Assembly: GCA_945860095.1 (NCBI GenBank)
Contig: CAMAPP010000002.1
Coordinates: 4,564-68,563, forward strand
Length of the DNA stretch: 64,000 nucleotides
Direction: 5' to 3'
DNA from: Rhizobium sp. Q54
Lineage (GTDB): Bacteria > Pseudomonadota > Alphaproteobacteria > CADEGL01
Positions 1 through 64,000 of the stretch are shown piece by piece (the stretch's first letter is position 1; each line of letters starts with the position of its first letter). The notes under the pieces were generated by a model. That model worked only from the letters and a program-made list of their open reading frames with translations, searched no databases and was not told the DNA's origin. Made by a program: the position numbers and the translations under genes.

Positions 1-1290
1 GCCAAGCCCGAGGACATCACCCGGTTGGTCAAGGAGTACGGCCAGCAGAACTGGGCCGCGCTGCATCACCGCATGGACCACATGTACCGCAACGACAACG
101 CCGAATTGCCGACCCTCGATCCCTGGGTGCTGAAGACCAATCCGCCGGCCGAGCGTTTCCAGTTCGCGCGCAATCCGTATTTCCATCGCGTCGACGAGAC
201 GGGACAGCAATTGCCCTATATCGACGACGTGATTTTGAACATCGCCGATTCGAAGATCATTCCGGCCAAGACCGGCGCGGGCGAGTCCGATCTGCAGGCG
301 CGCTATATCCGCTTCGACAACTATACGTTCCTCCGGGAAAGCGAAAAGCGGACCGACCAATCGGTGTTTCTCTGGCGCACCGCCAAGGGATCGCATTTCG
401 CGCTGTTTCCGAACTTGAACGCCAACGATCCGGTCTGGCGCCAGATGTTGCGCGACGCGCGCTTTCGCCGCGCACTATCGCTGGCGATCAACCGGCACGA
501 GGTGAATCAGGTGGTTTATTTCGGCCTGGCGCTCAAGGCCGCGAACACGGTCCTGCCGCAAAGCCCGCTGTTCGAGAAGGCCTATCAGGCCGCGTGGGCG
601 GATTTCGATTTGAGCCGCGCCAATGCGTTGCTCGACGAAATCGGCTTGACCAAGCGCAACAATCGGGGCGTGCGCCTCTTACCCGATGGCCGGCCGCTTG
701 AGATCGTCGTCGAGACGGCGGGCGAGAGCACCGAGCAAACCGATGTTCTGGAGCTTATCCGCGATACCTGGATCAGGGCCGGCATCAAGCTTTTCATCAA
801 GCCGTCCCAGCGCGAGGTGTTCCGCAACCGAGTGTTCGCCGGCGACGCGATCATGGCCGTGTGGGGCGGGCTCGAGAACGGACTTGCGACGGCCGACCAA
901 AGCCCCGAGGAACTCGCCCCCACCAACCAGCAGCAGCTCCAATGGTCCAAATGGGGCCAGTTTTTCGAAACCGGAGGCAAGACCGGCGAGGCTCCGGACA
1001 TGCCGATCGCCCAGGAACTCGCACGCCTCAATCAGGCCTGGCGGCGCGAGGCGTCGGCGGAACGCCGCGCGGCCATCTGGAAACGCATGCTGGCAATCCA
1101 TGCCGACCAAGTATTCTCCATTGGGGTGGTGGCCGGAACCCTGCAGCCGGTGGTCGTGTCGAACAAATTGCGCAACGTTCCGGTCGAGGGTGTATTCAAC
1201 TGGGAGCCGGGCGCGCATTTCGGCATTTACCGCCCCGAGATTTTTTGGCTCGGCGAGTCCCGAAAGCCGCGCCCGCAGGCGACCAATTAA
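1..1290 (+). CDS. ABC transporter substrate-binding protein, family 5 (peptide/oligopeptide type), 5'-truncated at window edge
   Basis: Frame 1 is open from nt 1 (track ORF 25..1290). The C-terminal region is typical of SBP_bac_5 (DppA/YejA-like) binding proteins. Two cognate permease genes follow directly. Confidence 0.8.
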   Translation, partial: AKPEDITRLVKEYGQQNWAALHHRMDHMYRNDNAELPTLDPWVLKTNPPAERFQFARNPYFHRVDETGQQLPYIDDVILNIADSKIIPAKTGAGESDLQARYIRFDNYTFLRESEKRTDQSVFLWRTAKGSHFALFPNLNANDPVWRQMLRDARFRRALSLAINRHEVNQVVYFGLALKAANTVLPQSPLFEKAYQAAWADFDLSRANALLDEIGLTKRNNRGVRLLPDGRPLEIVVETAGESTEQTDVLELIRDTWIRAGIKLFIKPSQREVFRNRVFAGDAIMAVWGGLENGLATADQSPEELAPTNQQQLQWSKWGQFFETGGKTGEAPDMPIAQELARLNQAWRREASAERRAAIWKRMLAIHADQVFSIGVVAGTLQPVVVSNKLRNVPVEGVFNWEPGAHFGIYRPEIFWLGESRKPRPQATN

Positions 1291-1306
1291 GGGCCCGATA
1301 CCGGAC

Positions 1307-2305
1307 ATGTTGCGTTATATCGCCCATCGCTTTCTCATCATGGTGCCCACGCTGTTGGCGATCAGCTTCATCGTCTTCGTGATCATTCAATTGCCGCCGG
1401 GCGATTATCTGGAAACCTACATCGCCGAGCTGCAATCGCGCGGCGAGGGCGTGGACATCGAGAAGATCCAGTTCCTGCGCGAGTCGTACGGTCTCGACAA
1501 GCCGTTTCTGGTGCAATACGCCTATTGGGTCGCTGGCATGGTACAGGGCGATTTCGGCTACTCCTTCGAATTCAACCTGCCCGTTTCGCAAGTCGTGGGC
1601 GACCGACTTTGGCTCACGGCCCTGGTCTCGGTCGCGACGATCGCGTTCACTTGGATCGTCGCCTTTCCCATAGGCGTCTATTCCGCGACGCATCAATATA
1701 GCTGGGCCGATCACAGCCTGACTTTCGTCGGATTTCTCGGCTTGGCGACGCCCAATTTCCTGCTGGCTCTCGTCCTGCTGTATTTCGCCAATGTCTGGTT
1801 CGGCACGTCCATCGGCGGTCTGATGGACGAGAAATTTGTCGGCCAACCCTGGTCCTGGGCGAAATTGGTTTCGGTTCTGGCGCATTTGTGGATTCCGGTG
1901 ATCGTCATCGGCACCTCGGGCACCGCGGGCATGATCCGACGCCTGCGCGCCAATCTGCTCGACGAATTGCAGAAGCAATACGTCGTGACCGGCCGCGCCA
2001 AGGGCCTTCCGCCCTTCCGGTTGCTGGTCAAATATCCCTTGCGGATGTCGCTCAACCCGTTCATCGCCGATATCGGCAGCTTGCTGCCCGAGATCATTTC
2101 GGGCGCGGCCATCGTTTCGGTCGTGCTCTCGCTGCCGACCACGGGGCCGATGTTGCTCGAGGCCTTGCGCAGCCAGGACATGTACCTGGCCGGATCGTTC
2201 CTCATGTTCATGGCGACCCTCACGGTGATCGGCGTTCTCGTCTCGGATCTTTTGCTGGCGATCCTCGACCCGCGCATTCGCCTAGGCGGCGGAGCGGTCA
2301 AATGA
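1307..2305 (+). CDS. ABC transporter permease (DppB/YejB-like)
   Basis: Internal Met of track ORF 686..2305 (MLRYIAHRFLIMVPTLLAISFIVF...). Polytopic BPD_transp_1 permease features. Its stop overlaps the next start (ATGA). Confidence 0.85.
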   Translation: MLRYIAHRFLIMVPTLLAISFIVFVIIQLPPGDYLETYIAELQSRGEGVDIEKIQFLRESYGLDKPFLVQYAYWVAGMVQGDFGYSFEFNLPVSQVVGDRLWLTALVSVATIAFTWIVAFPIGVYSATHQYSWADHSLTFVGFLGLATPNFLLALVLLYFANVWFGTSIGGLMDEKFVGQPWSWAKLVSVLAHLWIPVIVIGTSGTAGMIRRLRANLLDELQKQYVVTGRAKGLPPFRLLVKYPLRMSLNPFIADIGSLLPEIISGAAIVSVVLSLPTTGPMLLEALRSQDMYLAGSFLMFMATLTVIGVLVSDLLLAILDPRIRLGGGAVK

Positions 2306-3462
2306 GCGCCGAACAGCCATTGCCGCACTACGTCGCCAGGGGCGCGTTCGATCCGCACGAGGCGGACGCGCTGACGGCAGGGCAAGAACGCTATTATCTG
2401 GCATCCCAATGGCGCCTCATGTGGTGGAAATTCCGCCGCCATCGGATCGCCGTCGTCTCCGGCGCCATCCTGGTCGCCATGTACGCGACGATCTTGGTGA
2501 GCGAGATTCTGGCGCCTTACAATCTCCATACCCGCGCCACGGATTACCTGTACGCGCCGCCGCAAGCGGTGCATTTCTTCCACGACGGGAGCTTGATCGG
2601 GCCGTTCGTGTATCCGCTGGAAGCGCGGCGAAACCTGGAAGTTCTCAAATGGGAGTATCGCGAGGACACGTCCCGCCCCTTGCCGATCCGATTTTTTTGC
2701 CTGGGCGATTCCTACGAGTTCTGGGGCGCCATCGAGGGGCGGTTCCACCTGGCATGCGCGCCGCGCGAGGGAACCTTGTTCCTGCTGGGCACGGACAGGC
2801 TCGGCCGGGACATCCTGTCGCGCATCGTTTACGGCGCGCGCATCTCCTTGACCATCGGCCTGATCGGCGTTGCGGTCAGCTTCTCGCTCGGGATCGTGAT
2901 CGGCGGTCTAGCCGGCTATTACGGCGGCTGGATCGACAATTTGACCCAGCGCGTCATCGAGATTTTCCGGTCGTTCCCGCATTTGCCTTTGTGGATGGCG
3001 CTGTCTGCGGCCTTGCCCGTCACCTGGAGTCCGCTGCTGATCTATATCGGCATCACGCTGATTCTAGGCCTGCTTGATTGGACGGGATTGGCGCGGGCGG
3101 TACGCTCGAAATTGCTCGCGCTGCGCGAGGAGGATTTTTGCACCGCCGCCCAGCTCATGGGCGCCTCGCCCAAGCGCATCATCGGCCGCCATCTGATGCC
3201 GAGCTTCACGAGCCATCTGATCGCTTCGGCCACGCTGTCGATTCCGCACATGATCCTGGGCGAGACGGCTCTGTCGTTCCTGGGTTTGGGATTGCGTCCG
3301 CCGATCACCAGCTGGGGCGTCTTGTTGAACGAAGCGCAGAACATCAATGTCGTCGCGCTCTATCCCTGGTTGATGCTGCCGGTGGTGCCGGTCATCGTCG
3401 TGGTTTTGGCGTTCAATTTTCTCGGCGACGGTCTCCGGGACGCGGCCGATCCCTACAAATAG
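2302..3462 (+). CDS. ABC transporter permease (DppC/YejE-like)
   Basis: Internal Met of track ORF 1888..3462 (MSAEQPLPHYVARG...). EAA-loop permease, translationally coupled to the preceding permease. No ATPase gene follows. Confidence 0.85.
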   Translation: MSAEQPLPHYVARGAFDPHEADALTAGQERYYLASQWRLMWWKFRRHRIAVVSGAILVAMYATILVSEILAPYNLHTRATDYLYAPPQAVHFFHDGSLIGPFVYPLEARRNLEVLKWEYREDTSRPLPIRFFCLGDSYEFWGAIEGRFHLACAPREGTLFLLGTDRLGRDILSRIVYGARISLTIGLIGVAVSFSLGIVIGGLAGYYGGWIDNLTQRVIEIFRSFPHLPLWMALSAALPVTWSPLLIYIGITLILGLLDWTGLARAVRSKLLALREEDFCTAAQLMGASPKRIIGRHLMPSFTSHLIASATLSIPHMILGETALSFLGLGLRPPITSWGVLLNEAQNINVVALYPWLMLPVVPVIVVVLAFNFLGDGLRDAADPYK

Positions 3463-3468
3463 CCGCGC

Positions 3469-4815
3469 CTAGGGCGCGAGCACGACAAGATCGAACGGCC
3501 GCTCGGTGCCCTCCACACGGCGCATGGCGCGAATCTCTTTATCGTCCGATGGGCGATAACCTTGGGTCCGCGCGAGCTCGAAAGTCTCAAGCGTGGTCAA
3601 GCCGCGGACCCCCTCGCTCTTCGTGTGCTTCTCGAGCTTGGCCGACAGATTCACCGCCTCCCCAATGACCGTGTATTCGAGCCGCGTCGCGTCGCCCACG
3701 GCGCCGAATATGATTCGGCCCGTGGCGACGGCGGCACCGACCCGCAAGGGTTCTAGCGACGCACCCGCCCGCGCCCGGTTCCAAGACTCGATCTCGGCGA
3801 GCACCTCGTCGACCGCGCGTAGAGCGTCGGCGGCATAGGTATCGCTGGGAATGGCGGCGCCGAAGGTCGTAAGAATTCCGTCGCCGAGGAATTTGTCGAT
3901 GCTGCCCCCGTGACGCTGGATGATCGGCACCGCGCGGGCCTGATATTCGGCAAGAAGCGCGATCGCCTGATCGGGCTCGACCCGTTGGGCGTAGCGCGTG
4001 AAGCCGCGCAGATCGAGATTGAGGATTGCGGCGTCGCGCGGCACGCCATGGCCCGCGGTAACCCGGTGTTCGGACGAAGTGATTCGCCGGGCGATCTCGG
4101 GCGCGAAGAAACGCGAAAGATCCCGCGCCGCCATGCCTTCGGACACGGAACGCACCAATAGCCCGCGCGCCCGCGCGATCGCGACGGCGAGCACGCCCGT
4201 GAATACCGCGATCGACAGAATTTTGTCGATCTCGGCACCGATCAGAATGCGGTTCGAAGTCATGTAGAGCACGTAGTCGCGCGTGATTCCGGCATCGGCC
4301 GCATCCGCGTCGATCGCGAGATGCGCGAGCCACAGCCAGCCAAGCGCCGCGACCGCGCCCGACAGCAGAACGAATCGCGCCTCGAACCGCAGGGCGCGAA
4401 GAGCGATGAAGATGAACAGGTAGGCGAACGTCGGAACCTTGAGCACGAAGGACGGCGGCTGGACGTACTGAATATGAAAACTCCAAATCAGCGACAGCAG
4501 CAGGCCGATATCGATGACGACCGAGAGCGCCAGGAACCAATCGGGCAATCGCCGGACGCACGCGACCGCCAACCGAAGAATCGTGAACGCGAGATAGGAC
4601 GCCAGAGCCCAGGGCACCGGATGAAACTCGACCCGCTCGTCGAAGGTCTTTGGCGAGACGAAGTAGAACATCCCGAAGACCAGAACGACGAAAAGTTGAA
4701 TCCAGCCGATCATAATTTCGCTGCGGTCTTGCTGGAGGCGAATTGCCGCGCGCACCCGCTCGGGCAAGGCGGATTCGTCGATTGCGGCGAAGAGCTTGCG
4801 CAACGTGGCGATCAT
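3469..4815 (-). CDS. membrane-anchored class III adenylate/guanylate cyclase
   Basis: N-terminal multi-TM region followed by a cyclase homology domain (…FLGDGILTTFGAAIP…RVGAAVATGRIIFGAVGD…EYTVIGEAVNLSAKLE). Start taken at the second Met (4815) so that it overlaps the upstream gene stop by 4 nt. The track ORF extends to 4860. Confidence 0.8.
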   Translation of the reverse strand: MIATLRKLFAAIDESALPERVRAAIRLQQDRSEIMIGWIQLFVVLVFGMFYFVSPKTFDERVEFHPVPWALASYLAFTILRLAVACVRRLPDWFLALSVVIDIGLLLSLIWSFHIQYVQPPSFVLKVPTFAYLFIFIALRALRFEARFVLLSGAVAALGWLWLAHLAIDADAADAGITRDYVLYMTSNRILIGAEIDKILSIAVFTGVLAVAIARARGLLVRSVSEGMAARDLSRFFAPEIARRITSSEHRVTAGHGVPRDAAILNLDLRGFTRYAQRVEPDQAIALLAEYQARAVPIIQRHGGSIDKFLGDGILTTFGAAIPSDTYAADALRAVDEVLAEIESWNRARAGASLEPLRVGAAVATGRIIFGAVGDATRLEYTVIGEAVNLSAKLEKHTKSEGVRGLTTLETFELARTQGYRPSDDKEIRAMRRVEGTERPFDLVVLAP

Positions 4816-5672
4816 GGGATATCGCGCGCGCGCTTTTCGAGCCACAGGCTCGATTCCCACGCGCCGGGTACGATGGGCAAGCGAGCGAGCGCCTTGACGG
4901 CGGGATCATCGGCCATCCGCGTCGCCGCATAACGGCTTGAAAACGCGATCTCGAACGCTCCGCCCTGGAGGAGCGCGGCGATGGCCGTCTGCTCGTTATA
5001 GCCGCGCCAAAGCCAGTCGCCGGGATAGGCGTCGGGCAGGAAAATGTCGTGCACATGCACCGCCGCGCCAGCGGGTAGCAGGGGCAGGATATCGTTCACG
5101 ACGATGTCGACATCGCTGCCCGGCACCAGGACGTGACTCGAATCGACGAATAGGATGTCCCCGGGTCCGAGCCCGCGAAACAGGCCGGGATCGGCGGCTT
5201 GGAGCGTCGCCGCGACGCGTTCCACCCCTTGCGGCAAGACCGCGCGCGGCGAGGGATCGAGGGCCATATGCCGGGTCGTCAAGCCTCCGTCGGCCACGGC
5301 GCGGGCGATGAATCGGGTGGAGTGTCCGGCGCCGATTTCGATCACGGTCTTAGGCTTGAGGTGGCGCACCATCGCATAGAGCGCGGCGGCATCAAGCCGC
5401 GGAAACCAATCTTGGTCCCAGCGCGCGCCGTCAGGCCCCTGCCCTATCGCGTCGAGATCGCGGGCCAGCGCGGCGATACGATCCAGCGCCAGGCGCATGC
5501 GCGGCCGGGCGGCATCGAAGACCGCCTCGAGAGCCTTGTACGGCGGCCGGCGCGCCGGAATGGCGTCCGCGAGCCGATAGGGAATGAAAATACCCTGCGG
5601 TCCAAGGCCAAGCACGGTCGACAATCCCATCGCCAACCGGCGCGATGCCGCGTGTAAATCGGCGAAACGCAC
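4812..5672 (-). CDS. class I SAM-dependent methyltransferase (Methyltransf_24-like)
   Basis: Motif …KPKTVIEIGAGHSTRFIA… (a glycine-rich SAM-binding loop). It lies 3 nt downstream of the MBL gene and overlaps the cyclase start. Confidence 0.7.
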   Translation of the reverse strand: MRFADLHAASRRLAMGLSTVLGLGPQGIFIPYRLADAIPARRPPYKALEAVFDAARPRMRLALDRIAALARDLDAIGQGPDGARWDQDWFPRLDAAALYAMVRHLKPKTVIEIGAGHSTRFIARAVADGGLTTRHMALDPSPRAVLPQGVERVAATLQAADPGLFRGLGPGDILFVDSSHVLVPGSDVDIVVNDILPLLPAGAAVHVHDIFLPDAYPGDWLWRGYNEQTAIAALLQGGAFEIAFSSRYAATRMADDPAVKALARLPIVPGAWESSLWLEKRARDIP

Positions 5673-5675
5673 CGA

Positions 5676-6557
5676 TCAGGGCCTGAGGATCAACGACTCG
5701 CGCGCGACCACGGTGCCGGGCCTCGCGCGATCGGCCTCTTCTTGGACCCGGTCCATGAAGTCGTCGTCATGATCAGGGTCGTGATGGAAAACGACCAGGG
5801 TCTTGACGCGGGCCGCATCGGCAAGGCGCGCGCCCTCCTGCCAGGTGGAATGGCCCCATCCTGCAAAGCGCGGATATTCCTCGTCGGTATAGGTCGAATC
5901 ATAGATGAATATGTCGGCATCGCGAACGAGATCGACGATCGTGCGGTTTCTCGTTCCGATCTCGTGTTCGGTATCGGTCACGTAGCAAACCGCCTTGCCG
6001 CCATGTTCCACGCGGTAGCCGGTCGCGCGATCGGGATGGTTGAGGGCGGCCGTGCGAACGGTGATCCCAGGAGCCGGCGACAAGGTCTCGCCCAATCGGA
6101 AGTCGTTCGTCGTGATGTCCGCGCCCAGAATACCGAATGGAACCGGAAACAGCGGCGACGACATCACGCGGCATAGAACCTCGTTCAAGTTGCGTTCGGG
6201 CGCGAGATGGCCCGCCCACAAACGAATGGTATTTCCTGGTCCGTACATGGGACGAAAGAACGGCAATCCGGCGACATGGTCGATATGGGTGTGGGAAAGA
6301 AATAGGTCGATATCCGCGGCGCCGTTGTCCGCGAGGGATTTCCCGAGGCCGCGCAGCCCCGTGCCCGCGTCGAATATCAGCAACCGGCCTCCACAGCGAA
6401 CCTCCACGCACGAAGTATTTCCCCCGTACCGCAAATGGCTCGACTCCGGCGTCGCGACACTGCCGCGCACCCCCCAGAAGCGGATCAAGAATTCGTCAAC
6501 CTGGGTTGCCAATGCGTTCGACCCTTGCCAAAGCCAAGCCAGCCCCCGCTCCACCAT
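5676..6557 (-). CDS. MBL-fold metallo-hydrolase (PhnP / class II phosphodiesterase-like)
   Basis: HxHxDH motif (LSHTHIDHVAGLPFF) and the N-terminal GVRGS…GGNTSC signature of Lactamase_B_2 proteins. Confidence 0.8.
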   Translation of the reverse strand: MVERGLAWLWQGSNALATQVDEFLIRFWGVRGSVATPESSHLRYGGNTSCVEVRCGGRLLIFDAGTGLRGLGKSLADNGAADIDLFLSHTHIDHVAGLPFFRPMYGPGNTIRLWAGHLAPERNLNEVLCRVMSSPLFPVPFGILGADITTNDFRLGETLSPAPGITVRTAALNHPDRATGYRVEHGGKAVCYVTDTEHEIGTRNRTIVDLVRDADIFIYDSTYTDEEYPRFAGWGHSTWQEGARLADAARVKTLVVFHHDPDHDDDFMDRVQEEADRARPGTVVARESLILRP

Positions 6558-6633
6558 TCGATAACCGCCGCAAGCGGGGGTAAATGACGGTCATCGCGCC
6601 GCTCCCAATGTGTTTTCCAAAAAAACTGGCCGA

Positions 6634-7344
6634 CTAGAGTTGCAATCGATAGCCGTTTGCCTCGGTAACCAAGATCGAAGCGCGAGTCGAATCGGGTTCG
6701 ATTTTCTGGCGCAGACGGTAAACATGGGTCTCGAGCGTATGCGTCGTCACGCTCGCATTATAGCCCCAGACCTCGGTCAATAGCTCCTCCCGCCCGACCG
6801 CCGCGCCCGCGCGATACAGATAGCGCAGGATGGCAGCCTCTTTATCCGTAAGCCGTATTTTCCTGCCTCCTGCTTCGTCGAGGAGCAAGCGCGCAAGAGG
6901 CCGGAATTCATATGGGCCGATCTTGAATACCGCGTCCTCGCTTTGTTCGGCCAAACGCAGCTGGACGCGAATGCGCGCGAGCAGCTCTCCCAGGCGGAAT
7001 GGCTTCACCACATAATCGTTTGCGCCCGAATCGAGACCCTTGACGGTATCGGCTTCGGAATCGGCGCCAGTCAACATGATGATCGGCGCACCGATCTCCG
7101 CGTCCCGCATCCGCTTGCAGGCATCGCGCCCGTCGCAATCGGGCAGGCCCACGTCGAGGATCACGAGATCGACCCGATGGGCCGCAAGAAGCGCCATGGC
7201 CTCGGCGCCCGTTCCCGCCTCGATGGTTTCGAAGCCGTTTTCATGGCCGAGCTGCTCGGCAAGCGAGGTGCGAAAGGGCGCATCGTCGTCGACCAGGAGG
7301 ATGCACTTGAGCGCTGCGGCTTGTCGGGTCGCGGGTTCAGACAT
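6634..7344 (-). CDS. OmpR-family response regulator transcription factor
   Basis: Receiver domain (LLVDDD…ILDVGLPDCDG…KP) plus a winged-helix trans_reg_C tail (…YLYRAG…VYRLRQKIE…GYRL). No histidine kinase gene is adjacent. Confidence 0.85.
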   Translation of the reverse strand: MSEPATRQAAALKCILLVDDDAPFRTSLAEQLGHENGFETIEAGTGAEAMALLAAHRVDLVILDVGLPDCDGRDACKRMRDAEIGAPIIMLTGADSEADTVKGLDSGANDYVVKPFRLGELLARIRVQLRLAEQSEDAVFKIGPYEFRPLARLLLDEAGGRKIRLTDKEAAILRYLYRAGAAVGREELLTEVWGYNASVTTHTLETHVYRLRQKIEPDSTRASILVTEANGYRLQL

Positions 7345-7371
7345 GGCGCCCTCGGCTGCGCTTCGCGGCGC

Positions 7372-8223
7372 TCAAGACGATAGTGCGTGGCCGCGCACGA
7401 CGGTGAAGAGGTCGCTGTCGGACTTTGCGAGATCGCCCACGATGCTGAAGTGATCGTGATCCGCGAGATCGAGCGCGGCGCGCAATTCGTTGCCCGCGCG
7501 CCGCCAGGCCGCGCCGAAATCCTCCTGCTGACGGTGAAATTCGGCGGATTCGCGCGCGCCCACCGCGAGGCTAAGCGGCGGGCCGCCGGAAGAGGCATGG
7601 CGCAGGGGCGAATATTTTTGCGCGCTTTCCGCGTCGAGATTGATCGCGTCGTTGAGATAGGACAGGCGGATCGGTTCGAGATCGTAGATTCCGCTGATGG
7701 CAACCCCGCCGGTCATCTTCGCGCCCCGACCCGTTTGCGCGGCGGCAAGCATGGCCAATAGATGGCCGCCCGCGGAATGGCCGGACACGGAAATTCGCTC
7801 GGGATCGCCACCTAATTTCTCGGCGTGTGCGACAAGCCACGCGAACGCTTGCTCCACGCAGGAGACGATGTCGGCCATCGACGCCGCCGGCGCGAGCGGA
7901 TAGGCGATGGGCGCATAGGAAATGCCCGCCGCCGCGAAATTGGGCGCGGGGAAGCTGAAACTAGCCTTGTCGAGCGCGCGCCAATAGCCGCCATGGATGA
8001 ACATATGGATAGGTGCATGCCGGCGTTCGGCCGGGAAGAAATCGAGGCGTTGGCGCGGGCCGGAGCCATAAGGAATATCGAGTTCCGCGCGAGCGCGGCG
8101 ACGCACCTCGGCGCTTCGCTCCGCCCAGTCCGCCAAAACAATCCCATGGTTGGGAACCATGGCCCGATTGTTGTATTGGGCATCGAGCGCGGCACGGTCG
8201 TAATCGCGAAATATCTTATTCAT
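7372..8223 (-). CDS. alpha/beta hydrolase (arylformamidase/esterase-like)
   Basis: HGGYW oxyanion motif and GHSAGG nucleophile elbow. Confidence 0.75.
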   Translation of the reverse strand: MNKIFRDYDRAALDAQYNNRAMVPNHGIVLADWAERSAEVRRRARAELDIPYGSGPRQRLDFFPAERRHAPIHMFIHGGYWRALDKASFSFPAPNFAAAGISYAPIAYPLAPAASMADIVSCVEQAFAWLVAHAEKLGGDPERISVSGHSAGGHLLAMLAAAQTGRGAKMTGGVAISGIYDLEPIRLSYLNDAINLDAESAQKYSPLRHASSGGPPLSLAVGARESAEFHRQQEDFGAAWRRAGNELRAALDLADHDHFSIVGDLAKSDSDLFTVVRGHALSS

Positions 8224-8376
8224 CCCACGAAGCCTTATCTGCTTCCCGGGGCGCCGACAACACCCGGAAATTCTTGCCCCCGGGTCGAATTTGCCGGAGC
8301 TTGCGCCGATAAGACGTTGATTTCGCGCATTTCACTCTTGGCCCGTTCTTTGCTCTTAACCGAGCGTGAGGACCGC

Positions 8377-9213
8377 ATGGCCGACGCATTGAACACCAGC
8401 CCCCCGTTGAGGATGAGCGAGGGCGCCGACCCGCTTGCGCGCGTAGAGCCGCCCGAGGGCTATCGGCGCATGAAGCTGTGGGCTGGCGACGAATTCTCGT
8501 TCGCCGATATCCTGGATTTTATCAACCCTCTGCAACATATACCGGTCGTTTCCACGATTTATCGCCAGATCACGGGCGACAAGATCGGCGCGCTCGCGCA
8601 ATTGACCATAGGCGGTATTTTGGGTGGACCCATCGGCCTGATCGGCGCCGTCGCCAACGTGGCGATGGAGACCGAGAGCGGGAAAAGTCTCGACCAGGTG
8701 GCGTCTTCCGCCTTGGGGCTCAACCTGTTCAGTGGCCAGGACGCCGACGCCGTGGCAGAGAAATCGCCCGCGGCCACGCCGGCAAACACAATCAGCGTCG
8801 CGCCGGGCCCGGACCGGGCCGACGGCATCGAGCGCGACATAGATTCCTTGACGATCCTGGTCGCCGAAGCGGCAGCCACGCCGCAGCCGACAGCGAGCGC
8901 GCGTTCCGGCGCCCGTCCCGCGGAATCATTGGCCGGCCGCGTGGACGGCTCGGCCCGAACTCCCCTTGCCCGCAAGGCAGCGTCCTTAGCTTCGGAGGCC
9001 GCGATCGGGCCTTCCGCACGCCAGGCATTGGCGGGGCACGGCGGCATGCCGGTGGCCTTGGGCCGCTTCGATCCGATAGCGGCTGCGCTGGGCGCACAGA
9101 GCCGTTCCGGGAATCCGAGCCTTCCGCTTTCGATGATGCAAGCGCTCGACAAATACGAGGCGCTGGCGCGGCAGAAGCCCGAAGTCGCGCGGCAACTCGA
9201 CCAATCGAACTGA
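8377..9213 (+). CDS. hypothetical protein (Ala/Gly-rich, low complexity C-terminal half)
   Basis: Internal Met of track ORF 7825..9213 (MADALNTSPPL…). It is divergent from the hydrolase gene. No recognisable domain. Confidence 0.5.
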   Translation: MADALNTSPPLRMSEGADPLARVEPPEGYRRMKLWAGDEFSFADILDFINPLQHIPVVSTIYRQITGDKIGALAQLTIGGILGGPIGLIGAVANVAMETESGKSLDQVASSALGLNLFSGQDADAVAEKSPAATPANTISVAPGPDRADGIERDIDSLTILVAEAAATPQPTASARSGARPAESLAGRVDGSARTPLARKAASLASEAAIGPSARQALAGHGGMPVALGRFDPIAAALGAQSRSGNPSLPLSMMQALDKYEALARQKPEVARQLDQSN

Positions 9214-9215
9214 CG

Positions 9216-9911
9216 CTAAGCTGGAGCCGGGCGAGCGCCGAAAATAGCGGTACCGACGCGGACATGCGTTGCGCCGAAGCGAATCGCGTCCTCGTAGTCG
9301 GCGCTCATTCCCATGCTTAAGGCGGAAAGTTGGTTCCGGCGCGCAATTTCACGCAGCAAGGCGAAGTGGAGCGAGGGCGGTTCGTCCGCCGGCGGGATGC
9401 ACATGAGGCCGAGAATCGGAAGTCCAAGACCGTCGCGGCATTGCGCGATGAAGCCGTCCGCCTCGGCGGGCGCAATTCCCGCCTTCTGGTCTTCCTCGCC
9501 GGTATTCACCTGAATCAAACACGCCGGGCGGCGCCCCTGCTTGGCCATCTGTTCGGCGACCGCCACGGCAAGTTTCGGCCGGTCGATGCTTTGGATAACG
9601 TCGAACAGAGAAACCGCCTCTTTGACCTTGTTGGTTTGAAGGGGCCCGATCAGATGCAAGCGAATCTCCGGAAATTCGCTCCGGAGCGCCGGCCATTTCA
9701 CTGCGGCCTCCTGGACGCGGTTCTCGCCAAAATCGCTCTGGCCCGCGGCGATCGCCGCGCGGCAGCTCGCGGCCGGATGGAATTTTCCGACGGCAATCAA
9801 CGTAATATCCGCCGAGTTTCGTCCGACGGCGCGGCAGCTATCATCGATGCGCGCGCGTACCGCCCGGAGATTGCTCGCTATGGTCGCAATTTCGACATGC
9901 GTATCGGACAT
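9216..9911 (-). CDS. yggS: YggS-family pyridoxal-phosphate homeostasis protein
   Basis: Alanine-racemase N-terminal-like fold (…IAVGKF…LHLIGPLQTNKVK…SMGMSADYE…). Length 231 aa. Confidence 0.85.
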   Translation of the reverse strand: MSDTHVEIATIASNLRAVRARIDDSCRAVGRNSADITLIAVGKFHPAASCRAAIAAGQSDFGENRVQEAAVKWPALRSEFPEIRLHLIGPLQTNKVKEAVSLFDVIQSIDRPKLAVAVAEQMAKQGRRPACLIQVNTGEEDQKAGIAPAEADGFIAQCRDGLGLPILGLMCIPPADEPPSLHFALLREIARRNQLSALSMGMSADYEDAIRFGATHVRVGTAIFGARPAPA

Positions 9912-9993
9912 CGTTCCGTCTCATTTGCCGGCCGGGAGACTAATTCGGCCGGGAGGCCAACAATGCCCAGACATGCGGGCTAGGCGCCACCGA

Positions 9994-11871
9994 TCAGGGC
10001 CGGACGCGGAAATTTCGCCGCACGTACTCAAGCAAAATCGCGACCGAGTCGTCGACCTTCTGATTCGTTGTGTCGACGACCAGATCGGGCGATTCCGGCA
10101 CTTCATAGGGTGCGGATATGCCCGTGAAATCGCGGATTTCCCCCGACCGTGCGCGCTTGTAGAGGCCCTTGGGATCGCGCCGTTCGCAGGTCGCCAAATC
10201 CGCGCGGACATAGACTTCGTGAAACCGCCCCGCGGCGGCGGCGCGGGATTCCGCGCGATCCTTGCAATAGGGCGAAATGAACGCCGTGATCGCCACGACC
10301 CCAGCCTCGGCAAACAGCGCGGCGACTTCTCCGACCCGGCGAATGTTTTCCGCCCGGTCTTCGGGCGAAAATCCAAGATTGGCGTTGAGGCCGCGGCGAA
10401 CATTGTCGCCGTCAAGCACGAAGACGTTGAAGCCTTCCTTGAACAGCCTCGCCTCGAGTTCGATCGCCAAGGTGGATTTGCCCGAGCCGCTGAGTCCGGT
10501 CAGCCAAATCACGCCGCCTTCGTGACCCGATTGGGCGGTCCGCATCTCCGCCGTCACGCGGTGCTCCACCACTGTCAGATTTTCCGAACGGACCAAGACG
10601 TGGCGGCGAAGGTCGGAATAGCCGGACATGTCGATCAATCCGCCGCCGGCGACATCGAAGCCATCGACGAGCACGAACCGGCCGGTTCGCGGATTCTGCG
10701 TCGAGGGATCGAGCGCAAGCATGGCGCGGGACCGCATGACGACCTCGGCGACCGTATTGCGTTCGACCTGGTTCGCCGGCGCGGCCGATAGGTCCGTCGT
10801 ATTGATGACGCGGTCTATCGAGTGGACCTCGATCGGAACCTGCCGCGTTGCAAGCTTGAGGGTGTAGGTCTTGCCCGCGCGCAGCGGTTCCCGGCCCAAC
10901 CAGAAAAGTCGGGCTTTGAATACGTTCGTTTCCCACGGCGCATGATCGACATGGCTCGCAAGTTCGCCCCGCTCCGCGAACACCTGTTCCTCGAGCGTGA
11001 TGCCGATGGATTGTCCCGCTTGGGCCTCGTGGGCGGCCTCGGTCGACGGCCAGGATTCTATCGATTTGACCCGCGCCGTCATGTTGGAAGGCGAGAACAG
11101 CAGGCGTTCGCCGACGCGAAGGCGGCCGGTTTCGATGCGCCCGGTGTAGATTCGTCGATCGTCGAATTTGTAAACGTCTTGAATGGGGAAGCGGAGCGGC
11201 AAATCCTCGAGGCCCTCGGGCATCGCGAATTCATCCAAGGCCTCGATCAGATCGGGCCCCGAATACCACGGCATGCGAGCGGAATGGCCTTTGATATTGT
11301 CGCCCTCGCGCGCCGACGCGGGGATCACGCGTTTGGCATGGATCTGGATATCCGCCAGATACCGGCGCACGTCCTTTTCAAGTTCGGAAAATCGGGCGGC
11401 GTCGTAGCCGACCAAATCCATTTTCGTCACCACAACGAACACCTGCATCACGCCCATCAAGGACAGGACGTAACCGTGGCGGCGCGACTGCTCGCGCACG
11501 CCCTCGAGCGCATCAATGACGAGAATCGCGCCGTCGCACCCCGCGGCACCTGAAATCATGTTCTTTAGGAATTCGCGGTGTCCGGGAGCATCGACGAGCA
11601 CGTAACGGCGTTGCGGCGTGCGAAACTGGATGTAGCTCACATCGATGGTGACGCCCTGGTCGCGCTCGGGCTGCAGCGCGTCCGTGACGAAGGCCCATTC
11701 GAAGGCCATATTGCGCCTGTGGCAGGTGGCTTCGACCTCCGCCAATTTTCCCGCGGGCAAGGCGCCGGTTTCGTGGAGCATGCGTCCGACGAGGGTGGAT
11801 TTGCCGTGATCGACATGTCCTACGACTACGACGCGAAAGGCCGGTGTCGGGGAATGGCTGTGGGGGGACAT
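9994..11871 (-). CDS. cysNC: bifunctional sulfate adenylyltransferase subunit 1 / adenylylsulfate kinase (CysN/CysC fusion, NodQ-like)
   Basis: N-terminal GTPase domain ([19 protein letters not shown]…DAPGH…TKMDLV). C-terminal APS kinase ([17 protein letters not shown]…). Start placed at MSPHSHSP. The track ORF's extra 82-aa N-extension looks spurious. Confidence 0.9.
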
Positions 11872-12080
11872 GAACTGCGGCGACACTGGGTTGTGGATTT
11901 TCCAGGAAATAGGCACTTGGTCTTCCCATATCCAGGGCTGGAGACAAAGGTATTTGTAGGGCCTACCGGGGGGTTCGGGCTGGCGGGCGGTTCCGCGACA
12001 GTTGTTCGCGGGTACCCGGTTGCCTATCATCCGGCGCGGAAGCGACGGATACCAAATAATCGGAAAGGCGATGTGACGGC

Positions 12081-12578
12081 ATGATTTTTCATGGGTTGAG
12101 GACAAAGGCTGCGACACCGATTCTATTGGTCATGGGCTTGGTGTTCGCGCTGGCCGCTTGCACGCGCAACACGGCGCCGCCAAAGCAAGAAGGCGTCGCC
12201 GGCGCGGACGGCTATAATTACCTTGGCACACCGCAAGGTTCGAGCGCTTCGGCGCCGGCGGTCAATTCGTTCCTTTGGCGTGCGAGTTTGGAAACCGTGG
12301 CGTTCATGCCCCTGGCTTCGGCCGATGCCTATGGCGGCGTGTTGATTACCGACTGGTATGCACCGCCGGAGACGCCCGCCGAGCGGTTCAAGATCAATGT
12401 CTTCGTGACCGGCCGGCAGCTGCGGGCCGACGCGTTGCGCGCGGTCGTGTTCAAGCAAGCGCGGCGGCCCGACGGGTCCTGGATCGATGCCTCGGTGGAT
12501 CCTGGCACGGCGCGGAGCCTCGAGGACACGATTCTTGGGCGCGCGCGGCAAATGCGCGCCGATTCACCCAACCAATAA
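12081..12578 (+). CDS. DUF3576 domain-containing lipoprotein
   Basis: Signal peptide plus lipobox (LVFALAAC). Conserved alphaproteobacterial small lipoprotein found upstream of leuS. Confidence 0.7.
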
Positions 12579-12621
12579 GCGGCAGGCAGGCAGAATATTC
12601 CAGCCGGCCGGGGCCGTGCTT

Positions 12622-12666
12622 TCCGATTTATCCTTATCTGATTTGTCGCAGTCCGATTTATCCCAG
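12622..12666. repeat. imperfect 3 x 15-bp tandem repeat (TCCGATTTATCCTTA / TCTGATTTGTCGCAG / TCCGATTTATCCCAG)
   Basis: Read directly from the sequence 14-58 nt upstream of the leuS ATG. It is relatively AT-rich and would encode a repeated SDLS if translated. Confidence 0.8.
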
Positions 12667-12679
12667 CCCGAGCATCGCG

Positions 12680-15244
12680 ATGGCGCGCTATAACCCGGCG
12701 GAAATCGAAGCCAAGTGGCAAGCCGCTTGGGAACGGCATGGCACTTTCCATGTCGAAGCCGATCCAAGCCGGCCAAAGTATTATGTTCTTGAAATGTTCC
12801 CATACCCTTCGGGGCGTATCCACATGGGGCATGTCCGCAATTACACGCTGGGCGATGTGGTCGCGCGCTACAAACGAGCGCGGGGGTTCAACGTGCTGCA
12901 TCCCATGGGCTGGGATGCCTTTGGCTTGCCTGCGGAGAACGCCGCACGGGAGCAAAAAATTCACCCCGCGAAGTGGACTTACGACAACATCGCGACGATG
13001 CGGGCGGAACTCAAGCGAATGGGTTTGTCTCTGGATTGGCGCCGGGAGATAGCGACCTGTCATCCCGGCTACTATCGCCACCAGCAAAAGCTTTTCCTCG
13101 ATTTTCTTAAAGCCGGACTTGCCTACCGGCGCGAGTCCTTCGTCAATTGGGACCCCGTCGATCACACGGTGTTGGCGAACGAGCAAGTGATCGACGGCCG
13201 CGGTTGGCGCTCGGGCGCGGCGGTGGAAAGGCGCAAGCTTTCCCAGTGGTTTTTCAAGATCACCGCCTATACGGAGGACTTGTTATCGGCCCTGGGCTCG
13301 CTCGCGCGCTGGCCGGAGAAGGTTCGCCTCATGCAGGAGAACTGGATCGGCAAATCCCAGGGCGCGTTCATGCAGTTCGAACTCAAGGGGCGATCCGACT
13401 GGATCGAGGTGTTCAGCACGCGTCCGGATACGATCTTCGGCGCCTCGTTCATGGCGCTCTCGCCCAATCATCCGCTTTCGGAGGAGATCGGGCGCGATAA
13501 TCCTTGCCTCGGGGCGTTCATCGCCGAATGCAATCGGATGAGTACGAGCGAAATCGCCATCGAGACCGCCGAGAAACGGGGCTACGACACGGGGCTCAGG
13601 GTCGCGCATCCGTTTCGCCCTGGCGTCGAGCTTCCGGTATATGTGGCCAATTTCGTGCTCATGGAGTACGGCAGCGGCGCGATTTTCGGCTGTCCCGCGC
13701 ACGATCAGCGCGACCTGGATTTTGCGCGAAAATACGGCCTTGAAGTTATTCCCGTGGTGTTGCCGCCGGATGGCGATCCGGAGAATTTCTCGGTCGGTGC
13801 CGACGCCTATGTCGGGCCAGGCAAGATTTTCAACTCCGATTTTCTCGACGGTCTCGACGTCGAGACCGCGGTCGCCGCAGCCACACGGCGCTTTGCCGAT
13901 TCCGGTCGCGGCCGCGCCGCGACGGTTTATCGGCTGCGTGATTGGGGCGTGTCGCGGCAACGCTACTGGGGCTGCCCCATTCCGGTCGTGCACTGCGAGA
14001 TATGCGGTGTGGTGGCGTTGCGCGAGAGCGATCTGCCGGTCTTGCTGCCGGACGACGTGACGTTCGACAAACCGGGCAACCCTCTCGATCATCATCCGAC
14101 GTGGAAGCATGTGATTTGTCCGGATTGCGGCGGTCCGGGACGGCGGGAGACCGATACATTCGATACCTTCGTTGATTCGTCTTGGTATTTCGCGCGGTTT
14201 TGCTCGCCGCGCGCCGATGCTCCGGTAAATGGGGCTGAAGTCGATTATTGGCTATCGGTCGATCAGTACATCGGCGGCGTCGAGCACGCGATTTTGCATT
14301 TGCTTTATGCTCGATTTTTCACCCGCGCCATGCACCGCACCGGCCATGTGAGGCTCGACGAGCCGTTCGGTGGTTTGTTTACGCAAGGCATGGTTTGCCA
14401 TGAGTCCTATCGTAGCGAGGATGGGAAATGGCTCTATCCGGAGGAGATTCGCAAGCTCGACGATGGGTCGATCATCCACGCCGAGACCGCCCGGCCCGTG
14501 ACCGTCGGAAGGCGGGAGGTCATGAGCAAGTCGAAGAAGAATGTCGTGGCGCCGGGGGCCATCATCGACACCTACGGCGCCGATACGGCGCGTCTTTTCA
14601 TGCTTTCCGACAGTCCGCCCGAGCGCGATTTGGAGTGGTCCGAGGCCGGCGTTGAGGGGGCGTGGCGTTATTTGGGGCGACTTCACCGCACGGTGATGGA
14701 ATCGACATTTGCCTTGGCCGATTCGGGGTCTCCACGACCGGTTCGGTTTTCGTCGGTCGCCGAGACGGCCTACCGCCGCATCAACAAAACGATCGTCGCG
14801 GTTACGGATGATCTCGAGAAGTTTCGTTTCAATCGAGCGGTTGCTAGAGTGCGTGAATTGAACAATGCGCTTCTTGAGATGGACGGCAAGACGGAGGGCG
14901 AGTCATGGGTGATGCGCGTCGGTTTGGAGATTCTTTTGCAATTGCTTGCGCCCATGGCGCCGCATATTGCCGAGGAATTGTGGGCCGCGCTGGGCGGCAA
15001 GGGATTGCTTGCCGAACATCCTTGGCCTAGCGCGGATGACGCCTATGTGTTGGACGAGAATGTAGAAATCGCGGTCCAAGTTTCCGGTAAATTGCGCGGG
15101 ACAATTGAGGTGGCGCGCGATTGCGGCGAGGATGCGGTTCGCGCGGCGGCCCTTGCTTTGCCGAACGTGGCGCGGGCGGTGTCGGGTCGTACAATCCGGC
15201 AAGTGATCGTGGTGCCGAATCGGATCGTCAATGTGGTTCTTTAA
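12680..15244 (+). CDS. leuS: leucine--tRNA ligase
   Basis: Internal Met of track ORF 12275..15244 ([14 protein letters not shown]…). HMGH and KMSKS motifs. Length 854 aa. Confidence 0.95.
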
Positions 15245-15731
15245 GATTTCATGCGTTGTTGTTGTTCTGGTCCTAGGGGGTTGTGGGTTTCGTCCCCTAT
15301 ATGGTCAGCGCGAGGGCGGCGGCGCGACGGATCACATGGCCGCCGTACGCGTAGGCGTGATTGAGGATCGCGCGGGACAGCTATTGCGCAACGCGCTTTT
15401 GGAGCAGCTGCAGCCAGGCGGGCAGCCCGGGTTGCCGCTTTATGCCTTGGACTTGAAATTGACCGAGACGGTTCAGCAGCTCGCACTACAGAAGGACGAG
15501 ACGACATCGCGTTCGAGCCTGGAATTGCGCGTGGCCTATGTTTTGAAGCGGTTCGATAATGGCGCAACCTTGTTTGAGGGCGTAAGCCGGGCGGCCACCG
15601 GTTTCAACGTTGTTTCCTCGCACTTCGCCACCTTGAGTGCCGAGAGCGATGCCCGCAAACGGTCCCTTCGCGTGCTGAGCGAGGATATCAAAGTTCAACT
15701 CGGTGCGTATTTTGCCCGAGGCACGCCTTGA
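15231..15731 (+). CDS. lptE: LPS-assembly lipoprotein LptE
   Basis: Signal peptide plus lipobox (VLVLGGCGF). Conserved position between leuS and holA. It overlaps the leuS stop. Confidence 0.8.
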
Positions 15732-15741
15732 TGGTGGGCGC

Positions 15742-16779
15742 GTGAGAATTTCGTCGACCAGGGCCGGCGCTTTCTTGGGTGACGCTTGGTTGAAGTTCGT
15801 CGGAGTTTTGCTTTATGGGCCGGATTTGGGCCTGGTTCGCGAACGGGCAGCGGCGCTGGCGGGAGCCGCGCTCGGCGCTAAATCTGGGCTGTTCGGCGCG
15901 ATCGAATTGCCGGGTTCGCGGGTCAAGGATGAACCTCGGCTTTTGATCGACGAGTTATCGATGTTGGCATTCGGCGGTGGCCGGAAGCTGGTGGTTGTCC
16001 GGGATGCCGGGGATGGCGTGTGCAACGCGGTTGCGATGGCGCTGCGGTCTTGGCCGGAATTGGCCTGCTTGATCGTCGAAGCGGGCGATTTGCCGAAACG
16101 GTCAACGCTGCGGGAATTGTTTGGGGGCGATTACCGTTTGGCGGAACTCGCCTGTTATCCCGACAGCGAGGAGGTCGTTGCCGATTTGGTGCGGGCGGGC
16201 TTGGCAGGGGGTGAAGTTCGGGCGACCGAGGACGCGCTAGGCTATTTGGCGGCGCGGCTTCAGGGCGACCGCCTGGTAATTCGCTCGGAGATCGCGAAGA
16301 TTGGGACGTTCGCAGGACCCGGCGGCGTTCTCGATCTCGAGTCTGCGATCGAGATATCGGGCGCGATTGGTGAAGTCTCCATGGACGCGGCGCTTCACGC
16401 GGCATGGACCGGTCGGATTGAGGATGTCGATGCCGCAGTGCACGAATGTTTGTCTCAGGGTGTCGCGCCGGTTGCACTGATCAGAGGAGCGATCCGGAAT
16501 CTCGAGCGCTTGGTACTTGTGCGCGCGGCTGTTGATGGGGGTGCCGCGATCGACGATTCCGTCCGTGCATTGCGGCCGCCGGTGTTTTTCCGGCATGTCG
16601 AGGATTTCAAGCGCGAGGTTCGTACTTGGCCGCGCGAATCTCTGCACCGCGCGCTCGAACGCTTGCTCGAGGCTGAGGTCCGCTGCAAATCTAGCGGTCT
16701 TCCCGATGCTTCGGTTTGCGGAAGAGCGTTTCTTGAAATCGCGACGGCCGCACGGTTCCAATCGGCCGCGCGGCGTTAG
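15742..16779 (+). CDS. holA: DNA polymerase III subunit delta
   Basis: VLLYGPDLGLVRERA motif and conserved leuS-lptE-holA order. The track ORF starts at 15703. A GTG at 15742 avoids overlap with lptE. The start is uncertain. Confidence 0.8.
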   Translation: MRISSTRAGAFLGDAWLKFVGVLLYGPDLGLVRERAAALAGAALGAKSGLFGAIELPGSRVKDEPRLLIDELSMLAFGGGRKLVVVRDAGDGVCNAVAMALRSWPELACLIVEAGDLPKRSTLRELFGGDYRLAELACYPDSEEVVADLVRAGLAGGEVRATEDALGYLAARLQGDRLVIRSEIAKIGTFAGPGGVLDLESAIEISGAIGEVSMDAALHAAWTGRIEDVDAAVHECLSQGVAPVALIRGAIRNLERLVLVRAAVDGGAAIDDSVRALRPPVFFRHVEDFKREVRTWPRESLHRALERLLEAEVRCKSSGLPDASVCGRAFLEIATAARFQSAARR

Positions 16780-17648
16780 GTGAGGTGAGTTTTCGTCAAG
16801 CGCAGGACCAAGTCGTCGAGCTGCTCAAGGGATTGGTAACGGATTGTGAGCTCACCAGCCGTGCCGTTCGTTTTGAGGCCGACCTTCAATCCGAGTGCAC
16901 CGGACAATTGTCTTTCCAAAGCGGCGATGTCCGAATTTTTTTCGGACGGAGCCTTGTTGGGCGGCGGGTTTTTGGCGCTGCGCACCATGGCTTCGACTTG
17001 GCGCACGCTCATGTCGCGGGAGACCGCGATTCGTGCCAAGGCTTCCGCGTTCGGCAGGCCAATCAGCGGCCGGGCGTGTCCAGGGGAAAGTTTCTTCTCG
17101 TCGATAAGCGCTTGGATGGTGTCCGAGAGCTCGAGCAGTCGAACGGCGTTGGCGATGTGGCTGCGGCTTTTCCCTAAGATCCGCGCGAGGTGGTCTTGGG
17201 TGTGGCCAAACTCGGTCATCAAGCGGCGATATCCGAAGGCTTCCTCGATCGGCGATAGATCGGCGCGCTGGATGTTTTCGACCAGAGCGATTTCGAGGAC
17301 GTCGCGATCGCTGAGTTCGCGCACGACGACCGGGATTTCGTGAATGCCCGCGCGCTGCGCCGCGCGCCAGCGCCGTTCCCCGGCGACGATTTCATATTCC
17401 TTATCGGCCAGACGGCGGACCAGGATTGGTTGCAGGACGCCCTTTTCCTTGATCGAGTTCGCGAGCGATTCAAGTTCCGGCTCGTCAAATCTGCGCCGCG
17501 GCTGGAACGGGCCCGGGCGAAGTTGGGTTAGCGGCAGGCTACGGACGAATTTCTCCGCTTCTTGGTCCGCTGCCGGTGGAGTTTCATCGCCGAGGAGAGC
17601 AGAGAGCCCGCGCCCGAGGTGTCGGCGTTTTTGGTCGTCGGAGTTCAT
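16776..17648 (-). CDS. parB: chromosome partitioning protein ParB
   Basis: ParB/Spo0J motifs (…GERRWRAAQRAG…) and a KorB-like HTH. Its stop overlaps the convergent holA stop. Confidence 0.95.
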   Translation of the reverse strand: MNSDDQKRRHLGRGLSALLGDETPPAADQEAEKFVRSLPLTQLRPGPFQPRRRFDEPELESLANSIKEKGVLQPILVRRLADKEYEIVAGERRWRAAQRAGIHEIPVVVRELSDRDVLEIALVENIQRADLSPIEEAFGYRRLMTEFGHTQDHLARILGKSRSHIANAVRLLELSDTIQALIDEKKLSPGHARPLIGLPNAEALARIAVSRDMSVRQVEAMVRSAKNPPPNKAPSEKNSDIAALERQLSGALGLKVGLKTNGTAGELTIRYQSLEQLDDLVLRLTKTHLT

Positions 17649-18439
17649 TGCCGCAGGGCTTGTTCGCGGCGAATAACTTCGCTGGCCAGGTGGATATAGG
17701 CCTGCGAGCCGGAGCAGCGAAAATCATAGAGCAGCACCGGCTTGCCGTACGAGGGCGCTTCGGAGACTCGGACGTTTCGGGGAATAACGGTCTGGTAAAC
17801 CTTCTCGCCGAAATGCCGGCGAACATCGGACGCCACGAGATCGGAGAGGCTGTTTCGCTTGTCGAACATCGTCAAGACAAGGCCCTGGATTTCAAGGCGC
17901 GGATTGAGATTTTTTCGGACCCGCTCGATGGTTCGCATGAGGTGGCTCAGGCCTTCCAGCGCATAGAACTCGCACTGCAATGGCACCAGGACCGCGTCCG
18001 CGGCAGTTAGAGCGTTGAGCGTTAACAAGCCTAGAGCGGGCGGGCAGTCGATCAGAATATAGCTGTAATCGGCCTTGCGGTCGCGGATGGCCGCGCGCAA
18101 TCGATATTCGCGCTCCGACATCCCGACGAGCTCGAGTTCCGCGCCCGTAAGATCGATGGATGATGGAATGACGGATAGGCCGGGGATGGCCGTCGCGATC
18201 GTCACATCTGCGATTCCGCGGCGGTCGATTATGAGATCGTAGGTGCCCTGAACGCGCTGGTGTTTTGTCACGCCGAGTCCCGTACTGGCGTTGCCCTGAG
18301 GGTCCAGATCGATGAGCAAAACTTTCTCGCCGACCGCCGCCAACGCAGTTCCTAGATTGACTGCGGTGGTGGTCTTTCCCACTCCGCCTTTCTGATTGAC
18401 GATTGCGATAACGCGCGGCCCACTCGGGCTCGAATGCAT
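17645..18439 (-). CDS. parA: chromosome partitioning ATPase ParA
   Basis: Deviant Walker A motif (IAIVNQKGGVGKTTTAVNLG). Start placed at MHSSPSGPRVIAI. The track ORF extends to 18493. Confidence 0.9.
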   Translation of the reverse strand: MHSSPSGPRVIAIVNQKGGVGKTTTAVNLGTALAAVGEKVLLIDLDPQGNASTGLGVTKHQRVQGTYDLIIDRRGIADVTIATAIPGLSVIPSSIDLTGAELELVGMSEREYRLRAAIRDRKADYSYILIDCPPALGLLTLNALTAADAVLVPLQCEFYALEGLSHLMRTIERVRKNLNPRLEIQGLVLTMFDKRNSLSDLVASDVRRHFGEKVYQTVIPRNVRVSEAPSYGKPVLLYDFRCSGSQAYIHLASEVIRREQALRQ

Positions 18440-18452
18440 GGTGGCACCGGGT

Positions 18453-19082
18453 TCATGATGAATTTGGGGCATGATGGATATCTTCGATCTCAAGAACGCA
18501 CCCGTCGCGGCCGGCTTGGCTGGGGTGAATGCGTGCGGTTAGTTTCCTCTTTTTTTGAGCCAGAATCAATTCATGTTGTACCTTAGAACCCTTCAATAAC
18601 AATATATGGGATTGGGGCGCTATCAAATGGGTGACCAGATCAAGGAAGCTATCGATCTCGGCCACCGCCCTTGCGGTTATGGTCAATGCCGGTGTGGGGA
18701 CATATTCCGAAATATCGATGCTCAAGACTTGCGCCGTGGCGCCGGTGCGATGAACGACGGCACGAAGAAACGCACATTTTCGCTTATCACGCTCCACCAG
18801 GTCGATCCGGTCTTCACCAAGAATCGAAAGCACAAGGCCCGGAAAGCCAGCACCCGAACCAACATCCACTATTCGGCCGCGGTCTTTGCGCAAAAATTGG
18901 CGGAGTTGAGCGGAGTCTAAAAAATGCCTTGTCCAGAGATTAGGCAGAGTATTGTTGCCAATTAAATTTATTGATTTTTGCCATTTTGAGAGTTCTTCGG
19001 CGTATAGAGCAAGTTTTTGAGTCGTTTCACGTGAAACGTTTGCAAACTTATGAAATACAACGCTTTCTTGAACTTGCGTCAT
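18453..19082 (-). CDS. rsmG: 16S rRNA (guanine527-N7)-methyltransferase RsmG
   Basis: N-terminal …NVSRET… motif and SAM-binding loop ([11 protein letters not shown]). Position between mnmG and parA. Confidence 0.9.
19023..19038. repeat. perfect palindrome CGTTTCACGTGAAACG (copy A), inside rsmG codons 13-18
   Basis: Self-complementary 16-mer read from the sequence. It encodes (N)VSRET using the rare codons gtt, tca, cgt and gaa in a high-GC genome. Confidence 0.9.
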
Positions 19083-20947
19083 GCAACACGATTTTGTCTA
19101 TTTTGCGAAAACTGAGCCATGCGAATCAAGGCCCCCAAAGCGGCCGGTGTCATGCCCTCAATTCTACTAGCTGCGCCGACCGTTAATGGGCGGTTCCTGT
19201 TCAGTTTTTCTCGCAATTCTCCAGATAATTCCGGCAAATTTGAATAGTCGAGGTTATTTGGGAGATATGCCATATCTTCGCGCCGAAAGGCTGCGATATC
19301 GCGATTTTGTCTATCGATATAGCCCGCATAGCGGGCCTCTACTTTCAATAACTCAATTATATTCAATGGTATAAGTTGAATTTCCGGCCATATTTCGATG
19401 AGTTTTTCAAGGGACAAGCTCTCATAGGAGAGGAGCTTTAAGGCTGATCGCCATTCTCCATCCGCGTTGACGTCAACGCCATGGCGCTTGATTTGGCTGG
19501 GGAGCGCCTTGAGGGAGCCAAGCATACCGCGGCATTTCTCAAGCACGTGATTCTTCTCGATCCAAGAAGCCCGGCGCCTATCCTGAACGAGACCGACCGC
19601 GACTCCAATCGGGGTAAGACGCTGGTCGGCATTGTCCGAGCGCAAACTAAGCCTGAATTCGGCCCGTGACGTGAACATGCGATACGGCTCGGTTGCGCCG
19701 TGCGTGACCAAATCATCGATCATAACGCCAATAAGCGCGTCCGCTCGGCTGAGCACGAGGCCCTTTACGCCTAGGGCCCTCGCTGCCGCATTGGCCCCGG
19801 CCAAGATCCCCTGGCCGGCGGCCTCTTCATAACCCGTCGTGCCATTTATTTGCCCGGCAAGGAAAAGTCCGGGACAACGCTTAACCTCCAGCGTATTGGT
19901 CAGCTCACGTGGGTCGACAAAATCGTACTCTACGGCATAACCTGGCCGCAGGATTTTGGCCCGTTCTAGGCCTGGGATCGTCCGCACGAAGGCCGCCTGC
20001 ACTTTTTCCGGGAGCGAAGTCGAAATCCCATTTGGGTAGATGGTATCGTCATCCAAGCCCTCGGGCTCAAGGAAGATCTGGTGCGATTCTCTGTCGCCGA
20101 ATCTTTCAACCTTATCTTCAATCGAGGGGCAGTACCGCGGTCCGACACCGCTAATCCCCCCTGAGTGCATGGCAGAAAGTGCCATGTTCTGACGGATGAT
20201 TTCATGCGTGCCCGCCGTCGTTCGGGTAATATGACAGGGAACTTGGGCGGTCTCGATGGTTTTCGACAGAAAAGAAAATGGCTCCGGTGGATTGTCGCCC
20301 CACTGAACTTCGAGGCCCGACCAATCTATGGTCCGGCCATCCAGCCGTGGCGGGGTGCCGGTTTTCAGTCGACCGAGGACCATACCGAGCTTTCTTAAGC
20401 GCGACGAAAGAGCCGTAGAGGCGGCCTCCCCTACGCGTCCGCCGGGCTCTTTCCTAGATCCAACGTGCAATGTTCCATTCAAGAACGTGCCGGTGGTCAA
20501 GACCACGGCCTTGGCATGAATCCGGGTACGATCAGCCAAAAACAGCTCAAATCCACCACCCAAAACCGGAACGATATCCTCGACCTCGCCCTTACCGATT
20601 GAAAGCCCAACTTGACCGGCCAACAGACACTGAATCGCGGAACGGTAAAGCTTTCGATCGGCTTGAGCTCTAGGGCCATGCACTGCAGCCCCCTTGCTAC
20701 GATTGAGAACACGAAATTGTATTCCCGCCTTATCGATTGCGCGCGCCATGATTCCATCAAGCGCATCAATTTCCCGAACAATCTGGCCCTTAGCCAAGCC
20801 CCCAATTGCGGGATTGCAGGACATCTCACCAATTCTTGAGGGATCGGTGGTCACCAAAAGCGTAACAGCCCCCATGCGCGCAGATGCGGAGGCAGCTTCA
20901 CTGCCAGCGTGCCCACCCCCAATCACGATAACTTCGTATCGATTCAT
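19079..20947 (-). CDS. mnmG: tRNA uridine-5-carboxymethylaminomethyl(34) synthesis enzyme MnmG (GidA)
   Basis: FAD-binding N-terminus ([16 protein letters not shown]) and about 620 aa. Start placed at MNRYEV. The track ORF's MFHVKH… extension is the palindrome read as protein. Confidence 0.95.
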
Positions 20948-20995
20948 GATTCTATGCCCTACATCACATGCCAAATTTTCGTAAATTAGACCCGA

Positions 20996-21013
20996 ATGTT
21001 TCACGTGAAACAT
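20996..21013. repeat. perfect palindrome ATGTTTCACGTGAAACAT (copy B1)
   Basis: Lies in the mnmE-mnmG intergenic region, about 50 nt upstream of the mnmG start codon. Confidence 0.9.
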
Positions 21014-21032
21014 TAAAATTCGCCCTTGGTAA

Positions 21033-21050
21033 ATGTTTCACGTGAAACAT
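21033..21050. repeat. perfect palindrome ATGTTTCACGTGAAACAT (copy B2), abutting the mnmE stop codon
   Basis: Second identical 18-mer, 20 nt from copy B1. The sequence between B2 and mnmG, read on the minus strand, resembles an rsmG 5' end ([10 protein letters not shown]). Confidence 0.9.
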
Positions 21051-22387
21051 CACTTCCCTATGCAGAAATCGGCGAAGATTGAGTCCAATACCTCTTCGGC
21101 CGAAATCAGCCCAACCAATCGGCCCAGCGCGTTTGTCGCAAATCGAATATCCTCGACGCATAAGACCATATCTGGTTGTACCAATGCCCGATTCATCGCT
21201 TTGAGACTCTCCTCCAGCGCCGCTCTTTGTCTCGGCCGAGAAATAGCCGAGATCCCGGATTGCGGCACCAGAGCCCGCACGGCTCGAGATAACTCTCTCA
21301 ACAGGGTATCTATTCCCGATCCCGTTTTTGCCGAAATTGCCAGCCCACCCTGTCGCACCACCTCCTGAGCAGCCGCGCCAAGTAGGTCAATCTTGTTCGT
21401 AACCGGCAATATCGTGCCCCTTAACGGGCCTAACCCTTTCACGATCTTCTCGCACCCTTCGCTCTCATCGCTGAGTGCCACAATCAAATCCGCCTCTCGC
21501 GCCGCTCGTTTTGCGCGCTCTATTCCCTCCCGCTCGACCGGGCCCACGGGAGTCCGCACCCCCGCAGTATCGAACAGAATGACCAATGCCCCATCCACAT
21601 CCAATCGAACCTCAAGGACGTCGCGTGTTGTACCCGGTCTATCGGTCACGATCGCGACATCCCGTTTGGCAAGAATATTCAAGAGGCTCGACTTCCCCAC
21701 ATTGGGGGGACCAATGATCGCGACACGGATACCTTGCCGAACCAATTCCCCCCGGTTCTCGTTCGCCAAAAAACTCGCGGCCGCATCCGCGAGCAGGGAT
21801 AGCCGTGCTCGCGCGTGTTTTGGAAGGGTATCCGGGACATCCTGGTCCGAAAAATCGATATCGGCCTCAAACATGGCCAAGATTGCGATCAACTCGAGCC
21901 GCCATGCGAGAAATTTGGCCGACACGCCGCCTTGCAGCTGATCTAGGGCCTGAAGGCGTTGTAATTCTGTTTCAGCCGAAATTAAGTCCGCCAGGCCTTC
22001 TACTTCCACCAAGCCCATCTTACCGTTGAGATAGGCCCGTTTCGAAAATTCACCGGGCTCCGCCGGCCTAACGCCCTCAAACCCAATCAAAGTCCCAGCC
22101 AGCGCCGTTGTAACCGCGATGCCGCCATGGACATGGAACTCGACCATTTCCTCGCCCGTGAAACTAGCCGGGGCCGGGAACCAGATCACCAATCCCTGAT
22201 CGATGATTTTATCCGTCTTCGGATCATGCAGAACACGCAACGCCGCACGTCGCGGCAAATTAGGCGGATCACCCGTTATATCTAGAACAATGCATGAACA
22301 TTTTGGGCCGGACAGCCGAACAACCGCAATGGCCGCGCGACCATGCCCGCTCGAGAGCGCAAAAATAGTATCGCCCGAACTCATCAC
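21050..22387 (-). CDS. mnmE: tRNA modification GTPase MnmE (TrmE)
   Basis: G-domain motifs (GPPNVGKSSLLN, DTAG, TNKIDL) and C-terminal …CIGK. GTG start as given by the track. Confidence 0.95.
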   Translation of the reverse strand: MMSSGDTIFALSSGHGRAAIAVVRLSGPKCSCIVLDITGDPPNLPRRAALRVLHDPKTDKIIDQGLVIWFPAPASFTGEEMVEFHVHGGIAVTTALAGTLIGFEGVRPAEPGEFSKRAYLNGKMGLVEVEGLADLISAETELQRLQALDQLQGGVSAKFLAWRLELIAILAMFEADIDFSDQDVPDTLPKHARARLSLLADAAASFLANENRGELVRQGIRVAIIGPPNVGKSSLLNILAKRDVAIVTDRPGTTRDVLEVRLDVDGALVILFDTAGVRTPVGPVEREGIERAKRAAREADLIVALSDESEGCEKIVKGLGPLRGTILPVTNKIDLLGAAAQEVVRQGGLAISAKTGSGIDTLLRELSRAVRALVPQSGISAISRPRQRAALEESLKAMNRALVQPDMVLCVEDIRFATNALGRLVGLISAEEVLDSIFADFCIGK

Positions 22388-22410
22388 CGAACGCGCTATG
22401 AAGCTATCGA

Positions 22411-22773
22411 CTAGTCCGTGGCCTTGAGCGGCACATCTTCCGGGCGCAACACCAACCGCTCCACCCGGCCACCCCCGATCAGATGAACACGCAGAATCTC
22501 GTCCAAATCTTCGCGCGATCGATAGCTGTACCAGACCCCCTCGGGGTAGATCACCATGGTCGGACCCAATTCGCAGCGGTCGAGGCAGCCGGCCGCATTG
22601 ATACGGACATCTTCAAGGCCGGCTTTCTTTGCCTGATTCTTGAGATAGGTTCGCAGTTTTATGGCTTCTTTGTCGGCGCAACAGCCGCGCGGGTCACCAG
22701 TCGGGCGTTCATTGGTGCAACAAAATACATGCCGTGAATAATATAACTTGGAATCAGAATCGTCTTTACCCAT
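22411..22773 (-). CDS. thioredoxin-like [2Fe-2S] ferredoxin domain protein
   Basis: Cys-x-x-Cys pairs (FCCTNERP…RGCCADK…AGCLDRC) typical of thioredoxin-like 2Fe-2S ferredoxins. Confidence 0.65.
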   Translation of the reverse strand: MGKDDSDSKLYYSRHVFCCTNERPTGDPRGCCADKEAIKLRTYLKNQAKKAGLEDVRINAAGCLDRCELGPTMVIYPEGVWYSYRSREDLDEILRVHLIGGGRVERLVLRPEDVPLKATD

Positions 22774-23101
22774 TTCCCGTGCCTCCTGGATCGTGAGAAA
22801 TATTGACTATTACTTGTATTAGACTTGCTAATATTTTATCTAACACGAAGCTTGGCGGTAGTTGACCCGAAAAAACTAACCCACAACGGCCCAATACCTT
22901 CGCGGCGTAAACCCGTCGCCGCACGAACCAGGTATATTGCGCCCCTGCCTGTGTAAGGCCCCTACCGTTGTACTACCCTTGCCGGCGAAAGACCGGCAAG
23001 CCAATTAGCCGTCATCCCACCCGCTTTTGGCCTCGCCAACCCACCGCATGCCGTCCGGATCGAGTCCGGATTCCTCCGTTCCCCACCCTTACGCGGAAAA
23101 C

Positions 23102-25138
23102 ATGACACAGACACCCGCCGGCCGCCAAAACCAACTCGCGAACGAAAGCAGCCCCTACCTCCTCCAACACAAGGACAACCCCGTCCATTGGCGGCCCTGG
23201 GGCAAGGCTGCGCTCGCGGAAGCGCGCGCGCTCGGCCGACCCATCCTGCTATCGGTCGGCTATTCGGCCTGCCATTGGTGCCATGTGATGGCGCACGAAT
23301 CGTTCGAGAAGGCAGCCATCGCCGCGGTCATGAACGATCTGTTTGTGAATGTGAAGGTCGATCGCGAAGAGCGTCCCGATATCGACACAATCTATCAATC
23401 CGCCCTGGCCCTGATGGGCGAACAGGGCGGCTGGCCCTTGACCATGTTCCTAACCCCAGACGGCGAGCCGTTCTGGGGCGGCACGTACTTTCCGCCCGAA
23501 CCCCGTTATGGCCGACCCGGATTCCCCGATCTGTTGAAGCGCGTCGCCACCACGTTCCGCGAACAACAAGACGCCGTACAACAAAATGTCACGGCGCTAC
23601 GCGGCGCCCTCGGTAAGCTATCGTCCCCGCCGCCCGCCGACGGCGAATTGCCACCTGACATCCTCGTCCAAGTGGCCAAGAAACTCGTAGAGCATGTCGA
23701 TTTCGAGCATGGCGGATTCGGCAGCGCGCCGAAATTCCCGCAAGTATCGGTGTTCGAGCTCCTCTGGCGCGCCTTTCGCCGCAACGCGGGCCCGCGACTC
23801 GGCGAGGCCGTCACCACCGCGCTCGACAGGATGTGCCAAGGCGGGATCTACGACCATGTGGGGGGCGGATTCGCGCGTTATTCGGTCGACGACGTCTGGC
23901 TCGTCCCGCATTTCGAGAAAATGCTTTACGACAACGCCCAGCTCGTCGAACTGATGAGCCTCGCCTGGCAGCATACGAAAAGCCGGCTTTACCGCGAACG
24001 CATCGCGGAAACCATCGATTGGGTCATGCGCGAGATGCGCGATCCGGAAGGCGGCTTCTTCTCGTCCCTCGATGCCGACAGCGAGGGCGAGGAGGGCAAG
24101 TTCTACGTTTGGACCGAAAGCGAGATCGATACGCTTCTCGGCCCGCACGCGGCACATTTCAAGAAGATCTACGACGTGAGCGTGACGGGCAATTGGGAAC
24201 ATGCGAATATTCTCAATCGCTCGAAATCGGGCGGCTTTGCCGACGATCACGACGAATCGCGCCTGGCGGACTGCCGGGTGGCCCTATTGGAACACCGCCG
24301 CCATCGCGTCCGCCCCGGCCTCGACGACAAATGCCTTGCGGACTGGAACGGGCTCATGATCGCGGCGCTCGCCACGGCGGGCGATGTATTCGAAAAGCCC
24401 GAATGGGCCGCGGCGGCCGCACGCGCCTTCGATTTTGTCCAGGTGCGCATGACGGAGAACGGCCGCCTGAACCACAGTTGGCGCCACGGCGTGCTGCGTC
24501 ACCCCGCGACGCTCGACGACTACGCCAATATGAGCCGCGCGGCGCTCGCGCTGCATGCGGCGATCGGCGACGAGCGCTATCTTCGTCAAGCCGAACAATG
24601 GGTTGAAGTCGCCAATCGCCACTACTGGGACGCCAATGGCGGCGGGTATTTCTTCTCCGCCGACGACACCGACGACGTCATCGTGCGCACCAAGTCCGCC
24701 CAAGACCAGGCCGTGCCTTCGGGCAATGGCACGATCGCGGGCGTGCTTGCGCGGCTGTTCCTCCTGACCGGCAATCGCGCCCATCGCGAGCGCGCGGAGA
24801 CCGTCATTCGCGCCTTCTCGGGCGAGATCGGCCGTAACATCTTCGGCCTCGGCGGTATTTTGGCCGCCCATGGCTTGCTCGGCGAAGGTCGACAGATCGC
24901 ACTTATTGGCGAGCGCGCGGACCCGCGCCTGACCGCATTGCGCAAGGCGGTGAATGATGTCTCGCTGCCCGAACGGGTATCATGGGTCGTGCCGCCCGGC
25001 GCCGAATTCCCGATCGGCCATCCTCTGCTCGGCAAGATCGCGGTCGATGGCAAGCCCACCGCCTATATCTGTAGAGGGCCGAGCTGTTCCTTGCCCATCA
25101 CGGATCCCGCGGCGCTTCGCGCGGCGCTCGGCGCATGA
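23102..25138 (+). CDS. thioredoxin-domain protein, DUF255/YyaL family
   Basis: N-terminal …SPYLLQHKDNPVHWRPWG…SVGYSACHWCHVMAHESFE… followed by a six-hairpin glycosidase-like domain. Start placed at MTQTPAG. Confidence 0.8.
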   Translation: MTQTPAGRQNQLANESSPYLLQHKDNPVHWRPWGKAALAEARALGRPILLSVGYSACHWCHVMAHESFEKAAIAAVMNDLFVNVKVDREERPDIDTIYQSALALMGEQGGWPLTMFLTPDGEPFWGGTYFPPEPRYGRPGFPDLLKRVATTFREQQDAVQQNVTALRGALGKLSSPPPADGELPPDILVQVAKKLVEHVDFEHGGFGSAPKFPQVSVFELLWRAFRRNAGPRLGEAVTTALDRMCQGGIYDHVGGGFARYSVDDVWLVPHFEKMLYDNAQLVELMSLAWQHTKSRLYRERIAETIDWVMREMRDPEGGFFSSLDADSEGEEGKFYVWTESEIDTLLGPHAAHFKKIYDVSVTGNWEHANILNRSKSGGFADDHDESRLADCRVALLEHRRHRVRPGLDDKCLADWNGLMIAALATAGDVFEKPEWAAAAARAFDFVQVRMTENGRLNHSWRHGVLRHPATLDDYANMSRAALALHAAIGDERYLRQAEQWVEVANRHYWDANGGGYFFSADDTDDVIVRTKSAQDQAVPSGNGTIAGVLARLFLLTGNRAHRERAETVIRAFSGEIGRNIFGLGGILAAHGLLGEGRQIALIGERADPRLTALRKAVNDVSLPERVSWVVPPGAEFPIGHPLLGKIAVDGKPTAYICRGPSCSLPITDPAALRAALGA

Positions 25139-25656
25139 GCACCTGCACCATGCCAACGCCGATCGGCACGCTCGAACTGGTCGAACAGGGCGGCGCCATC
25201 GTCCGAATAACCGCGCGTGGCCCCGGTGCGATTTCGGCGCCGCCAACAAACGCCATCCTTGCCGCGGCCAGCGAGCAGCTCGCGCGTTATTTCGAGGGTC
25301 GCCTTGAGACATTCGCCGTCCCGGTTGACCCGGAAGGCACGCCCTTTCAGCGCCGCTTATGGGCCGCATTGCGCGAAATCCCCTACGGCGAGACACGCAC
25401 CTATGGGCAGCTCGCCACGCAAATCTCCAGCGTCGCGCGCGCTGTCGGCCAAGCCTGCGGCGCCAATCCCGTTCCGATCGTCATTCCGTGCCATCGCGTT
25501 CTCGCCGCGCACGGCCGGATCGGCGGCTTTAGCTTTCCTCGCGGCACGAATTCGAAGCGCCGTCTTCTCGCTCTCGAGGCACGGCACACCGGTCTGTTCG
25601 CGGCCCTGCCGCCCGCCTCGCCGAACGAATTGTCAGTCGCCGCGCGGCCGCGCTAG
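25135..25656 (+). CDS. ogt: methylated-DNA--protein-cysteine methyltransferase
   Basis: Active-site PCHRV motif and IPYGETRTYGQLA. ATGA overlap with the preceding gene. Confidence 0.85.
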   Translation: MSTCTMPTPIGTLELVEQGGAIVRITARGPGAISAPPTNAILAAASEQLARYFEGRLETFAVPVDPEGTPFQRRLWAALREIPYGETRTYGQLATQISSVARAVGQACGANPVPIVIPCHRVLAAHGRIGGFSFPRGTNSKRRLLALEARHTGLFAALPPASPNELSVAARPR

Positions 25657-25688
25657 CCTTGAGCCACAGAACCGAGGGGGACGGAACC

Positions 25689-26387
25689 ATGCCGGATATT
25701 GTCATCAAGGCCGAAGATGGCGGGTCGTTCGGCGCCTATCTCGCCGCGCCCAAGTCGGGACCGGGGTCAGGTGTTCTCGTGATCCAGGAAATCTTCGGCG
25801 TAAACGCCGTGATGCGCGCGATCGCCGATGATCTCGCGGCACAGGGCTATTTCGCCCTTTGCCCCGATATTTTCTGGCGCCAGGAACCGGGCGTTCAGTT
25901 GACCGACCAAACCGATGCCGAGTGGGCGAGGGCCTTCGAGTTCTTCAAGGGCTTCGATGAGGCCAAGGGCATCGCCGATCTCAAATCTTCCCTGAATCAT
26001 CTCCGTGCCCTACCGGGCTGCACGGGCAAGGTCGGGACTGTCGGCTATTGCCTCGGCGGGCGTCTTGTCTATCTCATGGCTTGCCGTTCGAATGCCGATG
26101 CCAATGTCAGCTTCTACGGCGTCGGAATCGAGAACAATCTCGGCGAGGCCAAAGCCATCGCGAAACCGACATTGCTCCACATCGCGGAAAAGGATTCCTA
26201 CGTGCCGCCGGACGCGCAGGCTAAAATCCAAGCGGGACTTTCGTCCATCCCCTCCGTGACCCTCTTCTACACCTACGAGGGACAAGAACACGGCTTTGCC
26301 CGCGCTGGCGGAAAGCACTACGACCAGGCCTCGGTCGATCTCGCGAACGACAGAACATCCGTGTTCTTCAAGAGATATCTGGCCTAG
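25689..26387 (+). CDS. dienelactone hydrolase family protein
   Basis: DLH-fold motifs (VLVIQEIFGVN…GYCLGG…H). Start at MPDIVIK. The track ORF starts at 25659. Confidence 0.8.
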   Translation: MPDIVIKAEDGGSFGAYLAAPKSGPGSGVLVIQEIFGVNAVMRAIADDLAAQGYFALCPDIFWRQEPGVQLTDQTDAEWARAFEFFKGFDEAKGIADLKSSLNHLRALPGCTGKVGTVGYCLGGRLVYLMACRSNADANVSFYGVGIENNLGEAKAIAKPTLLHIAEKDSYVPPDAQAKIQAGLSSIPSVTLFYTYEGQEHGFARAGGKHYDQASVDLANDRTSVFFKRYLA

Positions 26388-26417
26388 AAACTCTCTAAAC
26401 GAGGAAAGAGCCGAGCC

Positions 26418-27395
26418 ATGGTCAAAGCCATACGCATCCACAAGGCTGGCGGGCCCGAGGCCTTCGTTTGGGAGGACATCGCGGTCGACAAACCAGGTCC
26501 GGGCCAGGTCGCACTCACGCAAACCGCCATCGGCTTGAACTATATCGACGTCTATCATCGCAGCGGTCTTTATCCGCTCGCGGCCTTTCCCGCCGTTATC
26601 GGCATGGAGGGCGCGGGGGTCGTCGAGACGGTCGGGCCGGGGGTTGCGGACCTCAAACCCGGCGACCGCGTCGCCTATGCCTCCGTGCCCCTTGGCGCCT
26701 ATGCCCAAGCCCGACTCATGCCGGCCGATCGCCTGGTGAAGCTTCCCGACTCGATCGAGGATCGCCAAGCCGCGGCCATGATGCTCCAGGGCATGACGGT
26801 CGAATATCTGTTGCTGCGCACCTATCCCGTTCGCCGCGGCGAAACGATCCTGGTTCACGCGGCCGCCGGCGGCGTCGGCCTCATCCTGTGCCAATGGGCA
26901 AAGCACCTCGGCGCGACCGTCATCGGAACCGTGAGCTCGGACGAGAAGGCCGCGCTCGCGCGCGGGCATGGCTGCGATCACGCGATCGTTTATACGCGCG
27001 AGAATTTCGTTCAGCGCGTGAAAGAAATCACGGACGGCCAAGGGCTGCCGGTGGTTTACGACTCGATCGGCAAGGATACGTTCGAGGGCTCACTCGATTG
27101 CTTGCGGCCGCGCGGACTTATGGTGTCGTTCGGCAATGCCTCCGGGCCCGTGCCGCCGTTCAACCTGGCGGTGCTCGGCCAAAAGGGCTCGCTCTTCCTG
27201 ACCCGGCCTTCGCTCGTCGCCTATACCGCCGCGCGTGCGGATCTCCAGGCAAGCGCGAACGCCCTGTTCGACGTGGTGTCGAAAGGCGCCGTGAAGATCG
27301 AGGTTCGCCAGACCTATGCGCTCAAGGACGCGGCGCAAGCCCATCGCGATCTCGAGGGGCGAAAGACCACCGGATCGACGGTGCTTCTGCCCTGA
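26418..27395 (+). CDS. qor: NADPH:quinone oxidoreductase (zinc-free MDR family)
   Basis: Qor-type MDR: …YIDVYHRSGLYP… and the Rossmann motif AAAGGVG. Confidence 0.85.
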   Translation: MVKAIRIHKAGGPEAFVWEDIAVDKPGPGQVALTQTAIGLNYIDVYHRSGLYPLAAFPAVIGMEGAGVVETVGPGVADLKPGDRVAYASVPLGAYAQARLMPADRLVKLPDSIEDRQAAAMMLQGMTVEYLLLRTYPVRRGETILVHAAAGGVGLILCQWAKHLGATVIGTVSSDEKAALARGHGCDHAIVYTRENFVQRVKEITDGQGLPVVYDSIGKDTFEGSLDCLRPRGLMVSFGNASGPVPPFNLAVLGQKGSLFLTRPSLVAYTAARADLQASANALFDVVSKGAVKIEVRQTYALKDAAQAHRDLEGRKTTGSTVLLP

Positions 27396-27421
27396 AGAGG
27401 GCACCAAGAGGGCAACAAAAA

Positions 27422-27448
27422 AGGCGGCTGAATTAGCCGCCTTTTTCT
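27422..27448. terminator. bidirectional intrinsic terminator between convergent qor and rho
   Basis: AAAAAA-GGCGGCT-gaatt-AGCCGCC-TTTTTCT: a GC hairpin flanked by an A-tract and a T-tract, read from the sequence. Confidence 0.7.
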
Positions 27449-27464
27449 CACCCAAAGATCGCGC

Positions 27465-28751
27465 TCAGGTGTTCATGGCCTCGAAGAAATCCGCATTGTT
27501 CTTCGAGTGCTTTAGCTTGTCGACCAGGAATTCCATCGCATCGGTGACGCCCATCGGCAACAGGATGCGCCGCAGCACCCACATCTTCGACAGCACGCCC
27601 TTGTCGACCAGAAGCTCTTCCTTGCGCGTGCCCGAGCGCGTGATATCGATCGCGGGCCAAGTGCGCCGGTCGGACAACTTGCGGTCCAAGATGATTTCCG
27701 AATTGCCGGTGCCCTTGAATTCTTCGAAGATCACTTCGTCCATGCGCGATCCGGTATCGACCAGCGCCGTGGCGATGATCGAGAGCGAGCCGCCTTCCTC
27801 GATATTGCGCGCCGCGCCGAAGAAGCGTTTGGGCCGCTGCAGGGCGTTCGCATCCACGCCGCCCGTCAACACCTTGCCCGAGGACGGTACGACCGTGTTG
27901 TAGGCGCGGGCAAGGCGCGTGATCGAATCGAGCAGAATAACGACATCGCGTTTGTGTTCGACTAGGCGTTTAGCCTTCTCGATCACCATCTCCGTGACTT
28001 GCACATGCCGAACGGCGGGCTCGTCGAAGGTCGAGCTGATGACCTCGCCCTTCACCGAACGTTGCATGTCGGTGACTTCTTCCGGCCGCTCGTCGATCAA
28101 GAGGACGATCAGATAGACCTCGGGATGATTGGCCGCGATGGAGTGCGCGATATTCTGCAGCATCACGGTTTTGCCGGTGCGCGGCGGCGCCACGATTAAC
28201 CCGCGCTGACCCTTGCCTAGCGGCGTGATCAAATCGATGACCCGCGTGGTCAGATCCTTGGTCGTCGGCTTATCGATCTCGAGCTTCAAGCGCTGCTCGG
28301 GATAGAGCGGCGTCAGATTGTCGAAATTGATCCGGTGTCGGACCTCTTCGGGGTCGCCAAAATTGATTGTGTTGACCTTGAGCAAGGCGAAATAGCGCTC
28401 GCCATCCTTGGGAGAGCGGATCTGCCCTTCGACCGTATCGCCCGTTCGCAGCCCGAAGCGGCGGACCTGGCTCGGCGAGACATAGATATCGTCGGGACCG
28501 GGCAGATAATTCGATTCTGGCGAGCGTAGAAAGCCGAAACCGTCTTGCAAGGCCTCCAACACGCCATCGCCATGAATGGCGACATCGTTCTCGGCCAAGG
28601 ATTTGAGGATCGCGAACATCATGTCCTGCTTGCGCAGATTGCTCGCGTTCTCGACTTTCAATTCCTCGGCAAATGCCAGCAGATCAGCCGGACTTTTTTT
28701 CTTAAGGTCTTGAAGAAAAATGCCTTTGTCGTGTGCCGTTTTAAGATCCAT
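27465..28751 (-). CDS. rho: transcription termination factor Rho
   Basis: N-terminal RNA-binding domain and RecA-like ATPase ([12 protein letters not shown]…). 428 aa, with a long 5' leader. Confidence 0.95.
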
Positions 28752-28935
28752 GGTCCGCTCGCCCGCAAATGGGGCGTCTCGCTTGTGGGAGGGGTACCGA
28801 ATTGACCGGTCCGGGGAGGAGTCTGCGCGAACCGGACGGGCCGGGGCGCGATAGGGCCTGGGAGACCCCGAGTAACATGCTCGCGACCGACAATATAGGC
28901 CGGTCGCGGGAAACTGCCAAGCCTTCGTAACAAAA

Positions 28936-29376
28936 TTAAAACGGTCTGACCACCACCAGGACCACGATCGCGATCAAAAGGACCGTCGGGACTTCGTTCG
29001 CGAACTTGAAAAACCGCGCCGCGTGCCGGTTTTCTCCCGCCGCGAAAGCCTTGCGCCACAGCGCCATGCCATGGTGCAAAACGGTCAGCGCGCCAACCAG
29101 ACCCAGCTTCGCGTAAAGCCAGCCGGACCGCCAATCGGCAACACCCGGAGTGAGCAACAAAGCAATGCCGAAAACGAACGTGGCGATCATCGCCGGATTC
29201 ATGATCGCTCGCAGCAATCGGCGCTCCATCACCTCGAAAGTCTTGCCCGTCTCCGCGCTCGCATCCGCATGATAGGCAAAGAGCCGCGGCAGATACAAAA
29301 GACCCACCATCCAAGCGATCGCACTGACTATATGCAGGGCTTTTATCCACGGCTGGTATGCCAGCAGCCAATCCAT
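28936..29376 (-). CDS. hemJ: protoporphyrinogen IX oxidase HemJ (UPF0093/CopD-like membrane protein)
   Basis: Four-TM protein of about 146 aa ([26 protein letters not shown]…) adjacent to hemH and hemE. Confidence 0.7.
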
Positions 29377-29409
29377 TCCGCCAATTCCCTTGCTACTTGT
29401 CGCCTCGTA

Positions 29410-30441
29410 TCATGAGGCCGCTTGCGCTAGAGGGCAGACGCTCTTGTCGGCCGGGCAAATTCGCACGCCCTCGGACGACCCGATCGGCGTTGCACCCTTC
29501 AGCGTATCGCGTACGAGGCTGGTTAGGCCGGCGATGAATTTCTCGTGCGCGGCGACCGCAGGAACCCGCGCAAATGCCGGCACGCCAACCACTTTGGCCA
29601 AGTGCCGGTATTCTTCGTCGAGTTCGACCAGGGTTTCCGAATGTTCCGACACGAACGCGATCGGCGCGACCACGATGGGCACCCGGTCTTGGGCGGCACG
29701 GCGAATTTCCTCCTCGGTCGACGGCCCGATCCATTTGAGCGGACCCACGCGGCTTTGATAGCAGACCACCCAATCCCCGGCGGCCAAGCCCAAGCGGTTC
29801 GCAATCCCTTCCGAGGTTCGCTCGATCTGCCATTGATAGGGGTCGCCGCCTTTGATCACCTTTTCGGGCAAGCCATGGGCCGAAAACAGAACGCGCGGCT
29901 TTCCGGCGAATGCGACATCGCGCATGGCCTCGGCAACGAGCTCGACTTGAGCCGCCAACCAGCCCTCGAGCCGCGGATAACAACAGACCGCGTAACTAGG
30001 TTTCACAAAACCAATCTTCGCAGTTGTACGCGCCCACGCCTTGAACGACGAGCCCGAGGTCGTGCCCGAAAATTGCGGATAGAGCGGCAGCAGCACCACT
30101 TCATCCGGATCGAATTCCTTAACGGCATCAGCTGTCTCGGCGCTCATCGGATGCCAATAGCGCATCGCAATGAATACACGCGTCTCCAGCCCAAGCGCTT
30201 TTTCCAAAGCCGCGGCCTGAAGACGCGTATTGGCAAGCAGTGGCGATCCGCCGCCGAGCTTCTCGTAGATGCCGATCGTTTTGCCCGCCCGCAGTCCGGA
30301 AATGAGCCGCGCCAGGAAGAACCGCACCACCGCCGGCACGGACAAAATCGCCGGATCGGAAAACATGTTTCTCAGGAACGGGCGAACGGATTGCGGCCGA
30401 TCGGGCGCTCCAAGATTGAACAACACGACTGCGAGCTTCAT
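29410..30441 (-). CDS. hemH: ferrochelatase
   Basis: …VVLFNLGAPD…LPLYPQFS…SAHGLPE… signature. Overlaps the hemE stop. Confidence 0.9.
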   Translation of the reverse strand: MKLAVVLFNLGAPDRPQSVRPFLRNMFSDPAILSVPAVVRFFLARLISGLRAGKTIGIYEKLGGGSPLLANTRLQAAALEKALGLETRVFIAMRYWHPMSAETADAVKEFDPDEVVLLPLYPQFSGTTSGSSFKAWARTTAKIGFVKPSYAVCCYPRLEGWLAAQVELVAEAMRDVAFAGKPRVLFSAHGLPEKVIKGGDPYQWQIERTSEGIANRLGLAAGDWVVCYQSRVGPLKWIGPSTEEEIRRAAQDRVPIVVAPIAFVSEHSETLVELDEEYRHLAKVVGVPAFARVPAVAAHEKFIAGLTSLVRDTLKGATPIGSSEGVRICPADKSVCPLAQAAS

Positions 30442-31487
30442 GCGGATTTTCCCTGGTCGCGAACGAAGCGGACGAGCTCCGCCACGTGGTCCGGCGGAGT
30501 TGCGGGTACCACCCCATGGCCAAGATTAAAAACGAAAGGCCGCGAGCGGTAAGCGGCGAGTATCCTTGAAACCTGCTCGGTCATGGCCCGCCCCCCCGCG
30601 ACGACGGCCAAGGGATCGAGATTGCCTTGCAGCACGATCTCCGCCGGGATTTCACGCGCCGCCCATGCCGGATCGACCGCCGTATCCAATCCAACCGCGG
30701 TCACCCCGGTTTCTTGGGCATAGCCGATATATTTGCCGCCAGCACCGCGCGGAAAACCGATGATTCGCGCGTCAGGAACCTCCGCCCGGACCCGCGCGAC
30801 GATATCCCGAGTGGGTTCAACCACCCAGCGTGCGAATTGATCCGGTGCCAGCACGCCTGCCCAGCTATCAAACAGCTGAACAGCATCCGCGCCGGCATGA
30901 AACTGCGCCACCAAGTGCCGGACAATCGCTTCGGACAAAAGCCGAATCAGCCGACCGAATCCATGCGGATCCGACCAAGCCCAGGTCCGCGCCACCTCGA
31001 AATCCCGGCTGGTCCGACCTTCCGTGGCATAGGCGGCCAATGTCCAGGGCGCGCCGGCAAAGCCGATCAAAGCCTTTGAGGCGTCCAGCGATTGGCGGAC
31101 CGATGCAATCGCCCTATAGACCGGCTCAAGCCTGTCAACGATGCCCTCCGCCGAGAGACTCCTCAATCCCTCAACGGACCGGATGGGTTCGAGTCTCGGT
31201 CCTTCGCCTTCAACGAACCAAACTGGAATACCAACGGCATCGCAAACGACCAAAATGTCCGAAAAGATGATCGCGGCATCGAGATCGTAGCGCGCGATCG
31301 GCTGCAGCGTGACCTCAGCGGCCAAGTCTGGGCTATAGCAAAACTCTAGAAAATTGCGTGTCTGGGCACGGACTTTGCGATATTCGGGCAGATATCGCCC
31401 GGCCTGCCGCATGAGCCATAGGGGCGGCGGGCTTCGCCGCTTGCCATCGAGGGCTTCGACGACAGCCGAGACGCGATCACAAACCAT
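30438..31487 (-). CDS. hemE: uroporphyrinogen decarboxylase
   Basis: …PPLWLMRQAGRYLPEY… N-terminal signature, about 349 aa. Confidence 0.95.
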   Translation of the reverse strand: MVCDRVSAVVEALDGKRRSPPPLWLMRQAGRYLPEYRKVRAQTRNFLEFCYSPDLAAEVTLQPIARYDLDAAIIFSDILVVCDAVGIPVWFVEGEGPRLEPIRSVEGLRSLSAEGIVDRLEPVYRAIASVRQSLDASKALIGFAGAPWTLAAYATEGRTSRDFEVARTWAWSDPHGFGRLIRLLSEAIVRHLVAQFHAGADAVQLFDSWAGVLAPDQFARWVVEPTRDIVARVRAEVPDARIIGFPRGAGGKYIGYAQETGVTAVGLDTAVDPAWAAREIPAEIVLQGNLDPLAVVAGGRAMTEQVSRILAAYRSRPFVFNLGHGVVPATPPDHVAELVRFVRDQGKSA

Positions 31488-31875
31488 GGCTCGACTATCC
31501 TACTTCCCTTTAGATAATTGAATCTTTTTTTGAAGGGTAGTGGTGATTGGTCGTGTGCATAGCGGGGCTTCCCAGTCATCCACATGACTGTGGCTCCGCC
31601 AGGCCGCGCCGGGCCATGTGGCGAGCTTGTCCATAAACCGCCGGCAAGTTCGCGTGGGAGCGCAATTTGCTGTGTGGATTGCGTGTAAAGGACCGTGTCG
31701 AAAGATGGGGATGAAACTTGGTGCGGGACATGTCCCGGATATTGCCCGCGTGGTATCATTTTATCAGACATGGGACAGTTTCGCCCAAAACTCGAGATGG
31801 CACACCGCTCCAAACCCGTAAGGATTTCACCCCCACGTCGTTCCCGAGTTTGCGGCGCGGCCTCTGGATAACTCG
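31488..31875. other. candidate chromosomal replication origin (hemE-proximal intergenic region)
   Basis: 388-bp non-coding gap containing an AT-rich stretch (CTTTAGATAATTGAATCTTTTTTTGAAGG, ~31508-31536). It carries at least four DnaA-box-like 9-mers: TCATCCACA (~31576), TTGTCCATA (~31627), TGTGGATTG (~31673) and TGGATAACT (~31864). The gene context matches the hemE-Cori arrangement known from Caulobacter and relatives. Confidence 0.5.
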
Positions 31876-32697
31876 ATGTCCCGTACCTATCATCTTCACT
31901 TGGTTTCGGATTCGACCGGAGAAACCGTCGGCGTCGTCGCGCGCGCGGCCCTGGTTCAGTTCGAAGACGTGAAGGCGATCGAGCACCTTTGGTCGACGGT
32001 TCGCACCGAACGTCAGCTCGAGCGCGTGCTCTCGGCCATCGAGGCCGAGCCTGGTATTGTCATGTTCACGCTTCTGAGCCCCTTGCTGCGCGCGCGCCTG
32101 CGTAACGCGTGTGAAAAACTCGAGGTGCCTTGCATTGCCGTGCTCGACCCGGTCCTTGGCTCGCTGGCGATGTATTTCGGAACCGAGGGCAGCGGCCAAC
32201 CGGGGGGCCAGCATGCGCTCGACTCCGATTATTATCAGCGTATCGATGCCATGAACTTCGTTCTTCGGCACGACGACGGCCAAGCCACGCGCGATCTGAA
32301 CCAGGCCGATATCGTGCTCGTGGGCGTGTCCCGCACCTCCAAGACGCCGACTTGCATCTATCTTGCCAATCGCGGCATCAAGGCCGCAAACGTTCCCCTG
32401 GTGCCAGGATGCCCCACGCCGGATGAACTGCTGAACGCGACAAAGCCGTTTATCGTCGGCCTGACGAACGATCCCCAGCGCCTCGTTCAGATTCGTCGCA
32501 ATCGTTTGCGTCTGATCGAAGAAAACGCGGAAACCGAATATGTCGATATCGGTGCCGTACGATCCGAAGTCGATCAAGCAAAGCGGTTGTTCGAGGAGCA
32601 GGGCTGGCCGGTCATCGATGTCACCCGTCGGTCCATCGAGGAAACCGCCGCAGCCATCATGCAGTTGTACAACGAACGCCGCCGGCGCATCGAATGA
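31876..32697 (+). CDS. DUF299 kinase/pyrophosphorylase (PEP synthetase / PPDK regulatory protein, PpsR-like)
   Basis: P-loop …VLVGVSRTSKTPTCIYLA… and about 273 aa. Confidence 0.85.
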   Translation: MSRTYHLHLVSDSTGETVGVVARAALVQFEDVKAIEHLWSTVRTERQLERVLSAIEAEPGIVMFTLLSPLLRARLRNACEKLEVPCIAVLDPVLGSLAMYFGTEGSGQPGGQHALDSDYYQRIDAMNFVLRHDDGQATRDLNQADIVLVGVSRTSKTPTCIYLANRGIKAANVPLVPGCPTPDELLNATKPFIVGLTNDPQRLVQIRRNRLRLIEENAETEYVDIGAVRSEVDQAKRLFEEQGWPVIDVTRRSIEETAAAIMQLYNERRRRIE

Positions 32698-33323
32698 CCG
32701 GCGGACCAACCATGACCGCCGGCGCGGCGCGCCCCATCGTCCTGGCTTCGGCCAGCACGACCCGTCAAAAAATGCTTGCGGCGGCGGGCCTGGCGACGAT
32801 CTCGGACGCGGCGAATGTGGATGAATCTGCCGTCAAAGCAGCCATGGCGCGACAAGGTGCCGCTCCGCGCGAAGTAGCGATTGCTTTGGCCGAGATCAAG
32901 GCGCGACAGGTTTCGGGCCGGCATCCGGGCGCACTCGTGATCGGCGCCGACCAGATTCTCGAATGCGAAGGCCGGATGTACGACAAACCGTCTTCACTGG
33001 CCGCAGCGCGCCTGCAATTGCTTGGCTTGCGCGGCCGAACCCACACATTGGTCAGCGCCGCGGTCGTCGTACACGATGGCCGGCGACAGTGGCATGAAAC
33101 CGCCGAGGCGCAGCTGACGGTTCGCTCGTTCACGGACATGTTTCTCGATGACTATCTCGCGCGTCTCGGTGACGATGTCTGCAGGTCGGTCGGGGCCTAT
33201 CAGCTCGAAGGTCTAGGGGTTCAGTTCTTTTCCAAGATCGACGGCGATTTTTTCACGATACTCGGGGTGCCTTTGCTGCCGCTTCTGGCCTATCTCCGCG
33301 GGAACGGCGCGATCTTGTCATGA
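32694..33323 (+). CDS. maf: Maf-like nucleotide pyrophosphatase / septum formation protein
   Basis: …IVLASASTTRQKML… N-terminal motif. ATGA overlap with the upstream gene. Confidence 0.85.
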   Translation: MTGGPTMTAGAARPIVLASASTTRQKMLAAAGLATISDAANVDESAVKAAMARQGAAPREVAIALAEIKARQVSGRHPGALVIGADQILECEGRMYDKPSSLAAARLQLLGLRGRTHTLVSAAVVVHDGRRQWHETAEAQLTVRSFTDMFLDDYLARLGDDVCRSVGAYQLEGLGVQFFSKIDGDFFTILGVPLLPLLAYLRGNGAILS

Positions 33324-34180
33324 CGCTCAGCGGCATGGCTCGGGTGGCGGGCGTCATGGGCTGGCCGGTCGGACACTCGCGCTCGCCCGCGCTTCACGGT
33401 CATTGGCTCGAAGTCTATGGTATCGATGGCGCGTATGTGCCTTTACCGGTTCATCCCGACCGTCTCGGCGCGGCGCTGAAAGCTCTTCCCGCGCTCGGCT
33501 TTGCCGGCGTAAATCTGACCTTGCCGCACAAGGAAGCGGCGCTTGTCCATCTCACGCGCACCGACGACGTCGCGCGGCGCATCGGCGCGGTCAATACTGT
33601 GGTGGTGCGCGAGGGCGAGCTCGAAGGGAGCAATACCGATGCTTTCGGGTTCATCGAAAACCTGCGCGGCGGCGCGCCGACATGGCAACCCTTGCTTGGC
33701 GCCGCGGTCGTGCTTGGCGCGGGTGGTGCCGCGCGCGCCGTCGTCGTTGCCTTGCTCGATGCGGGCGTTGCGGAGATTCGGGTGCTCAATCGCACGCCCG
33801 AGCGCGCGGTGCGCCTTGCGCGCGATTTCGGCGGCGCTCTCAAGTCCCTGGATTGGAACGCTCGCGCCCATGCGCTGGCGGACGTGAATCTCCTCGTCAA
33901 CACGACAAGCCTCGGCATGGCCGGACAACCCGAGCTCGATATCGCGCTCGATCGCCTGCCGTCTCACGCCGTCGTCAACGACATCGTTTATGTGCCGCTG
34001 AACACGAAATTATTGACCGCGGCGCGTGCGCGCGGGCTTGTCGCGGTCGATGGACTGGGCATGCTCTTGCACCAAGGCAGGCCAGGATTTCACGCCTGGT
34101 TCGGCCGCGATCCGGACGTAACCACGGCTTTGTACACGCGCCTGGCCGCGACGATCCCCACAGCGTCGGCGACACCGTGA
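33320..34180 (+). CDS. aroE: shikimate dehydrogenase
   Basis: …GWPVGHSRSPALHG… and NTD / GAGGAARA motifs. Confidence 0.9.
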   Translation: MTLSGMARVAGVMGWPVGHSRSPALHGHWLEVYGIDGAYVPLPVHPDRLGAALKALPALGFAGVNLTLPHKEAALVHLTRTDDVARRIGAVNTVVVREGELEGSNTDAFGFIENLRGGAPTWQPLLGAAVVLGAGGAARAVVVALLDAGVAEIRVLNRTPERAVRLARDFGGALKSLDWNARAHALADVNLLVNTTSLGMAGQPELDIALDRLPSHAVVNDIVYVPLNTKLLTAARARGLVAVDGLGMLLHQGRPGFHAWFGRDPDVTTALYTRLAATIPTASATP

Positions 34181-34827
34181 ATCGCCACGTCATCCGCATC
34201 GCCCTGACCGGCTCGATCGGAATGGGGAAAAGCACGGCAGCGGCCGCGCTCCGGCGCCTTGGGATCCCGGTGTTCGATGCCGACCGGGCGGTTCACGCCT
34301 TGCTGGCGCGCGGCGGGGCGGCTGTAAGCGCAGTAGGCGCTGCTTTTCCCGACGTTGTCGGTGACGGCGCGGTCAGCCGGGCCGTGCTCGGCAAGATCGT
34401 GTTCGACGATACGGCGGCGCTGCGCCGTTTAGAGGCCATTCTTCATCCCATGGTCCGCCAGGCGGAGCGGCGATTCGGGCGCGAGATCGGCCGGCGCCGC
34501 CTTCGGTTGGCCGCCTATGACATTCCGCTGCTGTTCGAAACGCGGGGCGAGCGGCGCTACGATCTTTCCATCGTCGTGACCGCGCCGCATTTTGTTCAAC
34601 AAGCACGGGTGCTCGCCCGACCGGGCATGACGAACGCTCGCCTCGTCGGCATTCGCGCCCGGCAAATGCCCGATGGGGAAAAGCGCCGACGCGCCGATTT
34701 TCTCATCCCCACCGGCACCGGACGGCGCGAATCGCTGACACGCCTCGTGCAGCTAGTCGGTTTCCTCACGCGCCCCGCCGGGGCGCGCTGGCTCGCCGAC
34801 CGCAGAAAAAGGCACCGCCATGCGTGA
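34177..34827 (+). CDS. coaE: dephospho-CoA kinase
   Basis: GTG start overlapping the aroE stop (GTGA). P-loop IALTGSIGMGKST. Confidence 0.85.
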   Translation: MNRHVIRIALTGSIGMGKSTAAAALRRLGIPVFDADRAVHALLARGGAAVSAVGAAFPDVVGDGAVSRAVLGKIVFDDTAALRRLEAILHPMVRQAERRFGREIGRRRLRLAAYDIPLLFETRGERRYDLSIVVTAPHFVQQARVLARPGMTNARLVGIRARQMPDGEKRRRADFLIPTGTGRRESLTRLVQLVGFLTRPAGARWLADRRKRHRHA

Positions 34828-35503
34828 AATCGTGCTCGACACCGAAACCACGGGACTCGACCCCGAAGCGGGCCACCGCGTGGTCGAAATCGGCTGTCTC
34901 GAACTTATCAACCGCGTGCCGTCCGGGCGCAGCTTCCAGGCCTATCTCAATCCGGAACGCGACGTGCCGGCTGGCGCCTACGAGGTCCATGGCCTGAGCG
35001 CCGAATTCCTGGCCAAACATCCGGTGTTCGCCGATATGTGCGAGAGGTTTCTCGAATTCATCGCCGATTCGCCGCTCGTCATTCACAACGCCGCCTTCGA
35101 TTTGAAGTTCATCAATGCCGAATTGCGCCGATCCGGGCGCGAGACCATCGTCGCCGCGCGCGCCGTCGATACGATCGAAATCGCGCGGCGGAAATTTCCG
35201 GGATCGCCCGCGAGCCTCGACGCGCTCTGCCGGCGCTTCGGCATTGACAACTCGATGCGTGAAAAACACGGCGCCTTGCTCGATGCGGAGCTTCTGGCGG
35301 AAGTTTATCTGGAATTGACCGGAGGCCGGCAGGCAAGCTTCGGATTGGCGGCGGCCGCGGGAGCGGCCGCCGCGCCGTCGGCGACGGTGCTTGAGACGCC
35401 GGCGATCCGGCGCGCCCCGCGCCGGCACGCTCCAACGGCGGAGGAATTGGCGGCGCACGAGGCGTTGCTGACTAAGATCAAGGCGCCGATCTGGCGCGCG
35501 TGA
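34820..35503 (+). CDS. dnaQ: DNA polymerase III subunit epsilon (3'-5' exonuclease)
   Basis: Exo I motif (VLDTETTGLD), Exo II (HNAAFD) and Exo III (HGALLDAELLAEVY). Confidence 0.9.
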   Translation: MREIVLDTETTGLDPEAGHRVVEIGCLELINRVPSGRSFQAYLNPERDVPAGAYEVHGLSAEFLAKHPVFADMCERFLEFIADSPLVIHNAAFDLKFINAELRRSGRETIVAARAVDTIEIARRKFPGSPASLDALCRRFGIDNSMREKHGALLDAELLAEVYLELTGGRQASFGLAAAAGAAAAPSATVLETPAIRRAPRRHAPTAEELAAHEALLTKIKAPIWRA

Positions 35504-35552
35504 TCCGGGCGACGATCCGGCCAGTTGCGCCGTGCGCCGTGTCCTCGGGCGC

Positions 35553-36011
35553 TTAGGCCTGACCGGCGGCGACCTCGAACTTCTGCCGGTACAATGCGAC
35601 AAAATCGACCGGGTGAATGAGTAGGGGCGGGAAGCCGCTGTCGCGCGTGACGTCGGCGACGATGTTGCGCGCGAAGGGAAACATGAGGCGCGGAATCTCG
35701 ATGAGCAAAATGGGCTGCAGGTTTTCCTTCGGAAAACCCGCAACCTGGAACACCGCCCCATAGGTTAGCTCGATGACGAATACAGTCTTGTCCTCGAGCT
35801 TGGCCGAGGCGGTGATGGCCAGAACGATTTCGAAATCGTCGGCCGCGGCCAAAGGTCGCGCCGTCACGTCGATATTCACCGAAACGTCGGGCGAGCGCGC
35901 AAGGGTGCTGTAAATCTCGGGTGAAAGCGGATTCTCGAAGGACAAATCCTTGAGATACTGCATACGCAGCATGAGATTCGGTTCCGCCGATGGCGCTGTC
36001 TGATCGGACAT
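35553..36011 (-). CDS. secB: protein-export chaperone SecB
   Basis: About 152 aa, …RMQYLKDLSFENP… signature. Confidence 0.9.
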   Translation of the reverse strand: MSDQTAPSAEPNLMLRMQYLKDLSFENPLSPEIYSTLARSPDVSVNIDVTARPLAAADDFEIVLAITASAKLEDKTVFVIELTYGAVFQVAGFPKENLQPILLIEIPRLMFPFARNIVADVTRDSGFPPLLIHPVDFVALYRQKFEVAAGQA

Positions 36012-36094
36012 GACGGACCTCGCGTGAGTTTGTGGGCGGTCGTTCGGGGGCGGGGATGGCTAACATGCCCTCGCCATGCGGGCAACCCGGACGG

Positions 36095-36646
36095 CTAATC
36101 CTTGGCGAAGGGATTGTCGACGGGCGAGGCCGTGGGATCGAAGCCGATCGTCTCCGCGTTGGATACGGTCACGCCGGTCAAACCCCGGATGAATCCCCAG
36201 TGCGTGATGACCAGCACGTTCGGCCACTCTGCCTCGCGCGCCATGGCCGCGCGGAAAATCCGGCAGCGGTCGAGTAACTCGTTCTCGGTTTCATCTTGGC
36301 GCCACCAGCGATTGTCCAGGTGGGAAAAATCGAAATCCGGCCAGCGCGCCGCCAGTTCGTCGCGTGCGGTACCGACATCGCAGACGAACGCTCCGCGCTC
36401 GCTTACCAGGCGTTCGACGGTCACCGGGACGCCGAGGGCCGCGTTGACGATTTGCGTGGTCTGCAGGGCGCGCGTGTAGGGGCTGGTAATGACCCGCCGA
36501 ATGGGCGCGCCGCGCAATCGTTCGGCCATGGCGCGGGCCTGTTCGTGGCCGAGATCAGTCAGTTGCGGGTCTTCTATGCCGGGGTCGATTCGGGTCTTGG
36601 CGTAGGTGACGTTGAAAAGGGATTGGGCGTGCCGCAGCAAAATCAT
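36095..36646 (-). CDS. histidine phosphatase family protein (phosphoglycerate mutase-like)
   Basis: MILLRHAQS… (RHG-type catalytic motif) and …SPYTRALQT…. The track ORF extends to 37930, but that N-terminal extension is compositional junk. Confidence 0.75.
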   Translation of the reverse strand: MILLRHAQSLFNVTYAKTRIDPGIEDPQLTDLGHEQARAMAERLRGAPIRRVITSPYTRALQTTQIVNAALGVPVTVERLVSERGAFVCDVGTARDELAARWPDFDFSHLDNRWWRQDETENELLDRCRIFRAAMAREAEWPNVLVITHWGFIRGLTGVTVSNAETIGFDPTASPVDNPFAKD

Positions 36647-36793
36647 GGGTTTGCCGATATCCAGAGGGGTTGGTCGTCCTTGTTCTTTCGTTCTGGAGCC
36701 ATTATCTAAGCTCTGTCGCCAGGAGGCGGGCTTGTCTAGCCCAGCGTGCCGTTGCCCGTCTAGCCGGCATCCCTTTGTATTGAGCCGAGAAGC

Positions 36794-37483
36794 ATGGGCG
36801 AAGGTCTCCAGTTCCTCGATATCATCCTCTTCGCGATGGTCGCGGTGTTCCTTGTGCTGCGCCTGAGGAGCGTGCTCGGCCGCAAGCCGGACGGGGAACA
36901 ACAGCAAAGGCTCAATCCTTTCCGTCGCGAACCCGCGGAAGGCAAGGCCGACGCCGGCGATCGGTTGGTCGAATTTCCCGCGCGGCCGTCCCGTTCCACG
37001 CCGGAGGCGCCGGTTGGCGAAATATCGCCGCTGGAAGCCGGTTTGGCGCAGATCAAGCGAGCCGAGCCGAGTTTCGATACGACGATTTTCGTGACCGGAG
37101 CGACCGCCGCGTTTGAGATCGTCGTCAACGCGTTCGCCGCCGGCGATCGGGACAAGCTTCGAACCTTGCTCAGCAACGAGGTGTACGACAACTTCGCCGG
37201 CGCCATCGATGCCCGGCTGTCCAAGGGCGAGGCGCTCGAAACGAAGCTGTCGGGCACGACCACGGCACAGATCGTTGAAGCCGAAATGCGTGGCCAATCC
37301 GCTTTCGTGACGGTCAAGTTCGCGAGCGAGCAGTGCAACATCACGCGTGATGGCGAAGGCCGGATCGTCGATGGCGAGCCCAACCGCTTCGAAGGCGTAA
37401 CGGATCTTTGGTCCTTCGCGCGCAATACGCGCGCGCGCGATCCGAATTGGACCCTTGTCGAGACCCGGACTCCACAGGGCTAG
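36794..37483 (+). CDS. Tim44-like domain protein
   Basis: N-terminal TM helix plus a C-terminal Tim44-like/NTF2-like region. Conserved neighbour of mltA in alphaproteobacteria. Confidence 0.7.
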   Translation: MGEGLQFLDIILFAMVAVFLVLRLRSVLGRKPDGEQQQRLNPFRREPAEGKADAGDRLVEFPARPSRSTPEAPVGEISPLEAGLAQIKRAEPSFDTTIFVTGATAAFEIVVNAFAAGDRDKLRTLLSNEVYDNFAGAIDARLSKGEALETKLSGTTTAQIVEAEMRGQSAFVTVKFASEQCNITRDGEGRIVDGEPNRFEGVTDLWSFARNTRARDPNWTLVETRTPQG

Positions 37484-38648
37484 GGCCGGGCTCGTCGCGG
37501 CGGCGGCGATTGCGGCGTTTTCTGCCTGCGCGCCGCGCGAAAAGCCGCAGAGCGTGCCGTCTTCCGTGCCCCCGGTTGCGGCCTTGCCGCAAGCCGCGCC
37601 GCTCTCACCCGTTTCGTCGTTTTCGGCCGCTTTACCGGCCTCGCCGTCCTTTCGCGATCTTCCGGGATGGGGCGAGGACGGCCAAGCCGTGGCCATGGCC
37701 GCGTTCCGGCGCAGCTGCGCGGGCTTTTCCGCGATGCCGGCCGACCGGTTGCTCGGTCCGGGGGGCCAGGCGGGGCGGGCGGGCGATTGGCAGACGATTT
37801 GCGCGGCAAGTGCGCGCGTGGCGGCTGGCGATGGCCCGGCCCGCGCGTTTTTCGAGACCTGGTTCAGGCCCATCCGGGTGATTTCGGAAACCAAGCCCGG
37901 CGGGTTTTTCACCGGATATTTCGAACCCACCCTGCGCGGCGCGCGGACTCGCGGCGGGGCTTTCGCGGTGCCGCTTTATCGCCGCCCGCCCGATCTTGGC
38001 GATACCCGCGTTCGACCCTTTCTCGACCGCGCCGCGATCGACAAGGGCGCGCTCGCCGGCAAGGGATTGGAATTGCTCTGGGCCGACGACGCCATAGACG
38101 TCTTTTTCCTTCATGTGCAAGGCTCGGGGCGCATCGTCATGGCCGACGGAACGACTGTTCGCCTTGGCTATGCGGGCGATAACGGCCATCGCTATGTGCC
38201 CATCGGCCGCATACTGGTCGAGCGTAACGTGCTCAAGGCCGAGGAGGTTTCGCTGCAATCCATCCGCGAATGGCTGCGCGCGAATCCCTCGGCCGCGACC
38301 CAGGTCATGCAGTCGAACCCGCGCTATATCTTCTTCCGCGTTTTCGAGGGCGAGGGCCCGGTCGGCAGCGCCGGCGTGCCGCTTACCCCAGGCCGGAGCT
38401 TGGCCGTCGATCCGGCGCACGCGCCGATGGGCATCCCGGTCTGGATCGACACCACCTGGCCCGGCCCCGGCAACCGCCCCTTGCGCCGGCTCATGATCGC
38501 CCAGGACACCGGCGCCGCAATCAAAGGGCCGGGTCGGGGCGATGTGTTCTGGGGTGCTGGTGCACAAGCCGAAGAATGGGCGGGCGCCATGAAACAGCCA
38601 GGCTTGGCCGTCTTGCTCGTTCCCACCGCGGCCTTGCCCGGACCCTGA
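37455..38648 (+). CDS. mltA: membrane-bound lytic murein transglycosylase A
   Basis: Lipobox (AAFSAC) and the MltA-specific 3D domain (…DTGAAIKGPGRGDVFWG…). The start is uncertain and overlaps the Tim44-like gene by 29 nt. Confidence 0.85.
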   Translation: MSRPGLHRARAGLVAAAAIAAFSACAPREKPQSVPSSVPPVAALPQAAPLSPVSSFSAALPASPSFRDLPGWGEDGQAVAMAAFRRSCAGFSAMPADRLLGPGGQAGRAGDWQTICAASARVAAGDGPARAFFETWFRPIRVISETKPGGFFTGYFEPTLRGARTRGGAFAVPLYRRPPDLGDTRVRPFLDRAAIDKGALAGKGLELLWADDAIDVFFLHVQGSGRIVMADGTTVRLGYAGDNGHRYVPIGRILVERNVLKAEEVSLQSIREWLRANPSAATQVMQSNPRYIFFRVFEGEGPVGSAGVPLTPGRSLAVDPAHAPMGIPVWIDTTWPGPGNRPLRRLMIAQDTGAAIKGPGRGDVFWGAGAQAEEWAGAMKQPGLAVLLVPTAALPGP

Positions 38649-38740
38649 CCGTCCTTGCCTTCCGCTTGGCCGCCCCGCATTGTTGGCGGGCCCTAATTTT
38701 CTGGACAAATCAAAATAATGTCTATATTTCAATTGGTTAT

Positions 38741-39523
38741 ATGATGTCCCTCAAACGGCCACGGGTCGCACTGTTCGTCACTTGCCTGGTCGATCTGTTT
38801 CGGCCGACGGTCGGATTTGCCGCGATCAAATTGCTGGAGGCGGCGGGGTGCGCGGTTGAGGTGCCGCGTCTTCAAACATGCTGCGGGCAGCCGGCGTTCA
38901 ATTCCGGGGACAGCGAAACCGCTCGCGCGCTCGCGCGTTCGGTCGTCGGCGCGTTCGAGGGCTACGATTATGTGGTCGCGCCGTCGGGCTCGTGCGGCGG
39001 GATGATCAAGAAACACTTCCCGGAATTGTTCGAGCACGAGCCGGGGTGGCGTGCGCGCGCCGAGGCGCTGGCGGCGAAAACCTTCGAGCTCGTCTCGTTT
39101 CTGGTCGATGTGCGAAAGCTCGATCGTGTTTCCGCGCGCTTTTCCGGCACCGTCACCTATCACGATTCCTGTTCGGGCCTGCGCGAGCTGGGCGTGAAGG
39201 AGCAGCCCCGGCGATTGCTCGCGAGCGTCGAGGGTTTGCGCCTCGTCGAACACGCCGACGCCGAGACATGCTGTGGCTTCGGCGGCACGTTCTGCGTCAA
39301 ATATCCGGAGATATCGACGCATATGGTCGCCGAGAAGTGCGCTCAGGCGGCGAAAACGGGCGCGGGGCATTTGCTGGCGGGCGATCTTGGCTGCCTCCTC
39401 AACATGGCGGGACGGATGCGCCGCGAGGGGCGGGCGGTCAGCGTTCGCCATGTGGCGGAGGTCCTGGCCGACATGGCCGAGGGTCCGGGCCTCGGCGAAG
39501 CGGCGGGCCGATGGTCGCCGTAA
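38741..39523 (+). CDS. lutA: lactate utilization protein A, (Fe-S)-binding oxidoreductase
   Basis: CCG-domain pairs (…QTCCGQPAFNSG… and …ETCCGFGGTF…). Confidence 0.85.
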   Translation: MMSLKRPRVALFVTCLVDLFRPTVGFAAIKLLEAAGCAVEVPRLQTCCGQPAFNSGDSETARALARSVVGAFEGYDYVVAPSGSCGGMIKKHFPELFEHEPGWRARAEALAAKTFELVSFLVDVRKLDRVSARFSGTVTYHDSCSGLRELGVKEQPRRLLASVEGLRLVEHADAETCCGFGGTFCVKYPEISTHMVAEKCAQAAKTGAGHLLAGDLGCLLNMAGRMRREGRAVSVRHVAEVLADMAEGPGLGEAAGRWSP

Positions 39524-40929
39524 CCAGTCCCGCCTTCGAGGCCAATGCGCGCGCGGCACTCGTCGACGCGAAGCTGCAAAAGGCGCTAGGGCATATCAAG
39601 GACGGCTTCGTCCAGCGCCGCACGGCTGCCGCCGCGCGCTTGCCGGAATTCGACGCGCTGCGCGATCTCGCCAAGGAGATCAAGGATCACACGCTCGATC
39701 ATCTCGATCTCTATCTCGCGCATTTCGAGCGCCGGGTGACCGAATCGGGCGGGGTCGTGCACTGGTGCCGCGATGCGGCCGAGGCGCGCGAAACGGTGCT
39801 GACGATTTGCCACGCCGCTGGCGCAAAGTCCGTGACCAAGGGCAAGAGCATGGTGGGCGAGGAAATCGCCCTCAACGATTTCCTCGAGAAAAACGGCATC
39901 GAGCCGGTTGAAACCGATCTCGGCGAATACATCATCCAGCTGCGGCGCGAGCCGCCGAGCCACATCATCGCGCCGGCGATTCACGTCAATAAGGAACAAG
40001 TCGCGGAAGCGTTTCGCGCAGCACACACCGAGTTGCCCGCCGACCGACCGCTCGAGGAGCCAGCGGCCTTGTTGGCCGAGGCGCGCGCCATGTTGCGGCG
40101 GAAATTTCTCGCGGCCGATATCGGCATCACCGGCGCCAATTTTCTCATCGCGGAAACGGGTTCGACCGTCATCGTCACGAACGAGGGCAATGGCGACTTG
40201 ACCCAGATGCTGCCGCGCGTGCACGTGGTTCTGGCTAGCATCGAAAAGGTCGTGCCCACGCTCGAGGACGTCTCGACCATCCTGCGCCTGCTCGCGCGCT
40301 CGGCGACGGGCCAAGAGTTTTCAGTTTACACCACGTTCTCGACCGGGCCGCGCCGGCCGGCCGATCTCGACGGCCCCGAACAGTTCCACGTCATCCTGCT
40401 CGACAATGGCCGCAGCGCCATGCTGGGCACGCCCTTCCAGGAGATGTTGCGCTGCATTCGCTGCGGCGCCTGTCTCAACCATTGTCCGGTTTACGGCGCC
40501 GTCGGCGGGCATGCCTACGGTTGGGTCTATCCCGGCCCAATGGGCGCGGTGCTGACGCCGTGGCTTGTCGGTCTCGATCAGGCCAAGCATTTACCGAATG
40601 CCTCGACTTTTTGTGGCAAGTGCGAAAGCGTATGCCCCATGCGGATTCCCTTACCCGGCTTGATGCGCCGCTTGCGCGAACGTGCGCACCTTGAGCGCTT
40701 GGATGCGCCGGTCGCGCGCGGCGCCTTGGCGGCCTGGTCCTTCGTGGCCCGAAGGCCCCGGCTCTACTGCGCCGTCGCGGCGATTGCGGCACGCACGCTT
40801 GCGTCGCTCGGCGGGCGCGCGGGGTGCCTGCGCCGTCTGCCGCTTGCGCGCGGCTGGATGCAAGGGCGCGACATGCCCGCGCCCGAAGGCCGCACGTTCA
40901 TGGCGCAATGGCGCGAGCGCGCGCGGTGA
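39511..40929 (+). CDS. lutB: lactate utilization protein B (4Fe-4S ferredoxin-type, LUD domain)
   Basis: CxxCxxCxxxCP cluster motifs (CIRCGACLNHCP and CGKCESVCP) plus a LUD domain. Confidence 0.85.
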   Translation: MVAVTSPAFEANARAALVDAKLQKALGHIKDGFVQRRTAAAARLPEFDALRDLAKEIKDHTLDHLDLYLAHFERRVTESGGVVHWCRDAAEARETVLTICHAAGAKSVTKGKSMVGEEIALNDFLEKNGIEPVETDLGEYIIQLRREPPSHIIAPAIHVNKEQVAEAFRAAHTELPADRPLEEPAALLAEARAMLRRKFLAADIGITGANFLIAETGSTVIVTNEGNGDLTQMLPRVHVVLASIEKVVPTLEDVSTILRLLARSATGQEFSVYTTFSTGPRRPADLDGPEQFHVILLDNGRSAMLGTPFQEMLRCIRCGACLNHCPVYGAVGGHAYGWVYPGPMGAVLTPWLVGLDQAKHLPNASTFCGKCESVCPMRIPLPGLMRRLRERAHLERLDAPVARGALAAWSFVARRPRLYCAVAAIAARTLASLGGRAGCLRRLPLARGWMQGRDMPAPEGRTFMAQWRERAR

Positions 40930-41609
40930 GCGCCGCGCGCGAGGCCATCTTGTCCCGCTTGCGCGCGGTCGCGCGCGAAACGCGTGCCGGAGCCGCGGCC
41001 GTCGAAGCCAGACTTGCCGACCGGAAGCCGAACCTCGTGCCGGCGCGCGCGCGCCAGCCCCGGCGCGAGACCATCGACGGTTTCAGGCGCATGGCGATCG
41101 AGGCATCGGCCGTCGTGCGCCGGATTCGGCACACGGACGATATTCCGGATGCGGTGATGGCAATTTTGCGGAGCGAAAATCGTCCGGCGCGCCTGGCGAT
41201 GGCGCCCGACGCCATGCTCGAGGCCTTGGGCTGGAATCGCGCCATGGTCGAGATTCGCTCGGGGCGTGCCGAAGCGCACGACGAGGTCGGGTTGAGCGTC
41301 GCCTTCGCCGGCATCGCCGAGACGGGGACGTTGATGATGGCTTCGGGGCCCACCTCGCCCGCGACGCTTGGATTTTTGCCCGAGTCCCATATCGTCGTCC
41401 TGTCCGCCGACGATGTGAGGGGCGCTTACGAGGACGGATGGGCTCTCTTGCGGGCGCGCGGCGGCCTTCCGCGCACCGTTAATTTTATCACCGGGCCTTC
41501 GCGCAGTGCGGATATCGAGCAAAAATTGCAGATGGGCGCGCATGGACCGCGCAATCTCCACATTCTGCTGATCGACCCGGATGCGGCCGAGCCGCCCGGC
41601 GACCGCTGA
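40926..41609 (+). CDS. lutC: lactate utilization protein C (LUD domain)
   Basis: GTG start overlapping the lutB stop. YkgG/LutC-like, about 227 aa. Confidence 0.75.
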   Translation: MSAAREAILSRLRAVARETRAGAAAVEARLADRKPNLVPARARQPRRETIDGFRRMAIEASAVVRRIRHTDDIPDAVMAILRSENRPARLAMAPDAMLEALGWNRAMVEIRSGRAEAHDEVGLSVAFAGIAETGTLMMASGPTSPATLGFLPESHIVVLSADDVRGAYEDGWALLRARGGLPRTVNFITGPSRSADIEQKLQMGAHGPRNLHILLIDPDAAEPPGDR

Positions 41610-41621
41610 GGAGGCCGCTAG

Positions 41622-42245
41622 GTGCCGATATCTCGCCGCAAATCACCAGGCACGCCGCAAGGTCCTCGGCACGAGGATGATTTCGCTTTGTGGCGGCAGG
41701 CTACCCGCGACATCCGTCCGCTCGACCGCGCCGAGCCGATGAGCGAGAAAAAGACGCCCCAATCTTCTGCCGGCGCGACGGGCGGGGGGTCTCCGAAACC
41801 GACTTTCGCGCCCGATGTTTCGAAGGCGCCCGATGTTTCGAAGGCGCCCCGTATGCCGAAGACGATGCCCAATGCCGGGCTCCTAGCCCGGCCGGCGCCG
41901 GGTCCAAGCCTTGAACTCGATGCGGCAACGGACCGCCGATTGCGGCGCGGCCAGTTGGCGATCGAGGGTAGGCTCGACCTCCACGGCTATACCCTGGCGG
42001 AAGGCTATGCCGAACTTGCAGAATTCATCGCCAATTCCCGTGAAGCGGGCCGGCGCTGCCTGCTTGTGGTCACGGGGCGGGGGGATGTGGCGGGCGAGCG
42101 CGGTGTGTTGCGCCGGAATCTTCCGCAATGGCTTGCTGGGCCGTCCTTACGCCCCTATGTCCTGGGCGTTTCGCCCGCGCAGCCCAAACATGGTGGGCTT
42201 GGGGCGTTTTACGTCCTGCTTCGCAAGGGCCTCCGCCACCGATGA
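41622..42245 (+). CDS. Smr-domain protein (small MutS-related endonuclease domain)
   Basis: C-terminal Smr domain (…LDLHGYTLAEGYAELAEFIANS…LLVVTGRG…). Internal DVSKAP tandem repeat. Confidence 0.8.
   Translation: MPISRRKSPGTPQGPRHEDDFALWRQATRDIRPLDRAEPMSEKKTPQSSAGATGGGSPKPTFAPDVSKAPDVSKAPRMPKTMPNAGLLARPAPGPSLELDAATDRRLRRGQLAIEGRLDLHGYTLAEGYAELAEFIANSREAGRRCLLVVTGRGDVAGERGVLRRNLPQWLAGPSLRPYVLGVSPAQPKHGGLGAFYVLLRKGLRHR
41791..41826. repeat. 2 x 18-bp perfect tandem repeat (CCCGATGTTTCGAAGGCG) inside smr, with a degenerate third unit
   Basis: Read from the sequence. It encodes PDVSKAPDVSKAP. Confidence 0.85.
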
Positions 42246-42631
42246 CACCGTTCGGACAGAAATTGCGCGAGCTTCGCGCCGCGCGCGGCACGACCCTGAA
42301 ACAGATGGCGGCGGCACTCCATGTCACGCCCGCCTACCTTTCGGCCTTGGAAAATGGCCGGAGGGGAAAACCTCGCAAGGGCCTGGTCATGCAGGTTTGC
42401 GCGGTTCTCGGAATCATTTGGGACGATGCCGAGGATCTGGTTCGCCTGGCGCGGCTATCCGACCCCCGGCCCAAGATCGACACCGCCGGCCTGAGTCCAA
42501 AGGCGACGGAGCTGGCCAATCGACTGGCGGGAGAAATTGCCCGGCTGACCGAACCCGAGCTGAGCGCGATGCTTGCGACCCTGCAACGGGGGGAGCCGAC
42601 TGTCGGTGGGCTCAAGAAGATAAAACAATAA
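42242..42631 (+). CDS. XRE-family helix-turn-helix transcriptional regulator
   Basis: HTH_3 motif (…LRELRAARGTTLKQMAAALHVTPAYLSALENGRR…). ATGA overlap with the smr stop. Confidence 0.8.
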   Translation: MTPFGQKLRELRAARGTTLKQMAAALHVTPAYLSALENGRRGKPRKGLVMQVCAVLGIIWDDAEDLVRLARLSDPRPKIDTAGLSPKATELANRLAGEIARLTEPELSAMLATLQRGEPTVGGLKKIKQ

Positions 42632-42879
42632 ATATTTCAAAGACATAAAGAAGATATATGATATTATACTTCAATTTTATTAAAAAAGAGATGGATTTTC
42701 CCGAATATTTTTGCTCAGTTGATATAGTTATAAACAAGTTATCCACAAATATTCATCAAAACCGTTAACTAATCTAATTTATCAATACGTCAAACTAACT
42801 ATTTCATATAATGTAAGTTTAATTTATTTACCATAAACATGAGAAAACATATTCACAGCGCCGTGAATCCGCTAGTGAA
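42632..42879. other. extremely AT-rich (~22% GC) non-coding island with a perfect DnaA box TTATCCACA (~42739-42747)
   Basis: By hand count there are about 49 G+C in about 219 nt, against about 65-70% GC in the flanking genes. No ORF of 60 aa or more. It sits in the convergent gap between the XRE gene and hslU. Confidence 0.85.
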
Positions 42880-44187
42880 TCAGAGTATGAACCGGCTGAG
42901 ATCCGTGCTCTTGGCGAGTTCGCCGACTCGGCTATCGACGAAATCGGCATCGATGGTAATTGCCGTGCCCGGTTGGTCGGAAGCGGTGAAGCTCACATCC
43001 TCCAAAAGGCGTTCGAGCACGGTGTGCAGGCGGCGGGCACCGATATTCTCGACGCGCTCGTTGATCTCGGCGGCCAGAGTCGCCAGCCGATCGATCGCGT
43101 CGGGGCGAAAATCGAGCGTCACATCCTCGGTCTTCAACAGGGCAACATATTGTTTGATCAGGCTGTTTTCCGGCTCCGTCAGAATCCGAATGAAATCTTC
43201 CCGGCCCAGGGCAGTCAACTCCACCCGGATGGGCAGGCGGCCCTGCAATTCGGGCAGCAGGTCCGAAGGCTTTGCCAGGTGGAAGGCGCCCGAGGCGATA
43301 AACAGCACATGATCGGTTTTGACCGGGCCGTGCTTGGTCGAGACCGTGGTGCCTTCGATCAGGGGCAAGAGATCGCGCTGCACGCCCTCGCGGCTGACAT
43401 CGGCGCCGGCACGCTCGCCGCGGGCGCAGATCTTGTCGATTTCGTCCAGGAACACGATGCCGTTCTGTTCCACGGCGGCGATCGCATCCTGCAGCACCTT
43501 CTCGTCGTCGATCAGCTTGTCGCTTTCCTGCGCCACCAGAACGGCGTGGGAATCGACGACCTTGAGCTTCTTGGTGCGGGTGCGTCCGCCGAACGCCTTG
43601 CCGAGCATTTCGTTCAAGTTCAGCATGCCGACTTGGGCGCCCGGCATGCCCGGGATGTCGAAGGTGGGTAGGGCGCTAGAGCCCTCCGCCACGGCGATTT
43701 CAATTTCCCGATCGTCAAGCTGTCCCTCGCGAAGCATCTTGCGGAATTTCTGCCGGGTCTCCGCCGAGGCGCCGTCGCCCACCAAGGCATCGAGCACCCG
43801 GTCCTCGGCGGCCAATTCCGCGTTCGCGAAAACCGATTTCCGCAATTTCTGTCGGACCATGGCGATGGAGACCTCGAGCAGATCGCGTACGATCTGCTCG
43901 ACATCGCGTCCGACATAACCGATTTCGGTGAACTTGGTCGCCTCGACCTTGATGAATGGCGCCTCGGCAAGGCGCGCCAGGCGCCGCGCGATCTCGGTTT
44001 TTCCGACCCCCGTGGGACCGATCATCAGGATGTTCTTCGGCAGAACTTCCTCGCGCAACGGTTCGGGCAATTGCATGCGTCGCCAGCGGTTGCGGAGCGC
44101 GATCGCCACCGCGCGCTTAGCCTTGCCCTGACCGACGACGTAGCGGTCGAGCTCGGAGACGATTTCGCGCGGGCTGAACGAGCTCAT
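42880..44187 (-). CDS. hslU: ATP-dependent protease ATPase subunit HslU
   Basis: AAA+ Walker A motif ([16 protein letters not shown]) and about 435 aa. Confidence 0.95.
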
Positions 44188-44726
44188 AGCGCTTCGAGCG
44201 CCACGTTCGTGTTGGTGTAGATGCAGATCCCGGCCGCGACCGCCATCGATTTCCGCGCGATCGCCTCGGCATCGAGCTCGGGCTGATCGAACAACGCGCG
44301 CGCGGCCGCCAGCGCGTAGGGGCCACCCGAGCCGATGCCAATCATGCCGTCCTCGGGTTCGAGCACGTCGCCCGTGCCGCTCATCACCAAGGACGTGGTG
44401 CGATCGGCCACGGCCATCATGGCTTCAAGCCGGCGCAGAAACCGATCGGTGCGCCAATCCTTGGCCAACTCCACGCATGCCCGGACCAATTGCCCGGGGT
44501 GTTTTTCGAGTTTCGATTCGAGGCGCTCGAACAAGGTCAATGCATCGGCGGTCGCGCCCGCGAATCCGGCGATTACCCGGCCGTCGCTCAATCGGCGAAC
44601 CTTACGGGCGTTCGACTTGACGATCGTCGCGCCGAGGGTCACCTGGCCGTCGGCCGCGATCACCACCCGGTCGCCTTTGCGGATCGAGAGCACGGTCGTG
44701 CCGTGCCACAGGGAAGAATGGTCCAT
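44184..44726 (-). CDS. hslV: ATP-dependent protease subunit HslV
   Basis: …[13 protein letters not shown]…IAGFAG… with the alphaproteobacterial N-terminal propeptide. Overlaps the hslU start. Confidence 0.95.
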
Positions 44727-44807
44727 GGCCTGGGGATATGGCCCGCTCGGCCGCTTACGTCAATGTCGCGCGGGGCCGTGCCCGGCTGCGTCGGCACGCG
44801 CGGGCCG

Positions 44808-45554
44808 TCAGTTGAGGATCAGGCGGAATACAAAGGGCGAGCTTGGGCGGCCGGCCACCAAGAGGTTTTCGCCCGTGACGAGCGCCTGAACCTGGCTGAT
44901 CTCGCTCCGGCCGATGCGCACGCCGTTCACGACCGTGCCCAATTGGCTCCAGATGTCCTTCACGACCGGGCCGTTGACGCCGGGCTCGATGGAAAAATGT
45001 TGACGCGATAAATTGAACGGTTTTGCGTCGTCGAGCGTAAGTTCGATGCCAACCGTGGTTCCGGTTTCGCCGTCGTCCACCTTGCGTCCCACGCGGAAGG
45101 GTAGGACGGTTACCTCGTAGCCGTCGGGTAGCATCTGCGCCGTCAGCTTTTGCGATGACGGCAGAATCCGAATGGCGAATTTCGGCGCCTCGGCAACCAA
45201 GACAACCGCTGGCAGGTTCTTGCCGAGCAAGCCCGGGATGTCCACCAGGCTTTCGAACAACCGCTTCATGAAAGGCACGATCACGCTGCCCTTGGCATCC
45301 ATCGCGGCCAAGAAATCCTCGCGCGCGATCATGGCGACCGTCGTGTCCACCACGGCGCGGCACGCCACTTGGCTCGGCCGCCCGATCATGATCGCCGTGT
45401 CCCCGATGACATGACCACGGCCTTGACGCTCTCCGGTTTCGACGCGCCCGCCCTTCGTGATTTCGACCTCGCCGTGCAGAATGACGAAGGCGAAGCTTGG
45501 TGGATCGCCCGGCCGGACCAGAGTTTCACCTGCGGAAAACCGACGATGTTTCAT
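44808..45554 (-). CDS. cyclic-nucleotide-binding domain / FHA domain fusion protein
   Basis: N-terminal cNMP-binding beta-barrel (…ETLVRPGDPPSFAFVILHGEVEI…). C-terminal FHA domain (…PFRVGRK…LSRQHFSIE…TVVNGVRI). Start placed at MKHRRF. The track ORF extends to 45602. Confidence 0.65.
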   Translation of the reverse strand: MKHRRFSAGETLVRPGDPPSFAFVILHGEVEITKGGRVETGERQGRGHVIGDTAIMIGRPSQVACRAVVDTTVAMIAREDFLAAMDAKGSVIVPFMKRLFESLVDIPGLLGKNLPAVVLVAEAPKFAIRILPSSQKLTAQMLPDGYEVTVLPFRVGRKVDDGETGTTVGIELTLDDAKPFNLSRQHFSIEPGVNGPVVKDIWSQLGTVVNGVRIGRSEISQVQALVTGENLLVAGRPSSPFVFRLILN

Positions 45555-45804
45555 GGCCCCAAGGATTTCCGATCGCACCAATATCCGCCCGCGCCGCCGC
45601 AAGGCGCGGGGTTTGGGGGTTTTCTCCCCCTTTGTGCCCCTTATGGCAAAATCCTTACCACTTGAGACACGGAAGGTGAAGATTCTACTTAGGTTCGAAA
45701 ATGCCGAGTGACCCGGGCGTGGTTTCGGGCAGGCTGGCGCCCCAAATGCGCACTTGGTACAACCCCGAGCCCCAATGCTCGGGACTGATCATCGGAGAGA
45801 AGCC

Positions 45805-46404
45805 ATGCGCCGCGCGACGATCATGCGCAAGACGCGCGAAACCGTGATTTCGGCCACGGTGCAGCTCGAAGGCACTGGAAAGTCGAAGATTTCCACGGGA
45901 ATCGGCTTCCTCGATCACATGATCGATCAGCTCGCCCGGCACAGCCTGACCGATATCGAATTATCGGCCAAAGGCGATCTGCACATCGATTTTCACCACA
46001 CGACCGAGGACACGGGCATCGCTCTCGGCCAAGCCTTCGCCCAGGCGCTCGGCGATCGCCGCGGCATCCAGCGCTTTGGCCAGGCGCTCATCCCCATGGA
46101 CGAGACGCTGACGCGCGTCGCGCTCGACGCCTCGAACCGGCCCTACCTCGTCTGGAAGGTCGCGCTGTCGCGTCCCAAATTGGGCGAGATCGACACCGAG
46201 CTGTTCAAGGAATGGTTTCAGGCCTTCGCCCAGAATGCCGGGTTGACGCTGCACGTGGAAAATCTCTACGGCGAGAACAACCACCACATCGTCGAGTCCT
46301 GTTACAAGGGATTGGCGCGGGCCCTGCGGCAGGCGATCGAAATCGATCCGCGCCAGGCCGGCGAGATTCCCTCGACCAAGGGCACGCTCGGCAAGACGCT
46401 TTAG
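45805..46404 (+). CDS. hisB: imidazoleglycerol-phosphate dehydratase
   Basis: …[15 protein letters not shown]… and …DFHHTTED… motifs. About 199 aa from the [12 protein letters not shown] start. Confidence 0.9.
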
Positions 46405-46427
46405 AACGCCAAGACGCTTTAGAACGC
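46392..46427. repeat. 2 x 18-bp perfect tandem duplication (CAAGACGCTTTAGAACGC) spanning the hisB stop codon
   Basis: Read from the sequence. Unit 1 includes the last codons plus TAG of hisB. Unit 2 is the same 18 nt immediately downstream. Confidence 0.85.
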
Positions 46428-46438
46428 AAGGTCGCGCC

Positions 46439-46888
46439 GTGGAAATATTCACCGTGCATCGCCGGCTCGAAGGATCTGCCGGCGGCAGCGTTTATGACCG
46501 AGCATCGCGGCACAGGGCGGGGCGCGCCCTCGTGCGCCTTCTCCAGGATCCGCTCGATGGGCCCGTGCTGGTCAAAGAAGGCTTCGCCTGGTGGGCGGCG
46601 CTATTCGGCCCTCTTTGGGCGCTCAATCATCGCCTTTGGGGCTATGGATTTCTGCTCATTTTGGCCGAAGGCGCGGTAGCCGCTATTGCCGCCGGATTGG
46701 CCGATCCTGTCGTCGATGCGGCTCTTGCCCTAGCCTTCGTGGCGGTCGTTGGATTTTCGGCGAACGATGCGCGCAGGGCCGCCTTTGCCGCGCGCGGCGC
46801 GCCGGCGGTTGCCATCGTCGCGGCGCGCGATCGCGACGCCGCGTTTCTGCGATATGTCGACCGCCTAGGCACGCGGGCGGCACCGTGA
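46439..46888 (+). CDS. DUF2628 domain-containing membrane protein
   Basis: Small two-TM protein. A conserved insert between hisB and hisH in alphaproteobacterial his operons. Confidence 0.65.
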
Positions 46889-47520
46889 CCGTCGCCATTG
46901 TCGATTACGGCTCGGGCAATCTCCGCTCCGCCGCCAAGGCCTTCGAACGCGCGGCCGAGGGCGGTGCGCGTATCCTCGTGACCGCCGATCCGGACGCGGT
47001 ACGTGGCGCCGAACGCGTGGTGCTCCCCGGCGTGGGCGCGTTCGCCGATTGCATGCGCGGCCTGGCCGCCTTGCCCGGCATGGTCGCGGCCTTGCGCGAG
47101 GTCGCGCTCGAACGCCGCCGGCCGATTCTCGGCATTTGCGTCGGCATGCAGCTCATGGCCGAACGCGGACTCGAACACGGCACGCACGCGGGCCTCGGCT
47201 GGCTCGAGGGCGAGGTCACGGCCATCGCACAGGCGGACGCGTCCTTGCGCGTGCCGCACATGGGATGGAACCAGCTCGAAATTCGCGCGGCCGCCCACCC
47301 GGTACTTCGCGGCATTGCCGAGGGCGCGCACGTCTATTTCGTCCACAGCTACGCCATGGCCTGCCGGCGCGCGCGCGATGTCCTCGCGACGGCCGATTAC
47401 GGCGGGCCGCTCGCGGCCGTCGTCGGGCGCGACAATTTGGTCGGAACCCAGTTCCACCCGGAAAAAAGTCAGGCTTCCGGCCTGCGACTCATCGCGAATT
47501 TTCTGTCGTGGAATCCGTAA
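46885..47520 (+). CDS. hisH: imidazole glycerol phosphate synthase, glutamine amidotransferase subunit
   Basis: GTG start overlapping the upstream stop. Catalytic triad context (…GICVGMQLM… and …HSY…). Confidence 0.9.
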
Positions 47521-48050
47521 TGGCGGAAACCGCGATTCGCATCTCGGTCGATCCGGCGGAAGATTTCAAAGGCCCCGACCTTTACGATTTGTGCGACTCG
47601 ACCGAGGGCGCGATCATCGATGGCGGAGGCTTCGGCTGGGTGCGCCCGCCGCCGCGCAAGACGCTGGAGCAATATTATCGCGGCGTTCTCGCGGTACCCG
47701 AGCGCAGCTTGTTCCTTGGTCGGCTCGACGGCGTCGTCTGTGCCGCGGCGCAACTTGTGCGTCCGCCGCCGAACAACGAGGCCCAGGCCTTCGCCGCGCA
47801 ACTCATGCATGCCTTCGTCGCGCCCTGGGCGCGCGGCCATGGCTTGGCGCGCGAACTCACCCTTGCGGTCGAACGTTACGCGCGGCGCGAGGGTTATAAG
47901 ATTTTGCGCCTCGACGTGCGCGAAACCCAAAGTGCCGCGATCAAGCTCTACGAATCCCTGCGGTACACTCGCTGGGCGACCAATCCAAAATACGCCCTCG
48001 TCGGCGGCAAGATGATCGCGGGCTATTACTATTACAAAGAACTCAAATGA
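47520..48050 (+). CDS. GNAT-family N-acetyltransferase
   Basis: Acetyl-CoA binding motif region (…HGLARELTLAVERYARREGYKILRLDV…). Overlaps the hisH stop by 1 nt. Confidence 0.7.
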   Translation: MAETAIRISVDPAEDFKGPDLYDLCDSTEGAIIDGGGFGWVRPPPRKTLEQYYRGVLAVPERSLFLGRLDGVVCAAAQLVRPPPNNEAQAFAAQLMHAFVAPWARGHGLARELTLAVERYARREGYKILRLDVRETQSAAIKLYESLRYTRWATNPKYALVGGKMIAGYYYYKELK

Positions 48051-48054
48051 CCCG

Positions 48055-48795
48055 ATGATCCTATTTCCCGCGATCGACTTGAAGGACGGCGAATGCGTGC
48101 GCCTTGCGCAGGGCGAGATGACGCGCGCGACCGTGTACAATTCCGATCCTGCGGATCAGGCGCGGCGCTTTGCCGCGTCCGGCTGTCGCTGGCTGCATGT
48201 GGTCGATCTCGACGGCGCCTTCGCGGGCGCGCCGCGCAATGCCGGAGCGGTGTCCGCGATTCTGGACGCGGTCGGCGTCAAGGTGCAATTGGGCGGCGGT
48301 ATCCGCGACCGCGCGGGCATCGACCGCTGGCTCGAGGCCGGCGTGGCGCGCGTGGTGCTCGGCACGGTCGCCGCCGAGGATCCCGAACTCGTGCGCGCGG
48401 CGGCGCGCGCGCATCCGGGGCGGGTGGTCGCCGGGATCGACGCGCGCGGCGGGCGCGTCGCGGTGCGCGGCTGGGCCGAGACGACCGAGATCCCCGCGCG
48501 CGATCTCGCGCGCCGCATGGCCGATGCCGGCATCGCCGCCATCGTCCACACCGACATCGAACGCGACGGCGTGCTTTCGGGACCCAATGTCGCGGCGACC
48601 GCCAGCTTGGCCGAGGGTCTGGGTGTGCCGGTGATCGTTTCAGGCGGGATATCCAGCCTCGACGATCTGTTGCGCGTGAAGGCGGCCGAATCGCGCGGCG
48701 TCGCGGGCGCCATCGTGGGGCGCGCGCTCTACGACGGGCGTATCGATCTCCGCGCGGCAATCGATGCGGTGGAAGGCCGCGCGAGCGCGTGCTGA
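48055..48795 (+). CDS. hisA: 1-(5-phosphoribosyl)-5-[(5-phosphoribosylamino)methylideneamino]imidazole-4-carboxamide isomerase
   Basis: [12 protein letters not shown]… N-terminus and about 246 aa. Confidence 0.9.
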
Positions 48796-49577
48796 AGGTG
48801 CGTCTCATACCTTGCCTCGACGTGAAGGGCGGGCGCGTGGTCAAGGGCGTGAATTTCGTCGGCTTGCGCGATGCCGGCGATCCGGTCGAACAGGCGCGCA
48901 TCTACGACCGCGAGGGCGCGGACGAGCTGTGCTTCCTCGACATCACGGCCAGCCACGAAAACCGCGCGATCATCCTCGACGTCGTGCGCGCGACCGCCGA
49001 GCAATGCTTCATGCCCTTGACCGTGGGCGGCGGGGTGCGGGCGCTCGAGGATATTCGGAAACTTCTCCTGGCCGGCGCCGACAAGGTCTCGATAAACACT
49101 GCGGTCGTCGAGCGGCCGGAATTCGTCGGCGAGGCGGCCGAGAAATTTGGCACCCAATGCATCGTCGTCGCGCTCGACGCCAAGCAAACGGCACCGGGGC
49201 GATTCGAGATATTCACCCATGGCGGCCGGAATCCGACCGGCATCGACGCGGTCGAATGGGCGCGGCGGATGGCGGCGCTCGGTGCCGGGGAATTGCTGGT
49301 GACTTCGATGGACCGCGACGGCACGCGCGCGGGCTTCGATATATCGCTCACCCGCGCGATCGCCGATGCCGTGCGCGTGCCCGTGATCGCCTCGGGCGGG
49401 GTGGGCACGCTCGATCACCTGGTTGCGGGCGTGACCGAGGGCCATGCCTCGGCCGTGCTCGCGGCCTCGATCTTCCACTTCGGCAGCCATACCATTGCCG
49501 CGGCCAAGGCGCATATGAAGAACGCCGGCGTAGCCGTGCGCGAGATCGAAACCCCCAACGAGGACAACGCGCCATGA
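48789..49577 (+). CDS. hisF: imidazole glycerol phosphate synthase cyclase subunit
   Basis: …[19 protein letters not shown]… with a GTG start overlapping the hisA stop. Confidence 0.9.
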
Positions 49578-49963
49578 AGACGCGCGCCAAGCGTGCCAAG
49601 GGTGGGCGCAAGACCAAACCCGACGCGCGCGTCCTTGACTGCTTGCACGCCACGATCGAGACGCGGCGCGGCGATGACCCGGAGAAGTCGTACACCGCGA
49701 AGCTTCTGGCCAAGGGCACGCGGACGATCGCCAAGAAATTCGGCGAGGAATCGGCCGAAGTCATCATCGACGCGGTTGCGCGCAAACCCGCGGGCCTGGT
49801 GCGCGAAAGCGCCGATGTGCTTTACCATTTGCTGGTGATGTGGGCGGATGCGCGCATCAAGCCCGGCAAGGTCTGGGCCGAGCTCGCGCGCCGCGAAGGC
49901 ATATCGGGCATCGCGGAGAAGCGCGCGCGGCAAAACGCACGGCAAGGCAAGAGGGCGAGATGA
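49574..49963 (+). CDS. hisE: phosphoribosyl-ATP pyrophosphatase
   Basis: …[12 protein letters not shown]…[13 protein letters not shown]… signature. ATGA overlap with hisF. Confidence 0.8.
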
Positions 49964-50325
49964 GCTACGATTCGAACAATATTTTCGCCCGCATCCTGCG
50001 TGGCGAAATTCCATGCAGAAAGGTGGACGAGGACGCGCACACCCTGTCCTTTCACGACATCAACCCGCTCGCCCCGACCCATGTTCTGGTCGTGCCCAAG
50101 GGCGAGTACCGCGACGTGACGGATTTCGCCGACCGGGCGTCGGACGCGGAAATCGCCGCGCTGTTCCGCGCCGCCGCGCGCGTCGCCAAGGCGCAAGGGG
50201 TCGAGGGTGCCGGATACCGGGTGCTCGCAAATTGCGGCGCCGACGCGCACCAGGAAGTGCCGCACCTGCACCTTCACGTCTTCGGCGGAAGGCCCCTCGG
50301 TGCCATGTTGAAGCGCGCGAAATAG
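49960..50325 (+). CDS. HIT-family (histidine triad) nucleotide hydrolase
   Basis: HxHxHxx motif (VPHLHLHVFGG). ATGA overlap with hisE. Confidence 0.85.
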   Translation: MSYDSNNIFARILRGEIPCRKVDEDAHTLSFHDINPLAPTHVLVVPKGEYRDVTDFADRASDAEIAALFRAAARVAKAQGVEGAGYRVLANCGADAHQEVPHLHLHVFGGRPLGAMLKRAK

Positions 50326-50345
50326 TCGCGTCAGGCCCTGAGGCG

Positions 50346-51443
50346 TCAATCGCTCAAGGATTTGAGCGTGGCCAATTGCTCGGCGGCGAACTGGGCCGCC
50401 TCGTGCGGCCGCAGCCGCGCGACATCGCGGCCCAATAATGTCTTGAGACCCGCGCGCGTGGCATCGGTGAAGGCGACCGTGCCGTCGCCCTCGACCGCCG
50501 CGATGCCGTCATGGCCGAGCGCGCTTTCGTTCGTCGCGATGGCCTCGGCCTCGCTCCAGCCGGGCGCGAGATCGAGCCGCACCTGGCCGCCTGCCGCCAG
50601 CACCGGATAACCGCCGACGAGACCCAAGGGGCCAGGCACATGGCAACGCACGGGCACGGAGCCGATCAGGGCTGGGATCAGCTTGGCCGCCGCCGAGGCG
50701 GTCAGCAGATTGAAATCCATGCGATAGGGAATGGGCATGGGTTTGAAGAATCCGGCGCGCGCTTGCGCTGAAACATCGCGTCCCCGCCACAGGGCCTGAA
50801 GCAAGACCGCTGGCGGGTCTTCGGATTCGCGTTCGGCATAGACGTGATATTCGGCGGCGTGCGGCGCCACGAGGCGGATCTCGATATCCTCGGGCCGTGC
50901 GCCGACCGCCTCGGCCGCGGCGATCCGGGCCTTGGGCAGCAATTCCTCGACATTGCCGACGCCGCACAGCGGTGCGGGCCCGGTGCGGGCCAGCACTGCA
51001 TTGACGATATCGGGATAGGACGCGTTGACCCATGGGCAAGCCAGCCCCGATTCGACCCATGCACGCCGGAACGCGAGTAGGGGCGCCACATGGCAGGCGA
51101 TCCAGCCGCCGAAGGTCATGCGCCGCGCGGCCTCGGCGGCGCGCCCCGTCAGTGCGTCCGCGGCCCACCATGGAAACAAGCTGGGCGCCGAAATCAGGAT
51201 ATCGGGCGCAAGACGCGCAAGCGCCGATCCGGCGCCGGGCGCATTGAAGTCGAAGGGTTCGAAGCGGATGGTCGGGAACTTGCCAAGAATGCCCGCGCCG
51301 ACGCGCGCGGAATTGACCTTCTTGCGCCCATGATCGGCGTTGCGGCTGGCGACGACGATGTCATCGACGATGCCCGCGCGCGCGACGGCTTCGAGAATAT
51401 CGCCGCCCAAGGCGCCCAAGGATACGAGAACGAGACGAGTCAT
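50346..51443 (-). CDS. Rossmann-fold protein, saccharopine dehydrogenase-like (function unknown)
   Basis: Start placed at MTRLVLVSLGALGGDILEAVA (an NAD(P)-binding-like N-terminus). The 170-aa N-extension in the track ORF overlaps yifB and looks spurious. Confidence 0.45.
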   Translation of the reverse strand: MTRLVLVSLGALGGDILEAVARAGIVDDIVVASRNADHGRKKVNSARVGAGILGKFPTIRFEPFDFNAPGAGSALARLAPDILISAPSLFPWWAADALTGRAAEAARRMTFGGWIACHVAPLLAFRRAWVESGLACPWVNASYPDIVNAVLARTGPAPLCGVGNVEELLPKARIAAAEAVGARPEDIEIRLVAPHAAEYHVYAERESEDPPAVLLQALWRGRDVSAQARAGFFKPMPIPYRMDFNLLTASAAAKLIPALIGSVPVRCHVPGPLGLVGGYPVLAAGGQVRLDLAPGWSEAEAIATNESALGHDGIAAVEGDGTVAFTDATRAGLKTLLGRDVARLRPHEAAQFAAEQLATLKSLSD

Positions 51444-51463
51444 GGTGCGGTCCGCGCGCGCAA

Positions 51464-52987
51464 TCAGGCGCGGGACAAGGCGAGCTTGCGATAGCCCAGG
51501 GCCTCGGCGACGTGCAGGCGGCGCACTTGGTCCGCGCCCTCGAGATCGGCAACGGTGCGCGCGACGCGCAATACCCGGTGATAGCCGCGCGCCGATAGCT
51601 TCAATTTTCCCGCCGCCTCGGTCAGCAATTTCCGCCCCGCTTCGTCGGGGCTCGCGACCTTCTCCAGCAATTCGCCGTCGGCCTCGGCATTGGTGCGCAC
51701 GCGCGCGGGCCCCGCCGTCGCGCCGTAGCGCGCGCTTTGGACCGCCCGCGCCCGGCTGATGCGCCGCGCGATTTCCGCCGTGCCTTCGGCCGGGGGCGGC
51801 AGGGACAGATCGGCTGGATTCACCGCCGGCACGTCGATGTGCAGATCGATGCGGTCGAGCAGCGGCCCCGAAATGCGCGCCTGGTATTCCTGGGCGCAGC
51901 GCGGGGCGCGCCCGCAAGCCTGGGCGGGATCGGCCAAGTGCCCGCAGCGGCACGGGTTCATGGCGGCGACGAGCTGCACGCGCGCGGGATAGGTGACATG
52001 GTGGTTCGCGCGCGCGATCACGGCGCGGCCGCTTTCGAGCGGCTGGCGCAGCGCCTCGAGCGTCGCGCGCTGGAATTCCGGCAACTCGTCGAGGAACAAC
52101 ACGCCGTTATGGGCGAGGCTTACCTCGCCCGGCCGGGCGCGCTGGCCGCCGCCGATGAGCGCGGGCAGGGACGCCGAATGGTGCGGATCACGGAACGGCC
52201 GGCGGCGTGTGAGCCGCCCACCCTCGAGCAATCCCGCGACGCTATGCACCATGGAAATCTCGAGCGCCTCCGAGGCGTCGAGCGGCGGCAAAAGCCCTGC
52301 CAGGCGTTGGGCCAGCATGGATTTTCCGGCGCCGGGCGGGCCGATCATCAACAGATTATGCGCGCCCGCCGCCGCCACTTCGAGCGCGCGCTTGGCGGTC
52401 TCCTGGCCCTTGATGTCGCGCATATCGGGATAGCGCGCGTCATCCGCGGCCAATCGCGCCTCCGGCGCGGGTAAGGGCTGGGTGCCCTTGAAATGGTGGA
52501 TGATGGCGAGGAGAGACGGTGCTGCCAGCACTTCCGTGTCGCCCGCCCAGGCGGCCTCGCCGCCGCAGGATTCGGGGCAAATGATGCCGCGCCGCGCCGC
52601 GCCCGCGCTGATGGCGGCGGGCAGTACGCCCGCGACCGCGCGCACCGCGCCGTCGAGCGACAATTCGCCGAGCGCCACATAGCCCTCCAGTTCGTTCGCC
52701 GGCAGCACGCCCATGGCGACCAAGAGGCCGAGCGCGATCGGCAGGTCGAAATGGCTGCCTTCCTTCAGGACATCGGCGGGGGCGAGATTGACGGTGATGC
52801 GCTTGGGCGGCAGCGCCAGGCCGAGCGCGCCGAGCGCCGCGCGCACCCGTTCGCGCGATTCCCCGACCGCCTTGTCGGGCAGGCCGACGATGGCGAAGGC
52901 AGGCAAGCCCGCCGACATCTGGACTTCCACATCGACCAGCCGCGCCTCGATGCCCTCGAAGGCAACCGTACCCACCCGCGCGACCAT
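51464..52987 (-). CDS. yifB: YifB/ComM-family Mg-chelatase-like AAA+ ATPase
   Basis: Lon-protease-like N-domain plus an AAA+ core (LLMIGPPGAGKSMLAQRLAGLLP) plus the C-terminal Mg_chelatase_C region. Confidence 0.9.
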   Translation of the reverse strand: MVARVGTVAFEGIEARLVDVEVQMSAGLPAFAIVGLPDKAVGESRERVRAALGALGLALPPKRITVNLAPADVLKEGSHFDLPIALGLLVAMGVLPANELEGYVALGELSLDGAVRAVAGVLPAAISAGAARRGIICPESCGGEAAWAGDTEVLAAPSLLAIIHHFKGTQPLPAPEARLAADDARYPDMRDIKGQETAKRALEVAAAGAHNLLMIGPPGAGKSMLAQRLAGLLPPLDASEALEISMVHSVAGLLEGGRLTRRRPFRDPHHSASLPALIGGGQRARPGEVSLAHNGVLFLDELPEFQRATLEALRQPLESGRAVIARANHHVTYPARVQLVAAMNPCRCGHLADPAQACGRAPRCAQEYQARISGPLLDRIDLHIDVPAVNPADLSLPPPAEGTAEIARRISRARAVQSARYGATAGPARVRTNAEADGELLEKVASPDEAGRKLLTEAAGKLKLSARGYHRVLRVARTVADLEGADQVRRLHVAEALGYRKLALSRA

Positions 52988-53092
52988 GACGAACTTCCCC
53001 GCCCCTGGGGGCGCCGAAGCCGCACCCCCGCGCGATCTTACGTGGGCCGTCCGAGCGGCGAAAGCCGCGCCGCCTCGCCTAGCGCCGGCGCG

Positions 53093-53707
53093 TCATTCCG
53101 GCGGCTCCATCCAAAACGCGTTATCGACCACCGTGTATTGCCAATAGCCAAGCCGCGCCAAGGGCCGGAACTTGTTCATGTCCACCATGCCGTCGGTCAG
53201 GATCGCATCGTCGATATGGATGCCGACGACCTCGCCGATGACCATGACATTGCCGTGATCGGGGGGCTGGGAGGGCAGGCGCACGGTCTGGAAATATTTG
53301 CACTCGAGCGCGACTCGCGCCTCCTTGATGCGTGGCGCCTTCACATTGTTGCACGGCGCGGGCGTGAGCCCGGCGCGCTCGAACTCGTCGACCTCGTGCG
53401 CGTAGGGTGCCGAGGACACGTTCATCTTGTCCTTCAGATCCTCGGTCACGATATTGACCACGAACTCGCCGGTTTCCTCGGCGTTCCAATGCGAATCCTT
53501 GCGCAGCTCGCTCTCGGGCCGGTAGGACGAGCTGAACATCACCATGTGTGGGCGTTCGGCGACCGCGTTGAAGAAGGAATAGGGCCCGATATTGCGCACC
53601 CCCCCCTTCGACATCGAGGAAATCCAGCCGATGGGGCGCGGCACGATCACGCTCTTGTATGGATTGCGCTTGAGTCCGTGCTGGCCGGTGCGGGGATCGT
53701 AGAACAT
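53093..53707 (-). CDS. flavin reductase family protein (NADH:FMN oxidoreductase-like)
   Basis: Flavin_Reduct domain features (…GWISSMSKGGVRNIGPYSFFN…). Confidence 0.75.
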   Translation of the reverse strand: MFYDPRTGQHGLKRNPYKSVIVPRPIGWISSMSKGGVRNIGPYSFFNAVAERPHMVMFSSSYRPESELRKDSHWNAEETGEFVVNIVTEDLKDKMNVSSAPYAHEVDEFERAGLTPAPCNNVKAPRIKEARVALECKYFQTVRLPSQPPDHGNVMVIGEVVGIHIDDAILTDGMVDMNKFRPLARLGYWQYTVVDNAFWMEPPE

Positions 53708-53739
53708 CGGGCTGTGACTCCGGTTGATGTCGATGCGGT

Positions 53740-54699
53740 TCAGCGCTTGGCGCGCGAAGCAAGACGGCGTTCGATCGCGTCCCAGATCAGGACCTCGATG
53801 GCGACGCCGTCGAGGCGGTTGATTTCCTGGATGCCGGTCGGCGAAGTGACGTTGATCTCGGTCAGGTGATGGCCGATCACGTCGATACCGACGAAGACCA
53901 GGCCTTGCTCGCGCAGCGCCGGGCCGATGGCGGCGCAGATTTCGCGGTCGCGCGCCGAAAGCGGCGATTTTTGCGCCGCACCGCCCGCGTGGAAATTGGC
54001 GCGCGCCTCGCCCGCCTGGGGCACGCGAGACACCGCCCCCGCAGGCTCGCCATCGACCAGGATGATGCGCTTGTCACCCTGGCGCACTTCGGGCAGATAG
54101 CGCTGGACGATGATGGGTTCGCGGTAGAGCCCGGTGAACAATTCGAGCAGCGCGTTGAGATTCTCGTCCCCGGGCGCGATATGGAATACGCCCGCGCCGC
54201 CATTGCCGTACAAGGGCTTGACGATGATGTCCTTGTGCTCGGCGCGAAAGGCCAGAACCTCGTTCCGGTCGCTGGTGATGAGGGTCGGAGGCAGAAGGCC
54301 GGGGAAATGCGTGACGAACAACTTCTCCGGCGCGTTGCGCACATGGACCGGGTCGTTCACCACCAGCGTCTTGGGGTGGATGTGCTCGAGCATGTGCGTC
54401 GCGGTGATATAGGCCATGTCGAAGGGCGGGTCCTGGCGCATCAGCACCACATCCGCCGTCGCCAAATCCAGGGTTTGGAAACCGCCCATGGTCGCGTGAT
54501 TGCCCGGCTCGCGCCGCAGCCCAAGTATGGGGCGCACGCGCGCGGTCACTCGGCCATCCTCGAGGCTCATGTCCCGCGGGCCGTAATGGAACATGGCGTG
54601 GCCGCGACGCTGGGCTTCCAGCGCCAGCATGAAGGTGCTGTCGGTGTCGAGATTGATCCGCTCGATCGGATCCATCTGGATGGCGACGGACAATGCCAC
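53740..54699 (-). CDS. gshB: glutathione synthetase
   Basis: GTG start giving (M)[33 protein letters not shown], which aligns with the E. coli GshB N-terminus. ATP-grasp motifs. Confidence 0.9.
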
Positions 54700-54791
54700 G
54701 CGGTCACTCCTTGCCTTGCGGCTGTAAAACGTGCGGCCACTATAGGCCGCGATACGATGCGCGCCCAAGGCCCATGGGGCGGCAAGTAACC

Positions 54792-55619
54792 CTAATTCAG
54801 CCGGCTGCGGACCGATTGCAGCAGGGTGGCCGCTTGGTGGCGCTCGCCATCGCCGCGCGCGAGGAGAAGGTGGCGTTCGAGGTTATCGGCGGCAGCGCGC
54901 AGATTCCCGAGCCGGGCCTGAAGCAGCCCCGTCTCGCGCCACAATTCGCCCCGGTCGGGCGCGAACAGGCGCATGGCATCGAGGGCGCGCAACGCCCCCT
55001 CGACCGAGCCCGATTGAAGCAGGCGCAGCTTCACGTTGTTTTGCAGGCGCAGAAGGATATCCCGGTTGCCAAGCGCGGCATGGTGTTCGGGGCGAAGCTC
55101 GGCATCCGCGCCTACGACCGCGCGCAATAGCTCGCGCAGCTCGCCGGCCCCGTGCGTCCGTCCGCCGCGGAACGGATCGACGATAATCGCGCCCCTGCCG
55201 TCGAGCACGCGCACCAGGAAATGGCCGGGGAAATTCACGCCCTCGATGTGCCAGCCCTGGGCGCGGCCGGCATCAATGTACAAGATCGACAGGGCGACCG
55301 GCAGGCCCTTTTTGCGGTCGATCACGCGCATCAGATTGGCGTTCTGCAGGTCGTCGTAGGTTTGGGTATCGCCCTCATAGCCATGGCGATCGAACAGCGC
55401 GCGGTTGAGCGCGGCGACTTGCGCGCCGCCATCCGCGTTTGCGCGTTCGGCCGCGACTTCGGCGCGCAATTCGGATAAATGCGCGCGGTAGCGCTCGAGC
55501 GGCACGCGCGGCCGGTCGAGCGCCGCGAGCGCCAGCGCGCCCTCGGCCAAATCGATGTCGTCGCCGGCTTGCGCGCCGATGGCGCGCAATACCGCCTCGG
55601 CGTCCTCGCGCGTGTTCAT
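54792..55619 (-). CDS. transglutaminase-like/TPR protein (SirB1/UPF0162 family)
   Basis: N-terminal transglutaminase-like segment and a C-terminal TPR-like helical region. Conserved neighbour of gshB. Confidence 0.6.
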
Positions 55620-56239
55620 GCGCCCTTGCGTCTGGGATCATCTTTGAGGCGGACGTGGTTCACCACGTTGCGCACATAGGCCGTATCGCGCACATGGCCG
55701 ATCACGCGCTTCATTTCCATCTCGTCCTGCGCGATGCCCATGAGGTAAACCGTGCCGTTGACCACCTCGACCGAATAATTGACCGCCTGCACGCCCGAAT
55801 CGACCAGAAGCCGGCCGCGCAGCTTGGTTGCGATCCAGCCGTCGCGCGCGCGGTCGAGAATGCCGCTTTGGTCCTCGACCTGGACCTCGTTGATGAGCTC
55901 GCTCACACCGTCCGCCTGCCAGGCGAGGCGCGCGGCCTCGATGCGGGTTTCGGGATTGACGACCGATCCGGTCAACAGCACTCGGCCCTCTACGATCGAC
56001 AGATCGATCTTGCGATACAGCGCCAGATCCTTCTGTGCCCACAGGACATTGATCTCGGCGCGAATGCCGGCATCCGATATGGCGTCCTTGATGGGGCGTT
56101 CCTGGGCCGCGACCGTGCCGGCCGAGGCGCCGACGCCGACCGCCGTGCTGACGGGCGTGCATGCGGCCAAGGCCCAAACCGGGCCGGTGAGGACGAACGA
56201 ACCGATGACACCGAGAACTCGCCGCGACACGAGCGCCAT
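55616..56239 (-). CDS. BON-domain lipoprotein (OsmY/DolP-like)
   Basis: Lipobox (WALAAC) and two BON domains. Confidence 0.75.
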   Translation of the reverse strand: MALVSRRVLGVIGSFVLTGPVWALAACTPVSTAVGVGASAGTVAAQERPIKDAISDAGIRAEINVLWAQKDLALYRKIDLSIVEGRVLLTGSVVNPETRIEAARLAWQADGVSELINEVQVEDQSGILDRARDGWIATKLRGRLLVDSGVQAVNYSVEVVNGTVYLMGIAQDEMEMKRVIGHVRDTAYVRNVVNHVRLKDDPRRKGA

Positions 56240-56302
56240 GTCCTGCCTTCTCCCGGGCCGAAGCCCGATCAGCCATTCCCCCTACGCGGCTTAATGTAGG
56301 GA

Positions 56303-56665
56303 TCACCCATCCGGACGCCAAGCGTCTCGAATATGGCGCGGCCAGCGCCCGGCGCGGGTCAATACGGCGTCGAAGCGGAGCTCGCGCTCTGACAGATGCG
56401 GATGGCGGCTGAGAAAAAATTCCGCCGCGCGCACGATGCGGGCCTTGGCGCGATGGGTAATCGCCTCGGCGGCCAGCGCATCGTCTTTGCGGTTCTTGAC
56501 TTCGACGAAGACGAGGGTTCGCCCGCGCGCGGCTACGATATCGATTTCGCCGACCGGCGTGCGTAAGCGCCGCGCGAGAATCCGGTAACCCTTCAGGCGC
56601 AACATCATCGCCGCCAGCGCCTCCGCGCGGCGCCCGCGCCTCTCGGCTTTGCCGCGATCCCTCAC
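56303..56665 (-). CDS. yraN: YraN-family (UPF0102) endonuclease-like protein
   Basis: …GEIDIVAARGRTLVFVEVKNR… motif, 120 aa. Confidence 0.85.
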   Translation of the reverse strand: MRDRGKAERRGRRAEALAAMMLRLKGYRILARRLRTPVGEIDIVAARGRTLVFVEVKNRKDDALAAEAITHRAKARIVRAAEFFLSRHPHLSERELRFDAVLTRAGRWPRHIRDAWRPDG

Positions 56666-57546
56666 CCGCCCTTCTTGCCGCGCGCGAGCGCACGACGATA
56701 GATCTCGCGACGGGGCATGCCGGTCGCTTCCGCAACCACCGCCGCGGCATCGCGCAACGTGAGCCGGTCCAGCGCCTCGTCGAGCAGCGCCTCGACATCG
56801 TGTTCCGCAACGTCCTCGGGCGCCGGGCCCTCGACCACGATCACGATTTCGCCCTTGGGCGCGCCCGCCTCGGCGTAATGTCGCGCGAGTTCGTCGAGCG
56901 TGCCGCGCCGGACCTCCTCGAACATCTTGGTCAATTCGCGCGCGACCGCCCCTTGCCGCGGACCGAATACGCGCGCCATGTCCGCCAGCGAGTCCGCAAG
57001 GCGTTGCGGGGATTCGTAGAACACCAAGGTCGCGGCGACCCCCTTCACCTCGCCGAGTGCGCGGCGCCGCGCAACCTCCTTCGGCGGCAGGAATCCCGCG
57101 AACAGGAAACGATCGGTCGGCAGGCCCGAGATCACGAGCGCGGTCAGGACCGCGGAGGGGCCGGGCAGGGCCGAAACCTCGTGACCTGCGGCGATCGCCT
57201 CGCGCACGAGCTTGTAGCCCGGATCGGCGATGAGCGGCGTGCCGGCGTCCGAAACCAGGGCCACGATCTCGCCCGCCTCGATGCGCGCGAGCAAAGCCGG
57301 GCGCGCGCGCTCGGCATTGTGGTCGTGATACGGCGTCATGGGGGTTTCGATGCCGTGCGCACGCAGCAGCACGCCGGTCGTGCGCGTGTCCTCGCAGGCG
57401 ACGACGCAGGCTTCGGCCAGCGCCCGGGCCGCCCGCGCCGAGAGATCGCCCAGATTGCCGATGGGTGTAGCGACCAGGAGCAAGCGGCCGCGTTTACTTC
57501 CCGCCGCCGTCTGGCTAGGCTTTCTCGGCTGTCGTTTTTTCACCAA
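56662..57546 (-). CDS. rsmI: 16S rRNA (cytidine1402-2'-O)-methyltransferase
   Basis: …LLLVATPIGNLGDLS…CEDTRTTG… tetrapyrrole-methylase-fold signature. Confidence 0.9.
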   Translation of the reverse strand: MVKKRQPRKPSQTAAGSKRGRLLLVATPIGNLGDLSARAARALAEACVVACEDTRTTGVLLRAHGIETPMTPYHDHNAERARPALLARIEAGEIVALVSDAGTPLIADPGYKLVREAIAAGHEVSALPGPSAVLTALVISGLPTDRFLFAGFLPPKEVARRRALGEVKGVAATLVFYESPQRLADSLADMARVFGPRQGAVARELTKMFEEVRRGTLDELARHYAEAGAPKGEIVIVVEGPAPEDVAEHDVEALLDEALDRLTLRDAAAVVAEATGMPRREIYRRALARGKKGG

Positions 57547-57564
57547 ATTGGCGTCTCACAAGAA

Positions 57565-58929
57565 ATGAAAGCCCGGTCATCGATGGCGCTGGCGTGCTTG
57601 GCCTTTGGGCAATGGGCACGGCGAATCCTGCTGGTGGCTTTCGTGTGCGCGCCGTTTGCCGCCCGCGCGACGACCGTAACGGAGCCGCCGGCCGCGCGGC
57701 AAGCAGCGGTCTCGGCGCCCCGGGACGCCCAGCCGCCGATATTGGGTGGCGCGCGCGTAGCCCAACTCGCCCAAGGCGCACCACCGGACAGAGGCCCACC
57801 GGAGAGAGGCAAGGTGCGCGTCGGCCTCATCGTGCCATTGAGCGGCCCCAATGCCCGCATCGGTCGCGACATGCTCGACGCGGCGCAACTCGCCCTGTTC
57901 GACGCGGCGGACGAACACTTCGTCCTGTTGCCGCGCGACGACGAAGGCACGCCGGAAGGCGCCGCCAAGGCGGCTGCCGCCCTGCTCGATGCCGGGGTCA
58001 AACTGATTCTCGGGCCCTTGCTTTCGGCTTCAGTCGAAAGCGTTGCCGCGCCCGCGCGTGCCGCGGGTGTGCCCGTGCTCGCGTTCTCAACCGACCGGTC
58101 GGTTGCCGGTAACGGCGTCTATCTGCTCGGCTTTCTGCCCGGCTCGCAGGTCGAGCGCGCGGTCGCCCATGCCCAGGTCCAGGGCGCGCGGCGCTTCGCG
58201 GCACTCGCGCCCAAGAATCCTTACGGCAATCAGGTGATCGAGGATTTCCGCCGCGCCGTTCAGGCTTTCGGCGCGCAGCTCGGTCCCGTGCGTCAGTACG
58301 AGGCGAACGACGACATGAAGCAGGTCGTCCGCCAGCTCGCGAATTACGATGCGCGCAAAGCGGCCTTGGCCGCCCAACGCGCCGAGCTGCGCGCCAAGAA
58401 GGACGAGGCCTCCCTCCAGACGCTTAAGCGCCTGGAGACCGCCGAGACCTCGGGCCCGCCGGATTTCGACGCGCTCCTGGTGGCCGAGGGCGGCGAGAAA
58501 TTGCTCTTGCTCGCGCCCCTGCTGCCCTATTACGACATCGATCCCGGCCAGGTGCGCATTCTCGGCACGGGGCTTTGGGAAAACTCCAATGTGCGCTCGG
58601 AACCCGCTCTTGCGGGCGCTATCTTCGCCGTGCCGCCCTCGGCGCCGCGCGCGGCGTTCGAGAAGCGCTTCCGCGATGCCTATGGCCGCGAATCGGCGCG
58701 GCTTGCTTCCATCGCCTATGACGGCACGGCGCTCGCCGCCGTGCTCGGCAAGGCGGCGCCGCCCGATTTCGACGCGGCCCGCTTGACGCAGCGCAACGGC
58801 TTTGCCGGGGTGGACGGGGTTTTTCGTCTTCTGCCCACGGGACTTGCCGAGCGCGGTCTCGCGATTCTCGAAGTTCAGCGCGACGGTTTTCGCATCGCCA
58901 GCCCCGCGCCCGAGGCTTTTAATCCCTAG
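57565..58929 (+). CDS. penicillin-binding protein activator LpoA-like periplasmic binding protein
   Basis: Signal peptide followed by a type-1 periplasmic-binding fold. It is divergent from rsmI-yraN, as in enterobacterial rsmI/lpoA-yraN. Confidence 0.6.
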   Translation: MKARSSMALACLAFGQWARRILLVAFVCAPFAARATTVTEPPAARQAAVSAPRDAQPPILGGARVAQLAQGAPPDRGPPERGKVRVGLIVPLSGPNARIGRDMLDAAQLALFDAADEHFVLLPRDDEGTPEGAAKAAAALLDAGVKLILGPLLSASVESVAAPARAAGVPVLAFSTDRSVAGNGVYLLGFLPGSQVERAVAHAQVQGARRFAALAPKNPYGNQVIEDFRRAVQAFGAQLGPVRQYEANDDMKQVVRQLANYDARKAALAAQRAELRAKKDEASLQTLKRLETAETSGPPDFDALLVAEGGEKLLLLAPLLPYYDIDPGQVRILGTGLWENSNVRSEPALAGAIFAVPPSAPRAAFEKRFRDAYGRESARLASIAYDGTALAAVLGKAAPPDFDAARLTQRNGFAGVDGVFRLLPTGLAERGLAILEVQRDGFRIASPAPEAFNP

Positions 58930-60089
58930 GCCAGCAAGCGTTCGAGAACGGCATCGAGGCGCTGTCTTCCGGCGGCGGTCGCGCCGATGCGCTCGGCATC
59001 GAGCGCGAGAAGTCCGGCCTCGATCAATTCCGCCACCGCATCCATGTTCACGACCTCGCCGAGCTCGGATTTCGTCTCGCGCCGAATATCCGCGCGCGCG
59101 ATTCCTTCCGCGAGGCGCAATCCCATGATCAGCATTTCCTGCGCGCGTGCCGCGGCACCGAGATTCTCGCTTTCCGCCGTGCCGTGACCCTCGGCCTGGG
59201 TCGCCGCCAGCCAGCGCTCGGGTGAACGCAATTGCCGTGTCGCGCGCTTGATTTCGCCCTCGGTCAGACGACCATGGGCGCCCGGCCCGATGCCGGCATA
59301 ATCGCCGTAACGCCAATAGACGAGATTGTGCCGGCATTCGCGCCCCGGCCGCGCGTGGTTCGAAATCTCATAGCCCGGCAAGCCCGAAGCCGCCGTCATG
59401 TCTTGCGCGATTTCGTATAGCGGGCCCGCGGCGTCGCCGGAGGCGGGGCGGAGCGCGCCGCGCCGCCGTAGCGCATCGAAAACCGTTCCGGGTTCTATGG
59501 TCAGCTGATAGAGCGAAAGCTGGTCGCGCGCGCGCGTCAGCGCCTCGGCCAATTCCGCGCGCCAGGATTCCTCGCTTTGCTCGGGCCAGGCATAGATGAG
59601 ATCGAACGAGACGGTGGAAAACACGGCGAACGCCTGGTCCAGTGCTTCTCTTGCTTCGTTGGCGTCGTGGTCGCGGCCGAGAAAACGCAAGACCCGGTCG
59701 TCGAAGGATTGCACGCCCAGCGACAGTCGGTTGATCCCCGCCTCGGCCAGCGGGCGGAACGCCGCGCGGTCATTGGGATTGGCCTCGAGGCCGATTTCGA
59801 TGTCCGGCGCGCCTTGCCAGCGCGTGCTCGCCCGCTCAATCACCGCCGCGATCGTCGCGGGCGCCATGAGAGAGGGCGTGCCGCCGCCGAAGAAAATGCT
59901 CGTCAATCGCCGGCCGGGCGTGCGGGCGGCGAAATGGTCGAGCTCGGCGAGCAAGGCCCGGCGCCACGCATCGTGATCGACCGTGCGGCGGACATGGACG
60001 TTGAAATCGCAATAGGGACAGCGCGCCCGGCAGAACGGCCAATGAACGTAAAGCGCGATCTCGGGCGGGTCGGTCAGCGCGGCAGACAT
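58926..60089 (-). CDS. hemW: radical SAM family heme chaperone HemW (oxygen-independent coproporphyrinogen-III oxidase-like)
   Basis: CxxxCxxC motif ([11 protein letters not shown]) and a HemN_C domain. Start placed at MSAALTDPP. Confidence 0.85.
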
Positions 60090-60685
60090 GCGTCGGCGAA
60101 CAGCGCAAAGGCACGGGCGCGATGGCTCATCGCATGTTTTTTTTCGGGCGCCATTTCGCCGAATGTCTCGTTGAGGCCCATGGGCACGAAGATGGGATCG
60201 TAGCCGAAGCCGTGTCCGCCGCGCGGCGGCCAGACCAGCGTGCCGTCGATCCGGCCCTCGAAAATCTCCGCGTGACCGTCGGGCCAGGCGAGCGCGAGGG
60301 CGCAGTTGAAATGGGCCGCGGGGTCGCACGCGCCGAGCATCTCGATCACCTTTTTCATGGCCAGGCCGAAATCGCGCGCGGGTCCGGCCCAGCGTGCCGA
60401 ATGGATGCCCGGCTCGCCGCCGAGCGCCGGCACGACGAGGCCCGAATCGTCGGACAAGGCGGGAAGGCCGGTCGCCGCCGAGACCGCGCGCGCCTTGATC
60501 GCGGCATTGGCCGCGAAGCTCTCGCCGTCTTCCTCGGGCTCGGGCACGCCGTGCTCGGCGGCCGAGCCGACCGCGATGTGGCGGGGTGCGAGCAGTTCGC
60601 GAATCTCGCGCAGCTTGCCTTGGTTGTGGCTGGCGATGACCAGCCGCCGACCTTCGAGCCGCCGCGCCACGGTTCGCCGCGCCAT
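60074..60685 (-). CDS. rdgB: non-canonical purine NTP pyrophosphatase RdgB/HAM1
   Basis: …[14 protein letters not shown]… and …FGYDPIF… motifs. Confidence 0.9.
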
Positions 60686-60692
60686 GGGCCGC

Positions 60693-61460
60693 TCAGCCGT
60701 CGGCGAGCGCTAGCTTCTGCAGCGCGACCAATTCGTCGATGCCCTTGCGCGCCAAGCTCAGCATCGTGGCGAACGCGTTTTCGCCGAACGGCGCGCCTTC
60801 GGCGCTGGCCTGCAGTTCGACCAGCATGCCCGAGCCGGTAATGACGAAATTCGCGTCCGCCTCGGCGGTCGAATCCTCGGCGTAGTCGAGGTCCAGCACC
60901 GGCTGGCCGCCATGCACGCCGCACGACACGGCCGCCACGTGGTCCTTGAGCGGCATGCGCGAGATCGTCTTGTCCGTGAGAAGCTTGGCGAAGGCCATGC
61001 GCAAGGCGACGTAGGAGCCGGTGATCGCCGCCGTGCGCGTGCCGCCATCGGCCTGCAGCACGTCGCAATCGATGCGGATTTGCCGCTCTCCGAAGGCGCC
61101 GAGATCGGTTACCGCGCGCAGGCTGCGCCCGATCAGGCGCTGGATTTCCTGAGTGCGCCCGCTTTGCCGGCCGCGCACCGCCTCGCGCTCGGTCCGCGTG
61201 TTGGTCGAGCGCGGCAACATGCCGTACTCCGCCGTCACCCAGCCGCGACCGGTGTTGCGCAGGAACGGCGGCGGCTTTTCCTCGACCGTCGCGGCGCACA
61301 GAACATGGGTATTGCCGAAGCGCACGAGGCACGACCCTTCGGCATGGCGGGCGAATCCGGGTTCCAAGGCGACGGCGCGCAATTCGTCGACGCGCCGTCC
61401 CGAAGGCCGCCGACTTGAAGAGAGGGAACTTGCCGCCGCGGGCGGGGCGGAAGAGGACAT
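60693..61460 (-). CDS. rph: ribonuclease PH
   Basis: …[14 protein letters not shown]…HAEGSCLV…[19 protein letters not shown]… The start is uncertain. The track ORF extends to 61493. Confidence 0.9.
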
Positions 61461-61575
61461 GCGATAACCTGTGCGTTGGGGCAGATGGGTCACGTTATCG
61501 GGGTGGCGCCAATTCGTCCAGGCGGGATGCGTTGACGTGCCATATCCCCCTTCCTAGATTCGAGTCTTTCACGGG

Positions 61576-62649
61576 ATGGTTGACATGAAATCGGACTCGG
61601 CTGGGAAACCTTCGGTTATCACCGAATTGAACGAGCGCTCGCGCGAAATTTTCCGGCGCATCGTCGACGCCTATGTCGAGACTGGCGAGCCCATGGGATC
61701 GCGCACATTGTCGCGCTTTCCGGGCATCAAACTTTCGCCCGCCTCGATCCGCAACGTCATGGCCGATCTCGAGGAAGCGGGGCTGCTCTCGGCCCCCCAT
61801 ACCTCGGCGGGGCGCGTGCCGACGGATGCGGGCATGCGTCTGTTCGTCAGCGGTCTGCTGGAGATCGGCGGGCTGACGGCCGAGGAACGCGAACGGATCG
61901 AAAGCCAATGCGCGGCCAAGGGGCGCGGCGTGAACGAGGTGCTGCAGGAAGCCTCGGGCGCGCTTTCGGGTCTGTCACGCTGCGTGGGCCTGGTCGCGGC
62001 GCCGCGTCTTGAACGGGCGTTGAAGCACATGGAATTCGTGCCCGTTTCGCCGGGCCGGGCCTTGGCTGTCATGGTCACGGAGGACGGCCTGGTCGAAAAT
62101 CGCATGATCGACCTGCCCATGGGCGTGCCGGCCTCGGCACTGGTGCAGGTGTCGAACTATCTGGCGTCGCGCATCGCCGGGCGCACGACGGACGAGGTGC
62201 GCGGCTTCGTGCAGCGCGATCTCGATGGCAACCGGGCCGAACTCGACGCGCTGACCAAGCAGGTCGTCGAGGCGGGGATTGCCACGTGGGCGGGCGGCGA
62301 GGCGGAGCGCTCGCTGATCGTGCGCGGCCAGGCCAATCTGTTGGGCGATGTGCGCGCAGTCGCGGACTTGGAGCGCGTGCGCCATCTGTTCGAAATTCTG
62401 GAGCGGCGCGAGGCCACGGTCAGGCTGCTGGATGCGGTCGGCGTGGCGGACGGTGTGCAGATTTTCATCGGCGCCGATTCGAGCCATTTCGACCTCACCG
62501 GCTGCTCGATGGTGGCATCGGCCTATCACGATCGCCAGGGCAAGATCGTCGGTGCCATCGGCGTGATCGGGCCGACGCGCATGAATTACGCGCGAATCAT
62601 CCCGCTCGTCGACTACACTGCAAAAATGATCGGACGGCTGCTTACATGA
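61576..62649 (+). CDS. hrcA: heat-inducible transcription repressor HrcA
   Basis: Winged-helix N-terminus (…LNERSREIFRRIVDAYVETGEPMGSRTLS…) and 357 aa. Confidence 0.9.
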   Translation: MVDMKSDSAGKPSVITELNERSREIFRRIVDAYVETGEPMGSRTLSRFPGIKLSPASIRNVMADLEEAGLLSAPHTSAGRVPTDAGMRLFVSGLLEIGGLTAEERERIESQCAAKGRGVNEVLQEASGALSGLSRCVGLVAAPRLERALKHMEFVPVSPGRALAVMVTEDGLVENRMIDLPMGVPASALVQVSNYLASRIAGRTTDEVRGFVQRDLDGNRAELDALTKQVVEAGIATWAGGEAERSLIVRGQANLLGDVRAVADLERVRHLFEILERREATVRLLDAVGVADGVQIFIGADSSHFDLTGCSMVASAYHDRQGKIVGAIGVIGPTRMNYARIIPLVDYTAKMIGRLLT

Positions 62650-63245
62650 CCGACAAACCCGAAGATTCCGAAACGCCCGAGATGCCCGGCGCCGAATACG
62701 CCATCCCGCCCGGCGAGGTCTTGGGCACGCCCGAGGAATGCGCCGAGGCGCGCATCGCCGCGCTCGAGGGCGAACTGGCCGCGCTCAAGGATCAGCTCCT
62801 GCGCAGCCTGGCCGAGGCCGAGAACCAGCGTCGGCGCGCCCAGCGCGACCGCGACGAGGCGGTCAAATATGCCGCCGCCCAACTCGGGCGCGACCTTCTG
62901 AACGTGCCCGACAATCTGCGCCGCGCGCTTGAGGCCGCTCCGCTCGCCGATGACGAGCGCGACGCCGCCTTCCGGATCGGGGTCGAATTGGTCGAACGCG
63001 ACTTGCTCGGCGCCTTCGAAAAGCACGGAATCCGTCGCATCGTCCCCATGGCCGAACGCTTCGATCCCAATCTCCACCAGGCCATGTTCGAGGTGCCGAC
63101 CGCCGATCACCCGCCCGGAATCGTCGTTCAGGTCATGCAGCCCGGCTACATCATGGGTGACCGGCTGCTGCGGCCTGCCCTGGTGGGGGTGGCGAAGGCG
63201 ATGCCCGGCGAGGCCATCGCTGGGGGCGTGAATACGGTGGTCTAG
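62646..63245 (+). CDS. grpE: nucleotide exchange factor GrpE
   Basis: ATGA overlap with hrcA and a GrpE coiled-coil plus beta-domain. Confidence 0.9.
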   Translation: MTDKPEDSETPEMPGAEYAIPPGEVLGTPEECAEARIAALEGELAALKDQLLRSLAEAENQRRRAQRDRDEAVKYAAAQLGRDLLNVPDNLRRALEAAPLADDERDAAFRIGVELVERDLLGAFEKHGIRRIVPMAERFDPNLHQAMFEVPTADHPPGIVVQVMQPGYIMGDRLLRPALVGVAKAMPGEAIAGGVNTVV

Positions 63246-63323
63246 CATGGCCCGGGCGGGGCGGTTCCCCGACCTGCTCCAAGGTCCTGGAAGGACCGAT
63301 CGGGCCTAATTTCCCAGACACGG

Positions 63324-63352
63324 TTGCAGCCGTCCCGCGTCATGCCCATATA
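63324..63352 (+). promoter_or_regulatory. putative sigma-32 (RpoH)-type heat-shock promoter for dnaK
   Basis: gTTGCAG-N15-CCCATATA, about 105 nt upstream of the dnaK ATG. Resembles CTTGAAA-N13-15-CCCCATNT. Confidence 0.4.
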
Positions 63353-63353
63353 G

Positions 63354-64000
<647 letters not shown>

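Follow-up and report, generated by a model that had tools for sequence, protein, structure and literature searches.

Atypical class II phosphodiesterases (PDEs), among them Mycobacterium tuberculosis Rv1339, Corynebacterium glutamicum CpdA (Cgl2508) and Bacillus subtilis YhfI, carry the PF12706 domain, have an MBL fold from which the RNase Z arm is missing, and are defined by the signature [T/S]HxHxDH (PMC9293780). Known members come from Actinobacteria and Firmicutes. The class III (IIIb-like) cyclases represented by mycobacterial Rv1625c/Cya combine six transmembrane (TM) helices with a single catalytic domain, and presumably act as homodimers. Within the Alphaproteobacteria, the Brucella cenR (BMEI0066/otpR)-BMEI0067 (BPE005) operon consists of an orphan OmpR-type regulator gene followed by a cyclic-nucleotide gene, the small product of which carries a cNMP-binding domain. 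The gcyA / RC1_3785-gcyB-gcyC-cgrA locus of Rhodospirillum centenum combines a cyclase with accessory genes of unknown function, uses cGMP as the messenger, and is driven by a CRP-type receptor that acts through the perfect palindrome TGTGA-N6-TCACA. The cation-dependent class I O-methyltransferases (the CmcI family, MeT1, COMT/CCoAOMT-like enzymes and TrmR) share a Rossmann core, a Gly-rich SAM loop and an acidic residue after strand 2.

Features of these systems are found side by side at a locus in the window, the whole stretch of 64,000 nucleotides from Rhizobium sp. Q54 that was analyzed (Table 1). As in Brucella, an orphan OmpR-type response regulator (RR) gene precedes the cyclic-nucleotide genes, but in place of the small cNMP-binding protein there is a set comprising a PDE-like MBL protein, a methyltransferase (MTase) and a cyclase. 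As in the R. centenum system, a cyclase is accompanied by accessory genes of unknown function, and the same type of operator is enriched upstream of MBL genes, whereas no CRP gene adjoins the locus in the window. Taken as a whole, the arrangement resembles a cAMP signalling module that is complete in itself, with one further enzyme that is left unexplained. On balance, we lean towards the reading that the MBL, MTase and cyclase genes form a three-gene cAMP turnover operon, which occupies one chromosomal position in many Alphaproteobacteria, flanked by a CenR-like RR gene on one side and by an ABC importer of the Yej/Opp type, in convergent orientation, on the other. This operon is widely conserved in Alphaproteobacteria, yet uncharacterised. 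The domains and catalytic residues of all three proteins are intact, save for one Arg to Lys replacement in the cyclase, and this counts in favour of cAMP turnover.

Table 1. Positions of the features discussed in the text, counted from the first nucleotide of the window.
Feature	Position	Strand	Size and domains, or remark
alpha/beta hydrolase	7372-8223	-	283 aa; Pfam BD-FAE/Abhydrolase_3
OmpR-family response regulator (RR)	6634-7344	-	236 aa; PF00072+PF00486
RR-MBL intergenic spacer	6558-6633	-	probable MBL-operon promoter region
MBL-fold hydrolase	5676-6557	-	293 aa as longest ORF; Lactamase_B_2 (PF12706)
Methyltransf_24 SAM-dependent methyltransferase (MTase)	4812-5672	-	286 aa; PF13578
6-TM class III nucleotidyl cyclase	3469-4815	-	448 aa; PF00211 Guanylate_cyc
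cNMP_binding + FHA protein	44808-45602	-	264 aa; PF00027 8e-15, PF00498 1e-5

A preliminary description of the locus had presented it as a cluster of five co-oriented minus-strand genes. ORF calls and Pfam matches bear out the coordinates and the domain assignments of all five, and the ORFs do not arise by chance, since each has many homologues. The spacings of 27, 76 and 3 nt are exact as ORF distances, as is the overlap of the cyclase start with the MTase stop in the sequence ATGA, which also occurs in one related locus (L165). The 76-nt gap between RR and MBL, however, is probably about 121 nt: the MBL homologues typically have 277 aa and span just 92-95% of the query, and residues 1-19 of the structure model have a pLDDT below 50, so that translation probably starts at a TTG at ~6512 (278 aa). 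What did not hold is the idea of a five-gene unit. The hydrolase gene lies upstream of RR in only 16 of 80 loci, and both hydrolase and RR are often split from the operon by a gene on the opposite strand, with an MFS gene between RR and MBL in 13 loci. CRP-type operators moreover fall within the RR-MBL spacer of related loci. The functional unit is formed by the last three genes. RR and the hydrolase are neighbours that have been conserved, but the operon does not require them as members. The hydrolase, which scored 175 bits with HaHSL_fam (cut-off 320), is probably a facultative neighbour outside the module.

The MBL protein contains the HTHIDH motif noted earlier, which reads SHTHIDH in the translation (family consensus THTHxDH) and thus matches the atypical class II PDE signature within its PF12706 domain (Pfam E-value 1e-22). 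Like those PDEs, it has an MBL fold that lacks the RNase Z arm, and its structure model can be superposed on those of YhfI (6KNS) and BA1088 (1ZKP), which together with RNase Z are its nearest folds in the comparison of the model. Nevertheless, it is a distant relative: the NCBIfam cNMP-PDE equivalog NF041851 aligned over its full length, but the score was only 52 bits where the cut-off is 400. This model was matched by each of the 26 family members examined, with a best E-value of only 8e-15, and YhfI was not reached from the MBL protein by phmmer. The family is alphaproteobacterial, and we know of no enzyme activity for any of its members. Its proteins share a conserved H-L-x-PE...PLFPVP insertion, are about 30 aa longer than the known atypical class II PDEs, and are usually predicted to be co-translated with the MTase. 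The RNase Z equivalogs gave somewhat higher scores (72-75 bits) than the cNMP-PDE model, likewise far under their cut-offs of 252-293. These higher scores and the phmmer result for YhfI count against cAMP turnover. The RNase Z match consists of two partial stretches, mainly residues 186-290, and the protein has ~277 aa versus ~307 for RNase Z. As every NCBIfam score is far under its cut-off, the protein does not fall squarely within RNase Z, PqqB or PhnP. In a Pfam search, PDEase_II (PF02112), the typical class II PDE family, gave no match to the MBL protein of the window; it matched one MBL homologue (E-value 0.021) over 24 residues. Weak or faint matches of MBL homologues to the Anti-Pycsar Apyc1 family were also observed. 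Judging from motif, fold and genomic context, the MBL protein is probably a cyclic-nucleotide phosphodiesterase of an RNase Z/YhfI-like type.

The genomic company of the MBL relatives points in the same direction. Their neighbours include cyclases of three architectures that are not related to one another, as well as cNMP-binding proteins and a Crp-type regulator. Among these neighbours are a soluble cyclase together with a cNMP-binding ABC exporter, and a CHASE2 cyclase together with a cNMP-binding protein; a tandem cNMP-binding protein accompanies the relative in Niveispirillum, and a soluble cyclase is encoded 3 kb from the relative on Sinorhizobium meliloti pSymB. In about half of the MBL loci, on the other hand, neither a cyclase nor a cNMP gene lies within reach, which counts against cAMP turnover. 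The proposal that the cyclase and the MBL protein represent a predicted synthesis and degradation pair is thus supported by the SHTHIDH motif, by the neighbouring cyclase and cNMP-receptor genes, and by the CRP operators described below.

The cyclase matched PF00211 with 32.5 bits (cut-off 21.9) and PDB entries with E-values down to 2e-25, its best solved relatives being Cya2 (2W01) and the E to K adenylate cyclase variant of this enzyme (6FHT). Two metal-binding Asp residues, in LDLRGFT and FLGDG, align with Cya2 and are conserved in the orthologues. The specificity pair consists of Lys (IDKFLGDG) and Thr (EYTVIG) and is of the adenylate type; the same Lys turns Cya2 from a guanylate into an adenylate cyclase in 6FHT. 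The match of the Lys/Thr pair to this engineered form of Cya2 counts in favour of cAMP turnover, and the pair is, like the two metal Asp residues, a point in common with cyclases of the Rv1625c/Cya type. The cyclase differs from Rv1625c/Cya and Cya2 in having its own membrane domain and a Lys for the transition-state Arg. The transition-state Asn is present, while the Arg of the N-x-x-x-R motif is replaced (VNLSAKLE versus VNLTYRIE in Cya2) by a Lys that at least 90% of the 31 orthologues in the alignment share. The absence of the canonical Arg counts against cAMP turnover, although cyclase activity is plausibly predicted because the substitution is conservative. Six hydrophobic segments between residues 31 and 221 agree with the polytopic N-terminal domain reported before. 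This domain showed no Pfam match and no detectable similarity to known anchors, the PDB matches beginning only at about residue 217. From its residues, the protein is a predicted adenylate cyclase that shares the six-helix, single-catalytic-domain architecture of Rv1625c/Cya.

In the RR-MBL spacer of the window, a run of seven T residues follows the RR stop codon, and an 11-bp palindrome, ATGACCGTCAT, is located at 6594-6584; an Rfam search of this spacer gave no family matches. CRP-type palindromes occupy the equivalent spacer in related loci, which suggests that the MBL operon has a promoter separate from that of RR. Five of the eight perfect palindromes in 1.42 Mb lay in the 27.5 kb of sequence that is upstream of MBL genes, versus 0.06 expected, and the same was true for 8 of 20 one-mismatch sites (0.24 expected). 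TGTGA-N6-TCACA operators are enriched ~80-fold just upstream of MBL genes. No such site with at most one mismatch was detected in the window, and the lack of the CRP consensus in its own promoter region counts against cAMP turnover.

The RR retains all phospho-acceptor residues of the OmpR/PhoB type in its translation (DDD19-21, D64, T92 and K114). Its best NCBIfam model was MtrA (160 bits, cut-off 300), and no equivalog threshold was reached. RR lies upstream of MBL in 30/62 and 20/54 loci in two surveys. The RR proteins of related loci are 53-67% identical across orders, compared with ~70% between orders for CenR orthologues. The context, namely an orphan regulator with ~60-67% identity across orders and a YkuD neighbour, resembles that of the CenR class, to which Caulobacter crescentus CC_3743, Rhodobacter sphaeroides RSP_0847 and S. 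meliloti SMc03820 belong; with the Brucella pairing of cenR and a cNMP gene as a further parallel, the RR may be a CenR orthologue. No histidine kinase was called within 10 kb, consistent with the earlier remark that the regulator lacks a cognate kinase. The further suggestion that the membrane domain of the cyclase serves as the sensor for this regulator found no support; in the CenR class, which the regulator resembles, the kinase is encoded elsewhere.

Conservation was assessed in 72 species-level MTase loci. The MBL-MTase-cyclase triad was present in 25, MBL-MTase only in 15 and MTase-cyclase in 3, while 3 loci have the order MBL-soluble cyclase-MTase at the same chromosomal position. Neither MBL nor cyclase was found in 25 loci, and this counts against cAMP turnover. 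The triad recurs across alphaproteobacterial orders, as expected from the preliminary description. The flanks are conserved to an equal degree (YggS, a YkuD protein and RibA), with the convergent ABC permease kept in 45/66 loci. Since synteny extends over the entire region, YggS and the ABC importer included, some of the adjacency may reflect inheritance and not selection, which counts against cAMP turnover. It is accordingly conceivable, but unlikely, that housekeeping genes have merely stayed side by side since the alphaproteobacterial ancestor without a shared function, the MBL protein being an arm-less RNase Z-like nuclease or a small-molecule hydrolase, the MTase acting on RNA or a metabolite, and the cyclase being one of many paralogous cyclases, placed there by chance. 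In line with this, each gene of the triad can be absent, RNase Z and ELAC1 are among the best sequence and fold matches of the MBL protein, and the tRNA methyltransferase TrmR is among the fold matches of the MTase. Inherited synteny does not readily account for the replacement of the 6-TM cyclase by an unrelated soluble one at the same position, for the CHASE2 cyclases, Crp and cNMP-binding proteins beside MBL relatives outside the syntenic block, or for the strong operator enrichment. The low and partial RNase Z scores also speak against it, as does the near-zero spacing between MBL and MTase (estimated median ~7 nt), which suggests co-translation. The same region had been thought to contain an ABC importer operon that lacks its ATPase and is interrupted by the cluster. 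Neither is the case: where contigs from this organism reach further, they show the gene for a fused double ABC ATPase (628 aa) ahead of the SBP gene, just beyond the left edge of the window, and the ATPase-SBP-permease-permease operon simply ends convergent with the cyclase gene.

The MTase matched PF13578 with 42.5 bits (E-value 1.3e-10, cut-off 26.3) and has 3035 homologues at E≤0.001. Its invariant motifs are EIGxGHSTR, IDPxPRA, DSSH, HxHD and YNEQ; the SAM-binding ExGxGHST and D139 are invariant in the family. The database gene call begins at Met15 (P0001, 272 aa), but a start at GTG 5672 is plausible because the extra N-terminal residues are conserved among homologues. A PDB sequence search with the MTase gave no match. 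The AlphaFold model (pLDDT 87) shows an MTase fold, and the best Foldseek matches were MeT1, PaMTH1, TrmR, CmcI and COMT (E-values 1e-6 to 1e-4, TM scores 0.4-0.55). As modelled, the MTase has a cation-dependent O-methyltransferase-like fold, with the Rossmann core, Gly-rich loop and acidic residue of these enzymes and with Asp/His clusters where they bind metal; the identity to them is only 12-17%, and the N-terminal 100 residues are helical and family-specific.

These features relate to an improbable alternative, in which the MTase would O-methylate, on the ribose or phosphate, either the product of the cyclase or a nucleotide set free by the MBL enzyme. The operon would then yield a signal or metabolite in the form of a methylated nucleotide, and not plain cAMP turnover. 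No other pair is coupled as tightly as MBL and MTase (40/72 loci), and the two travel together with different cyclase types; the sugar O-methyltransferases MeT1 and the CmcI family are among the closest structural analogues, and the invariant His/Asp clusters fit a metal-assisted site for small-molecule O-methylation. The idea is nevertheless pure inference, the fold matches are generic, and we are not aware of any earlier case in which a methylated cyclic mononucleotide serves as a messenger. Furthermore, the MTase is missing from two otherwise intact RR-MBL-cyclase loci (L166 and L167) and is therefore not obligatory, and in Microvirga, Chelatococcus and Alsobacter it occurs alone or beside an LPG_synthase_TM-like membrane protein. 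Even less probable is the specific form in which MBL and MTase would be paired on the cyclase product, making or inactivating a methylated nucleotide such as an O-methylated cAMP or AMP derivative, and would be wired to the CenR envelope-regulator locus; if true, this output would constitute second-messenger chemistry that is so far undescribed in bacteria. A Pycsar-like anti-phage cassette, with the cyclase making a cyclic pyrimidine signal on infection, is effectively ruled out by context: apart from the weak or faint Apyc1 matches, only the cyclase catalytic domain resembles such systems (PADLOC PycC profiles, 3e-18), which reflects ordinary class III homology, whereas its specificity residues are of the adenylate type, PADLOC gave no matches for the MBL protein, the MTase or the hydrolase, no effector with cNMP-binding and TM or TIR domains is adjacent according to neighbourhood Pfam matches, and the chromosomal position is fixed across orders, unlike that of a mobile defence island.

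In the favoured cAMP turnover operon, the polytopic cyclase would make cAMP, and its strongly conserved 6-TM domain would probably tune this activity to a cue from the membrane or the envelope. The MBL enzyme would hydrolyse the cyclic nucleotide in the manner of Rv1339, CpdA and YhfI. The operator enrichment suggests that in many lineages the operon has its own promoter and is driven there by a cNMP receptor of the CRP type, which would give feedback control of the messenger. The MTase would be closely coupled to the MBL enzyme as its partner, although it is dispensable in some lineages; that the model assigns it no role counts against the model. Receptors would be encoded elsewhere. The distant ORF to which the preliminary description had drawn attention does contain both a cNMP-binding and an FHA domain, and its product, encoded 40 kb away, is a candidate receptor.

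Five open reading frames of one orientation were found where the preliminary description had placed them, and Pfam domains were assigned to their products (see the table below). The spacings also agree: reading from the hydrolase gene, 27 nt, 76 nt and 3 nt (TGA-TCG-GTG) are followed by an ATGA stop/start overlap, and the cyclase is polytopic, with six hydrophobic segments at its N-terminus. For the MBL-fold hydrolase (MBL), a TTG near position 6512 is the likelier start, since homologues usually measure 277 aa and residues 1–19 of the structural model are disordered. For the methyltransferase (MTase), the GTG at 5672 is favored over a shorter database call because the N-terminus is conserved in homologues; an exact-sequence look-up with this 286-aa protein returned no match, as the database gene call is 272 aa long. 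A promoter scan gave no sigma-70 consensus, and the sole intergenic terminator-like hairpin lies at the convergent junction of the cyclase and an ABC permease gene. No riboswitch or other RNA family of Rfam was detected between positions 3000 and 10000.

Genes of the minus-strand cluster, with their positions in the window
Gene	Position	Strand	Pfam assignment
Alpha/beta hydrolase	7372-8223	-	BD-FAE/Abhydrolase_3
OmpR-type response regulator (RR)	6634-7344	-	
MBL	5676-6557	-	Lactamase_B_2
MTase	4812-5672	-	Methyltransf_24
Cyclase	3469-4815	-	Guanylate_cyc, C-terminal domain

An MTase-centered scan with one genome per species yielded 80 loci from Rhodospirillales, Kiloniellales, Sneathiellales, Hyphomicrobiales and other Alphaproteobacteria, and gene combinations were counted in the 72 that have sufficient flank on both sides. 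The MBL-MTase-cyclase triad with a 6-TM cyclase recurs across the class (25/72), next to loci with MBL and MTase only (15), MTase and cyclase only (3), MBL, a soluble cyclase and MTase (3), or MTase without MBL and cyclase (25). The estimated median gap is about 7 nt from MBL to MTase and about 60 nt from MTase to cyclase. In an MBL-centered metagenome scan, at least 29 of 58 loci have the MTase gene directly 3' of the MBL gene; a cyclase then follows in 9 of 33, and the RR gene lies upstream in 20 of 54. Cyclase-centered look-ups added a further triad with the same 4-nt overlap as in the window (locus L165) and two loci with RR, MBL and cyclase but no MTase. The proposal of a five-gene unit is not supported: the hydrolase is present in only 16 of the 80 loci, and an MFS gene on the opposite strand separates RR and MBL in 13. 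We therefore regard MBL-MTase-cyclase as the recurrent unit, each member of which is occasionally lost. Around it stands a syntenic frame of RR, the PLP protein YggS, a YkuD (L,D-transpeptidase domain) protein and a convergent ABC importer (importer in 45/66 loci); YggS keeps near RR through many orders.

The functional statements made here are all inferred from sequence, predicted structure and gene context. Across 26 homologues, none of the candidate metal ligands of the MBL protein varies, and its HxHxDH block has the form SHTHIDH. This matches exactly the [T/S]HxHxDH signature that defines the 'atypical class II' cyclic-nucleotide phosphodiesterases (PDEs) Rv1339, CpdA of C. glutamicum and YhfI, a group placed beside RNase Z by the authors of that definition (PMC9293780). 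Profile searches are in line with this placement: every family member matches NCBIfam model NF041851 (cyclic nucleotide-degrading phosphodiesterase) over its full length and both RNase Z models by partial alignment, all with scores far under the curated cut-offs. The family is large (more than 7,000 proteins at E<=0.001), with copies also on pSymB of S. meliloti and on Rhizobium chromids, and it probably fills a PDE role in Alphaproteobacteria.

The cyclase genes that adjoin MBL relatives belong to three unrelated architectures: 6-TM, soluble (about 407 aa) and CHASE2 (L149, L155). The soluble cyclase lies between MBL and MTase in L004, L013, L028 and L036, and after a shorter MTase in L123, L131, L132, L135 and L138. 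Its reading frame between MBL and MTase ('c53') was at first taken for an unknown protein and proved to be a class III cyclase; the gene is intact in L004 and L036 and frameshifted in the metagenome-assembled genomes L013 (8694-9995) and L028 (8700-9998), through either assembly error or pseudogenisation. Cyclic-nucleotide receptors also adjoin MBL relatives, namely a cNMP-binding ABC exporter, cNMP-binding proteins of about 150 and 240 aa, a Crp-type regulator (L143) and, in cultured Niveispirillum, a tandem cNMP-binding protein. On S. meliloti pSymB, 3 kb separate an MBL homologue from a soluble cyclase; in strain SM11 the divergent neighbor of the homologue encodes a DUF3095 protein (L168, 4567-5778, minus strand; E 7e-130). 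In addition, CRP operators are enriched upstream of MBL: in 1.42 Mb of loci, the 27.5 kb that precede MBL genes contain 5 of the 8 perfect TGTGA-N6-TCACA sites (0.06 expected) and 8 of the 20 sites with one mismatch (0.24 expected). Their spacer sequences differ, which argues for several independent or long-maintained sites. The same perfect motif occurs at the R. centenum gcyB-gcyC-cgrA operon, which is under CRP-type receptor control and provides a precedent for such feedback on a PDE or cyclase operon. The window's own RR-MBL spacer lacks the CRP consensus. It contains, on the minus strand, a T7 run directly past the RR stop (6615-6621) and a perfect 11-bp palindrome, ATGACCGTCAT (6594-6584), which is partly kept as ATGACTGTCGAT in the related locus L001 and may act as an operator or a weak terminator.

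The nearest relatives of the catalytic domain of the cyclase are Cya2 of Synechocystis (2W01) and 6FHT, an adenylate-cyclase derivative of Cya2. Both metal-binding Asp residues are kept, and the specificity pair of Lys (IDKFLGDG) and Thr (EYTVIG) predicts ATP as substrate. The transition-state Asn is also kept, but Lys takes the place of the Arg four residues on, as it does in at least 90% of the 31 orthologues aligned, a conservative yet real departure from the canonical class III motif. The 6-TM domain matches the catalytic domain in degree of conservation, with the motifs IWSFHxQYxQPPxFxLKxPT, FIFIALRALRF and TRDY; it has no relative in Pfam or the PDB, a profile that fits a sensory or regulatory role.

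The MTase family comprises 3035 matches at E<=0.001, with invariant motifs ExGxGHSTR, IDPxPRA, DSSH, HxHD and YNEQ. The model (pLDDT 87) has a class I methyltransferase core that weakly resembles the cation-dependent O-methyltransferases MeT1, PaMTH1, TrmR, CmcI and COMT (TM 0.4–0.55, 12–17% identity), matches that point to no particular substrate, and a sequence search of the PDB gave nothing useful. Although the MTase gene is the closest partner of MBL, it can be absent and is not always tied to cyclic-nucleotide genes. In Microvirga, Chelatococcus and Alsobacter it follows a gene for an LPG_synthase_TM-like membrane protein, without MBL or cyclase; BLASTP and hhalign showed no relation between this protein in Microvirga and Chelatococcus and the 6-TM domain. 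In four loci without MBL and cyclase (L005, L010, L030, L045), the genes downstream of MTase and before the ABC permease encode a DUF454 protein and another Methyltransf_24 paralogue, which is shorter (~245 aa).

The best-supported reading, which we hold to be slightly more likely than not, is an operon for cAMP synthesis and degradation. Such a turnover operon would be controlled by a CRP-type receptor in many lineages, would have the MTase attached as an accessory enzyme, and would sit in a conserved frame beside a CenR-like RR. Its main rival, which we consider unlikely, is that the genes are together by inherited synteny and that MBL is an RNase Z-like or other hydrolase. Inherited synteny accounts for partial losses and for the conservation of the flanks, but leaves unexplained the replacement of the cyclase in place by an unrelated one, the association of MBL with cyclic-nucleotide genes outside the syntenic block, and the enrichment of CRP operators. 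A modified-nucleotide pathway, the most novel of the surviving readings, appears more doubtful still, and a Pycsar-like defence role was rejected after a PADLOC check.

Alphaproteobacteria, for example rhizobia and Rhodospirillales, have many class III cyclases and few known phosphodiesterases. If the MBL family is the missing cAMP/cGMP PDE, it offers a direct handle on how cyclic-nucleotide signals are ended in this class, and the 'atypical class II' PDEs would extend from Gram-positives to Proteobacteria. There is precedent for cyclase/PDE pairs, for MBL-type PDEs and for CRP feedback, each taken singly. What is new is an MBL family, with its probable PDE role, whose genes habitually share an operon with those for a Methyltransf_24 enzyme and for a 6-TM cyclase, the membrane domain of which forms a new family, as well as the position of the triad at a CenR-like locus. 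The substrate of the MTase, once found, could uncover new regulation or new chemistry.

The RR is a full, phosphorylatable OmpR-type protein that reaches no NCBIfam equivalog and shares 53–67% identity among related loci. It is an orphan as originally described, no kinase being called within 10 kb. Nothing supported the idea that the membrane domain of the cyclase stands in for its kinase. Its profile fits CenR, the orphan-encoded alphaproteobacterial cell-envelope regulator whose kinase gene, cenK, lies elsewhere and whose Rhodobacter and Caulobacter orthologues are about 70% identical; on this sequence profile, orthology to CenR is no more than a lead. A YkuD protein of 165–195 aa is encoded repeatedly just upstream of RR on the opposite strand (L165–L167 and many other loci). 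In R. sphaeroides, CenR is reported to target L,D-transpeptidase genes, and the recurrent neighbor is circumstantial backing for a CenR identity. The Brucella cenR gene is predicted to share an operon with BMEI0067/BPE005, which encodes a small cNMP-binding protein; this is a published precedent for cenR beside a cyclic-nucleotide gene. BMEI0067 was rejected as an MBL homologue, the literature giving a 153-aa cNMP-binding protein. The Brucella operon and the recurrent position beside a CenR-like RR together suggest that cyclic nucleotides are connected with cell-envelope control in an as yet unexplored way.

The neighboring ABC importer had been described as lacking its ATPase, which is incorrect. 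The left end of the window falls within the gene for the solute-binding protein (SBP), and on longer contigs of the same organism a fused double ATPase (628 aa, two ABC_tran domains and oligo_HPY) is encoded directly upstream of it, just outside the window. This completes the importer operon, which merely ends convergently with the cyclase. It is of the Opp/Yej type, ordered ATPase-SBP-permease-permease, and comprises window positions 1–3462 and the DNA left of the edge (12169–18152 on the longer contig L081). The stop codons of permease and cyclase are joined by a 6-nt junction spanned by a GC-rich hairpin (TCGCGCC-CTA-GGCGCGG, 3463–3479), a possible bidirectional terminator. On the other side of the cluster, between YggS and the hydrolase, the gene calls on the source contigs include a 280-aa reading frame (8478–9320, plus strand); Pfam and NCBIfam give no match to it, its counterpart in the closest relative, L001, shares 72% identity, and more distant loci showed no copy. 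The cluster is adjoined at 9216–12117 (minus strand) by YggS and by a CysN/CysC fusion (sulfate adenylyltransferase/APS kinase), and beyond them L081 carries LeuS and a DUF3576 protein.

Follow-up and report, generated by a model that had tools for sequence, protein, structure and literature searches.

The question raised by this locus is what role is played by a palindromic word that stands three times around mnmG, one copy lying inside the coding sequence of rsmG. The first-pass annotation of the region gave the sequence and the coordinates of the three copies correctly, and concluded that the word matches no known operator. This conclusion does not hold, since TGTTTCACGTGAAACA is, letter for letter, the published parS consensus bound by chromosomal ParB, and both parA and parB are found in the same operon. 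The word serves as parS in 25 papers. All three sites fit the parS consensus tGTTNCACGTGAAACa, two of them as perfect 16-mers and one with a perfect 14-bp core. It is very probable that the three palindromes are parS, the cis-acting centromere of a chromosomal ParABS system (Table 1). Such sites are an already known kind of chromosome-segregation element, and no new biology is implied by their presence.

Table 1. Predicted parS sites and the genes of the surrounding operon (positions in the 64-kb window, i.e. the whole stretch of DNA that was analysed).
Feature	Position	Strand	Remarks
Predicted distal parS	21034..21049	.	perfect 16-bp consensus TGTTTCACGTGAAACA; within 18-bp palindrome 21033-21050
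Predicted proximal parS	20997..21012	.	perfect 16-bp consensus TGTTTCACGTGAAACA; within 18-bp palindrome 20996-21013
Predicted rsmG-embedded parS	19023..19038	.	CGTTTCACGTGAAACG; rsmG codons 15-20, N-V-S-R-E-T
parB	16776..17648	-	centromere-binding CTPase clamp, predicted binder of the three sites; TIGR00180 ParB/RepB/Spo0J, E 2e-56
parA	17645..18493	-	Walker-type partition ATPase; ParA-family matches, Pfam AAA_31 and CbiA
rsmG (gidB)	18453..19082	-	host gene of the embedded parS; TIGR00138, E 6.6e-35, above cut-off
mnmG (gidA)	19079..20947	-	nearest gene downstream of the paired parS sites; TIGR00136, E 7.5e-229
mnmE (trmE)	21050..22387	-	gene upstream; stop codon touches the distal parS; NF003661, E 1.1e-154

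The intergenic pair consists of the 18-mer ATGTTTCACGTGAAACAT, which occurs twice between mnmE and mnmG. The identity and the positions of the two 18-mers were as first annotated, whereas the spacing, given as 20 nt, was measured to be 19 nt (37 bp from centre to centre); between the 16-mers the spacer is 21 nt. The distal 18-mer shares one base with the mnmE stop codon (21050-21052). The proximal 16-mer stands 49 nt upstream of the probable start of mnmG. A mechanically called mnmG reading frame reaches up to 21013 because the palindrome contains an ATG; the TIGR00136 match begins at residue 26 of this long frame, and the true start is most likely the ATG at 20947 and not the one at 21013 inside the palindrome. 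In the embedded copy, CGTTTCACGTGAAACG, the 14-bp core is perfect and the outermost positions are C/G, not T/A. The 14-mer GTTTCACGTGAAAC was matched three times, against 0.15 matches expected from shuffled sequences (0 of 100 shuffles gave three). A search of the 64-kb window placed all three sites within 2 kb, and no further copy with up to 4 mismatches was found in the rest of it.

The genes around these sites follow the order mnmE-mnmG-rsmG-parA-parB and form one operon with them, which is a classic arrangement. The predicted ParB contains all of the Pfam domains ParB_N, HTH_ParB and ParB_C, as well as the motifs GERRWRAA (the CTP motif) and LGRGLSALL. Its nearest solved structure is the Caulobacter ParB-parS complex 6T1F (E 6.5e-64), and the alignment to this structure indicates that the equivalents of Q162, G170, K171, S172, N178 and R204 (Caulobacter numbering) are all kept. 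The predicted ParA has KGGVGKTT, which fits the deviant Walker A motif KGGxxK[ST]; its start codon is approximate, relatives being annotated at 275 aa. In RsmG, the Pfam GidB match begins at residue 21, right after VSRET.

The ParB family also includes Noc, which recognizes a related 16-bp palindrome, NBS; the two palindromes are unlike at two half-site positions, and recognition of NBS requires Q173, K179, K184 and R201 (Jalal et al. 2020). At these four positions the ParB encoded here has R, A, E and G. That is, the parS-specific R173 and G201 are conserved (6T1F alignment compared with Jalal et al. 2020), and positions 179 and 184 are not Lys as they are in Noc. With a score of 228.6 bits against a Noc model cut-off of 315 and specificity residues of the ParB type, an assignment to Noc and NBS was ruled out.

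The embedded copy reads on the minus strand AAC GTT TCA CGT GAA ACG, i.e. N-V-S-R-E-T, and begins at nucleotide 45 of rsmG. It had been described as a run of rare codons in a genome of roughly 67% GC. The latter figure was too high, for the GC content of the window is about 0.63 (0.54-0.69 in 2-kb bins), locally 0.54, with a GC3 of 0.69. As for the codons, TCA (9% of Ser), CGT (11.5% of Arg) and GTT (19% of Val) are indeed uncommon, but GAA (47% of Glu) is not. From codon usage, the joint probability of GTT-TCA-CGT-GAA is about 9e-4.

Related loci were then compared, 81 of them being counted (GC 0.26-0.72) and the statistics coming from 80 loci of a metagenome scan with alignment; these loci share ancestry and are not phylogenetically independent. 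An in-frame parS was found at the same rsmG codons in 60 of the 81, with the codons retained. Every VSRET locus for which codon usage could be tabulated (54/54) has GTT-TCA-CGT-GAA, compared with 0.24 loci expected, a statistic which overstates the number of independent events because of the shared ancestry. In loci lacking the DNA word the peptide is not conserved. The codon identity and the lack of conservation of the peptide where the word is absent argue for the earlier proposal that selection acts on the DNA word, not only on the peptide. VSRET was present in 116 of the 120 best RsmG homologues, and VPRET or VPRGT appears where tolerated parS variants occur.

In 30 of 36 related loci, mnmG is preceded by at least one parS at a distance of no more than 200 nt; 24 of those 30 have a single copy there. 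The codons and the intergenic copies alike persist in relatives, rather than NVSRET being encoded with GC-rich codons and the copies upstream of mnmG being absent. In one relative, L001, the same three sites are present, and the paired sites are invariant while the 21-nt spacer between them has diverged; the sites of another, L082, are identical to those described here. Both of them also share the C...G flank variant of the embedded site. Since this variant is uncommon (5 of 60 embedded sites), the copy in rsmG may be a weaker site. A scan of genome contigs with RsmG returned one close relative only, a sign of sparse sampling of the lineage. The rsmG-embedded parS appears to be a class-wide and ancient alphaproteobacterial site, and its conservation is well supported by these comparisons.

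The sites might instead be an operator for another transcription factor that co-regulates mnmG and rsmG, as the first-pass annotation had read them. The pair lies ahead of mnmG, 49-102 nt from its start codon, palindromes are typical of operators, and in mycobacteria a parS lies over the −10 of a gidB promoter and was proposed to be regulatory (PMC2346475). However, there is no need for a further factor: the word matches parS exactly, and the operon codes for a cognate ParB whose specificity residues fit it. If the sites do regulate, ParB itself would be the simplest agent. Moreover, the gidAB promoter of Vibrio cholerae was published as not regulated by ParA1 or ParB1, and a scan of 20850-21150 gave no convincing promoter, the one sigma-70-like match being uninformative because its −10 covers the mnmG start codon. 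It seems, therefore, highly improbable that the word serves a factor other than ParB. An RNA element, in which the two palindromes pair in the mnmE-mnmG transcript to act as a terminator, a stabilizer or an RNase III site, seems more improbable still. Folding does predict a hairpin for the minus-strand RNA of 20975-21070, its 19-bp stem carrying a 17-nt loop (−30.1 kcal/mol, z = −4.6), but two copies of one palindrome will always be complementary to each other, the 24 of 30 loci with a single upstream copy cannot form such a stem, and the third copy lies within a coding region. No U-tract follows the stem and no terminator-like site was found in 20850-21150; an intrinsic terminator was rejected on these grounds, in agreement with the earlier preference for a protein-binding DNA site over a terminator. 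Rfam gave no match in the whole 64-kb window.

The least credible reading, with scarcely any probability left to it, is that the intergenic copies were left behind by a duplication of the rsmG 5′ end, or belong to a REP-like or mobile repeat. In one frame the copy at 20996-21013 resembles the RsmG peptide, and a vestigial or duplicated rsmG start had been suggested from it. This idea was rejected, since any parS in that frame spells VSRET, the N coming from an AAY beside the word. In addition, beyond the word itself the three copies have no flanking sequence in common, and the flank that spells NFN...FG here reads differently in L001. With regard to a repeat, the word is not frequent and randomly dispersed in a REP-like manner within the 64-kb window, which contains just three copies, one lying in coding sequence. 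Unlike those of a mobile repeat, they recur at orthologous positions across dozens of divergent genomes.

The reading as parS leads to the question of where the cluster lies with respect to the replication origin. The gene hemE is a marker of the alphaproteobacterial origin region. Here it stands about 10 kb from the parS operon, and hemE, hemH and rho are 6-10 kb away. The cumulative GC skew of the 64-kb window has its minimum near 32-34 kb, and three DnaA boxes, each with one mismatch, were found at 31.5-32.8 kb. These neighbouring genes, the skew minimum and the DnaA boxes suggest that the parS cluster may lie close to the origin.

A similar organization has been described in other bacteria. 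Caulobacter crescentus, whose alphaproteobacterial ParB is the nearest solved relative of the one here, has the same parS consensus (t/cGTTt/cCACGTGAAAca), and its sites form a cluster of a few kb beside parAB, at a distance of about 8 kb from the origin; a 260-bp segment contains two strong sites, and some sites are intragenic (PMC5815017). Its sites number five to seven and are graded in strength, as compared with three in 64 kb here, two of them perfect. In Caulobacter, binding, spreading and essentiality have been demonstrated, whereas the system described here is predicted from its sequence. In Hyphomonas neptunium, two perfect TGTTTCACGTGAAACA sites precede the par operon, and hemE is about 7 kb away (Jung et al. 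2019, PMC6650430). ParB binds them in EMSA, and binding is lost upon mutating two bases (PMC6650430). A third site embedded in rsmG is not mentioned in that study, in which function was tested, in contrast to the sequence evidence presented here. In Bacillus subtilis and Mycobacterium the same 16-bp palindrome occurs as here (Casart et al. 2008, PMC2346475). In mycobacteria the palindrome of Lin and Grossman (1998) has been located both ahead of gidB and within parA, in the neighbourhood of the origin, and a potential influence on promoter usage was considered (PMC2346475). These organisms belong to other phyla, and the host genes of their embedded copies are other than the one here.

By analogy with Caulobacter, Hyphomonas and Bacillus, ParB dimers (encoded 1.4-4.3 kb away) would recognize the 16-bp palindrome via their helix-turn-helix. 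ParB on parS would then bind CTP, close to a clamp and slide onto the flanking DNA, and the sliding clamps would build up a partition complex over this putative origin-proximal region. Nucleoid-bound ParA-ATP would pull this complex, and with it the sister origin, toward the opposite cell half. Three sites within 2 kb of one another may give a higher local load of ParB, and retention of the rsmG copy by selection at the DNA level would have fixed the pentapeptide VSRET in RsmG. From these better-known systems we infer that ParB binds the sites and spreads from them, that the sites serve in segregation and, if there is any, an influence on how the operon is transcribed.

It is conceivable, although we consider it unlikely, that the embedded site and the pair provide ParB feedback on mnmG-rsmG-parAB transcription and that the link between VSRET and parS is as yet undescribed. 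No description of this link or of the rsmG-embedded site was found in the searchable literature, the coverage of which did not extend to Livny 2007 and Toro 2008; the link may already be documented.

As parS sites mark the centromere of the chromosome, the predicted sites would mean that the window comes from around the replication origin of an alphaproteobacterium that has not been cultured. For the window itself the value of the finding is chiefly one of annotation. Because of the ATG within ATGTTTCACGTGAAACAT, ORF callers wrongly extend the N-terminus by a stretch that begins with MFHVKH, and the conserved VSRET of alphaproteobacterial RsmG would be the footprint of a DNA-binding site, not a functional motif of the protein. 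The overlap of VSRET with the putative parS would then be a textbook case of a cis-element constraining a coding sequence.

The 14-mer GTTTCACGTGAAAC occurs three times in the window, at 19024, 20998 and 21035, while 0.15 matches are expected in shuffles and three matches were reached in 0 of 100 shuffles. It forms the core of two perfect 16-mers between mnmE and mnmG and of a third site inside rsmG (see table). The palindrome sequences and positions claimed in the first-pass annotation proved exact, and no extra copy was found in the 64 kb with up to four mismatches allowed. The two intergenic 18-mers are separated by a gap of 19 nt (37 bp centre to centre), and the rsmG copy reads AAC GTT TCA CGT GAA ACG, that is, NVSRET. 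These codons had been called disfavoured in a genome of 67% GC. The DNA is indeed GC-rich, but the window is at about 0.63 (2-kb bins 0.54-0.69; GC3 0.69) and the local value, that of the 18-22 kb stretch, is 0.54. Similarly, TCA (9% of Ser), CGT (11.5% of Arg) and GTT (19% of Val) are disfavoured, but GAA is not (47% of Glu); the joint probability of the four codons under the codon usage is about 9e-4.

Coordinates of the palindromes and neighbouring genes in the window
Feature	Position	Strand	Remark
16-mer TGTTTCACGTGAAACA	20997-21012		perfect; between mnmE and mnmG
16-mer TGTTTCACGTGAAACA	21034-21049		perfect; between mnmE and mnmG
16-mer CGTTTCACGTGAAACG	19023-19038		inside rsmG, from nt 45 of the gene
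parB	16776-17648	minus	
parA	17645-18493	minus	
rsmG	18453-19082	minus	
mnmG	19079-20947	minus	
mnmE	21050-22387	minus	
ORF, 709 aa	23009-25138	plus	no NCBIfam match
ORF, 206 aa	25211-25831	plus	no NCBIfam match
ORF, 359 aa	26010-27089	minus	no NCBIfam match
rho	27465-28973		
hemH	29410-30525		
hemE	30438-31499		
hslU	42880-44424	minus	

The sequence TGTTTCACGTGAAACA is that of the canonical parS of bacterial chromosomes, which serves ParB/Spo0J as a centromere-like binding site, and the exact string appears with the term parS in 25 published papers. One review gives it for Hyphomonas neptunium, with two sites, and gives t/cGTTt/cCACGTGAAAca for Caulobacter. The two perfect Hyphomonas sites precede the par operon, at a distance of about 7 kb from hemE; binding of ParB was demonstrated there by EMSA and was abolished by a two-base mutation (PMC6650430). 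Mycobacteria carry the 16-bp palindrome of Lin and Grossman both upstream of gidB and within parA (PMC2346475). The Caulobacter sites form a cluster about 8 kb away from the origin, with the five strongest within 5 kb and two strong ones within 260 bp, and some are inside essential or high-fitness-cost genes (PMC5815017). The earlier statement that the word matches no known operator does not hold, as LexA, Fur, Irr and CtrA boxes had been compared and parS, which it matches, had been omitted. The reading as a protein-binding site is supported by the exact parS and the cognate ParB encoded in the operon. The palindromes are the parS centromere of ParABS, a well-known element, in its usual alphaproteobacterial arrangement.

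The parB product carries the domains ParB_N, HTH_ParB and ParB_C, the N-terminal peptide LGRGLSALL and, in the CTP-binding domain, the arginine patch GERRWRAA. Its closest solved relative is Caulobacter ParB (6T1F, E 6.5e-64; Caulobacter numbering below). In the alignment with 6T1F, the DNA contacts Q162, G170, K171, S172, N178 and R204 described by Jalal et al. (2020) are all kept (TQ.., GKSR, ..AN and PGHAR). The same work distinguishes parS binders, with R173 and G201, from Noc, with Q173, K179, K184 and R201; here residues 173 (R) and 201 (G) are those of ParB, and neither 179 (A) nor 184 (E) is Lys. Noc identity was rejected on these specificity residues and on a Noc model score of 228.6 against a cut-off of 315 bits. 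ParA has the deviant Walker A motif KGGVGKTT. From the ParB domains, the contact and specificity residues and the ParA motif, all testable defining features of ParABS are recognized in the encoded proteins, and binding and segregation are predicted.

Beyond parB come two plus-strand genes, holA and leuS. No NCBIfam family matched the three ORFs between mnmE and rho at the applied thresholds, and past hemE lies an ORF containing coaE on the opposite strand. Alphaproteobacteria typically have their origin beside hemE. On a coarse scale, the cumulative GC skew is lowest at 32-34 kb, and three one-mismatch DnaA boxes are present at 31576, 31863 and 32816. Together with the position of hemE, these features put the palindromes some 10-12 kb away from the probable origin, and 31500-33200, beside hemE, is probably the oriC region. 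GC falls to 0.54-0.57 in this stretch; the ORFs 31756-32832 and 32765-33151 gave no NCBIfam family match and may not be genes. The sole perfect DnaA box in the window, TTATCCACA, is intergenic at 42739-42747, upstream of hslU, in a local GC dip (0.58). In Hyphomonas, about 7 kb separate parAB from hemE, which is plotted there as the marker of the origin (Jung et al. 2019, PMC6650430).

In the close relative L001, an alphaproteobacterial MAG with 87% identity in RsmG, all three sites recur in the same places. Both intergenic sites are invariant and the spacer between them has almost wholly diverged, the classic footprint that selection on such sites leaves. L082, a third relative, likewise retains CGTTTCACGTGAAACG in rsmG. 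Downstream of the embedded site, about 100 nt (18900-19022, rsmG codons 21-60; alignment A3, columns 103-200) are AT-rich and show hardly any synonymous differences among the three close relatives, whose mnmG is only about 85-90% identical.

The mechanical mnmG ORF (644 aa) owes its start, ATG 21013, solely to the ATG that opens the 18-mer. The MnmG model match begins at its residue 26, and ATG 20947 gives a typical MnmG N-terminus. The parS word, with its internal ATG, encodes MFHVKH in one frame and VSRET in a second, so that ORF callers produce N-terminal extensions, for example RsmG entries beginning MFHVEQ or with a second, upstream VSRET (cases among homologues P0070, P0075, P0088 and P0115 and loci L016, L017 and L023).

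Other explanations of the palindromes were considered. An operator for another transcription factor is unnecessary, given the exact parS and the cognate ParB. It is possible that the mnmG-proximal pair modulates operon transcription in a secondary role, as has been put forward for an M. bovis gidB promoter (PMC2346475); no such regulation was observed at the Vibrio gidAB promoter, and the role is unsupported here because the scan found no credible promoter near the pair. The two copies could also pair as a hairpin in the mnmE-mnmG transcript: on the minus strand, 20975-21070 gives a stem of 19 bp that closes a 17-nt loop (-30.1 kcal/mol, z -4.6). It follows the mnmE stop codon directly and could affect the transcript. 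However, this stem follows automatically from the identity of the two palindromes, lacks a U-tract in a negative terminator scan and has no Rfam match, and most relatives have a single upstream parS copy; the hairpin is probably incidental. A REP-like repeat was rejected from the low copy number in the 64 kb and the conserved orthologous positions. The suggested vestigial or duplicated rsmG 5' end was also discarded, as VSRET is parS in one frame, the flanks of the copies are unrelated and the L001 flank differs.

By the mechanism known for the family, ParB dimers would nucleate on the three parS sites, take up CTP, form closed sliding clamps and extend across the adjoining few kb. The partition complex would then stimulate nucleoid ParA-ATP and move to the opposite cell half. 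Site clustering would raise the local ParB concentration, as has been suggested for Caulobacter (PMC5815017).

VSRET was present in 116 of the best 120 RsmG homologues, most of them only 42-48% identical, within an otherwise variable N-terminus; three of the remaining four have VPRET. The Pfam GidB domain begins just after it, at residue 21. At the DNA level, 80 metagenome loci were found via peptide patterns drawn from the SAM-binding region, so that their retrieval was independent of VSRET, and were counted together with L001. An in-frame parS occupies the same rsmG codons in 60 of these 81 loci (exact 14-mer in 55 of the 60), at GC from 0.26 to 0.72; the orthologue check proposed earlier thus came out in favour of a palindrome kept as DNA. 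GTT-TCA-CGT-GAA was used in 54/54 VSRET loci with a usable codon table, where local usage predicted 0.24, although the loci are related and these are not 54 independent events. Peptide variants match known parS variants exactly (VPRET, GTTCCACGTGAAAC; VPRGT, GTTCCACGTGGAAC), and loci without the DNA word do not keep the peptide (LSDAV, VSLEA, VSQAV, VLTET and others). Selection therefore acts on the DNA word, as first proposed, rather than on the peptide. Of the 60 embedded sites, 51 have the outer T of the 16-mer and 53 the outer A, so the C...G flanks in the window are a minority variant, and its rsmG copy is perhaps a weaker site.

Synteny of mnmE-mnmG-rsmG-parA-parB is near universal in the metagenome loci. 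Of the 36 loci that cover the mnmG 5' end, 30 have at least one parS within 200 nt upstream of mnmG, and six have two, spaced 37-124 bp. By this comparison the window has the standard alphaproteobacterial layout. Locus L056 has five parS within about 800 nt (3555-4370), unusually dense, four of them inside rsmG. Upstream of mnmG, L070 has four copies of TGTTTCACGTGAATCC, the left half of parS with an altered right half, in two pairs (269-327 and 1163-1221; 43 nt within a pair, 894 nt between pairs); this looks like a duplicated segment with degenerate parS-like sites.

The link between VSRET and parS in rsmG had no description in the searchable literature, whose reach did not extend to the comparative survey of Livny (2007). 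As read from these alignments, VSRET is a DNA-imposed "protein motif", the footprint of parS, and a class-wide rsmG-embedded site that dictates this RsmG peptide is a mildly notable by-product.

Follow-up and report, generated by a model that had tools for sequence, protein, structure and literature searches.

Control of DnaA at chromosomal sites outside the replication origin is understood mainly in Escherichia coli, through datA and DARS, and in Bacillus, through clusters of DnaA boxes. In Alphaproteobacteria, HdaA/RIDA, proteolysis, and CtrA are credited with regulating DnaA, and to our knowledge no extra-origin chromosomal locus that regulates DnaA has been described in this class. The E. 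coli element datA is a 187-bp intergenic sequence that lies near oriC, 3′ of a transcription unit that reads through it (PMC10380432; PMC10950094). Its function needs DnaA boxes 2, 3, and 7 and one IHF site, all at fixed spacing, and the function of DARS requires the head-to-head boxes I and II (PMC10380432). According to ChIP-seq in E. coli, the target that DnaA prefers in vivo is a double box with 2-3 bp between its members, which are typically a 7/9 match and a perfect box (PMC11317965). Earlier work (Schaefer and Messer 1988/89, as cited in later papers) is reported to show that RNA polymerase can be stopped by DnaA sitting on a box; at the asnC terminator of E. coli, a DnaA box lies where the transcription unit ends, and bound DnaA halts the polymerase.

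The window, by which we mean the whole 64,000-nucleotide stretch of DNA analyzed here, is the origin region of an alphaproteobacterial chromosome. Its genes run in the order parB-parA-rsmG-mnmG-mnmE, with three parS sites, and then, further along, rho-hemJ-hemH-hemE, a gap, and DUF299-maf-aroE-coaE-dnaQ-secB. Past secB, the order continues to lutABC-smr-xre, an AT-rich island, hslU-hslV, and eventually hisB. The gap beside hemE is at what we take to be the classical alphaproteobacterial origin position, and the gene order of the hemE region in two relatives (L218 and L219) matches that of the window. The features of this setting are as follows.

30438-31487, − strand: hemE, adjoining the gap that lies 11 kb from the island
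31488-31875, no strand: gap between hemE and DUF299 (Kinase-PPPase), 55% GC, with an AT-rich stretch beside hemE
31576 and 31863: imperfect DnaA boxes of the hemE gap, TCATCCACA and TCTGGATAA, respectively
42242-42631, + strand: xre, gene for an XRE-family HTH regulator of 129 aa (Pfam HTH_31/HTH_3)
42632-42848, no strand: AT-rich island core, 217 nt, about 22% GC, fast-evolving except for blocks A-D
42880-44187, − strand: hslU (Pfam), convergent with xre, C-terminus ...DLSRFIL intact, followed by hslV

The Pfam assignments of the flanking genes and the gene coordinates agree with the first-pass annotation, which had placed the island in the convergent gap between an XRE regulator gene and hslU, about 11 kb from the hemE-linked gap. 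The ATG of xre overlaps the stop codon of smr, a gene encoding an Smr-domain protein (ATGA). The final approximately 10 codons of xre are already AT-rich and variable, and the terminator scan found no intrinsic terminator-like site 3′ of xre on the + strand. The tRNA scan found no tRNA.

The island is the lowest-GC part of the window. A hand count of 49 G+C in 219 nt (22.4%) was reproduced exactly for positions 42632-42850, and the full spacer between xre and hslU (42632-42879) has a GC content of 25.8%. The surroundings, which had been put at about 67% GC, are less extreme, as the computed value for the whole window is 63.3%. In a scan with 100-nt windows, the GC fraction falls from about 0.66 to 0.20-0.28 in the island (minimum, 0.20) and is back up by position 42900; the next-lowest stretches are at 0.32-0.35, and nowhere else does the fraction drop below 0.32. 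Low-GC patches at 18.5-23 kb were considered as a foreign island and rejected, because they correspond to the rsmG-mnmG-mnmE genes with the parS sites. In agreement with the earlier description, the island contains no ORF of 60 aa or more.

The arrangement of smr-xre facing hslU-hslV is kept in 63 of 80 alphaproteobacterial loci. About half of these 63 loci have a spacer of −11 to 66 nt that is nearly always GC-rich. By contig look-ups through the XRE protein, homologous low-GC spacers were found in the xre/hslU gap in eight distinct versions (189-257 nt, 26-39% GC), all from genomes of 63-68% GC that belong to a clade of uncultured Alphaproteobacteria, and in each of these loci the island is the stretch with the lowest GC content. 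The versions fall into a near group (the window, L202, L205, and L001; XRE identity, 94-96%; spacer, 248-257 nt; 26-30% GC) and a far group (L207, L214, L212, and L210; XRE identity, 77-83%; spacer, 189-229 nt; 36-39% GC). The L202 allele of the island is identical in three independent assemblies, and the tree of the islands agrees with the tree of the flanks. Lineages just outside the clade, namely L002 (76%), L003 (71%), and L216 (77%), have GC-rich spacers of 16-63 nt. The first-pass annotation had held that an ordinary GC-rich spacer in close relatives would leave the island as insertion debris; we found that close relatives retain the island and that only more distant ones have the GC-rich spacer. 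Because homologous islands occur within the clade and short GC-rich spacers occur outside it, the island arose once, in the ancestor of the clade, and has been retained since. The island is a clade-specific inherited spacer and not debris private to one genome.

Inheritance of the island has not been accompanied by conservation of most of its sequence. Across 5.8 kb, the window and L202 are about 99.3% identical, and their divergence at 4-fold sites is 1.5% (11/725), whereas their islands are only 85.5% identical. The differences are unevenly spread, with 26 of 147 columns (17.7%) differing outside the conserved blocks described below and 5 of 105 differing within them. Between the window and L001, identity is 66% in the island core, 74% at 4-fold sites, and 85% in the hemE gap. 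Divergence of the island saturates near 33%. Taken whole, the island evolves no more slowly than expected under neutrality, so that most of it has no sequence-specific role. That invariant boxes sit in hypervariable surroundings was the least expected result of the analysis.

On average, 48% of the columns in the near-group alignment are invariant, and five blocks, A to E, stand out. Together with the DnaA boxes and the putative terminator, they are as follows.

42692-42711, + strand: block A, TGGATTTTCCCGAATATTTT, 0 differences from L202 in 20 columns
42728-42748, + strand: block B, double DnaA box, defined on the near-group alignment
42728-42736, + strand: DnaA box a, TTATAAACA, 7/9 match to TTATCCACA, one mismatch from TTWTNCACA
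42739-42747, + strand: DnaA box b, TTATCCACA, a perfect match in the orientation of box a and 2 bp beyond it
42804-42813, + strand: block C, TCATATAATG, 9 of 10 columns invariant, with a perfect TATAAT at 42807-42812
42823-42841, + strand: block D, TTTATTTACCATAAACATG, conserved in the near group
adjoining the hslU stop codon: block E, hairpin region
42842-42880, − strand: putative intrinsic terminator of hslU, with a hairpin (42851-42880) that begins within the stop codon and a U-rich tract (42842-42850)

The DnaA boxes are the only motif kept across all eight versions of the island, always on the xre-sense strand. The consensus box that the first-pass annotation had reported at about 42739-42747 is indeed present on the + strand; it is the sole perfect DnaA box in the 64 kb and one of just two matches to TTWTNCACA in the window. 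In dinucleotide shuffles of the window's island, a TTWTNCACA match occurs with a probability of about 0.04, and across the island sequences the chance of an occurrence ranges from 0.001 to 0.07 per sequence. An exact TTWTNCACA is found at least once on the + strand in 8 of 8 versions and on the − strand in none. The weaker relatives of the box that had also been claimed fared less well, as TTATCAATA is present at 42779 but is not conserved in relatives. All boxes were scored by a sequence consensus, from which the box preference of DnaA in this clade may differ.

The arrangement of the boxes is as regular as their presence. In the window, boxes a and b form the register TTATAAACA-ag-TTATCCACA (42728-42747), which agrees with the definition of a double DnaA box as two TTATCCACA-like 9-mers that share an orientation and are separated by 2 or 3 bp. 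L202 and L001 share this register; in L205 the pair reads TTATCAACA-ga-TTATCCACA. In the far group, L207 carries a four-box array in an 11-nt register (TTTTCCACA-gt-GTATCAACC-gg-TTATGGGCG-aa-TTTTCCACA), the 33-nt span of boxes in L207 recurs in L214, L212 lacks exactly 33 nt between its two strong boxes, and L210 has three boxes in the 11-nt register. By sequence, this layout is the anatomy of cooperative head-to-tail DnaA binding.

The boxes also emerge from comparisons that were not directed at them. No other 20-mer in the alignment of the near group is as conserved as 42728-42747 (TTATAAACAAGTTATCCACA), in which 17 of 20 columns are invariant versus 48% overall. In an unbiased k-mer intersection of islands with islands and of islands with hemE gaps, the only 9-mers common to all far-group islands are TTTTCCACA and TTTCCACAA, plus their reverse complements, and the 7-mers common to every near-group island and every hemE gap of that group are exclusively DnaA-box fragments (ATCCACA and TTATCCA). 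Divergence at 4-fold sites is 22-31% within the far group, and the boxes persist although it reaches 45-50% between the near and far groups (chance mismatch, about 60%). A metagenome scan with the 21-mer TTATAAACAANTTATCCACAA from block B returned at least 120 matches, often beside further boxes; among the matches listed, nearly all were in unrelated genomes of 26-46% GC, none was accompanied by hslU or xre, and no additional relatives came out of the scan. Because this 21-mer occurs in many unrelated AT-rich contigs, it appears to be a generic double-box motif.

Among the other blocks, block A is perhaps a DnaA box that has decayed (TTTTCCCGA), a homologue of the upstream TTTTCCACA found in the far group. 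The block also supplies the left arm of an imperfect 15-nt inverted repeat (42703-42717 with 42840-42854, 87%), for which a role as an RNA stem or a terminal repeat was rejected, as neither covariation nor position supports it. All four near-group sequences keep blocks C and D at the same spacing. Block E belongs to the putative hslU terminator, whose hairpin (AUUCAC-U-AGCG / CGCU-GUGAAU) is followed by the U tract AUGUUUUCU and includes the small inverted repeat seen in the first pass (ATTCAC at 42851-42856, N6, and GTGAAT at 42863-42868). RNAalifold predicts 10 pairs for it on the − strand, two of which change among relatives but keep pairing (A-U to G-U and G-C to U-G), and it is the only supported helix on that strand. 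The hairpin is not the single-sequence MFE structure (fold of the stretch, z = −1.6) and was not flagged by the terminator scan. A weak DnaA-like 9-mer, ATATTCACA, lies within this putative terminator (42849-42857, + strand).

Two further proposals about the island were not supported. The CtrA-like motif, TTAACTAATCTAATT, reads TTAA-N7-AATT instead of TTAA-N7-TTAA and is not conserved (L202 has TTGACTGATCTAATT), and the full CtrA box TTAA-N7-TTAA has 0 matches in the whole window. Several results leave an sRNA or small-protein locus unsupported: Rfam searches at the gathering threshold and at E ≤ 10 gave nothing credible (the best E-value, 0.19, is outside the island), the islands have no conserved RNA structure on the + strand (consensus, −1.3 kcal/mol), and the ORF in question is not conserved.

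Our tentative proposal, to which we give slightly less than even credence, is that the island is an origin-proximal module that binds DnaA, specific to this clade and set in an AT-rich spacer that is otherwise unconstrained, between the 3′ ends of xre and hslU. DnaA would be cooperatively bound, as a dimer or an oligomer, at the boxes spaced 2 bp apart. Because the site is 11 kb from a hemE-type origin, it would be duplicated almost at once after initiation, and such an early-duplicated site could serve as an origin-proximal DnaA sink or inactivation platform similar to datA. The bound DnaA complex could also be a roadblock to the smr-xre transcript, which has no intrinsic terminator and would otherwise enter hslU in antisense. 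The AT-rich flank on the 3′ side of the boxes would make bending, melting, or nucleoid-protein binding easier. The small titration capacity of two good boxes, supplemented by one or two weak ones, counts against a module of this kind. Of the two readings that the first-pass annotation had joined, DNA unwinding and DnaA titration, the DnaA half is the best supported, given that the boxes are the sole motif kept in the eight versions; an origin role is not supported, the hemE gap being far more constrained than the island core with its 66% identity.

Like datA, the island is short and intergenic (190-250 nt, compared to 187 bp for datA) and carries a few DnaA boxes in AT-rich DNA; both elements are near the origin, each at the 3′ end of a transcription unit and read into by it. 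The two differ in that good boxes number only two in the window, both in one orientation, and that no IHF site is recognizable there: WATCAANNNNTTR has no match in the window's island, and the IHF-like YAANNNNTTGATW occurs about 35-42 nt past the last box in 3 of 4 far-group islands but is absent from the near group. The island and datA share no sequence homology, the host of the island is an alphaproteobacterium, and the likeness is one of sequence layout. Because the window lacks an IHF site and has too few boxes, we do not assign the island to the datA class.

The double DnaA boxes of E. coli, such as the one upstream of purH, have a nearly identical anatomy: a 7/9 box, 2-3 bp, and a perfect TTATCCACA (PMC11317965). 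Those sites are described as targets of transcription regulation, whereas the island lies between two gene 3′ ends and has no supported promoter. The asnC terminator shares with the island a DnaA box at the end of a transcription unit, and the orientation of the island boxes relative to xre is constant; by analogy, a roadblock at the end of xre is putative. DARS1 and DARS2 of E. coli are likewise DnaA-box clusters outside the origin. A DARS-type function is excluded by box orientation, because all boxes of the island are head-to-tail on the + strand.

A bolder version, which we regard as unlikely, is that the island is an independently evolved analogue of datA in Alphaproteobacteria that doubles as a roadblock to convergent transcription, and that its easily melted, DnaA-bound DNA is a mutation hotspot. 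If so, mutation at the melted DNA would explain the 12-fold excess of divergence around the invariant boxes.

The main rival of the DnaA-binding module is a functionless relic, to which we would give roughly one chance in several. Foreign AT-rich DNA would have entered a permissive convergent gap in the ancestor of the clade and would have been decaying since; the boxes would have come with it, perhaps as part of an origin or promoter of a plasmid or phage, and would now have no function. The DNA may or may not be coated by a xenogeneic silencer. The xre/hslU gap is in fact an insertion hotspot. Elsewhere in Rhodospirillales, it holds an HNH endonuclease gene plus a MerR-like gene in Nisaea (L005 and L008) and a DUF3800 gene plus a MerR-like gene in L035, and other loci have inserts of 0.7-5 kb. 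As the gap is a recurrent landing site for foreign genes, a foreign origin of the island is plausible as its history. A relic also fits with the island being the lowest-GC part of every locus and evolving faster than 4-fold sites. What speaks against it is that the 9-mer is exact in 8 of 8 versions, on the same strand and in register; with neutral divergence near saturation, a functionless 9-mer should have vanished. Moreover, similarity to mobile DNA is missing where it was sought: blastn of the islands against plasmids and phages found nothing, viral scans with blocks A, B, and D gave only matches of chance length, and blastx of the islands against cargo proteins of the same gap elsewhere gave noise (E ≥ 0.04, in a five-protein database). 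The island is also present in a single copy, with no second one in the window or in the relatives' loci. The same results undermine the suggestion that the island is a scar of an excised element, which in addition has no terminal repeats at its ends, and assignment as a MITE or insertion scar is not supported, because the sole long inverted repeat (42703-42717 with 42840-42854) is internal and the window and the loci hold no other copy.

A DnaA-controlled promoter of an unannotated RNA is distinctly less probable. The candidate RNA would start on the + strand after the TATAAT and run into the 3′ end of hslU in antisense; alternatively, a transcript would start at 42640-42667, where one sigma-70-like site is found. 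Near invariance of blocks C and D, their fixed spacing, and the perfect TATAAT about 60 nt 3′ of the double box are in its favor, as is the description of most extra-origin DnaA-bound sites of E. coli as regulatory targets (PMC11317965). Neither a −35 nor a TGn element is conserved in the near-group alignment, however, and the position of the TATAAT is not kept in the far group. Counts from the promoter and terminator scans equal those expected from shuffled sequence, and the candidate transcript has no conserved + strand structure, no Rfam match, and no conserved downstream ORF.

We consider it very doubtful that the island is an unwinding module of an auxiliary or alternative origin, with DnaA boxes, trio-like triplets, and an AT-rich unwinding element. 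The AT-richest 60-95 nt of the island lie 3′ of TTATCCACA, an orientation that fits such a module, and at R1/DUE of E. coli the AT-rich side likewise lies 3′ of the box. Its head-to-tail arrays resemble the low-affinity arrays of oriC and the basal unwinding system of Bacillus in box orientation, in the 2-bp spacing, and in the AT-rich tract on the 3′ side, and in L207 and L214 the weaker boxes lie between strong ones. In 5 of 8 versions, (Y)TC ATC ATC, that is, (.T.)x3-4, follows 1-3 nt after the last box, and when read on the opposite strand the island triplets fit a permissive trio pattern, (.A.){3,} (PMC8287927). A DnaA-trio is defined by at least 3 NAN trios (consensus, 3′-GAT-5′) within 16 bp of the box and on the correct strand. 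The triplets of the island read 3′-TAG-5′ instead and are absent in L205, L001, and L210; those after the last box in the window (ATA TTC ATC) fit the permissive pattern alone, not GAT. The island differs from the oriC arrays and the Bacillus system in its poor, unconserved trio motif, its position away from hemE, its fast evolution, and its far smaller number of boxes.

The hemE gap weighs further against an origin role of the island. This gap is conserved above 4-fold sites (85-90% identity versus 74% in the near group) and is far more constrained than the island. It has boxes and an AT-rich stretch of its own, and the genes on either side of it are directed away from it. The far group retains several of its blocks, including the box-like TCCAC and GGATAAC. 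Compared to a hemE-type oriC, the island is 11 kb from hemE, has boxes on one strand only, and has a weakly constrained core; it is also confined to one small clade. The minimum of the cumulative GC skew is at about 35 kb, nearer to the hemE gap, although this signal is weak and dominated by gene strand; gene strand dominates the skew both in raw form and at third codon positions, and the skew is too weak to place the origin. The gap between hemE and DUF299 is the better oriC candidate. We rank the island low as a chromosomal origin, and its sequence features point to a DnaA docking site outside the origin as its most likely nature.

A gene for a small protein of about 25-36 aa (...DFPEYF...IINKLST...), with coding constraint as the explanation for blocks A and B, is highly improbable. 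The 36-codon ORF at 42658-42768 and its translation are as first reported, the frame is open over blocks A and B in 4 of 4 near-group sequences with nearly co-located stops, L205 shows third-position or conservative changes (CCC>CCG, TAT>TAC, ATA>ATC, and AAG>AGA), and an ATG ORF that includes FINRL runs in the same phase in L210; because the frame is open through the boxes in the near group, it could contribute to box conservation there. Nevertheless, L205 and L207 lack an ATG, GTG, or TTG start, L214 has an in-frame TGA, the frame is broken in L207 and L214, the variable columns are distributed 11/11/17 of 26 by codon position (not significant), the box motif is read in different phases (LST versus FPQ), an antisense frame of similar length is open too, and no gene is called at the island on any contig.

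If the boxes are unoccupied, the locus is merely an old insertion scar at a hotspot, and ordinary. As a candidate DnaA-binding module, it would have a wider meaning. Invariant boxes with hypervariable surroundings, in genomes that are 99% identical elsewhere, constitute a natural experiment on selection in such sites. The island is, moreover, a short and deletable element whose boxes are of consensus strength, situated 11 kb from an origin that has only imperfect boxes, which makes it a testable candidate for extra-origin control of DnaA in Alphaproteobacteria.

The window and L202, a near-group relative, are ~99.3% identical across 5.8 kb, with a 4-fold divergence of 1.5%. Comparison of window 42513-42912 with L202 1700-2100 reveals that the AT-rich xre/hslU spacer (referred to as the island; core 42632-42848) is a divergence hotspot, in which 17.7% of the island columns outside the conserved blocks (A to D in the core and E by the hslU stop) differ between the two genomes. 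Divergence between them is already raised in the final ~10 codons of xre, where the hotspot begins. The divergence of the island could stem from hypermutation, from recombination over short tracts, or from diversifying selection. A second local divergent patch is found at window 41829-41912, inside the low-complexity N-terminal region that the Smr-domain gene encodes, where identity to L202 is 79% as opposed to 99-100% in the surroundings; indels or repeats are probably behind this patch.

The homologous islands of three far-group relatives were also compared (L212 698-886 against L207 1497-1719 and L214 2561-2783). Exactly 33 nt (3 × 11) are missing from L212 between the positions of the two direct TTTTCCACA boxes. 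Such a gap would be the expected outcome of recombination between the repeated TTTTCCACA boxes.

Foreign cargo occupies this xre/hslU gap in other members of the Rhodospirillales (L005 6372-7429; L008 6372-9605; L035 6381-8706). The Nisaea cargo (L005 and L008) consists of genes for an HNH endonuclease and a MerR-like HTH protein, to which L008 adds an AraC-like regulator and a transporter, while the L035 cargo carries DUF3800 and MerR-like genes. The xre/hslU gap is an insertion hotspot.

The 21-mer of the island's double DnaA box (block B, 42728-42748) is present in more than 120 metagenome contigs among the matches listed (L081-L200). A highly recurrent family of ~35% GC stands out among these listed matches, with the 21-mer flanked by further DnaA-like boxes (e.g., L081, L088, and L089). 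Presumably, these contigs represent the origins or the dnaA promoters of AT-rich taxa that are abundant.

Partitioning genes and sites were located elsewhere in the window:

Window 16776-17723: parB, just beyond the parS cluster
Window 17645-18538: parA, just beyond the parS cluster
Window 19023-19038, 20997-21012, and 21034-21049: parS cluster

TGTTTCACGTGAAACA occurs as two perfect copies around the junction where the start of mnmG meets the end of mnmE, and a palindromic parS copy with 2 mismatches falls within the first codons of rsmG, adjoining the mnmG end. Across window 18453-22773, rsmG, mnmG, mnmE, and a 120-aa gene are clearly lower in GC than their neighbors (about 0.39-0.62 in 200-nt windows), and the low-GC patches coincide with the rsmG/mnmG and mnmG/mnmE junctions that hold parS. 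GC skew is strongly negative, down to −0.37, from mnmE rightward through the genes that follow.

The hemE-DUF299 gap was compared at four loci:

Window 31488-31875: hemE-DUF299 gap
L218 9614-10000: gap of a relative
L221 208-594: gap of a relative
L219 9612-10000: gap of a relative

Identity of the gap among near-group genomes is 85-90%, above that of 4-fold sites. Its AT-rich stretch adjoins hemE, and the box-like motifs TCATCCACA/TCATTCACA, TGTGGATTG, and TCTGGATAAC are kept. Despite containing no perfect DnaA box, the hemE-DUF299 gap is the better candidate for oriC.
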